This document shows, one piece after another, positions 1-64,000 of a stretch of DNA of 64,000 nucleotides (position 1 is its first letter; the number at the start of each line of letters is the position of its first letter). Origin of the DNA: Callorhinchus milii (lineage: Eukaryota). The stretch is taken from contig NW_024704761.1 of the NCBI RefSeq assembly GCF_018977255.1, positions 2,356,001 to 2,420,000 of the forward strand. Direction: 5' to 3'. Under the pieces are notes generated by a model that worked only from the letters and a program-made list of their open reading frames with translations, did not search any database and was not told the DNA's origin. Position numbers and translations under genes: made by a program.

Positions 1-11
1 AGACCTTTCTT

Positions 12-390
12 GGAGCCCTGTAGCTTAGTGGTTAGAGAACTTGCCTCGCAAGTGAGAGGACCTGTGATTGATTCCCGGGCGGGGCGAATCATTACTCAAA
101 TTTCCTTACTCCGCACGCCTCTGTTTACCGAGCAGTAAGTAGGAACCTAGTTATTAGTCGATTGGCAGATCGCTTTACCGGGGGTAATAATCCCTCCAAA
201 AAAAATTAATAATTTGGTCACTGAGTCCACAGCTGTTTGTGGGGACGCTGCTGTGCTCAATTGGCTGCTGTGTTTCACCCACAAAATATACAGTCAATTC
301 ACTTTACAGTATATTCTGTGAAGCGCTTTGAGACGTCTCGAAGATGTGATAAGGCGCTATAATCAAATGCAAGGATTATTGTAGGATTAT
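12..390 (+). mobile_element. tRNA-derived SINE with L2-type tail (full length)
   Basis: A/B-box tRNA-like head (tagcttagtggttaga..gattgattcccggg), body gctgtgctcaattggctgc, tail tgtgaagcgctttgagacgtctc..aaggcgctat..aaatgcaaggattatt; many related copies in the window. Confidence 0.85.
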
Positions 391-484
391 TTTTTAAATT
401 GCTTCGGTTACAGTGTGAAGTTCAGAATGGTATTTTACCGAAATAATCAGCCTCTCCTAATTCTTGTTCTGTCGTTATATTTAG

Positions 485-2702
485 TGGTGTTTTTCGGATT
501 TACATCAATAGGGCTGGCTGGGGTCGCTTCTCTCTTACATGGAAATGTAATGCAGGTAAACACAAATCCTACGTTTTTATATTTGTACATTTATTTAAAA
601 AAAAGTTGGGATAAAAACATGATTATGTTCCAGCTCATGTAACGATATTCTCTTTGTTGTACCCAGATATCTCGAAGTGTTGATGGCTTACTGCTTGGAC
701 CCCTAATCGGTGCATTTACTCTTGCAGCTTTATGTCCAAGGAGCAACAGCAAAGTAAGGTCTTTTAGACATTGAAGTCACAATGAAAAACATTTCGAAGC
801 TAGTTTTAAGTGATATTATTTCATATTTGAAATAAGCTTTTTTTTAGAGGGGGCCTTGTAATTATAGTTCCCATCACACAGAGGATACAGTTCAAGATTC
901 TGGTTGTCACCTTCAAAACTCCCCCTACCTCTGCGACCTCCTAACCCCCTGTTTGCTCCCTCCGCTCAGCGGGCTCCAGCCTGCTTCACGTTCCCCGCCT
1001 CATTTGCCCCACTATTGGTGGGTGGGCCTTCTGCCACTCTGCCCCCACCCTCTAGAACGCCATCCCACCAAGATTAGGAGACAACTGCAGTGAACAAAGA
1101 GAAATAGTAATTGATTGGTTTATGCACCGATTTAACAGGTCCTTAAAATAATTATTTTTCTTCTTTTATCTCAGGGAACATTTGTGGGTGTGCTTGTTGG
1201 TTTAATCCTTTCCTTGTGGTTAGGAATTGGTTCTCAAATCTACCGACCTTCCGATAGATTCACAGAAACACTTACGTTCTCAATAGCAGGCTGCGTGCAA
1301 GCTAACGTCACCACCTCAAGCTCTGTAAATATAACAGCTCTGATGACAACTATAACTTCTGTAAAACAGGAACAAGAGTAAGCCATTCAGTCACTCTCTC
1401 CAGAGCTAAACAAAAATGTACCAAATATAGAAGACTTACTGTTAATAGTTTGTTTCTATTTTAGGTTCAGCATTTTGGATAATATTTACTCCTTATCCTA
1501 CGCGTACTACACGCCAGTCGGTTGCCTGAGTACAATTTTTGTGGGTTTAATCGTCAGTGTATTGACCGGTAAGTAAAACAAATAATATAATATGAAAGCC
1601 AGATAAAGGAACTGGTGGCCACAGTTAATGCTTTGTATGGTGTTTGCTACACTTTGCTATTTGAGATTGGCAGTGATACCACATTGCTCCTGAGGTCACA
1701 TAACTATCTTTCTAACACTGTAGAAAAAAGTGTCTCTATCATTTTACTGAAACCAGGGCATGAAATGATAACAATTCAAAATGCGTCTAGCAACGACACT
1801 GTCATCACTTACCAATTTTATAAACACGCCCCAGTCTGATACCATATTCAGACAATGAGCGGGACAGTTTTTGTTTCCTAGTGTAGCATAAAGTTTCACA
1901 ACGGTTTCATTTAAGTAAGAAATTACAGGAATATTAATTCCGAAAAGCAGATTTTCAGTTGCCATTAATGAACAATTCTTTTTTTTTTGCATTATATAAT
2001 CAGCAAAATGTCAAATTTTAGGGACATTTTCCCCAAATCTTTCATTTGGAACTTGCTGGGCAAAGGAAGACCAAGGTCCTCGTTCGCTTTCCACCATCCT
2101 GGTAGTTGCCATGTCCCAAACTATATAACAACAACAACTTGCATTTATACAGCACCCTTCACACGGAGTAGGGTCCTGCAGCGCTTACTAACAAGATACC
2201 GTACGATATACTGTAACCTGAGATATTATTTTCTAGCGGAAATCTATCTAATGTGTTGCTGTTTGCACTGTGAACTCTGGGAGTACTGTTCCTGCTAAGT
2301 CTCACCTCACTTACAGAAGGTGCGAAGGATGTGGATCCCGCTTACCTTGCTCCTATCCTGCACACCATACACAGGATGGTCTTCAAGAAGGAGAAAATCC
2401 CACCCTTGTCGGAAACGGTAAGAATTCCGAATTCACAGGATTGAGGGACACAAAGAAGAATAACGGTAATATTTCAAAGGCTATTTGACACTTTGCAGGC
2501 CTGAGTGAGAAGAATCCCTTCCCCCAGTAACTGGTCCACCCCTCTAAGTTGTGCTGACGAATGAGAGTAATTGTTCTGCTGGTTCTCAACTCAGCATTGT
2601 TTGGGAGGATGATTGACGTTTTACTGTACACATTCACTGTAATTCTCCTCCCCACAGGGAATACAACTCATCGAAGGGACTTACTTGAACGGGAACTGCT
2701 AG
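485..2702 (+). CDS. Sodium-coupled monocarboxylate transporter (SLC5A8/SLC5A12-like), last six coding exons; 5' part lies outside the window
   Basis: Phase-compatible GT-AG exons 485-555, 667-753, 1175-1377, 1465-1568, 2317-2417, 2658-2702 (TAG). They give ...VFFGFTSIGLAGVASLLHGNVMQ/ISRSVDGLLLGPLIGAFTL...SNSK/GTFVGVLVGLILSLWLGIGSQIY...GC.../DNIYSLSYAYYTPVGCLSTIFVGLIVSVLT/EGAKDVDPAYL.../GIQLIEGTYLNGNC*. The LWxGIGxQIY and YSLSY motifs are typical of the SLC5A5/6/8/12 clade. Confidence 0.85.
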
Positions 2703-2904
2703 CCTTTCATCGGTGGAATGGGTCCGTCTTATCAATTCATAGGTAAAAGTGACAACGTTATACTAAATCGTAAAAAGACAGCATTTTGGTATGAATGTTT
2801 TCCATTATATTTTTGATGTAACTTCATAATATAATATACTACAGTACAATTTCCACATTTATATACATATATATAGAGAGAGAGAGAGAGCACCTTTCAT
2901 GTGA

Positions 2905-3165
2905 GGAGGTGCCATCCTTCGGATGAAATGTTAATCCAAGGTGCCGTCTGCCTGTACAGGTGGATTTTAAAGATCCCACTATTCGAAAAGAGAAGGGAGT
3001 TCTTCTCTCTCTCCCGGTGTCCTGGCCAACAATCCCCTAAATAAAGTTGGTCACTCGCTCCACGGCTGTTTGTGAGACGCTGCTGTGCTCAATTAGCGTT
3101 TCACCCACAAAATACAAAGTCACTACACTTTACACTATACCCTGTGAAGCATTTTGAGACGTCTC
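2905..3165 (+). mobile_element. DeuSINE-domain fragment with SINE tail
   Basis: ggtgccatccttcggatgaaatgttaa..gtctgcctgtacaggtggat..aaagatcccac..ccggtgtcctggccaa resembles the Deu domain of AmnSINE/SacSINE; a second copy is at about 35740-35890. Confidence 0.7.
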
Positions 3166-4849
3166 AATAAATGAACTGCCAATACATTTATTATTAATTT
3201 ATCTATAAATAATAAACCTGGATCACAGGACAGAAGTGTAAAACAGGCATTTAAGTCTAGAAAGTACTGAATGTTTTTTAACGTGTTGAATAAGTTCAAA
3301 CCCTAGCGAGAACAGTTTGACATTTCTGTTTGTATTTCCATGGATTTGCTTCATCTGTTTAAAAAAAACATTGAATCAAGATTTTAAATATTGACAAAGT
3401 GGTGAGAACAATGGTCAAAGGGTTCATTATTTAGAGCTATTGAGTTTCTCCTTCCTTTCATTTCATATAGAATGGAAACCCTGCTACCTCGGTCTCTGGC
3501 AATTAAAAAGCATTCAAGAAAAATATTAAATGAAAATCAAGCTTTAAAGCTGGGAATAGTTGGAGGAATGTTTTAATGCAAAGTTTGTTTGTTTAACTCT
3601 GGAGTGGAATGAGATTATAGTAAAAAAATGTAATTTGTTGTTGTAAGAGGTGGCAGCTTTTAATGTGAAGGCTGATTAATACTGGGAGGTTTGGTGAAGT
3701 TGATGGGTATAATTTTCAACCCAGTATCATTTGTATACTGAACCACTTAAATGCATTGTCAAACATGCAGCCTGATGCAAATATCAATAAATGTGCTTTT
3801 TAAATTAATGATGGACGAGCCTTTGTCTTTTGTCACCTTTAGAAAAGAGAACTTAGATTTGAACCCATAATAGGTATCAGAAAAACAGTGGAACAAATTA
3901 TTTCTATTCCATGTGTCATTTGATTAAAATAATGAAACAAGGCATAAATTACCAGAGATTGTGTTTGGGAAATAAAAATAAATAAATTCTCCCATAATTG
4001 GCTATAACCAGCAGTCATGAAGCATAAACCAAATAGTAAGAGGCCACAGAGAGACCACAGTAGATGAAGACACAGCCTTTACTAAATTTAAGGTTACGGG
4101 ACAATTGTTTAGAAAGTGTTTTCCCTGTAAAATCAGCACAATTGGTGGATTTTTGCAGTTGAATGTAACACTAGATTTTATACACCTTAATCCATTTTTT
4201 GTGCATTCACAGATACAGCCTAAATAAATCTTAAAACGAACAATTGATAGAATTTGTTTAAAAATGAAAAGTAAGATTGCAATCCCGGTAACTGAAAAAT
4301 GAAAACTCCAAACCTTCTTACGTTTGCAGATATTTTTATTCCCCCAAATTAACCAGGACTGTGTTAGAAACAGCCTATACAAAGAAAGAATTATTACAAT
4401 CTGGTAAAATAGCAATACAGGTAAAGACGCTACGAAATCCCCAACATTTCCTACTGTGATTAAAGTTTATTGCTTAAAAACCTACAATTCTATTAGCAGT
4501 GTATTTAAAACCATCGTGAAATTTGTATTGAGTTACAGACAACAACAATTACTTGCATTTATATAGCATCTTAGAGTGCTTGTACTTATCTCCTCAACTT
4601 TGGCGACAGAAATCAAACAGCATGTGTTGATATGTTCAGGATGTAAACACGGTGTTGGGATACATTAAAACTAACGAGTCTGTAAGTATACTTACAATGT
4701 GAATTCAAAACCAAATAGTAGTGTAACAACTTCTGAATGACATAAACAGGAAAAATTAAATGCCGCAGTTGCTGCTTTGCTCCCCACCCTCTCTGTACCG
4801 CATTCATTGCTCGATTCACTTGGTTTAACCGAAGGGAGCTGCTAGTACA

Positions 4850-5045
4850 GAAACAACAACTTGCATTAATATAGCGCCCTTCGCGGTTTCGGGGTAGTGT
4901 CCCGGAGCATTTGACAGTGGCGGAGTCTGACCCCGAGCCCGGGGGAGAGGGAGGGGGGAGGTGACCGTAAGCACAATCAAAAAGGAAGGTCTTTAGGCTG
5001 GATTTGAAAGAGGTGTGGGGAGGGGGCGAGGCGGAGGGATTGTAC
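4850..5045 (-). mobile_element. L2 LINE 3' end directly behind the SAM-less SAMD9 stop codon
   Basis: SFKSSLKTFLF peptide and a gcgctatatt..gcaagttgttg tail. Confidence 0.7.
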
Positions 5046-5066
5046 CCTCTGTCACGCACGTGTACT

Positions 5067-8000
5067 TTACTGAACGCTTTGAATGTCGTAAGCGACACAG
5101 CCACGCAATGTGAATCCCAAGTAAAATGAAACCCTTGTGCTTCCTGGTGGGATTGAACAATTGAACGCCCGATGGACAGGAAGCTGACTGTCTTTGCAAT
5201 GCCCTTGGATGTAAATCTTGTTGCCTTCAGCCGAGCCCTCAACCCGCTGCAAGCGAGCCTGATTTGCCTCCCAATCGTACGCTCCGTTGTTGCGAGACAA
5301 GTTTCTGTTGTGGACGAAGCGCTTCAGAAAACCGCTTCCAGATCCAAGGAAAAAATGAGGATAAGTAGGTTTCTTCACACTTTGAATATCCTTTATTTTG
5401 CCTTTGTACAGATTGTTCAGGGTAGTTAATGAGTCCGTTAAATACTCATCGTGTTTCTTCCCAGAAAGATCGTTACATTCACTGTCTGGCCAGTGCAACA
5501 GCAACAAGATGAAGTGAGGGATTGGCTTGTCAAAATCCAGCCTCTGTAGTTGAAGGCTGAGCTCATGGAGTTGCTCTTCAGAAACTTTGTCTTCCTCGGG
5601 AGAGGTGGGTTTGATCATGGCGAAGGCAATGCGTGATAACACATAATTTTCATTCAATTTCTCTTGTTGATTAGTATCCATATCTATGATTTCCCTCAAT
5701 TTGTCAGCAGCCAACGCAAATATTGTAGAGAATCTTCCACCACCGAGGTAATTAATCTTGCGATGTTTTAATAAGGCCATCTGATTTTCCATGTTTTCTT
5801 TTTTCAGCAGCTTTTTACTTGGACCATCGAGGGGACAGTTGAAGAAAGACGAGAATTGTCTTTCGTTTTTCTTTAAGTTCTCAAAAGCGGCCTGTACCAT
5901 GGTCTCTGTTCCCTCGTCAGGCTGGAAGTAAGCCATGTACACATAAATCCATTCCATTGATTTGCAAATGTTGTTGTGCAATGACTTCAATTGATCATGG
6001 AACGGGGCCCAGGAGACGTTTATTTCTTCTGGGACCCATTCAGTCACTAGATATTTAACAAGTTTGGGGTAGAATCCATTCTTGTACTCTGAAAATATAC
6101 CAAGTAATGGCATAAGCTGCACAATGTAACATCCAACCTCCACCTCACCAAAATAGCCGCTGTTATTCCAATCGGTCTCTGATTCCGATGCCTCTTGGGA
6201 TCTTTGGAAAGCATTGATTGCCTTCAGGGCTAACTCAATTGCTTTGTCGAGTTTACCCGGATCATTGATTGGGAAGGTTAGCGAATATAACCATTTCTTG
6301 TATACCTGACCCTCTGTGTCCAAAATATAAGAATTGGAAGGCAAAAGGATCTTAGCTTTTTCTATCCATGACTTCGCCTTTTCAAACTCTCCTGTTTTGC
6401 ATAAGAATCTAACAAGTTGCTGAATCACGATGGCATCTTCATCAAAACACTCGCAGGCCTTTTCCTGAACAGCCACTGCCTTAGTATTGCTTTCGCTCTT
6501 AGCTATGTGTGCGATCATGGGAGGGAATTTGAGTCTCTGTTTTGAATTCTTAGGTTTTCTCTGAACAAACAATTGCCTTATGAACTTTGATACTTGAGTT
6601 GTAGATTTTTGTTGAAAAAATATATCCTTCTCAAGAAGCTGGGTGACGACCTGACTTTGGTTGGGTTTTATCTGATCCAGTATTTCTTCTGCGACTTTGT
6701 GATGTATTACGCGGATGCACTGAAGTTCTGTTGTAGCTTCAAACAAGTGAGAGAGCAGAAAATTCATCGGTTTGTTTGAAGTGCTCTCAAAGCCTTGCGA
6801 AAGATCAGTTTGAAAGCTCGCATTTAAAAATGACACAAACTGAGATACGGTAATGTATGAATCCTGAACGTAATGATTTAGCAACGCAATGGATTGAAGC
6901 AAGCGACCCTCAACAGAAGAGAAGCCAATATCTGTCAGCAGGTCCTTCACAAATTTCGAGAGGACTGACTGGTTATATTCTTGGGTCATCAGAACGAATG
7001 TAAGGATGGCGTTTTCCTTAAACTGTTTTTTAAGCACTTCCAATTTCCTCTTAAACAGCGATGTTTCACGTGGGGATAAGTTGTAATGAACCATAACTCT
7101 TTCAGGCACCTTATACGTTTCTGGGTTGTTAACCCTCATGCAGTGTAGCAGAATGACTTGCAGATTTGAAACGTTAGTCTGGTGTCCCACTGCTCTCGTC
7201 AGCTGATCTTTTAGACTCATGATGCATTCCTCGTCACAATCTTCAGCAAGCAGGAGCATTGGCGAACTCTCATCCTTCTTTTCAGACTCCTGTAATTTGA
7301 CGACATGCTCACAGATAGATTTTTCAGGCTGTGATGTGTTGATGATCCCGCACCTCAGTCTTTTACTGAAGTCCCACAGAATGTGACGAGCTACAGTACT
7401 TCCTCCACTGCCGGGCTGGTGAGCTATCGTCACAGTTAGCACCGGTCCTTTTGAGTTTCGTTTCTCTAACGCCAACTTCAGTCGCCTTTCCACTGCCTTG
7501 TAGGCATCTCTTTGGATAATTTCTCCACAGTACTCATTATCTGCTAACCAGAAATTCATCCAGTTAACTTTACCACCCCGGTAAAAGTACATCTCTGTGT
7601 TTTTGATTTCCTCCTGACACTGTTCATCATTTTTATCGATGATGTACTCACTGTTGTACTCATTTGCTCTCAGTACTTCAATAAACGGCAGCAGTTCCTC
7701 ATAGCTTTTGTCGTCACGTAGCAATTGCCTAGTACTAATAGCTGAAGATTGTATGATCTGAATCATTGCGTCTAAATGGTTGAGTTTTGTTCCTACAATA
7801 CTGAGGTTGTTGATGGTGTCTCTGTTGCATGACTGGCGTACAAAGCTTACCCAGTTGCTGTAATTCTGTCTGTCTGCTGCAATGCATTTGATGCCAGTTT
7901 TGCTATTCATTCCTGTGTAGAATTCCTGAAATGCTTCTGCAAGTGGTTGATCCACAGTTGACACCAAGAGAAAAAGTACCTCGAACGAGCCTGGCGGAAG

Positions 8001-9134
8001 GATGGTTTTGCAAATTTGCGATATGGTATTTGCCAAAGTTTCCCTTCGGGTTTGCATCCAGGTCCCATCTTCACAGGGTTTGCGATCGCCGTAATCATTT
8101 TGCCCGTTACAAAATATCCAAGCAGTTTTTTGAAAAAAATCCTTCTTTACATCATCTGCCAATTCCCCGCCGTCAATGGTACAGTCTTCCAAGAAGTGGA
8201 AGCTGGCTTTGGGATAGCGACTGCCTAAACCTTTCATCTTAGAATTGGGGTCAAAATCGAAAACGCAAAAGAATCTCATACTTAACAAAAAGTTGAGATT
8301 TTCCAAATCCTCCTCTTTGCAGCTGTTGATTACGAGGACGTACTTCACCTTGTTGTTAATGTGCCTTTTCACACTGGCAAACAAGTTGGCCAGTTTCCTA
8401 TACACGTCATTGCTGACCAACTCTTCCCTCCGCTCAGCTTCTTCTCTCTCAAAGTCTCTGCCGCGTATGTAGTCGGGTATGCTTTGAATTTCATTACCCA
8501 CAGATATAGAAGCTGCGCCTTCTCTTTTGTAAATAACCCAAGGAGAACGTGTGTTCTTTTCCTTAATGTCCTTGAGAACGGGAAGGCGAACGGAATAGAA
8601 AATCCCTTGCACCACAGCTAACGATGGAACAATATCCACTTCAATAACAAAGCACTGTTGTTCCCCAGGATCACCACTAGTTACTTCTACAAATCTTGGC
8701 GGGCGAATTGAACGCTCAGCATGAAAGCAGTACTTGGGCATAAAGCATTTTTGGATATAAACATCTCGCGCCTGAACAAAAAGCGCTGGATCCCTCACGG
8801 GCACTCCTACAATTTCACCGTGTACATAATCTCCATCCCCATCTTCAACCCCAAAATGAATGGTCCCATTTGTTCTCGTGTTCATACAAGCTGCAGCGAA
8901 TTTCATAACGTCAGTCCCAAATTTGAGCCTCTGCTGATTCTTGTCTTTGAGGCACATCTTTTGGAAAGATTTGTACTCGTGACATGGAGTAATTAAATCT
9001 TTGCTACCTGTTTCTGGTGGAAGCACAGTGTTTCTTATATATTTGAATTCAGCATCTTCTGTGTCAAAAGGATGGGGATTACACTGATCATAATGCCTAC
9101 TTGTCCCTTTGGTTGATTTGGGGGGATTCGGCAT
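5067..9134 (-). CDS. SAMD9/SAMD9L-family protein lacking the N-terminal SAM domain (AlbA_2/Schlafen-like nuclease, SIR2-like, STAND P-loop NTPase, TPR, OB-fold), 1355 aa
   Basis: Single uninterrupted ORF with PETG..PCHEYKSF, ACMNTRTNGTIHFGV, FCVFDFDPNSK, WIFCNG, FYRGGKV, HQPGSGGSTVAR (Walker A-like), LLLAED (Walker B), NSYILDTEGQVY and C-terminal VSFYLGFTLRGCVAYDI. Splice acceptor with exon start at 9177 and an in-frame TAG upstream of ATG 9134. Candidate upstream donor GTGAGT at 9754. Confidence 0.92.
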   Translation of the reverse strand: MPNPPKSTKGTSRHYDQCNPHPFDTEDAEFKYIRNTVLPPETGSKDLITPCHEYKSFQKMCLKDKNQQRLKFGTDVMKFAAACMNTRTNGTIHFGVEDGDGDYVHGEIVGVPVRDPALFVQARDVYIQKCFMPKYCFHAERSIRPPRFVEVTSGDPGEQQCFVIEVDIVPSLAVVQGIFYSVRLPVLKDIKEKNTRSPWVIYKREGAASISVGNEIQSIPDYIRGRDFEREEAERREELVSNDVYRKLANLFASVKRHINNKVKYVLVINSCKEEDLENLNFLLSMRFFCVFDFDPNSKMKGLGSRYPKASFHFLEDCTIDGGELADDVKKDFFQKTAWIFCNGQNDYGDRKPCEDGTWMQTRRETLANTISQICKTILPPGSFEVLFLLVSTVDQPLAEAFQEFYTGMNSKTGIKCIAADRQNYSNWVSFVRQSCNRDTINNLSIVGTKLNHLDAMIQIIQSSAISTRQLLRDDKSYEELLPFIEVLRANEYNSEYIIDKNDEQCQEEIKNTEMYFYRGGKVNWMNFWLADNEYCGEIIQRDAYKAVERRLKLALEKRNSKGPVLTVTIAHQPGSGGSTVARHILWDFSKRLRCGIINTSQPEKSICEHVVKLQESEKKDESSPMLLLAEDCDEECIMSLKDQLTRAVGHQTNVSNLQVILLHCMRVNNPETYKVPERVMVHYNLSPRETSLFKRKLEVLKKQFKENAILTFVLMTQEYNQSVLSKFVKDLLTDIGFSSVEGRLLQSIALLNHYVQDSYITVSQFVSFLNASFQTDLSQGFESTSNKPMNFLLSHLFEATTELQCIRVIHHKVAEEILDQIKPNQSQVVTQLLEKDIFFQQKSTTQVSKFIRQLFVQRKPKNSKQRLKFPPMIAHIAKSESNTKAVAVQEKACECFDEDAIVIQQLVRFLCKTGEFEKAKSWIEKAKILLPSNSYILDTEGQVYKKWLYSLTFPINDPGKLDKAIELALKAINAFQRSQEASESETDWNNSGYFGEVEVGCYIVQLMPLLGIFSEYKNGFYPKLVKYLVTEWVPEEINVSWAPFHDQLKSLHNNICKSMEWIYVYMAYFQPDEGTETMVQAAFENLKKNERQFSSFFNCPLDGPSKKLLKKENMENQMALLKHRKINYLGGGRFSTIFALAADKLREIIDMDTNQQEKLNENYVLSRIAFAMIKPTSPEEDKVSEEQLHELSLQLQRLDFDKPIPHFILLLLHWPDSECNDLSGKKHDEYLTDSLTTLNNLYKGKIKDIQSVKKPTYPHFFLGSGSGFLKRFVHNRNLSRNNGAYDWEANQARLQRVEGSAEGNKIYIQGHCKDSQLPVHRAFNCSIPPGSTRVSFYLGFTLRGCVAYDIQSVQ

Positions 9135-9282
9135 GCTGCTCTTCGCTCTTAAAGTCTAACTTTTCTGGGTTGTTTGTCTGGAAAATAAAAGGTTTATTTT
9201 TCAAAGTCAAATGTAAATTTGCTTATTTATATCTCAGTTCCAACAGCAAGAAAAAAAAACATTTGTTAATCATTAGGTGGAG

Positions 9283-9657
9283 TCCTGGAGCTTAGACCAT
9301 CGCTTCATCTCACCTTGCAATCAAGAGGACTTGGGGGCTTGGTTTCCAGGCAGAGCGAAATGTTGGCTGAGTTTCTTTACTCCACACGCCTGTTCACCTC
9401 GCAGTAAGTAGGGACCGGCTGTTAGTCGATAGATAGAGCACTTTTCTGGGGGTAATAATCCTTTCAAAAAAAAAAAAAAATTGATCACTCAATCCACGAC
9501 TGTTTGTTTGTGGGACGCTGATATGCTCAATTAGCTGCCACTTTTCGCCAACAAAATATACAGTCAATTCACTTTACTTTATATTCTGTGAAGAGCTTTG
9601 ATACGTCTCAAAGACGTGATAAGGCGCTGTATTAAATGCGAGGATTTTTATTATTAC
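9283..9657 (+). mobile_element. tRNA-derived SINE in the predicted first intron of the SAM-less SAMD9 gene
   Basis: Colinear with the 12-390 copy and ends in (tta)n. Confidence 0.8.
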
Positions 9658-10325
9658 TCTGCCGAATCTGAAGTATCATTATTTGGCAAAGTTTAAATTT
9701 CAGTTTGAAAAAACAAGTTCCGTACTATTTACCCACAGTTTCTCTCCTACTCACCAATGAATTCCAAATTCTCACCAAATTCCTGCTGTAGAAGTCCTCG
9801 CTCTGTAACCGTTTCACTCCGTCCTCAGCTCACTCTGCTGCGCTCTCCTAACAGAACGATTCCAGCAAATAATTTATTTGCGATCCTCCTCAGTTCAAAA
9901 TGTAGCAAAACCAGTACCGCAAATAAATACTTTGGGTGTTGATGAAAGCTTCTCAGTTCCTCAGCATTCCTCAGCAATGCCTTTTGAAAACAGTAACACA
10001 AAGGTGTTTGTAGAAACCATTTGCTTCCCTGTCACGTGATTTCTTATAAATCGTTCCAGAGATAGGTTTCATTAACGGGTTGTGACACTGTAAGGAGGCA
10101 GTTCTACATAGATTTACAAACATACGTGGAAACGGGTTCTTCGCCCAAGCCAGGGCTTGCTCTGCTCTAAACGAGGCTCCACTTATTAGACAGATTTCTG
10201 CTGGACAATAATAACTCAGGATACAGCATATGGTTTGGGACACGATTTGTCAAGCGACTGACAAGATGGTGGAAGGTGAACTGGATGGACCTCGGTTCTT
10301 CCTTCGCCAGCAAATGTTTTATGTC

Positions 10326-11775
10326 ACCCCCTCGACCTGGTGATCACTCGGGGCCTCACCGTCTCGGACCTCAGCATCATCGACAAAGCGATCTCAGACC
10401 ATCGCTTCATCTCCCTTAACTCCTCAATTCCTCTCCCCAATGGCACCCAACCCACCTCCATTTCATACTGCCCCTGGAAAAAAATCTCCCCCTCCCTCCC
10501 TTTCAGCTGCCTTGGGAGTCATCTGAACTCCTTCCCCTTTGGGCTTCCTCCCGCAATGACCTATCGTCCTCGGTCACCCTTCTCCACAGCTCCCTCCCCT
10601 CCACTCTCGATTCCCTCACTCCCTTCTCTTCCCGAACCTTCTCCTACACACGCAAATCACCTTGGTACACCAGCCATCCCCGCTCCCTTGAAGCCCAGGC
10701 ACTTTGCACTGAGCGCTCCCGCCTTAAATCAAACCTAACTGTCCACCGGCAGAGCTGGCTGGACCATGTCAAATCCTACTGCTCCGCCCTTGCCTCCACC
10801 AAATCATCGTTCTTATCCAAGACAATCTCGGAGGCTAGGACAACCCCAGACTCCTCTTCTCCATCACAAACCGAGTCCTCCGCCCACCCTCTCACGGCTC
10901 ACCCATCCTCACCTCAAATGCAAACTGCCAGGCGATGCTGGACTTCCTCGAATCCAAAGTGGAGGGAATCCGCTCAGCTGCTCTGCCACTGCAATTACTA
11001 CCCCCCTCCCATTCCAGCCCCTACCGACCCCTCCCTCCACACCTTTGAACCCGTTTCATCACCACCATAATCTGTATGAAACCCACCACCTGCTCCCTCC
11101 ACCCCATCCTAACGCCCCCCTTACCTCCCAGCTCCACCTCCTTGTCCTCTACTCACTGACATCGTAAACCTCTCCCTGTCCTCTGGTACTGTTCCCACCC
11201 CTTTAAAAATCGCTGTCATCACTCTTATCCTTAAAAAACCCTCCCTGGATCCTTCTCTACTCCCAAACTACCGCCTCATCTCCAACCCCCCCTTCCTCTC
11301 CAAGGTCCTGGAATGAGTTGTTGCTTCCCAGCTTCGCTCCTTCCTCTCCCGTCACTCCCTTCTCGAACTCCTCCAATCGGGTTTCCGTGCTGCTCACAAC
11401 ACAGAAACAGCTCTGGTCAAAGTGACAAATGACATTCGGTCCATCTGCGACCAGGACTCCCTCTCCTCCTCAGTTGAACGTCAACGAGGCCGAGGCTCTC
11501 CTGATTGGCTCCCGTGAGCACCTCCTCACCTTGGGCGCTAACAGCATCACCATCCGTGGTTGCTCAGTGCAGAACCTTGGGGTCTTGTTTGACCCTCAGC
11601 TATCCTTTCTACCCCACATCTGCGCCATGACCCGCTCTGCCGTTGCCCGGCTCCGACACTGTCTCACACCGCAGGCTGTCAAACCCCCCCATCATTACAT
11701 CGAGGCTCGACTCTGCTAACTCACTGCTTGTCGGCCTCCCCAACTCCTCCCTCCACAGGCTGCAGATCATCCTGT
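10326..11775 (+). mobile_element. Degenerate L2-clade LINE ORF2 fragment
   Basis: Endonuclease end DLVITRGL..ISDHRFI and RT-region peptides LKKPSLDPS..NYRLISN.PFLSKVLE, QSGFRAAHNTETALVKVTNDI, NLGVLFDPQLSF, SRLDSANSLL.GLP; frameshifts and an internal deletion. Confidence 0.88.
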
Positions 11776-12030
11776 GGCCCCTAGTTACGGACTCCCCAAC
11801 AAGTGAGAACAGCCTATTTATTGCTAATCTTATTGAACTCTTTTATAATTTTAGGTTCTCTTTTTAGTAAAAAAATGCCTAACCTATCTGGTCTATTCTG
11901 ATAGCAGTAACCTGCCAGCCCTAGTATCATCCTAGAAAACCTGAAACATACTCTTTCCATCAATGTTATATCCTTTTTATAGTGTGGCTCGCAGAATTGG
12001 ACACAATGCTCCAAATATGGTGGATACCAA
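11776..12030 (-). mobile_element. CR1 LINE 3' RT fragment
   Basis: PYLEHCVQF.PHYKKDITLMERV..RFSRMI.GL is typical of the CR1 ORF2 C-terminus. A related piece is at 21865-21963, and CR1-type 3' tails are at about 2045-2125, 10225-10325 and 25345-25447. Confidence 0.75.
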
Positions 12031-13157
12031 AGTTTTATACCTTGTTCTGCTGATGCCATTGGGAACAAAGATTCTTACCACTTCAATTCCAGACACACGG
12101 AAATTTCCACAGTGACGTACACATGTGGAACTCACAGTCTGGTTTGGTTACTCTTAAGCATGTCGCGGGGTTTATGCATGTGTCAGACACCCGGCTGACT
12201 AAAATAAATTGAATAAAATGTAAATCAAAATTATATTCTTGTTATGAAAGTTATTTTATTTAGAACAAAAAGATGATTGATGTTATTCTGATGTTAATGT
12301 TATTCCATACAAAGTTAAAATATCCCGTGGATACATTGTAATACAGGGTAGGAAACAGAGCAAAAAAACACTAACAACAGGCACGAAACAGATTAAATGT
12401 GCCAACTGTTTTGTATCTTTCCAAAAACAATCACAACTAATACATGAAATAAAAGCATTAGATTAAGTGAATCGCCTCTGTGTTTGTAAATAAAACCTTT
12501 AATACCATGACACCTTTTATACAAGATATATAGGTATAGTCCTCAAATATCCGGATCTAGAACATTTGAGAAAAGAATAGAATTTAAAAGCACAGCTCAG
12601 AAAGTTTATTTTCAACTGATGTTTTAAAAAAAACTATGTTTTTGAATAATAACTGGGAACACCTTATATATGACGTGCGATAGAAAAAGCTGTGATGGAA
12701 AATATTATTTGAAAACAAAGCTGAAGTTCAAAATATTATTATTACCCTTCCACTACAAATCAGATCGAACCCCACACTCTACTCACGTTCAAACACATTT
12801 CATAAAGTATTCCAGTGCAAGTGAACAAATTGAAATTCTCTAAATTTACAAGACAGAAATTCTTACATAGCAATGGGTACTTACTAACAAAGAGTTGCAG
12901 TTCATAAAACGTTGGTCATTTTCAAAAGGTAGAGGCAACGTTTACTCGGCACTTCGTAATATAGGAACAATTTCAGGCTTGAGTAGACCATTGATCCAGG
13001 CAATGATCCATCCAAGTTTACGAGTCCTCCCTCAGTGATCATTCAAAAAAGGAAAGCCCTTTGGGGACCAATGTTTCCCTATAGCTCTGCTCCTATATTA
13101 AGGAATTAATCTCATAAGCCTTTGTTGCACTTGTCGTACATCAACGGTTTGGACATG

Positions 13158-13301
13158 CTTTCATTTAGGCTCCTATCAGTAAGCTTTTCAAGGGCACTGC
13201 TGTGAAGGATCCTATTAAGTTCAAATCCATTTCCTAAGAAAAAGCGAGTGTAGATTCCCCTTTTCCTTGGAGCTACAATCTTGATTTTGATGTCGTACAA
13301 T
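13158..13301 (-). pseudogene. Relic fragment of a SAMD9-family C-terminal coding region
   Basis: Gap-free 144-bp match to 13842-13985 (about 24 mismatches by manual count). Encodes LYDIKIKIVAPRKRGIYTRFFLGNGFELNRILHSSALEKLTDRSLNE versus LYENKIKNVAPRKKRLYTPFFLGNGFGLHKFIHKSTLEKLSDRSLNE. Confidence 0.85.
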
Positions 13302-13600
13302 CTGGGGATCCAGGAAGTGGTCATACACAAATATTGTAATCTGATTCAGGTACATTCTTGGAATAACTAGAATGCATAAACATGTGATGCATAGAGAGAT
13401 ATTTGGGGCGGGCAAATTTGCCGGGCTATGAAGAGAGCGCGGGTGACTGGGACAGCTCTTTCAAGGAGCCAGCATTGACACGATGGGCTGAATGGCCTCT
13501 TTTTGTGCTGGATAATTCTATGATTCTATAACTGAAACCAACCAAAACCAAATGTAGCGAGCAATTAGAGGAAATGTAGCATAGATATGAGTTTTCCAGT

Positions 13601-16600
13601 TTAAGCTTTCACTTTGATATCATAAGCAACAAATCCATTGAATGTAAACCCCAGGCAAAAGGTTACATTCTCATTGCCATGAGGCATGGAAGCAAAATGC
13701 AATGGCAAGATACTGATCTTGCTTTGTTTGCAATGACCACGTACAAAAAGGTTTTCCTTTTCAGTCCATCCGTTTACACGCTTCAATTTCTTGATGATAT
13801 TGGGATTCCTCCACACGTCACCAGTCAGCCACTTCAATCTTCTTTCGTTTAGGCTTCTATCCGAAAGCTTTTCAAGTGTACTTTTGTGAATGAACTTGTG
13901 AAGTCCAAATCCATTTCCTAAGAAGAAGGGAGTGTAGAGTCGCTTTTTCCTTGGTGCTACATTCTTAATTTTGTTTTCGTACAATTTTTTCATTGTTGTA
14001 AGTGCTGTCTTCAAGATGGCCTCTTTATCCGAACTGGATTCTTTGTCACAGATTTCATCTGGCCAAAACAACAGTGTAAGTAAAAAGCAGGCATTTGAAT
14101 TGTTCAGCTCTTTTTCTTTCTGAAATCGCAGACTCAGGTCCCGTAATTTCCGGTAATCTACCAGTTTTGGGGACCCTGGTGCAACACAATTCAGTGTGAT
14201 ATGACACATAATGTAGTTAATAAGATCAGTTAGTTCCAGTTTTTCTTTTTGAGGATTTTCGGAATACAGGGAGATTATCTCTTCCAATTTTTGAACAGCT
14301 CGAGCAATCTTCTGATCCGACAACTGTGAAAGAATCATTGTAACATTTCCACCACCAAGCTTGTAAATTTGAAGGCGTCTTACCAACGGAGACAAAGAAC
14401 TGAATTCCTGGGGTAAGTCTTCTTCCAGTTTTGCAAAATCGCAGGCAAAGAAGCGTGCATATACTGATGCTTTTTTCGTCAACCATTTTCTAGGATTGTG
14501 CAAATGTTCTTCTATTTTGCTCTTTTCCTCTTCATCGTCGTCAGTTTTGTCTGTTTGAAAATAGCTAATATCTTCAGATATCCATTCAAGTGCTTCATAC
14601 ATTCCTTTTTGCAGGCCCTTCAATTGGCCGTGGAAGCTTCTCCAGGGTTTTTGAATTTCATCAGGAATCTCTTGGCCCAGCAGGTAATGTACTAATTTTT
14701 TGTAGCACCCATCCTCGTCTTTTGAAAAGATGTTCAGCAGAGAAAGAAGTTGCAGCAGATGACATCCAACTTCTACTTCACCTACAAAACCAGAGTTATT
14801 TATAGAATCTAACTCTGACTGAGATGCCCTTTGAGCAGCTCTGAAGCACCGAATTGCTTTTAGGGCTATTTCTATTGGTTCTTTCAGCAATTCAGGAGTA
14901 ACCACTTCACTTTGACAACGTGTTATATCAAATTTCAAAAAGAGCTTTTTTCTGTACACTTGCCCTTCAGTGTCCAGAATATACGAATTGAATGGTAACT
15001 GCTTCCTTGCATCTTCAGCCCACAGTATGGCTTCGCTAAAATTTTCCTGTGTGTATTGTAGTCTTGCAAGCTGCTGTGCAAAAAATGGATCTTTCCCAAA
15101 ACTTTCATACCCTTGTGTCAAAACTTCCACTGCCTTTTCTGGAGTTTTCTCTTTATTGCGAATATCTTCAATAAGTGGTGAAAAAAACGTATCAGCGCTG
15201 TCACCTCTACTTCTTTTGTGACGTTGTAAGAACAAGTTTCTGATGGATTTGTAGAACTCATCTCTGGCAAATCGGTGTTTGAAAAATGCCTTTTCCTGGA
15301 GAAGTTTCATCGCAATTTGACTCAGAGGCTGATGTGACAACTGCTGTAGTACTTCCTTTGCTACCAGCGGATGTACTATTCGTACAGAGCGTATCTCAGT
15401 GCTATCGTCATTGAAGTGTATAAACAAAAGACGCGCCTGGTCAGTCAAGGAAGATTCGAAACAGTGCTGGCGCAGATGATTTACTTGAGGACCAAGTCCC
15501 AAAAATGCCTCACAGTGAGATAGTGAAATGCTTGAATTGGGCACGTAGTCATTCAGCAAAGCAACGTATTTTATCAACTGAGTGGCAAGAGAAGAGTGGT
15601 CAATACCTTCCAAAAAGTGTTTCACAACATTTTCGATGTAGTCCTTCGGAAATTCGTCACTAAGTAGAACAAATGTCAGTATGAACTCCGGCTCAAACTG
15701 TTTCTCCAGTTGTTTACGTTTAGCAGAAAATGATCTCTTTTCTTGCTGAGTGAGCTTGTGGGTCACAGCAACTGTTTCCAGGGGTCTGTTCTTGCACTGT
15801 TTTTCAGGGTTATGGGATCTTCTGCAGTTCAAAAGAATGAAGAAGGTTCTCATAGTATTATCTGTTTTACATGTGATCGCAAATCCTAATTCCTGCTTAA
15901 TCTTATCAAGGTAGTCTTCATCAGAGTCTTCAACCAACAGCAGCACTGGGATACACTGATCGATATCACTTTCTTCATACTCAAGCAGTTGGATGGCATG
16001 CTGACAGACTACTGCGGCTTGATATGACTGCTTGACAACTGCACATCGCAGCTTCGTCCGAAAATTCCACACAATCTGTCGGGCTACGGTGCTTCCTCCA
16101 CTGCCTGAATGATGAAATATGTGGACTGTGCTAACTGACCGCTTCACTGTCTGACCATTGACCATAATTCCATCTACAATCCTAGCCGCATCAGTGTAAG
16201 CATCCCGCTGTATAACATCCTCACAAAAATTTTTTTCTCCTAGGAAGAAATTCAGCCACTTGACTTTGCCTCCACGATAGAAGTCACTCTCTATCTCTGT
16301 GATTTTTATTTTCCACTCAGAATCCTGTGGATCAATTTTGTAATCTTCACACTGATTCACACACAATATCTCAAGAGATGACATTCTTTCTTCATCTGAT
16401 GTTTTGAGTAAACACATGGCTTTTGTAGACACTTGTAAGTATCTGCCACTCTGCTTTGATATTGGCTGCATACTCTTGACTGTGTCATTTACATGACTAA
16501 GTTTCATTCCAACAATACTCATTTCGTTAATAGTCTCAATACTGCAGGAGACCTGTGCAAGATTTGCCCATTTTTGATGATTTTTGTCACACTCTGCAAT

Positions 16601-19338
16601 ACATATAATGTCATTTCTGCCATTCATTTCTGCATAGAATTCATGGAAGGTGTCTACTATTGGCTGCTCTATTGGTGACAACAGCAGAAAAAGCACAACA
16701 AAAGAACCATTTGGCAGAATATCATTGCAAATCACAGACACTGTTCTTTTCAAGTGCTTCTTTCTGCTCGTCACCCATGTACTCACATCACATGGCTTTT
16801 CATCCCCATCAAAATCATTGCGGCCATTGCAAAATATCCAACTAGTTTGATCAAATAAGCACAAGCGACTTGCGAAGTCACTGGTGCTGTTACCATCATT
16901 AGCATAGTCTTGTAAGAAGTGAGTATTTGCTGTATGGTGTTCCAGGTATTGCTTGCAAAAGCCATCGGTTTTAGAATCAGGATCAAAGTCAAAAACACAA
17001 AATATCTTAATGTCCAACAAGAAATCTAAATTCTCTAAATCCTCTGGTCTGCATTTGTTAGTGACTATTACATACCATAGGCTGTTATTCATGTATTTCT
17101 TGCCACCAGTTAGAAGGAGTTTTAACTTTCTTCCTTGGTCGTCACAAAGGTTATTCCCGGGCTCTTTTCTATTCTCAGCTTCTTCTCTTATTTTGTCTCT
17201 AACCTGCACATTTGAAATAAAGTCATCCTGGTCTTCTTCACTGATTGGCTCAGTGTTCGCTCCACTTCTTCTGTAGATTCTGTAGAGCTTATCAAATTCT
17301 ATTTTGTTTTTGTTTTCACTAAAATTTGGAAGTCGAACTCTGTAAATTTTGTTCCTCACAATGTCTATTAACGGTTTCACATCAACCTCAATAACAAATC
17401 TTTTCTCACCCCCATCCCTGCTGATGACTTCTACAAATCTGGGTGGTCGAATGGAAAGTTTTGCATCGTCTGAATAACGCTTGAAGCATCTGTCTATCAA
17501 ATCTAAAGCATCGACATAGATGTCTTGATCTTTTACAGGTACACCAATTATTTCACCATGTGTGTACGCCGAGCTTTCTTGCCTATCCATGATCCCAAAA
17601 TGTATTGTACCATTGGTTCGCATATTCATGCACCCAGAACTAAATCTGATAACTTCACGTGCAAACTTTATTTGTAGTTTTAGTCTGTCCAGCTTTACAG
17701 CGTTGTCAAGAGATTTATATTCATGACACGGACAAATTAAATCTATGACACCAGTTTCTGGTGGAAGAACTCGGTTTCTTACGTACTTAAATTCTATAAT
17801 GTTCTCGCCAAATGGATAAGGTTTGCACTGACTGGAGGATGGATGTTCCACCACAATATTTTGGTCCTCACTCGTACCAGTAGGCTGTGAAGCAGCAGAA
17901 CTCTCAGCTTCATCTGATGCTAACTCAGTGATGTTGTGCTTGCTTTTCACTTCGCTGACTATATTCTTTGTCTGGGGCATCTGAGTAGGAACCTTTTGCT
18001 GCTTGTTTTGTACTGAGGAAAAGTCTCCTCCATCCTTTCCTTCCCTTTTGCTACAATCAGCTATTTCTAATCTCTGACTGTTCAACAGTATATTTCTTCT
18101 TTTCAAAATCAGCTTGATTTGACCTCCTTTTAATTGCAGGTTTTTAAGAAAGTCTTCGTCAATCACTTCAAGCACAGCTCCAGTTACTTCTTCCTCGTAC
18201 AATACCTGGACGTGTGCATCTTTGATCCCAATACATTTTAACCAGGTTTTCACATGATCTTCATTCCATTCCTGCAAACGCAGCTTGTTTAACTCTTCTA
18301 AACAATAATTAAAACCAGAAACAGTCTGAGTGAAAACGTTTGGTGCAGTTTTTAATACAGTCACACTATATTAATAATAATACATCTTTCATTTTGATTG
18401 CAATTGTGCCACCTCCACACCCCCCCCACCCGCTGAAGGTGCTGATTCATTTTCTTTTGGTCAGCCAGGTATCTGACATGTGCAGAAACTCATGATGATG
18501 AGCCAGGCTGGGCTGTGCTGAGCGATGCCCTGGATTACTGCGGACCTGCCTGGCTCAGGAATTGGACCAGAGCCTGCACAGAGGATGGAACTCGGCTCCA
18601 ATAATCCATTGTCAATCACATCAACTTGGAGCCAGTTCTCCCTTCTCCCAAGGGAGAACTTATCCCCCACACCCTGGAAGATAGTCTCCGGTTTTCCTTT
18701 GGAGACATCTGACAAACGTGGGTTTGGGCCCTCACTAGGTGAACGGCAGATACCGGGAACGCCCTGTGAGCTTCCTGGTGGGCAACACAGCTCAGGATGG
18801 AATGCTGAATCCATGCTACGATGCTAGGGGTGTTTGATGGATATATCCATTTCAAGAGGCCATCCTGCATATGTGACCATAAACAGGGAGTATTGACAGC
18901 AAGAGTATTAACTAAAATCATCAAACAGGTTGCCAAGAAGGTGTGTCAGTTGTCTCAATGTGCTTTTAAAAGGTCATAAACAACTGCATTTATTTGAGGT
19001 AATTAGTGATGATGGATCTTGCTCTGGGCGTGCTGAATAAATAGATTATTATAATAATTCTTGCAATTAATATTGTGTCTTGTCACATTGTCCAGATGTT
19101 TCAAAGCCCTTCACAAGGTTTTACTGTGCAATGTGGTGACTGGTATTACATTCAAACTTAACATTTCATGTGGCCTTTTTGTCACAGAGCGGCTTCACAG
19201 GTCAGTTGAGAAAAAAACATTGACAAGTACAGGAGGTAACTAACACACTTTACAGTTTGTACTTTTTAAAATGTGTTTAGTAAATAAATATTTGATTTTA
19301 ACTCTTTAAACTGACTCGCTGTTCAGATACCTACCCAT
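13601..19338 (-). CDS. SAMD9L: Full-length SAMD9/SAMD9L-family protein (SAM, AlbA_2, SIR2-like, STAND NTPase, TPR, OB), about 1566 aa; coding parts 19335-19338 and 13601-18297
   Basis: 1587-codon ORF with SAM domain (EWNEDHVKTWL..LYEEEVTGAVL), AlbA motifs (PETG, CHEYK, GCMNMRTNGTIHFG), HHSGSGGSTVAR, VLLLVED, RIVHPLVA and NVTFCLGFTFNGFVAYDI. Exon 19335-19401 ends ATG-G/gtaggt and splices to tttag/AA at 18297, giving MEELNKLRL. SAMD9 versus SAMD9L orthology cannot be assigned because that split is mammalian. Confidence 0.93.
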
Positions 19339-19806
19339 TGTTGTTCCTGGAGATGTTAGATCTGTCAACGGTGATGCAACGTGCAGTTCAATTTCTATGA
19401 TCTGGGGCAGAAAAACAAATTCGTGAAAGATTTTTTTTAAACATTGAGTTCTTTATAAATCATCAATCGACTGCTAAAAGTAGTGTGACAGTGATTTAGC
19501 AAATTGTCCTTCAACCTCCGAGAGGTAGGTTTGACTCCAGCTCATACTGATAGAATGAAAAATCTGAATTTAGAGTCAATTGGACATGGTACACACAACA
19601 CAGAACACCTGGAAAGCTGAACATTTCACTCTCAGTTGTTGACTGTGGAAGAGCTGACATTGGCACAATTTGAATGCTCTTGAGGCTGAGGTGTAGTCAA
19701 CTCCTGATCACTTGATTTTGGCTTAACTTGTCACTCTCACTTAAATCATCGTGTTGCATGCATCCCAGTTGCATTTTATTTACAGAGCATATGTTATTTA
19801 TTTTAT

Positions 19807-21275
19807 TTACACAGCATATTCGTTTCCTGCTGCTTCTGATAGCTCGTCACTGAGCCCCTTTCCCCTGGAGTGACAAGTTATCAGCAGTTTACTGTACATT
19901 ATAAGGGAAGGGCGAATGTTAGTTTTTTTTGGCATCACAGGTTTACAACAGATTACTAAGTAAGATGCCCGTCTTAATAAGTCAGTGATCGGTGAAAACA
20001 GGGAGGAAGAATGAAGGGGGGGGGGGGGGGGGGGGGAGAGGGAGAGAGAAAAAAGGTGTAGATAGATCTCGATAAGGAAACACAAGGTGAATGGACTTTC
20101 AATATCCGGCAATAAAGTAATAACGTAATAAAGTAATAACAATGTTTGCATTTGATATAATAATGATAATAATGATAATAATGATAATAATAATGCTTTG
20201 CCTGTCATGTCTCCAAGAAGGTGACTGCAAACCTTTTCTCTGACACTGATATTGCTCAACATGTCCTTACATCCACCCTTCTTTGTTACATACTTTTTGA
20301 GGCCACAGTCCACCATCTGTGATAAGATTGTGCAATTCTTTGCTGATCCGTTGCCCAAACTTGAGATCCAAGAGGGCCTTCGATCTCCTCTCTGGTTCCT
20401 CCCCAATGGTTTCCGATGACTTTCCGGAGGGTCCCACAACATCAATAACTCGCAATGGCACAGAGCCCCTCTCACACCCGAAGGTCACGTCCCACAGCAC
20501 TCGGCAGTGATTGTAACACTCACCGATGTTGGCGGCGGCTTAGATACTGCGCTTCAGTATCAGCCGAAAGGGAATGTGTGTTCCTCCTCCGAAATAAAAA
20601 TCCTTTTTTAGCACATTTTGAAGTCAAAGAAGCACTCGAGACACTCCGCGTACTTCTCTTCACCTGAGTCCGATTTACCCAAACGCAGGCATTACATTGT
20701 AAAATAAGTGTATAACGGTTTGATTCAGGAAAGGAGGTTACACCAGTGTCGGTCAGACCCCCACAACAGGGAATAAATAAATACAATCCCCCCCCGAACT
20801 GGTTATAGAAGGCAAACCTCTCGCTTTCTTCAGCTCAGCCCTCACCGACTGCAGAATCCAAAGCAGATTCTGCACTTCGTGGCGTCGCTAAAAATATAAA
20901 GCGGAAACATTAACAAAAGAGAAACTACTGCAGTTGGTGGTGACGCCCAGAAATGGTAAAACCCAACACTCAATCTGCAGATAAAGATCCGTGATTCACG
21001 AGCAAAGGCTGAAGAAGCTCCTTCTGGCTGTTTGAGCTCTTCTTTCCAGAACACCCATCTCCATATTACACATCAAACTGCTGGTTCAGTGGGTCCGGGA
21101 TCACCACCACAGCCCTCAGAACCAGTTGGAGCCATTAATTATCTTCAGTGAAAACAAACACCTCCTCCTACAATTGCCTTTCTTCACTGCTTTGGACACA
21201 TCTGAAATGGCTGCCCTGGGTTACTTCCTCAATCTCATTTAGCCGTTACCAGAGCCGTATAATGTTTCCTCTGAC
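19807..21275 (-). pseudogene. Decayed multi-exon gene of unidentified family
   Basis: Exon-like blocks with splice signals: about 20819-20888, 20271-20663 and terminal 19807-19864. Donor TGG AT/gtaagg (20271) is in phase with ctccag/G GGA AAG (19864), giving ..KEGWM-GKGLSDELSEAAGNEYAV* followed directly by AATAAA. The long frame is broken by isolated stops. Confidence 0.4.
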
Positions 21276-21304
21276 ACACCGACACACCAATGATAAACTC
21301 GATC

Positions 21305-21790
21305 AAGCATTTCATTTACAAATTCCATTTTATAGGGCTTTCACAGGGGTAGTGCCCTCTAAGGCACAAGGAGGGGGGTGGGTGGGTGGGTGGTGGGGGG
21401 AATGGGACCGAAGACATGGTCTGGGAGGAAAGCCTTCAGGTGTGATTTGAAGATGAGTAGCGAGAGGGCAAGACGGAGGAATTGAGGCAGGGAGTCCCAG
21501 AGCTTCGTGGGTTATTGGCTGAAAGCACGGCTGCCAACCGGTGGAGCGGAGGGGACGAGGAACACGCAGAAGGCCCAAGCCAGCTGAGCTCAGACGGCAG
21601 GTTGCGGAGGGTGGGAGAGCTAGAGAGGTGCCAGGGCATGAAGTTATTTGAAAGCGAGAGTCAAGATCTCGAAATCGATCCGTTCTGCAACAGGGAGCCA
21701 GTGGAGCCTGACAAGGACGAGGGTGACCGAGGTATAGATTCTGGTATGGACGAGGACATGGGCAGCAGAGTTTTGAATCATCAGAATCTT
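21305..21790 (-). mobile_element. L2 LINE 3' fragment
   Basis: Same family as 63320-63660; similar pieces at about 920-1070 (+), 27760-27990 (-), 28290-28600 (-) and 34800-35140 (-). Confidence 0.7.
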
Positions 21791-24700
21791 TGGGAGCAAA
21801 TCATTTCCTTGTGTTCCTCCTCAGTTCTGAATGTTGCTTGGACGCACTCCTGCCGTCAACAAAACTGTAGCCTATATAGTCCATCATGATTGCAGTAACC
21901 TGCCAGTCCTGGTACCATCCTCGTAAACCTACACTGTACTCTTTCCATCAGTGCTATATCATCTAAATGTAGCAAAACCAGTAACATTTGGGGAGTTGAT
22001 GAAACCTTCTCAATTACACCTCCTCTACCTTTTGCAAAGCCATGACAGCACAAATGTACTTGTAGAAACCATTTTCTTCCTGGTCAGCCGTGATTTAACG
22101 GAATGCTGGAACAGGCTCAAAGGGCTGAAGGACTTACTCCTTTGTTCAATTTGTCCCACTCCTGATATCCTTTTGATTTCTTGTCTTTTTCTCATTGGCT
22201 ATTTCTTAGTTTTTTTTCTAAGTTGTCTTCGCGATCCTGCTCAGGTCTCTTTCAAGGGTACGGATTCCGGTATGGGTGAGGACTTGGGCAGCAGAGCTTT
22301 GAATCATTAGAGTTTTTGAGCAAATTTCCTTGTGCTGTGCGCAATTGGCTGCTGTGTTTCATCCACAAAATATGCAGTCAAATCACTTTACAGTGTATTC
22401 TGTGAAGCGCTTTGAAATGTCAAATATGTACGTTGTTGATAAGTGTATTATTTCGTAATAGTTTTATTTATTGCTTATGCAGCCCAGACGTTTCTCAAAT
22501 AGGGCATCCAGCCCTCAGCAGCCAAAAGGTTGGACCACCCCCCCGCCCCCATTCACAAGGTTACCAATGTTAGTAGAAACTCGTTACCATTGTCACAGGG
22601 AGCATCTCTCCAGCACGACATTGCCAATCGCGTTTCAATTAAACAAAAGGCGGGCATGAAGTCATTTTCATTTTTTATTGCATTAACCCAGAGATAGTAA
22701 AAAAAATTACATTCCCAATAGTCTGAAGCACGATTTTACCACTGGAAGCTCCCAAGACCCAGACACATGTATTGAATCATCGACATGTAAACTGCCCCAG
22801 TAAAACAGCGAGAGAGAGAGCACTTACACCCTCAGCATTGCAGACATTCTGAATCTTTTTTTTTAAAAAAATGGATTTGTAGCAATATTCTAAAAGCAGA
22901 ACTCACGTTTCTCAGGCTCTCACAGTGCGAAATTCATCACTGGTCCTTACCAACCCAGTGACCTGATGGTGTGTAACAAAAACTTGCATTTATATAGCGT
23001 ACCTCATGCAGCGTAGCATCCCAGAGTGTAACCACAATTGCTGTTGTAGCTCTGTATCTTCTGTCAGAGAAAAACAGCTATTGCACAATCAAACTCACTG
23101 CAAAGAATCCCATAGGCTCCGTACATTCAAGGCAATGTTGGGCTTGCTGTTACACGGTTTACAAGAAGTCACGGAATGTAGGTTCTGATGTGTTAATTTC
23201 ACCGCAAACAGTTTCTGTCAAATCAACAAATCTGACAGGAAGTTCCAATTTGAGGACATTTTATTGTCACATTATTTCGAAGCACTTTGGCTGAAAACAA
23301 AACATCTGTGGGGTTTGCACCTGTGAAAGACAAGACCTAATAGAAAAATACTGCAGCATCTCAGGTAAAAAATATAAGCAGCGACTAATTTCCACATCCG
23401 TCCGACCAAAACAGGAATTGGACAAAAGCTGACAATGAGCACGTGCCAAATGTAGTCTCTGGAGCAGACCCTCCTGAGAGTCACAACCAGTGTTATGTTC
23501 AGTCTCTTCAATAAATAAATAAATCGACTCTCTCAAACAATTGTGCACCTCTCCAGGCCAGGCACCAACATATCCTGGCTCAGTGGTGGAACCCGCACAA
23601 CCATGTGTAATTAGTGACAGATAGTCAATCCCCTTGCACAGCTTTACACAGTGAAGTCACTTCTCCCCGATTCTTTCCCGTACAGTCTCTGCACAGCAGC
23701 TTAAAACAGTGCAGTGCTGAGATGCAGTGGGGAGGATAACCCCTGGTGTGTGAGGGATACCGACATTTGAGGACAGAAAACCCTGTCTTAACGAGATTGT
23801 TTAGTGCCAATTATTTCTACAACAAATTCAACCTTTTAAACATAATTGGATTACCCATACACAGGTAACACCCTGGCAAATAATTTGCCTGCAGGAAGAT
23901 GAGACAAACATGTCAGTATCTGATGAATAGCCGTAGAGGAATTCATGAGCTTAGAGATTGAAAACCACTAAAATATCACAAGATCTGTAACGGACAACAG
24001 TCGAGAGAGGGATTTAACAGAAGACTTGAAACAACAACTAAAACTTCTGGGAGTTATTCGGAACGAGCGAAAGAGTTTCATTTAGTTTTTTTTTAACAAG
24101 TTAATTTATTTTAAAATGATTAATAGCAAGCGTTAAATGGTCCAGATTGGAATCCTCGCCTCGCCCACAAAATACCCAATCAATCCACTTTACAGAATAT
24201 CCTGTGAAGCCCTTTGAGACGTCTCAACGATGTGATAAGGCGCTATATCAAATGCAAGAATTACTATTATTACATTATTAATCTTTGTACTTTTTAAAAA
24301 CAAACGTCAAGAAGAACAATGTTCACATCGAAACTTTTCGTTTAAAAAAAAAGAAAGTGGAGATAAATTATTCATATGTTTTGTCCCTTTTTTCCCCCAT
24401 CACAATCAGCAAATCAGCACGAATCCCACATGTTCATGGAAACACACAACATGGCCAAGAAACAGAACCAGAGGATGGATCAAATTCACCTTAAATCTAG
24501 AGGCCTCAGTCAGCACATATTAAAAAGCAAAACTTTATAGACATTCAGGTACAAAAATACCTCCCCCCCCCCCCAATAAATAAATAACTTACTCCTTTTG
24601 GATATCATAAATGATTGTTTTCACAATTACCCGCAGACAGTGCTGGGAAACGGGCCAACATCTTCTCACAGAAAACGAATTGTTTCACAACACTTTCTGT

Positions 24701-25998
24701 GCTCGTGACTGTAGATTTAAAGTGAAATAAACCTCATAGGGAATAAGTAAGGTTCTGTGGTGACATCTCTCACTGAATCGGACCAACAGTGCCAGTGCTG
24801 GGGGTTTGGGGTGAAGTGTTGTTTGTGTCGTTAAACAAGGAATCTTGAGCAGTGCGGTGGGGATGGGGGGAAGGAGCTAAGTGAGAGAGAGGGAAAAAGT
24901 CTCCCATTTCAATACTGTTTTTCCCCCTTCCCTCCCACTGGGACCAACGACAGCCCTACAATCTTCCCAGCTGGTCCAGCCCAGCCTGGGCATCACGTCT
25001 GCCGCGAGATGGTTCTTACTCACCATCGGAGATTCCATTCTGTGATTTTAATTAACGGGGAAAGTCGCTTCCTGTTTATGGGCACAACGTGTGAACGCGA
25101 GACTGAAGCTGAAATCTGGACCCCAGACATGAACATGCCCCCAGTAATGCTAAGCGCTAAATATATCTTCAGGACTAGCAGTGGACCTTTCTGGTTGGCC
25201 AACACAGTAATCATAGAAATTTAGATCAATGTTATTTTGTCGCCACAAAACCAAGAAATATTCAAATCTGGAAACATTTGCTTTGTAGGCCAACCAGAGA
25301 GGGTTTGGTTGCTGCCCGGGACACCCCACCTCACCCCACATGTTCTTATATGGTTTAGGACAAAGCATGTCAAGCGACTACCAGGATGGTGGAAGGTGAA
25401 CGAGATGGACCTTGTTCTTCTTTCGCCAGCAAATTCTTATGTTCTTAACGTGTCAATGTGAACGTCTGTCTCACCCCAATCTCCAAGCGAAGCCCACCCC
25501 AGCATAGAAAGCCCCCCCACAATCAGCACAACCCCCCATCTCCTCCCCACCCCAGAGACTGAAGCTTCCCTCCGCAGCCCCCGTCACATTCCATGTCCTT
25601 CTACCATCGTTCAAAAACAATTCCCTAAACCATGGAATGATTTAATAGACTCTGAGGGAAAAAGTTCAAGAAGAGAGTTTTTTCCTTTCCACCCTTTCCC
25701 TTTCCCCTCAAACACCCTCCTCGCTCGCACGTGTTAAAAGATGTTCCTGTCATTGTAAAAGCCGCAGGAACCCTCATTTTCTTCTCTGGGTCAGGTTTCC
25801 TTTCACAAACAGCTGGGAGGCTTTTTCCACCCCCCACCATAAGTAAGGCACTTATTATCTTTGGCCACGTCCAGGTTCCGAGTCAGTCGTCTTTGCCAAA
25901 CTCAGTCTCTCCTCGCACTGCTCCGGCCAGCGGGGGCCATGGCTAGAACGCGTCTCGCAGCAAATTCACAGCTTCACTGTGTCGCCTTGCGCTCAGCG

Positions 25999-41475
<15,477 letters not shown>

Positions 41476-41948
41476 GACGAACCAACCGCGGCCGCACTGC
41501 CGGCGCCGCGACGGGGAAGCGCAGGGGGAGGGAGGGAGGGAGGGGGCGGGGAGGGGGAGGGGGGCAAGAGAGAGACGCCCCTCCCTCCCTCCCTCCCTCC
41601 CAGCTATAGGCCCCACAGGGCGGTCAGGCATTTACATACGTTTTTGTAGCCCAAAAGTCGACCCCCCCACCCCCAAAGTAGCCCAACGTTAATAGCCCAA
41701 AGTCTGAGGAGGATTTCTCTCTCTTTTTTTTTAAAATAGCTGCTGCCAGGACACAGAGAGGAGGAGGAAGAGGAGGAGAGGAGGAGGAAGATACAGACAA
41801 CAACAACAACAACAACAACGCCCCCCCCCCACCACCCACCCAAGTTAAGTCGGTTGGAACTCCGACCGACCTTGGGAGGTGGAACGGAGAAGGCGACGAC
41901 CACGGCCGCAAGCGAATTACGCTTGTACGTGCGCCTTTCGCGTCGGGA

Positions 41949-42238
41949 GGACGTCCCGAGGGGCTGGGGTGGACGTCCCGAGGGGCTGGGGTGGACGTCC
42001 CGAGGGGCTGGGGTGGAAGTCCCGAGGGGCTGGGGTGGAAGTCCCGAGGGGCTGGGGTGGAAGTCCCGAGGGGCTGGGGTGGAAGTCCCGAGGGGCTGGG
42101 GTGGACGTCCCGAGGGGCTGGGGTGGAAGTCCCGAGGGGCTGGGGTGGACGTCCCGAGGGGCTGGGGTGGAAGTCCCGAGGGGCTGGGTGGACGTCCCGA
42201 GGGGCTGGGGTGGAAGTTCCGAGGGGCTGGGGTGGAAG
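41949..42238. repeat. 22-bp minisatellite, 13 copies (gga[c/a]gtcccgaggggctggggt)
   Basis: Units counted directly; one unit is 21 bp; two variants (ggacgt, ggaagt) are interspersed. Confidence 0.95.
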
Positions 42239-42254
42239 CGTGTTGGGCGGAGGT

Positions 42255-42545
42255 GGAGGAGATAGTGGTTCGGAGCACCCGCCTCGCAAGTGAGAGGACC
42301 CGGGTTCAATTCCCGGGCGGGGCGGAAGGTGGGGCACGTTTCCTTACGCCACGTGCCTCTGTTTACCCAGCGGTAAGTAGGAACCCGGTTGGCGGATCGC
42401 TTTCCCGGGGTGGGTGGGGGTGGGGTGTAATAATCTCTTTTTTTTAAAAAACAAACAAAATGTGGTCACTCAATCCACGACGGCGTGTGGCTCGGTGCTG
42501 CACGCAATTACCAAATGCAAAAGGAATATTATTATTATTATTATA
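42255..42545 (+). mobile_element. tRNA-derived SINE between the two promoter minisatellites
   Basis: Head gcctcgcaagtgagaggacccgggttcaattcccgggc, shortened body, (att)n tail. Confidence 0.75.
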
Positions 42546-42649
42546 ATGATATTTTAAGGGCGAGCGGGTATCAAGGAGGAAGACATACACAATTGGTGCA
42601 GTTTGCAAAAGGGGCATGGAGTTAGCTGGTGTCGGAGAAGAAAGGGGGA

Positions 42650-42960
42650 GTGGGGTGAGGGGTGGAGGTGGGGTTGGGGGGGTGAGAGAGAGAAGGTGGG
42701 GGGGGGGAGAGAGAGAGGGTTGGGGGTGGGGTGATGGGTGGAGGTGGGGTTGGGGGGGGAGAGAGAAGGTAGGGGGGAGAGAGGGGGTTGGGGGGTGGGG
42801 TGATGGGTGGAGGTGGGGTTGGGGGGGGAGAGAGAAGGTAGGGGGGGAGAGAGGGGGTTGGGGGGTGGGGTGATGGGTGGAGGTGGGGTTGGGGGGGGGG
42901 GAGAGAGAGAAGGTGGGGGGGGGGGAGAGAGAGGGTTGGGGGGTGGGGTGATGGGTGGAG
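42650..42960. repeat. G-rich tandem repeat of about 68-70 bp, 4-5 copies
   Basis: Repeated ggggtgatgggtggaggtggggttggggggggagagagaagg... with variable G runs. Confidence 0.85.
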
Positions 42961-42984
42961 GCAGAGGCGAGATGGACTGACTGC

Positions 42985-43197
42985 TAGACCGGAAGGACCA
43001 TGCTGCCTGCTCCCGGAAGTGCGTCACGGTGAAAGCGCCCTATACCTGACACTGGGGGATCGTTCATGAAGACGCCGAGACCGCAACTGTATCCAAAGGT
43101 ACCCATCCGTCCATCCCACCCATCCATCTCCATCCCTGTCCTCGGGCAGGTTTCCGAGTCCCCCTCTGCCCACCTGCACCTTGTCAATCACCTTTCC
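42985..43197 (+). promoter_or_regulatory. Putative promoter of the snoRNA host gene
   Basis: ETS sites CCGGAAG (42989) and CCGGAAGTGCGTCAC (43013-43027) upstream of a TCT-type initiator. Confidence 0.4.
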
Positions 43198-43854
43198 TGT
43201 TCGGAAAATGCAGGTATCAGCCCAGGCGCCTCGTTAAACCGTTTCAAACAGGGTTTGGCCCACCAGACCAGAGTAATGTCTTGATCACCTCTTGAAAAGT
43301 TGCATTTTTTTTTCCCCATCTGCTGCACCTGTTCGTTGATTTTTTGTGTTTCATTGATTCGCAGGATCATAAATCTTTTAAGTGTTAAGAGCAACATGGT
43401 TTTGATAAAAGGAGCCGAAAGGGAGCAGCCTGATCTCCCCACATGGAACCTCGTGGCCCACTTGACTCAAACGGAGCAGCAAAGGCCTCAGCAAAGGTGA
43501 GTGAGGGAACCCTCCTTTTTTGGGGGGACTCGGAATGTAAGCTTTTTTTTTTTATTTGCTCCATTCTTGAAATATCTCAAGCAAAACCTGCAGTGTTTAA
43601 ATTGATTACGTTTAAAATGTAAATCAATCGTCATTTAAATTGATCAGACTGCGCCCCGCCCACCAAATGCACAGTCAGCCCGCTTTACAGTATATTCTGT
43701 GCTTTGAGACGCTGTGTCAAATGCAAAGACTATTATTATTTCAAATGTTCCAGGTGACAGACCGTGGAGGCTATATTTTGTTATCGCCCTTCACTGCCAC
43801 CGCAATTCTAATAATTAAAATTTAGACGATTCGTCTTTAATTGGGTACGGACAT

Positions 43855-43931
43855 GATTGGAATATGATGATTTTCATTGCGTGTTAGACTTCTGAAGCTC
43901 ATGAAGTAAAAGTTCAAATCTGATTCCAGTC
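43855..43931 (+). ncRNA. SNORD104: Box C/D snoRNA, SNORD104-like (copy 1)
   Basis: Terminal stem gattggaat/attccagtc, box C ATGATGA 43864-43870, guide CGTGTTAGAC before D' CTGA (43892-43895), box D CTGA 43920-43923. Intronic, 90 nt upstream of an acceptor. The guide is the one I recall from human SNORD104, which also lies between ERN1 and TEX2. Confidence 0.85.
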
Positions 43932-44136
43932 GGGTGACGTGTAGTGATGAGCCCTGACCGAGGGAACACCACGCCATCAGTAACATTTATTTCATCCTTT
44001 TGTTCCCTTCCAGTCAAAACCTTTTGAAATGTAGAACCTGCCAAAGGATGAATTGACGATGAATGCAGGACCTCATGTCGAAGGAGAATGGCAGTCAGGT
44101 AACTAAATGTAACTTTTCTCTAACTGGGTATAGACA

Positions 44137-44214
44137 CGACTGGAATATGATGATTTTCTTAGCGTGTTAGACTTCTGAAGCTCATGAGGTTAAGTTCTAA
44201 TCTGATTCCAGTCG
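44137..44214 (+). ncRNA. SNORD104: Box C/D snoRNA, SNORD104-like (copy 2)
   Basis: Perfect stem cgactggaat/attccagtcg, box C ATGATGA 44147-44153, same CGTGTTAGAC guide and D' CTGA, box D 44202-44205; 283 bp downstream of copy 1. Confidence 0.87.
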
Positions 44215-44547
44215 GGTGACTTGTATGTAGTACAGGAATGAGCGCTGGCCGCAGGAACATCACACCATCAGTAACATTTTATCCTTTTATCTCCTTCTAG
44301 TCAAAACCATTTGAAATGTAGAACCTGCCCAGAGACTGATGGTGATTGCAAGACGTCATGGGAGTAGGAAAATGGCAGTCAGGTAAACTAAATGTAAAGT
44401 GAGGCAGGGAAACAATCCTAGAAAGTAACAAAAATATATTTTTCAAAGTTCGGTCACTCACCTATAGTTTAAAACCTGTTCCAAGCGAAATCCCCTTCAG
44501 TAGACAACTAATCATCAGCTCACTGATTCTCCTAAGAATATTCCTCC

Positions 44548-44651
44548 TGCTCGTTTCAAATATGTTGACTTTTGGACTGATGTTTGAGACAAAAGTGTGT
44601 GTTTAGACTTCTGATCAGAAATTAAGTTAATCACATCTGTGAAACTGAGCA
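44548..44651 (+). pseudogene. Degenerate SNORD104-like copy
   Basis: Stem tgctcgtttca/tgaaactgagca, C-like ATGTTGA, altered guide GTGTTTAGACTT followed by CTGA, D-like CTGT; lies in the next intron. Confidence 0.45.
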
Positions 44652-44879
44652 TGAAATGTAACACATGTACACTAGTCTAATCTCTTTACCCTCTTCAGAT
44701 CCCAGGTGAAGTGCTGTAGTCCCAAGAACAGGCAATACAATTGGAAGGATGTGGTCTTCAAATCCAATTTTTAGGCCACTGTCAGAAATTCTTTTTGTAA
44801 CTCAATATTCTTTATGCAAGGAGCAACCAGATGTGGAACTGAAAGAGAGTACACTGCATCTTCTGTTATGACTTCAGTG

Positions 44880-46275
44880 TAATTGATGCCGTTTTTTGGT
44901 GTAAGGAGTGCTTTTCCAAGTTGAGCACCCGCTTCAGTGCTTATCGCAATGTACTCAATTCACCTTTATCAAAATGATTTTAAAAACTGATATGTTGATA
45001 CTTGATGCAAACTCTTCTGTGGGGGGGAGATTGACTTGAGTCCAAAAGCAAATGCCTCTGCATTTAAATGCAAATTCATTTGAGTTTGCATCTCCACTTC
45101 ATCAAGTGGAATCCAAATGAAATGAGCGACTTCATGGTTTCCATACACAAGTGGAGTCCGAATGATCCTCGGCAAGTCCAAACGAATACAGCCCTCGTTC
45201 CTCGGTAACCTGCTGCCCATATCTTTTGTGGACAGTCAGTCTTTCCACACAATCTGGCTATCAAATACGACGGTCAAACCATTTATGCAGACGTTAACTG
45301 AACGCTACCAGTCACTGCACAAAAATATTCAACTGTGCCCAATCCGTGTGTCGATTAACTGCTGATATCTGATCGAACAGACCAGCGTGCTTTCGCTGTT
45401 ACTGGGCATGTGGTAATGGACTACACCTTGAAATCCGTTCTGCTTGAATGTAGGCGGATACCAGGCCATCACACATTCACCAGTACTATGAGGAAATCAC
45501 CGAATCCTTTTTTATTGGCAATAAGATTACCACTATTGTTACTGACAGCGCAACCAATATGGTGGCCGCCTTCAGTCTGCCTGGGTTTATTGCCACACTG
45601 GTTAACAACGACAAGAATGGCTTGGGAGCCTCCGATATTGATTCTGAGGCTGATGCTAAGGTTCAGCCCACCTCAAACACACCAACCAGTGACAAACTGA
45701 TGGAGAACATGCCAGCTCACCAGCGGTGTTTTAATCAAGCTCTGCATCTGATTCTTAATGAAGCCAGATGGAATAGGCAAATCATTACCAAAATTTCTGC
45801 AATCGTCTCTCATATCAGAAAATCTGCTATGCTACTGCTATTCTGGAGAAACACCTATACAAGCCCAAATGGTTCTCGATCCTAAGTTTAAACTGCGATG
45901 GTGTGCTTAACCAGAAAGGCCCTGAAACAAGACCTGGTCCGAGCATTATCATAACCACGAAAAGGCGACGCACCTGCAAATAGCACAGGTCCTCCAGTGA
46001 TATGGAGGCTGAAACCCGCACTAGATTAAACCGAAGTAGACGAATACCTATGGGAGGCTGCTCTGCCTTTTGCAGCTGACCCGTTCAACTACTGGAGAGA
46101 CAACCAGCTGGGGTTCCCTCGTTTGCTGCTGTAAGCAAGATATTATTTGTGTGTACCCTCTTCATCCAGTGCTGTAGAAAGAGTTTTCAGTTATTGCAGG
46201 GAAGATATTTAATCCAGAAAGAGCCCAAATCACTGACGAGAATTTTGGTATGCAACTTTTTATTAAATGCAGTGA
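44880..46275 (+). mobile_element. Decayed hAT/ZBED-type transposase (BED finger, catalytic core, dimerisation domain)
   Basis: Frameshifted peptides: CKEC (44900-44911), LKSVLLECRRIPGHHT, KITTIVTDSATNMVAAF, RCFNQALHLIL (CxxH-like position), EVDEYL..DPFNYW, YLCVPSSSSAVERVFS..AGKIFNPERAQIT. No TIRs recognised. Confidence 0.8.
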
Positions 46276-49200
46276 GTTTTGTGTGTGAACTTGTGATAAT
46301 TTTGACAGGTTTTGACTCTTGTATTGACTTTTACGTGTAAAGATGTGGATTGTAAATGCTCTTTTAAGTGCTGCATTTTTTCTGCCTGAATAGAAAATGC
46401 CACATGGGCATCCAGGACATTGGTAAATACATTTGAATTTGCATGTGTACATTTACAGGATACGTGCATTTGCATTCAAAATACATTTGCCTACATTTGA
46501 GGCCAAGTCTGGTCTCGATCCTATTCACCCATGTTAAACTTTATAAGAAATGTCAAAATAAAGTGTGTCATTCTTGGTCTTTCATTAGGTTGAACAAAAT
46601 AAAACAATATCTGAATCAAGCTCTGCTCTAAACTGGTCTATTTAATTACTGTAAGCAATCTTGCAGGAGTACTCTTAGCAGAAGTATGCCAGAGTTCCTT
46701 GCAGGAATACACATACATGGGGGTGGGAGGACATAAGGTGAGGAAAGGATTGACCTTGGGCTCTCTGATGCGAGCTCAATGGCTTTATGAACTCATTGGT
46801 GCCACAACTTCAACTCACTCAAAAGAACAACTCCTTGAGCAAGGGAAATGGAACACCACAAGCCTGCTTGTTGGGAACTCAGTTTAGTAGCCAGACTAAA
46901 CATTCTGTACACAGATAAAATGATCCTTCTGTGGGTTCCCTTTCTCTTCCCAGCTGTTATTTGCACATTGCACCCAATTTACAGAGACACAAAAGTAGCT
47001 GTACAACAGTCCACACGTGTTGTGAGAGGAGGAATTTTATTAAATAAAACATTGCAAGCTAGTCCTTCACAGAATGTTAATGTGATAATGTGAAGTACGA
47101 AAGAACATAATTTATAAGAATCTTTTTAATTATGATTATGCATAGTGCATTTAGTCCTTGGACTCGATTCATTATTGCACACTTAATACAGGCCACAGGT
47201 AGGACCTGACTACAACAAGACATGCAACATTTTTTTGGCAGGCAAATATTGCCCACAAAATATAAGAAAGCAACAGTGTAGGTAAGACTGGAATGCAGTC
47301 AAATGTGTGTTATTCTAGCCCTGACATAAGGTCAAAACAAATACAATATTGTACCTACAGGCCTAAATTAAAATGTAGAAAATTAAAAATTCAACTTATA
47401 CACATCTTAAAATATATTACTTATTTTAATTTAACATTTTGCAAATATTCATCTTTCCTTCAGCAAACTGCTCTTGAAAGATGACTTGCTGGAATTATAA
47501 ATTCTTCACACTAGAGCCCTTAATTAGGCATCTACGATTCATGTAGTGATTAGCATCAATTTACACTTAGGTTGAATGCGATGGGTTGGGGCAACAAGGA
47601 ATGCCGGGGAAATGGACCTAAGGCACAGAAATCATAATATGATTGCATAAAACAAATAACACAATGGAATTGAAGCACAATGAACACTTCTGCAGACCCT
47701 TATGTAGAACAAATAATAAAATAAATGTCTAGGGAAGGTAAACCCACATTTTAGGCAACCCTTTCCCCCACCTCCCCAGATAGAAACTCATTAAATCAGT
47801 CTGATATTACGTTTACTTCCACAACAGCTTTCATCTTTTCCTGTTAGTTCAATAGATCTTTATGCATCTAACTAGCCTTTACTTTGAAGTGTTGACCAAT
47901 TTGGAATGGAAAGCCACAGCAGTATGTGGAGGGTCTTTGTCACCAGAAGAGGCTAACTTCATGGTTTGGCCACTCTTGTGTTTATGATCGGTAGGTCTTT
48001 AAATAGCTGATTTGGCGAAAGCTTTGATTGGCTTTCCACTTCACATTTACAACTTCCACACAAGGTGGTATTAAGTAACAACGTGTAAGTAAATATGTAG
48101 CTTGTGAAAGATGGCTGCAATTCCTTACATGTTGGCACAAAAGGTGGGATATTACTTAAACCATTGTATATTTCAATATTCTGCTTACCTTTACAACTGC
48201 TTTTTAGGTAAGGAGACCTACCTCTGGTTTGAGTTGTTTTAAGGCTTTCTCCCATGCCCTAATGATTCAGTGAGAATACATACTCCTTCCTATTCTGTAC
48301 CAGTCACTCTAAGCTTTTATAAAGCAGTGTTATTGATCACATTTGCAGACCAAGTTTGTACAGAATTATATGATTCAAATCTAATGACATCCTTAATGAC
48401 TCATCGAGGTACGAGGGCAAATCTATTGAAAAATAGAATGCATTTTAATTTGTGTCCTTCAAAACAGTTCTCATGCGTTCCCGCCCCACCGCCCCCAACC
48501 ACCTCAAAGTGAATTTTCCCAAGACTCATCTGCTAATTGTAAGCTAGCGGGAGTTGCAGGGTTTTTCATGCAAGTAAATTGTTACCAAATTGGCCAGGAG
48601 TCATGTAGTTATTAAACTGGGACCTGAATAAGTTTTCAAAATTTTAAGGATGTTTAGCTGTACAAAATTATTTCCCACAGTTTATAAAATTGACCTGGGG
48701 AAAATATTTGAGTTGCTAGCAGAGGTATACAGTGCTTACCAGACAGCATGAACAGAGGAGCAATAGAACAAGTGACTTCAGCGAAACAGGCTGCAGTTGC
48801 AAACACAATTTTGAATGACAAATAACTACGAAACATATATCGCAAGGGCAGCTTGTATAGAATTAGCAATTCTAGGTCATGTCAATGGTGTTTTATACTG
48901 TAATTGATATGTACTTCAAACCTACAGGCAAATCATGCATTTCTTTACACCTTCATCAAGGTCTTTTCAAGCAACCATACCATCATTTAGGTTTCTGTAA
49001 ATCTCACCAGGCCAACAAGGGCCCACTTTAACCAAAGCATTTCAGGTCAAACAAGTCATTTACAAGTACAGTTACATATGATCTATATATAGATGTTTGG
49101 GCTTTTTTTNCTTGGAATGGATGACAATATTATCAATTAACAATACATTTTGTGAAAGAGATTCAGCAAACTGCACATACAACAAACAGTATTCTCGAAA

Positions 49201-49298
49201 AGTATAGTGGCACAAATGGTTCCAAAGACAGATGACGGCACAGTTTAAAAGCACATGAATGGCAACTTCATTATACTGTAAACATAAACGGTCATACA

Positions 49299-52200
49299 TC
49301 ACAGTCGATCAGCTAGTTCTGTTGGGGACTCCCTTGCAGGCCACACTGAGGGTGACCGTGGGTCCATGGCTGAATGCATTATCGGAAGATACACATCATC
49401 CATATTTGGCATAACAAAGATTTTCTGAAAAAACGGTTAAGAAAATGTATTAGGATCTGTTTATGGATACCAACAAGTACATGTACAGGGTGACCAAAAA
49501 GTCGAGATACCATTTCAATGTCTAATAAGTCTAACAAGAAATTATATATATTTTTTCAGATAATAGGGTAGTTATCAAGACTTTTTCGTCACCCTGTGTA
49601 ATGCCCTCATAGTTTGAAAATAAAACACCCTTTTCAAATGTTCCACTTGAGTCTCAACATTAATTATTTGGTTACACTAAGTTCACATGATGTTTCGTTT
49701 ACATTGCAAACAACATAAGAAATATCAATGGATTTCAAACGTTTAATGCTTTTTTTAAAAAAAAGTTTTTCCAAATATTTCTGATGCTTTCTTTTGCAAA
49801 TAAATTATTCCCAAACAGTCAGATTGTTACTGACCGACCAGTGTACTCAAATAGGCTATTGGCATTCAGTCAAACTCCCCGGTATACATAAGTCAAGGAG
49901 AATAAAGCAGAAAAGGTGGATATAGGCACCAAATCAACCAACGAGACCAAATCAAAGTAAAGACGGCTCACCCTCCCCAATTACTGAGGTAAAAATATCA
50001 ATGCTGTAAAATTCTGTTTAACAAAGATCTTTTGTAGGAGAGGAATATAAAGCTCTTCAATGGACAATAAGGCACTTTGACAAGTACTTAGTCATTAATA
50101 ATGAGAAAAACGAGGGGGATTATTCTTAAAGTGTGGATTTATACAATATTATCTTGTAAGCTAAAGAACCCCTTTACCTGGAACTCTTGTTCAAGTTTCT
50201 TCTCAATCCAGTCAGTTACATGTGCTATAGTCACTTCACGCTCACCCAGTTTGGGACGAGCTTTAAGCTCAATGTGGGGTGGTCTTCGGAAGCCGTACCT
50301 TCAACAAGGATTAGAAATATTAGCAAACAGGTGCAGTAATCAATTTTCACAATCTGATAAGACAACGTTTTCAGGATTCACACAAACACTTCAAAATGGC
50401 AGCAACTAAACATTTTAGCACAAACTTTATCCACACTTCAGCTTGTGAAACATTTGCTTTGCGTACGCGAGTATCTCAAAGTTAAGGGTCAGGAAGTTTA
50501 GTCCTCACACAAAACATTGCAACTAGACATTGGATTTCAGGCAGATTTGTTGTCCACCCACCCCTGGTTCACACCACTTATAAAGATGTACAAAATAAAC
50601 TTAAGACTTTGTAATCAGATATATTCGAAGGCTAACAAAGTGTTCCGACCAGCAATTTCAGTGTTACTTGAGAGCCCAAGCATTGTACAGTAACTAGCAG
50701 AATTGGACCTGTTCTTACCATATTCTGTCAGTAGGTGGTGGTGGAACATTCACCGCGAGAGTTCCTTTGCACTCTTGAACTTCCACAGTAAGTAAAAGTG
50801 GTGTATTTGAGACCTCTTCAATCTTCTTCTTAATAAATTCAGTCTCTGTAGCTTTCTGAAAATACTTTGACTTTGTAATTTTATCCACAAATCTCATTAT
50901 CTTGCTGGTTCGATGTCCTCCCACATATCTGCATACATGAACAAGTTTTTTTTTACATGGAAAAGTTTTACCTTTCTGACAATTTTGTGGTTATTGCTGT
51001 CGTCGTATTTGAAATTAATTCTAGCAGGTCGTTTACAGTTTTATTTTCATGGCAACATTTTAGTATGTATTCCATTAAATAGAAATGGGAACCACCTCAC
51101 TGCCACGTTTCTGAAACCAGTGTCAAGGTGAGCGTATGAGACATTAAAGACCGACGTTTTCTGCATATTATTCAATCTGCATTTCCATCAAGAATTTTAT
51201 CTTATAATAGCGGTGGCAAACTGCAGTAACCTTACCCTTCTGCCATTGCTGCAAGTGCTTTGTCCCCACTCATCAGATCCTGTGCATCTTCTTCATCTGA
51301 GGATCCAGCACTGGAGGACTCCTCGTCACTGTCAGCCAGACAGTAGGCTTTGGGTCTACTCCTACATCAGGAGCAGCAGAGAGAGAAATAGGTTATCAAA
51401 CAAGCTTCCTATTCCAAATCTAACATTTCATATAAATACAGCCATTCAGGTCATGCAAAGGAAACACCCATCCAATTCAAATATTAGGTCAGCAGATCAC
51501 AATGTTTTGTTCTGATTTCAATTTTATTTACAGCCCTAAAAGGATTAAAGAAAAAGCTGCACAATTGCTATTACTTATTACTTCACACTGAATCCAGTTA
51601 TTATTAAATATATTGAGACTAAGATCTCTGGTATTGCATTATTCCCTCTAGTTCTCAAGACATTAATTTTTAATAAAGGTGGTGTATATTGCACGTGATC
51701 TACTCACAAGAATTGAGTTGTTGCCTTGTGAAAAGATGATGTATAATATATGGCACCCTTTGTGGGTTAGATTAATTGTACCTGCATTGAGGCCACTGAC
51801 ACACACCTACATGCAACAGCTAAGAGGAATAAAACAACGTGCAGATCCACAAATCCATCTGAGGAGGTTCAGTTGCTTAGCTACCAATCAACATAGTTTA
51901 CCTGCAAGTCTACTACTTAACTGGAAACCAAAGCAGAGTCCCACTGGAGGTCGGGTCAGTCAGTGCACACATGTGAAAAAAATACATGCTTACAAAATGC
52001 CAATTAAAGGGGCACCATCACCAGAACAAAATTAATGGCATAATTGCAGAATTTAATGGCGCATTTGGTCAATTCACTTTACAATATATTCTATGAAGCA
52101 CATCAAGACATCTCAAAGGCATAATATGGCGCTATATCAAATGCAAGGATTATTATTATTATTATGTGCAAGCAACATCCTCCAATGCCAATTATGCAAC

Positions 52201-55200
52201 TAAGGTTTAGTTTTTTTTGTTACCATGGAGCCCCTTTAATGAATCATCACATAGTTTGACAGAATTCCCATGCGCAGGCAAGAACAAAGCAAGAAGGTAA
52301 TATTTTCCCTTTGGCTCTAATCTTTAGTATCTAAATGAAATGTATGTAATGCTGACAGAACAGACATTCCCATTGGCTACAGAAGATTACGATTACCACT
52401 CACCAGAATCACACAAATCCACAGATGATTCCGATCAAACACATTATAAATGGAGGAATGAAAAAAAACGTATAAACACAAGTTAGTGAAAACGGACCAT
52501 CTTTTATTTGAAACATACCGCAAGTGGGCAGAGGGCTACTAGATTGGACTGAAGCACATACTTTAAATTGATTAATGTTAACACAAAGCAAGCTTTACAT
52601 ATCACACATCTTTGAAATCACTGTGGAAGGTTCCATATACATTGACTAATCTGGCTAAAACACAAATTTAAACATATTTTATAGCAGAAACCTTTTTTAA
52701 AGTTAGCAAAGGAATACAAAATTGGGTGTAATTTAACATGCTCAAATCAATTTAAATTAAGCCCCAAGACATAGCATCTTATGTAAAATGTTTAGTCTTT
52801 GAACAAACATCAGGAAGAAAGATAAGATCCGTCTGCTGCAAGGGGTCTGTGCAGTGCCCAAAGACATTTATACTTTTATAGAAACAGGTTTATATGTCGG
52901 TTTCTAACACATGCCTCAGGGAATAACAATGGGGGTGAACAAGAGCAGAAGTGATTCACCTCCAACACAATGGCTTTGACTCACATGTGTTCCCATTGCT
53001 TTCAACAGAACAAGGTGCTAATGTGATCTGACACCATGATCAATTACTCAAAGCAGTTAAATTCACCAACTTGATCCCTGCCAAACCAATTAAATCTGAA
53101 CAGACTAATGCAAGGGATGCATGATAATGAATCAAACAAAAATAGATCTGGGACTCGGACGGAATGCGCAAGAATCACTCTATTCCCACAAACTGTGATT
53201 TCCCCTCAGTCGTAATCAAAGATCATTCAAATTTCTATTTCAACCCACTGATGGCATTTCAGGCATAATCCAATTTTGCACAGATACTAAACTTCAAACA
53301 CATTAACACAACTGCACTGAACAAAGCTGGACACAACGTCGGGGAGAATGTAACCTTTGTTATAGCTACGCGAGGAGTCGGGAAGGAGAGAGAGGTATTG
53401 ATAAACTAGAAAACTCAGGGACAGAGCCTCAAGGTTTTTCCCCCCACTAAGAAGGAAACAGTCCCTTTGGTTAAAAAAAGTCTTCCTAAAAGCAGATGAG
53501 AGCAAAAGTAATGGGACAAGTTACAACTGTTAGGAAGCAACAAGGTGATGGTAGTGGTGGGGGAGTGAGGAAAGGATAGTAACAAAGCTGCAATGACAAC
53601 ATCTTCCAGGTACATAGGTGATCCTACCCATGGTAAAAGGAGCATACTTAAGAAAAAAAATTATTTAGGAAAAAGAGCTCATATTCATATGAATCCCTTT
53701 CCAATATTCAGCGTTGCTTACTATAAAAGATATGCTAAAAACCCATCAGAGTACTAGTCCATGATTTGAGTATATCTTTTGTTTCAAGCAAGAATGGTAG
53801 TGCAGCTCCATTGCGGTGCCATTTTCTAAGTGACTGAACTGACATGGGGTAGAGGGCACTGTGCACTCTCAAAAATCAATTAAAATTAGTGGTGCTTCTT
53901 GCATTGCTTTGGCTGATGTGGAAATGATAGATCTTGCTGCGAATGCAATCTTGCAGAATTATAATGAAGTTCAGTCTAATGGTGTAGACTGAACACCAGG
54001 TAAATGCGAGCTAGAATTATTCAATTCAAAATCTAAAACTACACTGCTTTTCAATTTATTTCAGAATTAGTCATTAAAACTGATGCTAGTTGAATCAGAT
54101 TATCAGATCAGCACTCCACGTACATAGTTAATGGGCAGAGGGTCAATACCACTGAAATTTTAGATGTCACTAACTTTTTTAAAAAATGTCAAGAGTTTCG
54201 AATAGCAGGTCAACATGCGTGGAAAACAAAATCTTCTTCGGAGAGGGCGGGAGAAGAGTTGGGAAGTGGTATCTTTCCAAGTAAAAGGTTCAAGTTATTC
54301 AGCAACTTAAGTGCTTGTTGACATTATATTTTAAAGTTTAGTATCCAGAAATGACTTTTAAAAAATAAAATTAGGGAGTAAACCAAAAGACCGTTTGTTT
54401 GAGATTTTAGCTTGATCAATCATTCTGCCTGTCAATTCATAAATTCGTTTTACTTTGGTTTGTAAAAAGCATTGATGTGCAAAAAGAAAGTGTTAAATTA
54501 CACATTTGCTACACAAGTGTTAAAAGAGCTGCGGTTAGGGCAATTGTGAAAAAAAACCTTACCCTTCTTTGCCAACGTCGCCCACTTTATATCCCTCACC
54601 CAATGGCTCCTTTCCTAGTCTGGTCAGGTTCATTTTAGTTTCCAGGGTCATTAGAAACGACCCATTGTAGGAAATCTCCAGATCAATCCATAAACCTGTA
54701 GAAAACAAACCATTTGAACAATCAAAGAATTCTCAATCCTGTGTGCAATTGAGTTCTAACATCTCTAGTGAGCTCAGCACCAACGAAATGTAATTATTTA
54801 GATAAATGAAATTGCAAGTATTTATTGCACAGGAAGATTAAAAATTCAAAATATTTTTCCAAATGTTAACAATCAAATACATGTCAGGGACTAGAAATTA
54901 AAAAGAAACCAGTGAGTGTTGGAAGTATGAGTGGCTCGAGGGTTTCGGTCTTTGCCAGAATTCTGCCGCAATCAAACCAGTTATTGCAAAACTACTTTGA
55001 ATTTCTACATCCATCTTCCTGGTCAATTGAGAAAAAAAACTAAGCTGAAGATGGTGATCATCCTTGTGCCGTTTGTTGTTCCAGAGTTAAAGGTTAAGCA
55101 GCTGCAATGAAAAAAAATGAGCTTTGGCAATGAGTGCCTGGAGACTATTTCACAACATTGGAAACATTGCCAATTACTTGTGGACTTAAAGCTGAAAATC

Positions 55201-58200
55201 TTGGCAAAGTTATCCGATGCAGTGAAAAACTGAATTGTTGTCAAGGTGGCAGGAGGAACTCAGAAGACATAAAAATAAATTTCGGGCTCCATCTCGGTTT
55301 ATATTTTTGTACCATCTACTGATGAGCCATGGAGCACCTTTGATGGACAGTTAAGTGAAGGAAAGGGAAGTTTTGCATTTAAATTTAGGAAGGTTGGTGT
55401 AATAGTTCTGAGCATGTTAAATGTATGAACTGGTTATGAATTTATTCTAACACAAGTGAAGCTGTAACATCTCAACAATTGATGTGTGCCTCCTACAGAT
55501 AATCAAGCAGTGCAAAAACAACCAATTGCTCTTTGATGTTGAAATGAAGGTCTCAAGTTGCAACATATCAGTATTCTGCAAAGGCAGGCAGAGAAAGATC
55601 ATCTGAGCTTTGGATAAGCAGCTGTGAAATCTCATTTAGAGCGAATGTTTCTCTGGAAGCTAACCTACTCCAACATTTAGCACAGCTATGTCAAATGTTA
55701 CAGACAAAAATATAACACTGCACATAAATCTTCCTTAAATACTTCAAACACTAATATAGTACAGATTTCATAGCTGCAGAAAATATTTCTGCATCGCAAT
55801 TTAGTCAATTAACTTTCAGTCACCCTTGCAATTGGAATATTTTTCATTTCCACGGTTGCTATGCATAATTGTGCAGAAATATCACTTGGTAATTTCAATG
55901 ATTTTTCCACTTTACAAATTCAAAATGAACATTAATGCAAACATTACTGAAACCCCCAAGGTACCAATTGCGTGCTATTCAATCACGTTTATTCTTGGAA
56001 TATTTTCTTTTGAAAAGATCAAATTTAAGGTAAATGGTTTCTGTCTTCCTTTTAAATCCCTCCGAGACACATTATTTCCAAGCTGAGAATACAGGCAAGT
56101 GACCCACTTCCAGGCATCAATAAATGTCACTCTTCAAATGGATGAAAAAAANTGTAAAAGGATTTGCACTTCTCACTCAATGCTTCAAAATACCATCATG
56201 ACCATTCAATACTTGTACATCAAACAGAATGAGCAGACTCTGAAAGTAAAACATGTCTGATAAGTTGACTAAGATTCATGTCCTTTGAAATGTACTCTAA
56301 ACAAACCAGTTAAGACTCGTGATTTCTAAAGTTTGGACTTTCAGCAGAAGGTATCAGAGAATGTCTCAGCGTACTGAGATACTAAACAAGAAACAGTTCA
56401 GCACAACACGTAGTTATGTAATTGTTTTCAGACGAGGTGCAAGATGCAGTTAACATTTTGTCTCTTCACGAAGACTACTGCCTACAAGACAGAGGGAAAA
56501 GTCAATTCTGATGATGAAGCTCATCATTAGTATTGTGGAAACACTTTGATTAATCTTACAGGTTTCTGGATTTACATCAGTGCAGTATCTTAGCTTACCT
56601 TTGAGTCTGAAATCTTTGATAACATCAAAAAGCCCACGAACACCACAGATGAATTTTAATTGTGCTTACCTTGGTGATTAACTGAAGGTTTTGAAGCTTG
56701 ACAGATTCTGGGCACAGCAACTCCCATATCGAGTTCCGTCAAAGTCAGCTCATTCATAAAATATGGCAGCTGAAATGGAATAAATATTTGTATTAAGCAG
56801 AATATGAAAACATCATCAAGACTCATTTTTTCTCCACTTGCTCTTCCACCCACAGTTAGAAATAAATGATTGAAATCTCTCCTGAATAATCTTTTCTTCC
56901 CTCTTTATCCAAAATGAAAGGAACCGAAAGCAAATGTAATACCTCTAGGAATTCTGGGCCACAAAATATAAATAAGCATTCACCCACCAAATTTCCTTTT
57001 GTAAAAGATCTTCAATTTTCCTGCTGCAATCTACAAAAAGCAATCCTTGGTGCTTCGAAATGGAAACGCGCCTCATTCTTTTTAATCTTGGTAAATTTAT
57101 CAAGGGTGCCATAGGATGTGACAAATCTGTATACACTTCACTTCATTGTAAGTGCACAAATACCCACATCCAACCCAGAACACTGGTCACGAAGAAGAAT
57201 TAGCATATTCCCACTACAATTTCAAAGTGCTGGCTTTTATTGGTAATGAATTGAAGTTCTTGGCTGATTTAACTCAATGAAAAACCTAAAACTCTACTGA
57301 CCTCCACTATTCCCTGACATACCACGCTTTTACTGGGCTTAAACAAAATTCAGCTAAATGTTGGTATAGTGGAATGTTCTCATGCAATCTGTAAATTAAT
57401 TTGTTACATAGATAACAGAAAAAAGTTATTAACACAGAGTAAATACCCTAATCTTGCTGAGTTTCATCTGGATCTTTCGAGACACCAAGTTAGACCAATA
57501 CTTCTCGCCTAGAAAGTCCCAGAATATCCTCCCAAGCAGTGCATTGACCCAAGCCACTTGCTGGTCTGTGTCATCCTTCTGACCTATTGACAACTGATTT
57601 AGAAAAAAATGGGCGATCAGTATTCATAAATATAGCAACCATGGAACAGTGAAATAGTAGGGATAAAGCAAATGACAACTACAGATTTAATAATTTTAGT
57701 TTTTCTAAAGTAATCTTTGTAATATTTCACTGTATCAAATTTCCACTTTACAAGTAGATTGCTAGGATATCTTTGGGGCTAAACTACTCTAAAGTGACAT
57801 GCCTGGCAATGCAAGCCTTGGTTCTTGCCAACTTCTGCCTACTTTTCTGAATTAGGTAAGAAGGGTTCGTTCCTCTGAGGAGAGTGTGCGCGCTCCTTTG
57901 CAGACAAATGGGTTATTTCTATGTGTGGGTGGCATAATTAAGTGGAACTTTGTCTGGTTTCAATGTTCTTAAGCACAGTAATGGCATGTGTTAAAACACC
58001 CAGCTGACCAAAAAGAGTCTGGAAGTAGAAGTTCAGATCCCTACTGTAACTGTTCTTTATACCTGTTACAACTGCTTGCAGGGCTATGGGGAGAGCGTGG
58101 GGGAGTGGGATTGAATTGGATAGCTCTTTTCAAAGAGCTGGCACAGACACGATGGGCCGAATGGCCTCCTTCTTTGCTGTATAATTCTATGATTCACCTG

Positions 58201-61200
58201 GCCACTGTGATTGGGTTGGGAAAGCAAAGACATAAAGTAAAACCAATTGATTTTCACTTACCTTTTTACAACTAGTGGGACTACTTTCTGCACTTTGGAC
58301 AGGACTTAAGATAGGGCTGCAGCTTTCTTGAGGAATATATTTTGCCATGTACACATTATAGTCCAGAAGCATTTTCTGGCGGACTGCAGCTGTTAGATCT
58401 TTCGGTTTAGATTGTGTCACGATTTCTTCAACACTTCCCTTGCTGCTGTTGCGGCTGTGGGTGAGTTTTCCTGACTGACTGTTGTTCCTACTGTGTGATG
58501 GGATGAATCCTGAAGTCCCCATTGTAAATGAAAACATAACCAATTAGGTACCAAAGCAGCGTTGCTTATTCTGAAATACTATTCACACACTTTATACCTA
58601 ATCTCAAGACCAAGACAAACTATGCAAAGAGGAACCCATTAGGTAAATCCCTGAACTAAAGCAAAACATACCCAGTGTGAAACCCCTGCACTTCAGAGCT
58701 CAAAATTGTGAATTTTCAGGTTTTTGGGGGGAACAAAATTGCACTATTCCTCTTTTACCATTGAATCATTTAATGAGTTGAACTCACTGGAAGCTCAGCC
58801 AAGCGGAGATTTAAGCCGTCACATTAATGGAACAAATGCAATGACAGCAGTGGAGCAACACCAGTAAAAATGAAGTGAAATGGTAAGCCTTGAAAAGCTT
58901 GTAATTACAACATTAAAGTCAGAATTTGAGTTTGCCTTTGATAATTTAACTTGACAATAGGTCATGTACTTTACTTATAAGTTGAACATATAATAATCCT
59001 TGCTTTTGACCTCGTGTCTTATCATGGGGTCAGGAAGTCGCAAAGCACTTCACAGTCTTAATTAAACAAGTGCAATCCTGAGCTAGATTCCTGGAATAGG
59101 GTAGATACTTAATTAGTACAATACAGCATAATCTGTCAAATTTTTAAAATCTGTAAAATTTACATCAGTATTTATTCCACTAAGAGACCAAATTTAAGAA
59201 ACAACTTACAATTAACCAAACTGATTGATGCCCGTTACACTGTTAAAGCTTACCTTGCAAAGCATTTATATTCAGTCAACACTGTTTTAATGTCCAAGAT
59301 AGTGTTTCAATGAAATGCCCTACGTTTCCACCTTCCTGTTAAAAAACCTCAGTAGTTCAAGTTGCAAAGGAATGATGGATAGAAAACATAGGGTTACCTG
59401 TTATGCCTCCCCCTAGACTGATTAGTCGTTTAACATCAGTTTTTCCCTTTGAAACTAGAAGGAATCTCCTGAACCATTCCTCTTTTTCTCTGCCAGTCCT
59501 TCCAAAAAGATATAGAACTTGATCCTTCAGAGAAGTTGGCTTCACAACATCTTGTGAAGGGACCACTTTTCTTTCCTCAAGCGCAACTTCTGCTTTCTCC
59601 AGAGGGGGCTTTTCTTCTGCATTTTCTTTCTCTGTCTGGGTCTTTGATATAAAGTCATCCTGTCTGGCAAGTTCAATGCAAATTGGATATTTCTTATTCC
59701 ATACTCTCTTTCTGGCCAGACTCTTTGGAACTAAATGTACCTGGAAAAATTAATGCCAAAAAGGAGAAGAGAAACCTTAAAACATTATAGTTTAATTTTC
59801 AGGATTTATAATATGTGGATTTCTATTGTAACAGATACATTATTTGCACAATGGTTATAAGAGGATGAAAATCTAAAAGTCAAGTATTACACAAGTACAG
59901 TAGAACACTCTCACAAAGCTACATACAGTTGGACTCTATAACATTCCAAGCCACCTTATAACAGGGCACAATCAAGAGTATTTATTCACTAAAAAATAAC
60001 CCTAAGAACACCAAAATATAGGCACAGCATGTGGAATTCTACCTATGGGACCATATTGCATTAACAATCCACTGTGAAGAAACAAGTCAGCCATGTCACG
60101 AACATTCAAACAATTACCCAATGATCTGGTTGGAAGACAGATTAAACCGGGGGAGTAGCAAAAATAAGTAGCTTCAGTCAAGCTCATTTTTCTTCCCATG
60201 CCCCAAATATCACTTGTCAAATCAAGAATTTGACAAGAATAGAAGAAAGCACTGATAGAGGGAAGAGCTTAGGCCTTTCCTATTTATCTTCCTCACAACC
60301 TTTAAAATGAGTAGAATGGCAGCACTAACGAGATTCTCTGTATTTTAGAGCAGTGATGGATCCACCTTGAGTGGTAATGGGGAAGGATAGATTGATTTAG
60401 CTAGAAATTATATTTTGATAATGACCATAGGGGAAAAACACAGACTGTAATTTATGAGTCCAGCTCTACTTTCAGAAGTGTAAATCAAAATAAACCTTGG
60501 GCCAGCAGCAATGTTGGCACACAAATACAGTAGCGTGGGCAAGGCACTCTTTGTGTCACTAGAATGGAAAGGAGGCACATCTGGTAGGAATGGGTAAACA
60601 TGAAAGAGTCAAAGGTGCTGATTGCCCTCAGTTTCCCAACTAATTTAATCTCAAACTCCACCTCCTTCAGTAGAAACTAATCCAGATCACACAGAGGGTG
60701 AGGCCTAAATACTCAATATAGACCGAAATCTTTGGCAATCTCGCCAAAGTACACTCACAGATGTTAGCAGACAGCTCTTGAAAGGCAAGGGCATTGGAGA
60801 TGAAAGGGACTATTGGGGGCACAGGGCGGTGGGCCACCAATATACACTGCACTATGACGATTTCTACCAGCAATTACCTCAGGTAATGGAATACCTATAT
60901 TGACTGTAACACAAAGAAGGCACCCAGCATAGGGCAGAAACGTGCCCATGCAAAGAGAAGAACCAAGAAAGTAGTCCTCATCTTACTCCCGTGCATCTCC
61001 AGGTAATCCGGTTCAAGTCAGCTGTCCAGGTTATGGTGACCCCAGACCCAAAGGAATATGCATAACTATACAATTTTTGGGGGTTATACTCTTACAAATG
61101 TGCATATTTAGCATTAACAGCATATTTAAATAGCTTAAGACCAGACGTTTGGTACCTACCTTACTGTCAGATAGGTCATAAATCTTCTGACTTATATACA

Positions 61201-61360
61201 TGACTTCTGGCTTAGCCTCGTTAAAAGAAGCCCTTCGGGAAATATTCTTATTAGGTTTTGAAAGCCTTAGTACACTCCCCTCAAGACGAATGAAGACAGA
61301 ATGCGTGAGTGTAGCATGGTAAGTTTCAGGATCATAATTGCAAATTTCATTCATCCAGCC
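49299..61360 (-). CDS. TEX2: Testis-expressed protein 2 (PH-like and SMP lipid-transfer domains), last ten coding exons; 5' part lies beyond the window
   Basis: Exons 61160-61360, 59398-59740, 58262-58509, 57447-57593, 56670-56769, 54563-54695, 51236-51361, 50719-50928, 50178-50298, 49299-49424 (TGA), all phase-compatible. Motifs GWMNEICNYDPETYHATLTHSV, LYLFGRTGREKEEWFRRF, AWVNALLGRIFWDFL, LPYFMNELTLTELDMG, NVPPPPTDRIWYGF, FVMPNMDD. Confidence 0.96.
49486..49596. mobile_element. Tc1/mariner-type MITE in the last TEX2 intron
   Basis: Imperfect 26-bp terminal inverted repeats cagggtgaccaaaaagtcgagatacc / gttatcaagactttttcgtcaccctg, flanked by TA and TG. Confidence 0.7.
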
Positions 61361-63319
61361 CTGCACGGGGTTGGGGGGAGAAGAAAAGTAGAATAAAAAA
61401 AATTGTACGAACAATAACCTTTCAAAGTATGTTTACATTTAACAACAAGTTGAAATGGTTATCTATTAAAACTGTGAGTAAATTAATATTCAGATATTAC
61501 TGTAAAATACTACGTCAAAATACTGCAGATAGTTTTTAAAGCTTTCATCTCTCCCTCAAGCAGTTTTTAAGTGGATAACAATACTCAAAGCACTGGACAT
61601 TCATGACATTTACTCTGTGCTTTTTAATTATCAATAATTGAGGAACATTTTAATTGTGTGTGAAAGAGTATTGTTGAAGCACGAGCAGCTGCAGACATTA
61701 ATGGGATCTCACAACAACAGTTCTCGTGCTTTATAACATCATCTGAACCCATCAATGAGATTACTACTGTGTAATGTGTGCTAGGTACCCATTGTTGTCT
61801 ACACAAATCCAATTATAGGCCTGGCCTCAATTATGCTGGAAGCAAAAATACGTTCACTAATCACCAACACCTCTGTAAGAGGTCTTGGAAGTAGAAGTGC
61901 AAACTATCATATTTTAATTCTAAGTGAATTTTATGACAAAGTTACAAAATTCGATACCTTGAATCAAAAGTTAACAGCAAAAAACATGAAATTCTGCAAG
62001 TTACAGATGTCAATCCCATAAAAAAGCAGTTTTTTAAATAATCTTATAGTACTGTATTTTAAATGTACATTTTGAGGGCACCGAGGTGATGTGATTCACG
62101 TAATAATAATGCCATTTAAAAATAATTGCTAAGAAGTACTTTCAGAGTAATAATTATTAATAATGTTTTTGGGTTTGGTTTCCTGTCAAATTGACACTGG
62201 TTGGATTATTCAGTGGAAAAATACTTAGCCATTTTAAAAAGTCAAAACTTATTGCAATATTTTCTCAATTAGGCAAGCTTTCTTTTAACTCTGAGTAGGC
62301 TGGAGTATAATTGGGACTGTGCAAAATTGAGAAAAATGGGCTTTCTCACAGAATGAAAAACAAACTAGTACACTTTCTACAAATAATTTAATAATAACTG
62401 ATAGCAGCTACAACTCATCAAAATACTTCTGTATCAACCAAAAAATAACTTTAAAAGATTACATACAATAGTCTATTGGGGAAGAGCACTACTTAGTATA
62501 ATAATACATCCTAATTGCAGATTAGTTTCCCAGACTGAATTATGTGATCTCAACTGATGCAACAAATGGGACACGTAAGATTGGCCAAAAGGCTGTTTGG
62601 TTAGGAAGGAGGAGGAACAAACTAGACAATATTCCCCCTTCCAGATCACTGCCCATGACATGTACAACAAAATCATGCAGACACGAGTTAAAATGGGATC
62701 CAACTTTGGCTGTGTTGACCCTACAGTCATTAGCCTGGCAGCCAGTCAACAGTGACTGTCCATGCTCATACACAAAGAACAGGCAGGCAGGCACCTGTAG
62801 AGATATTGCAGCAATGCAAAGAACTGTAACCCACCAGAGTCAGCACCTTCAGCAAAAGCATCTGTTAAATTATCAGCGCCTCAGTCAAAATAAAATTACC
62901 ACGGTTATAAGAAAATTTACATACGTATCTATGCTGTTTGACATACTATAAGCATATAGTGGTAACAATGAATGGCAAATCCTCTTGGCATTATTACAAC
63001 TATAATGGAAACGTACGTATCCACAAGAATAATATCCCCCCAGGCAAGAAACATCGCATGATAACTCCGACAGACATGGCCTGAAACCACCTCTGTCACA
63101 AGTCAGGGCTGCCATCTGCAGCAACAATTTAACATAAAAGAACAAATAACAGATGGAGCTGGCTGTCCTCGTTATATTAATATTTGTCTAGAAGAGGCAA
63201 GGCTGATGTTAAATGCCAACTATGAAGTTGGTGACATATCAACTGGTTTATAATCTTACTTCATGCTTCAGGGAACAGGTTCTTGTAATAAATATTATTA
63301 TTTTATAATAAATAAAATT

Positions 63320-63660
63320 GCTCTCCCTACCTCTGTGACCTCCTAAAGCCCTAGCATCCTGCCTGCTCCCTCTGCTCAACGGGCTCCACTCTGGTCTGCT
63401 TCACGTCCCCGTCTCGTCTACCCCACCATTGGCAGGTGGGCCTTCTACCACTCTACCCCCACCCTCTGGAACTCTATCCACAGTCCCTCCGCCTTGCCCC
63501 CTCTCTTGCCTCCTTTAAGACCAATCTCAAGACCCTCCTCTTCGACGGTACTTTCGGTCACCCTGCCTCCCCCCCCACTGCCCTCCACCCTTCCCAATCA
63601 CGATCCCCAGCTCGGGTCCGAAACTGTCTGTCCTATACAAATAAAATTTTGTTGTTGTTA
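63320..63660 (+). mobile_element. L2 LINE 3' end
   Basis: PQSLRLAPSLASFKTNLKTLLFD peptide and (ttg)n tail. Confidence 0.75.
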
Positions 63661-64000
63661 TTTTAGAAAAATTGACAATTTATGCGATTTCATACTCGAG
63701 ACTGAACGGAGTAGTTCCTTTCAAACTGTATTAAATTACAACTGCGAAGGCCTTCAAGTTACCGCTACGATTAATAATCCCATGAAGTAGTTTACTTTCT
63801 TGAAACAACTGAGTTCCCATTACTGAATATTAAGAAAAATAATGCACTTAGTTTGAATTTTCCAGACATAAATTCAATGGTGCTGATATATTTTCTATTC
63901 AGGCAGCATTGTTGACAGTGTCATTATTTTAGCCATGAAATAAATTAAGTTTTGTTTTCATCTGCATGAATAATTCAGGTTCTGGCCCCCTGTCGAATTT

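Follow-up and report, generated by a model that had tools for sequence, protein, structure and literature searches.

SAMD9-family genes at the locus

The window analysed here, a 64,000-nucleotide stretch of the Callorhinchus milii genome, contains two SAMD9-family genes in tandem on the minus strand (Table 1). Gene A encodes a protein without a SAM domain that corresponds to XP_007886940.1, from which it differs at one residue, and gene B encodes a full-length paralog that is 40% identical to A. The two genes lie head-to-tail with separate first exons, and their coding regions are about 4.4 kb apart. Transcripts of both were found in the RNA-like runs X1 and X2, and one contig contained a read-through splice from B into A that adds no coding sequence. 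Runs X1-X4 were classed as RNA from their GT..AG joints, as no run is recorded as RNA, and X3 and X4 cover gene A in part. In X1 and X2 the contig depth of B differed from that of A; contigs cannot rank the two genes.

Table 1. Features of the gene A and gene B locus, with positions in the window
Feature	Positions	Strand	Remark
OB domain of A	5070..5354	-	
OB loop 1320-1334 of A (human 1557-1569)	5133-5177	-	
Gene A ORF, 1355 aa, SAM-less SAMD9-family	5067..9134	-	one spanning RNA contig each in X1 and X2
TPR region of A, about residues 881-1260	5355..6494	-	least conserved part; two clade-wide deletions
Delta domain and NOD of A	6495..7739	-	Delta: 8-residue clade-wide deletion
SIR2-like domain of A, about residues 241-465	7740..8414	-	
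SIR2 helix 360-370 of A (human 514-524), activation dimer surface	8025..8057	-	
AlbA/tRNase domain of A, about residues 17-240	8415..9086	-	
Gene A coding exon, untranslated 5' part	9135..9177	-	acceptor AG at 9179-9178
Assembly one base short (error or rare allele)	9140..9141	.	7/7 covering runs
TAA, in-frame stop upstream of gene A ATG with the missing base counted	9149..9151	-	RNA-like and DNA-like runs
Non-coding exon 2 of gene A	9314..9460	-	without ATG; 5' 89 bases repeat-derived
Non-coding exon 1 of gene A	9755..10267	-	5' end as reached by contigs
Read-through splice, B 3' UTR to A exon 1	9979..12884	-	one X2 contig, short side 30 bases
Coding exon of gene B, the full-length paralog with SAM (1566 aa, start exon included)	13601..18297	-	
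Gene B SAM domain	18077..18289	-	112 bits, purpose-built SAM profile
Gene B start-codon exon, phase-1 intron	19335..19401	-	joint 18297/19335 in 4/4 RNA-like runs

The gene A transcript and the absence of the SAM domain

A first-pass annotation of this DNA had called for RNA evidence on the 5' end of gene A. The RNA contigs supply it: two non-coding exons are spliced to the gene A ORF, neither of which encodes a SAM domain. The acceptor of the coding exon is used in both X1 and X2 (joint 9177/9314, GT..AG), and acceptor-like AGs downstream of the stop were used by none of the RNA contigs among the joints listed. The base that the assembly lacks behind 9140 was present in all three covering RNA-like runs and in all four unspliced DNA-like runs (X3 does not reach this site). 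Once it is restored, the TAG at 9158-9156, which had been taken for an in-frame stop, is out of frame, and the stop is instead the TAA at 9151-9149. As this TAA is in frame, the acceptor at 9177 cannot add a SAM domain, and this part of the earlier claim stands. The earlier placement of the ORF start about 17 residues ahead of the AlbA domain was borne out, with the alignment of gene A to both its neighbour B and human SAMD9 beginning at residue 17-18. At the donor, exon 1 of gene A ends in ATT-G, where the start exon of B ends in ATG-G. A promoter scan for interferon-type elements returned short partial motifs only.

A-type orthologs were found in 15 other cartilaginous fishes, giving 16 A-type proteins in total. 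As Pfam failed to call the SAM domain in B at an E-value of 0.5, we built our own SAM profile from B-type and outgroup N-termini and applied it to the absence of the domain in A. This profile gave no second SAM domain in the window, read in all six frames, or in the 20 kb downstream, and genome-wide there were just three matches, one to gene B and the others to two contig C2 genes. The domain was detected in 0 of 16 A-type versus 13 of 13 B-type proteins, the latter matching by construction, and in 137 of 145 non-A hits, the remaining eight being mostly models that begin inside the SAM domain. The SAM-less state of A is a secondary loss within vertebrates. That a SAM domain sits on an unseen upstream exon and its loss is an artefact is scarcely credible and already largely refuted: the assembly indel does fall in the gene A coding exon and contigs drop rare isoforms, but the two upstream exons in the RNA contigs are non-coding, the region has an in-frame TAA and no SAM, and the domain is also absent from 15 independent orthologs.

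Domains and conserved residues of A

Pfam by itself picks up almost nothing in A. Residues 18-1353 align with human SAMD9 (E = 1.6e-139), and the core order of the SAMD9 family, AlbA, SIR2-like, STAND NTPase, TPR and OB, is present; an N-terminal SAM is common among vertebrate members but lies outside this core. AlphaFold mapping, which had also been proposed, predicted a SAMD9-like fold: the model of residues 240-1355 has a pLDDT of 82, and its best match is human SAMD9 (9zjr, E = 4.8e-57, TM 0.67).

Residues E41, E53, D75 and D98 of A correspond to human E184, E196, E218 and D241, and K55, K71 and K78 to human K198, K214 and R221. The equivalents of E184, E196, K198 and K214 are kept in all 16 A-type proteins and that of R221 is K or R throughout; the three tRNA-binding positions are thus basic in 16 of 16. 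The E218 equivalent is E in 14 and D in two of the 16, and that of D241 is D in 15 and N in one, so that 13 of the 16 have E, E, E, D as catalytic acids and Callorhinchus milii has E, E, D, D. The E218 position is strictly Glu in mammals, and Asp there in gene A would be a conservative change. AlbA is the best-kept domain in A: of the 70 AlbA sites that B-type and bony proteins conserve, A retains 55, compared with 56 of 101 in the TPR region.

The NOD of A keeps H572, Walker A G577-T580, Walker B E631-D632, the sensor R667, R808 and H811. Across the clade, the equivalents of H737, Walker A, D800, R982 and H985 are found in all 16 A-type proteins, and that of R837 is R in 15 and K in one. All 16 share the Walker A variant of the SAMD9 family, in which Gly replaces Lys and a His lies upstream (H572, G577-G578-S579-T580). 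The E974/K1026 lock was left out of the comparison, as its register differs between two aligners.

Evolution of the A-type lineage

The A-type proteins grouped in a single clade (100/100) whose branching is broadly that of the species tree. In all 16 species, which span chimaera, sharks and rays, the frame stays open over 1355-1442 aa, and an alignment of 13 A-type sequences contained 355 invariant columns. Chimaeras and sharks split about 400 million years ago, and the A lineage is older than this split. We gauged selection on A by protein rates and within-species pN/pS. A-type proteins evolve 1.5-2.3 times faster than B, and the 23 coding variants in A, none of which is a stop, gave a polymorphism pN/pS of 0.59 (16 N, 7 S), which does not differ from neutral (p = 0.30). 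Four amino-acid variants were clustered at residues 1006-1022 in one run. The earlier view of A as an intact SAM-less paralog under constraint, next to a full-length tandem copy, is upheld, with 15 orthologs and consecutive accessions of the pair in three sharks.

In a rooted tree, the clade that contains the C2 gene excluded both A and B. The AU test against an A + B clade gave p = 0.0115, with one long outgroup as the root and a group that was named after the tree was seen, and 20 added outgroups left the placement unchanged (FastTree only). Scores to human SAMD9 were 470 bits for A, 650 for B and 1597 for the C2 gene. From these sequence comparisons, A and B are distant paralogs of human SAMD9 and the C2 genes are its orthologs. 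An origin that predates the jawed-vertebrate split is possible, though unproven. The nearest relatives of A are found in the gene B lineage of sharks, ray-finned fishes, amphibians, reptiles and birds (36-41% identity), which shares its phase-1 start-exon layout. Unlike A, this lineage is SAM-bearing and slower, with a basic SIR2 helix and an acidic OB loop.

Among the matches listed in protein databases, A and B were both present in nine species, A only in seven and B only in three; for 7 of 16 A-bearing species no B-type protein was among these matches, which come from protein databases and include at least 27 hits from a search for short proteins. The same databases list no intact A-type protein for three carpet sharks that have B, and two A-type models (P0247 and P0249) are broken. 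RefSeq accessions of A and B are consecutive in three sharks.

Charge shifts on the activation surfaces

Human SAMD9 is activated via asymmetric dimers in a concentration-dependent manner, and the R522A mutation impairs it. On the SIR2 helix, A-type proteins have a mean net charge of +0.75, whereas B-type and bony-vertebrate proteins have about +5. Of 1328 windows of 11 residues, none shows a larger charge shift between A and the others, and 0.15% match it. On the OB loop the mean net charge is +3 in A-type versus -1 in B-type proteins, a shift in the top 2% of 1324 windows. The R522 equivalent is basic in 0/16 A-type, 13/13 B-type and 25/26 bony proteins, and the E1568 equivalent is acidic in no A-type protein. 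With both positions changed, A may be harder to activate in the way known from the human protein, or may depend on a partner. Human R553, Q565 and R593 are absent from B-type proteins as well, so the human interface is not directly transferable. The opposite charge shifts on the counterparts of the two human activation-dimer surfaces would likely insulate A from B; they could instead reflect a heteromer or weak activation.

A as a probable stand-alone tRNA nuclease

Gene A is transcribed in Callorhinchus milii, long conserved in cartilaginous fishes and devoid of a SAM domain, with the tRNase and ATP-pocket residues retained; we consider it probable that its protein acts by itself as a latent antiviral tRNA nuclease, and it is probably not half of a required pair with B. 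The SAM domain and linker (about 130 codons) were probably deleted within the coding exon, just behind the acceptor; in the chimaera the upstream start was apparently lost later, and translation would now begin at a Met about 13 residues downstream of it. By analogy with human SAMD9, A would rest closed with ATP bound, be opened by infection, self-associate via SIR2 and OB, and cut tRNA, with tRNA-Phe the likeliest substrate, so that translation is stopped. The activation surfaces of A were likely re-keyed by the opposite charge shifts of SIR2 helix and OB loop, in which case A and B would fire independently and present viral antagonists with two different targets.

Several lines of evidence, taken together, tip the balance towards stand-alone action: human SAMD9 156-1589 cleaves tRNA-Phe and the antiviral effect of SAM deletion is minor, SAMD9L without SAM still folds and dimerises, and A shows kept sites, the predicted fold, a clade of its own, B-less species and no stop variants. 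Against it stand the R522 and E1568 changes, Asp at E218, the neutral-like pN/pS, the distant paralogy and the presence of the pair together in nine species. As A is only distantly paralogous to human SAMD9, its function is here transferred across a deep split.

It is doubtful that A is a non-obligate partner whose mixed dimers with B would raise or lower the activation threshold of B. The tandem in nine species with consecutive accessions in three, the occurrence of both transcripts in X1 and X2, the single read-through contig, the dimers of the human protein, the SIR2 helix and OB loop shifts among the most extreme windows and the lost R522 equivalent are all consistent with such a role. However, protein databases yielded no B for seven of the 16 A-bearing species, the effector site is kept in all A-type proteins, B is without human R553, Q565 and R593, and the evolutionary rate of A is about twice that of B. 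We find it unlikely that A is an ancient SAM-less subunit, charge-reversed on SIR2 helix and OB loop, that docks on B and sets its threshold; if true, this would be a heteromeric STAND tRNase in vertebrates, tandem-encoded and partly co-transcribed.

Poxvirus antagonists known to bind human SAMD9 include C7-family proteins, which bind its N-terminal 385 residues, and K1/CP77, which bind the central region (PMC13245274). This, the faster evolution of A and the grouping of four amino-acid variants (one run) would fit a gene that is mainly a decoy soaking up such antagonists. The catalytic acids and tRNA-binding lysines are needless for a pure decoy, yet they are kept in nearly all 16 A-type proteins, and this role is very unlikely. 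We also know of no shark-virus antagonist of SAMD9, which counts against it. There is equally little likelihood, or slightly less, that A is a dispensable copy slowly decaying under relaxed selection: the three carpet sharks, the broken models, a pN/pS not significantly below 1 and the apparent loss of the original start in Callorhinchus milii point that way, but the frames open across chimaera, sharks and rays, the 355 invariant columns and the new in-frame start do not.

The first-pass annotation had suggested that A and B could act as a two-component system (sensor/helper, dominant regulator or decoy for viral antagonists) like paired NLRs; as an obligate sensor-helper pair, they would resemble the plant pairs RGA4/RGA5, RRS1/RPS4 and Pik-1/Pik-2. 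Like these, A and B are two linked divergent STAND genes, and their linkage is long-standing. Compared with the defining features of paired NLRs (PMC9528088), however, the resemblance is limited: the genes are head-to-tail with separate first exons, where head-to-head arrangement with a shared promoter is usual in paired NLRs although not universal; neither A nor B has an extra integrated domain, A having less and B the ancestral layout; the nuclease site and the P-loop are kept in both; and protein databases showed no one-to-one co-occurrence, B being missing from them for seven of the 16 A-bearing species. We regard the obligate two-component model as highly improbable.

Relation to known SAMD9-like proteins

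The SAM-less architecture of A has been in print since 2017, which caps the surprise. The supplement of Mekhedov, Makarova and Koonin (2017; PMC5445408) gives XP_007886940.1 with AlbA, SIR2-like, AAA, TPR and OB and, among its rows for this protein, no SAM, and the text mentions some vertebrate members without SAM. The parts of that paper treating this protein contain no transcript check, clade, tandem partner or residue analysis, and among the papers listed for SAMD9 in sharks or Callorhinchus and for SAMD9 heterodimers, none concerned an A-type clade or SAMD9 heteromers; the clade of 16 proteins and its faster evolution relative to B are added here.

Human SAMD9 and SAMD9L share with A the AlbA-SIR2-Delta-NOD-TPR-OB order, the catalytic and ATP-pocket residues and the predicted fold, and, like A and B, they are a tandem paralog pair. 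Unlike them, A is without SAM and linker, is not an ortholog, and has several deletions and changed dimer surfaces; both human paralogs have SAM, unlike the A/B pair. The locus, next to the IRE1 gene, also reveals a further SAMD9-like lineage in vertebrates, non-orthologous to the human genes. A amounts to a natural deletion experiment, in which a SAMD9-family lineage has persisted without its name-giving domain, and this persistence agrees with recent human SAM-deletion data. The clade-wide changes in A sit on surfaces tied to activation by 2026 structures, which makes A and B a ready pair for testing the paralog specificity of SAMD9 dimers. Bacterial Avs9, whose toxic activity is AlbA-dependent, has the same SAM-less AlbA-SIR2-STAND-TPR-OB architecture as A; about 15% identity and a convergent origin are reported for it, whereas A reached this architecture by secondary loss (PMC12680541 for Avs9).

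Relatives of gene A and loss of the SAM domain

Gene A (XP_007886940.1), the SAM-less SAMD9-family paralog, represents a genuine subfamily, SAM-less, expressed and old, within a family already known to be antiviral. Its closest matches are shark and ray proteins of 1359–1442 amino acids (51–59% identity among the 11 matches listed), and once cluster members are added the proteins grouping with it (A-type) span 16 species. SAM is found in none of the 16 A-type proteins versus all 13 B-type proteins, which group with its tandem SAM-bearing neighbour, gene B. The A-type proteins form one clade (support 100/100; 20 of 56 sequences) and evolve at 1.5–2.3 times the B-type rate (21 species pairs). 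Gene A splits off outside gene B and the bony-vertebrate orthologs of gene B (97/98), a placement recovered with 20 additional outgroups (0.98). As most neighbouring branches bear SAM, its loss in A-type proteins is, judging from these sequences, derived.

With a SAM profile derived from B-type and outgroup proteins, six frames of the window plus 20 kb downstream gave only the SAM of gene B; genome-wide, matches comprised gene B and two genes on another contig, C2. Two separate queries agreed on four family members in the Callorhinchus milii genome. This bears out the first-pass annotation, which had described an intact SAM-less paralog in tandem with a full-length copy. The two proteins share 40% identity in an alignment beginning at A residue 17, and human SAMD9 aligns to A residues 18–1353.

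Features of the gene A and gene B region
Feature	Position	Strand	Description
Gene A ORF	5067–9134	minus	single-exon, 1355 aa
Variant cluster in gene A	6070–6118		residues 1006–1022, TPR region
Gene A exon 2	9460–9314	minus	non-coding; acceptor supplied by a high-copy repeat
Decayed partial copy of gene B C-terminal coding region	13133–13303	minus	within gene B 3' UTR; DNA identity 83% across 144 bases
Gene B ORF	18370 to 13601 (open stretch)	minus	single-exon, long
Kinase gene	25846–41300	minus	upstream of gene B; Pkinase match; presumably IRE1/ERN
Gene beyond kinase gene	57000–62000	minus	weak PH_SMPa match; taken to be TEX2-like

Nearest to human SAMD9 are the C2 genes (L010 and L011, 52.57–52.60 Mb), neither A nor B. 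They are a canonical SAMD9/9L-like pair, 97.8% identical, one intact (1676 aa) and the other frameshifted near residue 750–770, reflecting either recent duplication or an indel in the assembly, as at 9140 in the window.

In its available text, Mekhedov 2017 (PMC5445408) lists XP_007886940.1 without SAM and says that some vertebrate members lack it; the accessible part of Legrand 2025 mentions neither sharks nor cartilaginous fish. Our literature search, outside which most subscription papers lay, returned no paper that deals with this clade, with the A–B tandem arrangement or with the altered interface.

Transcripts and the 5' end

Contigs from two RNA-like runs of one study (X1 and X2) join exon 1 (to 9755) and exon 2 to a coding exon from 9177 through GT..AG introns and cover the entire ORF; the acceptor proposed at 9177 is used and the gene is expressed. 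The leader contains six upstream ATGs, all in distal exon 1 and each closing in a short frame. One X2 contig splices the gene B 3' UTR into gene A exon 1, adding no coding sequence, and the gene B start exon joint at 18297 was seen in four of four runs.

The assembly lacks one base behind 9140 that is present in all three RNA-like and all four DNA-like covering runs. The TAG previously read as closing the frame before the ATG is therefore in frame only in the assembly; an in-frame stop does exist there, the TAA at 9151–9149. With the base counted, the leader matches shark ortholog N-termini in phase and resembles them, and these orthologs start about 13 residues upstream of the gene A start. 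We infer from these alignments that SAM and its linker (about 130 codons) were deleted within the coding exon, and that the chimaera start presumably shifted later to a site where sharks have Val or Leu.

The runs also depart from the assembly by single bases at 12306, 19861, 20898 and 21217, each difference being common to at least two runs, which suggests caution over frameshifts in this assembly. In another run, X7, four amino-acid variants occur together in the TPR region; this is a divergent haplotype, with diversifying selection as a possible source.

Catalytic residues and activation surfaces

With human numbering taken from PDB chains and residue roles from the available text of PMC10246899, PMC12331169 and PMC13600222, A-type proteins keep the catalytic acids, tRNA-binding basic residues, Walker motifs, sensor Arg and WHD His; the E218 position is Asp in C. 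milii gene A. The predicted structure of A residues 240–1355, a segment that excludes AlbA, matches human SAMD9. According to the accessible parts of the sources, human SAMD9 is little affected when SAM and linker are deleted (PMC13600222), and SAMD9L without them still folds and forms dimers (SAMD9L preprint). Gene A probably encodes an independent latent tRNase. Clade-wide deletions adjoin human R459 and, in the Delta domain, K643, and also fall in TPR2 and OB; their position suggests that the lock may have been rebuilt. The catalytic D241 position is Asn in gene B of Rhincodon and Stegostoma (P0015, P0172) and gene A of Mustelus (P0009), as also reported, in the text available, for SAMD9L of horses and carnivores (PMC12331169).

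Activation of human SAMD9 requires SIR2/SIR2 and OB/SIR2 contacts (PMC13600222, available text), and another study reports that zebrafish SAMD9L induces interferon in human cells and that oligomers depend on OB (PMC12015307, available text). No A-type protein has a basic residue at the R522 position, and 14 of 16 carry Glu at that of R515. At the E1568 position, all 13 B-type and 25 of 26 bony proteins have Glu, whereas 12 of 16 A-type proteins have Arg or Lys and none has an acidic residue. Nowhere in the protein is charge shifted more strongly than in the SIR2 helix, and the OB loop ranks within the top 2% of windows, both segments being named from the paper, the charge measure picked after seeing them, and the sequences related by descent. 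The SIR2 residues contacted by the OB loop are not named in the available text of the papers. Such shifts can mean weaker activation or a preference for gene B; we favour insulation from gene B, because gene A appears without it.

Co-occurrence of gene A and gene B

A-type and B-type clusters were listed completely, and the counts below refer to protein databases, not genomes. Both types occur in nine species. They lie on contigs of the same size in seven sharks, and in three their accessions are consecutive, B first. No B-type protein was found for seven species with gene A (five rays and skates, Mustelus and Scyliorhinus canicula), short B pieces being sought among the matches listed. Three carpet sharks have B alone, but as two broken A-type models resemble carpet-shark sequences, this may reflect decay or poor annotation.

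A heteromer in which gene A modulates gene B is possible, though less likely than independent action, no B-type protein having been found for those seven species. The obligate two-component pair proposed earlier, weighed by paired-NLR criteria from the available text of PMC9528088, is very improbable, with no B-type protein found for the same seven species.

In one catshark gene model (P0129) the A-type gene is joined with an ETS (Spi-C-like) gene; no gene of that kind was found within 25 kb downstream of gene A in C. milii. Pristiophorus has one A-type and two B-type proteins (P0016, P0013), and one of its B-type proteins is catalogued under IRE1.
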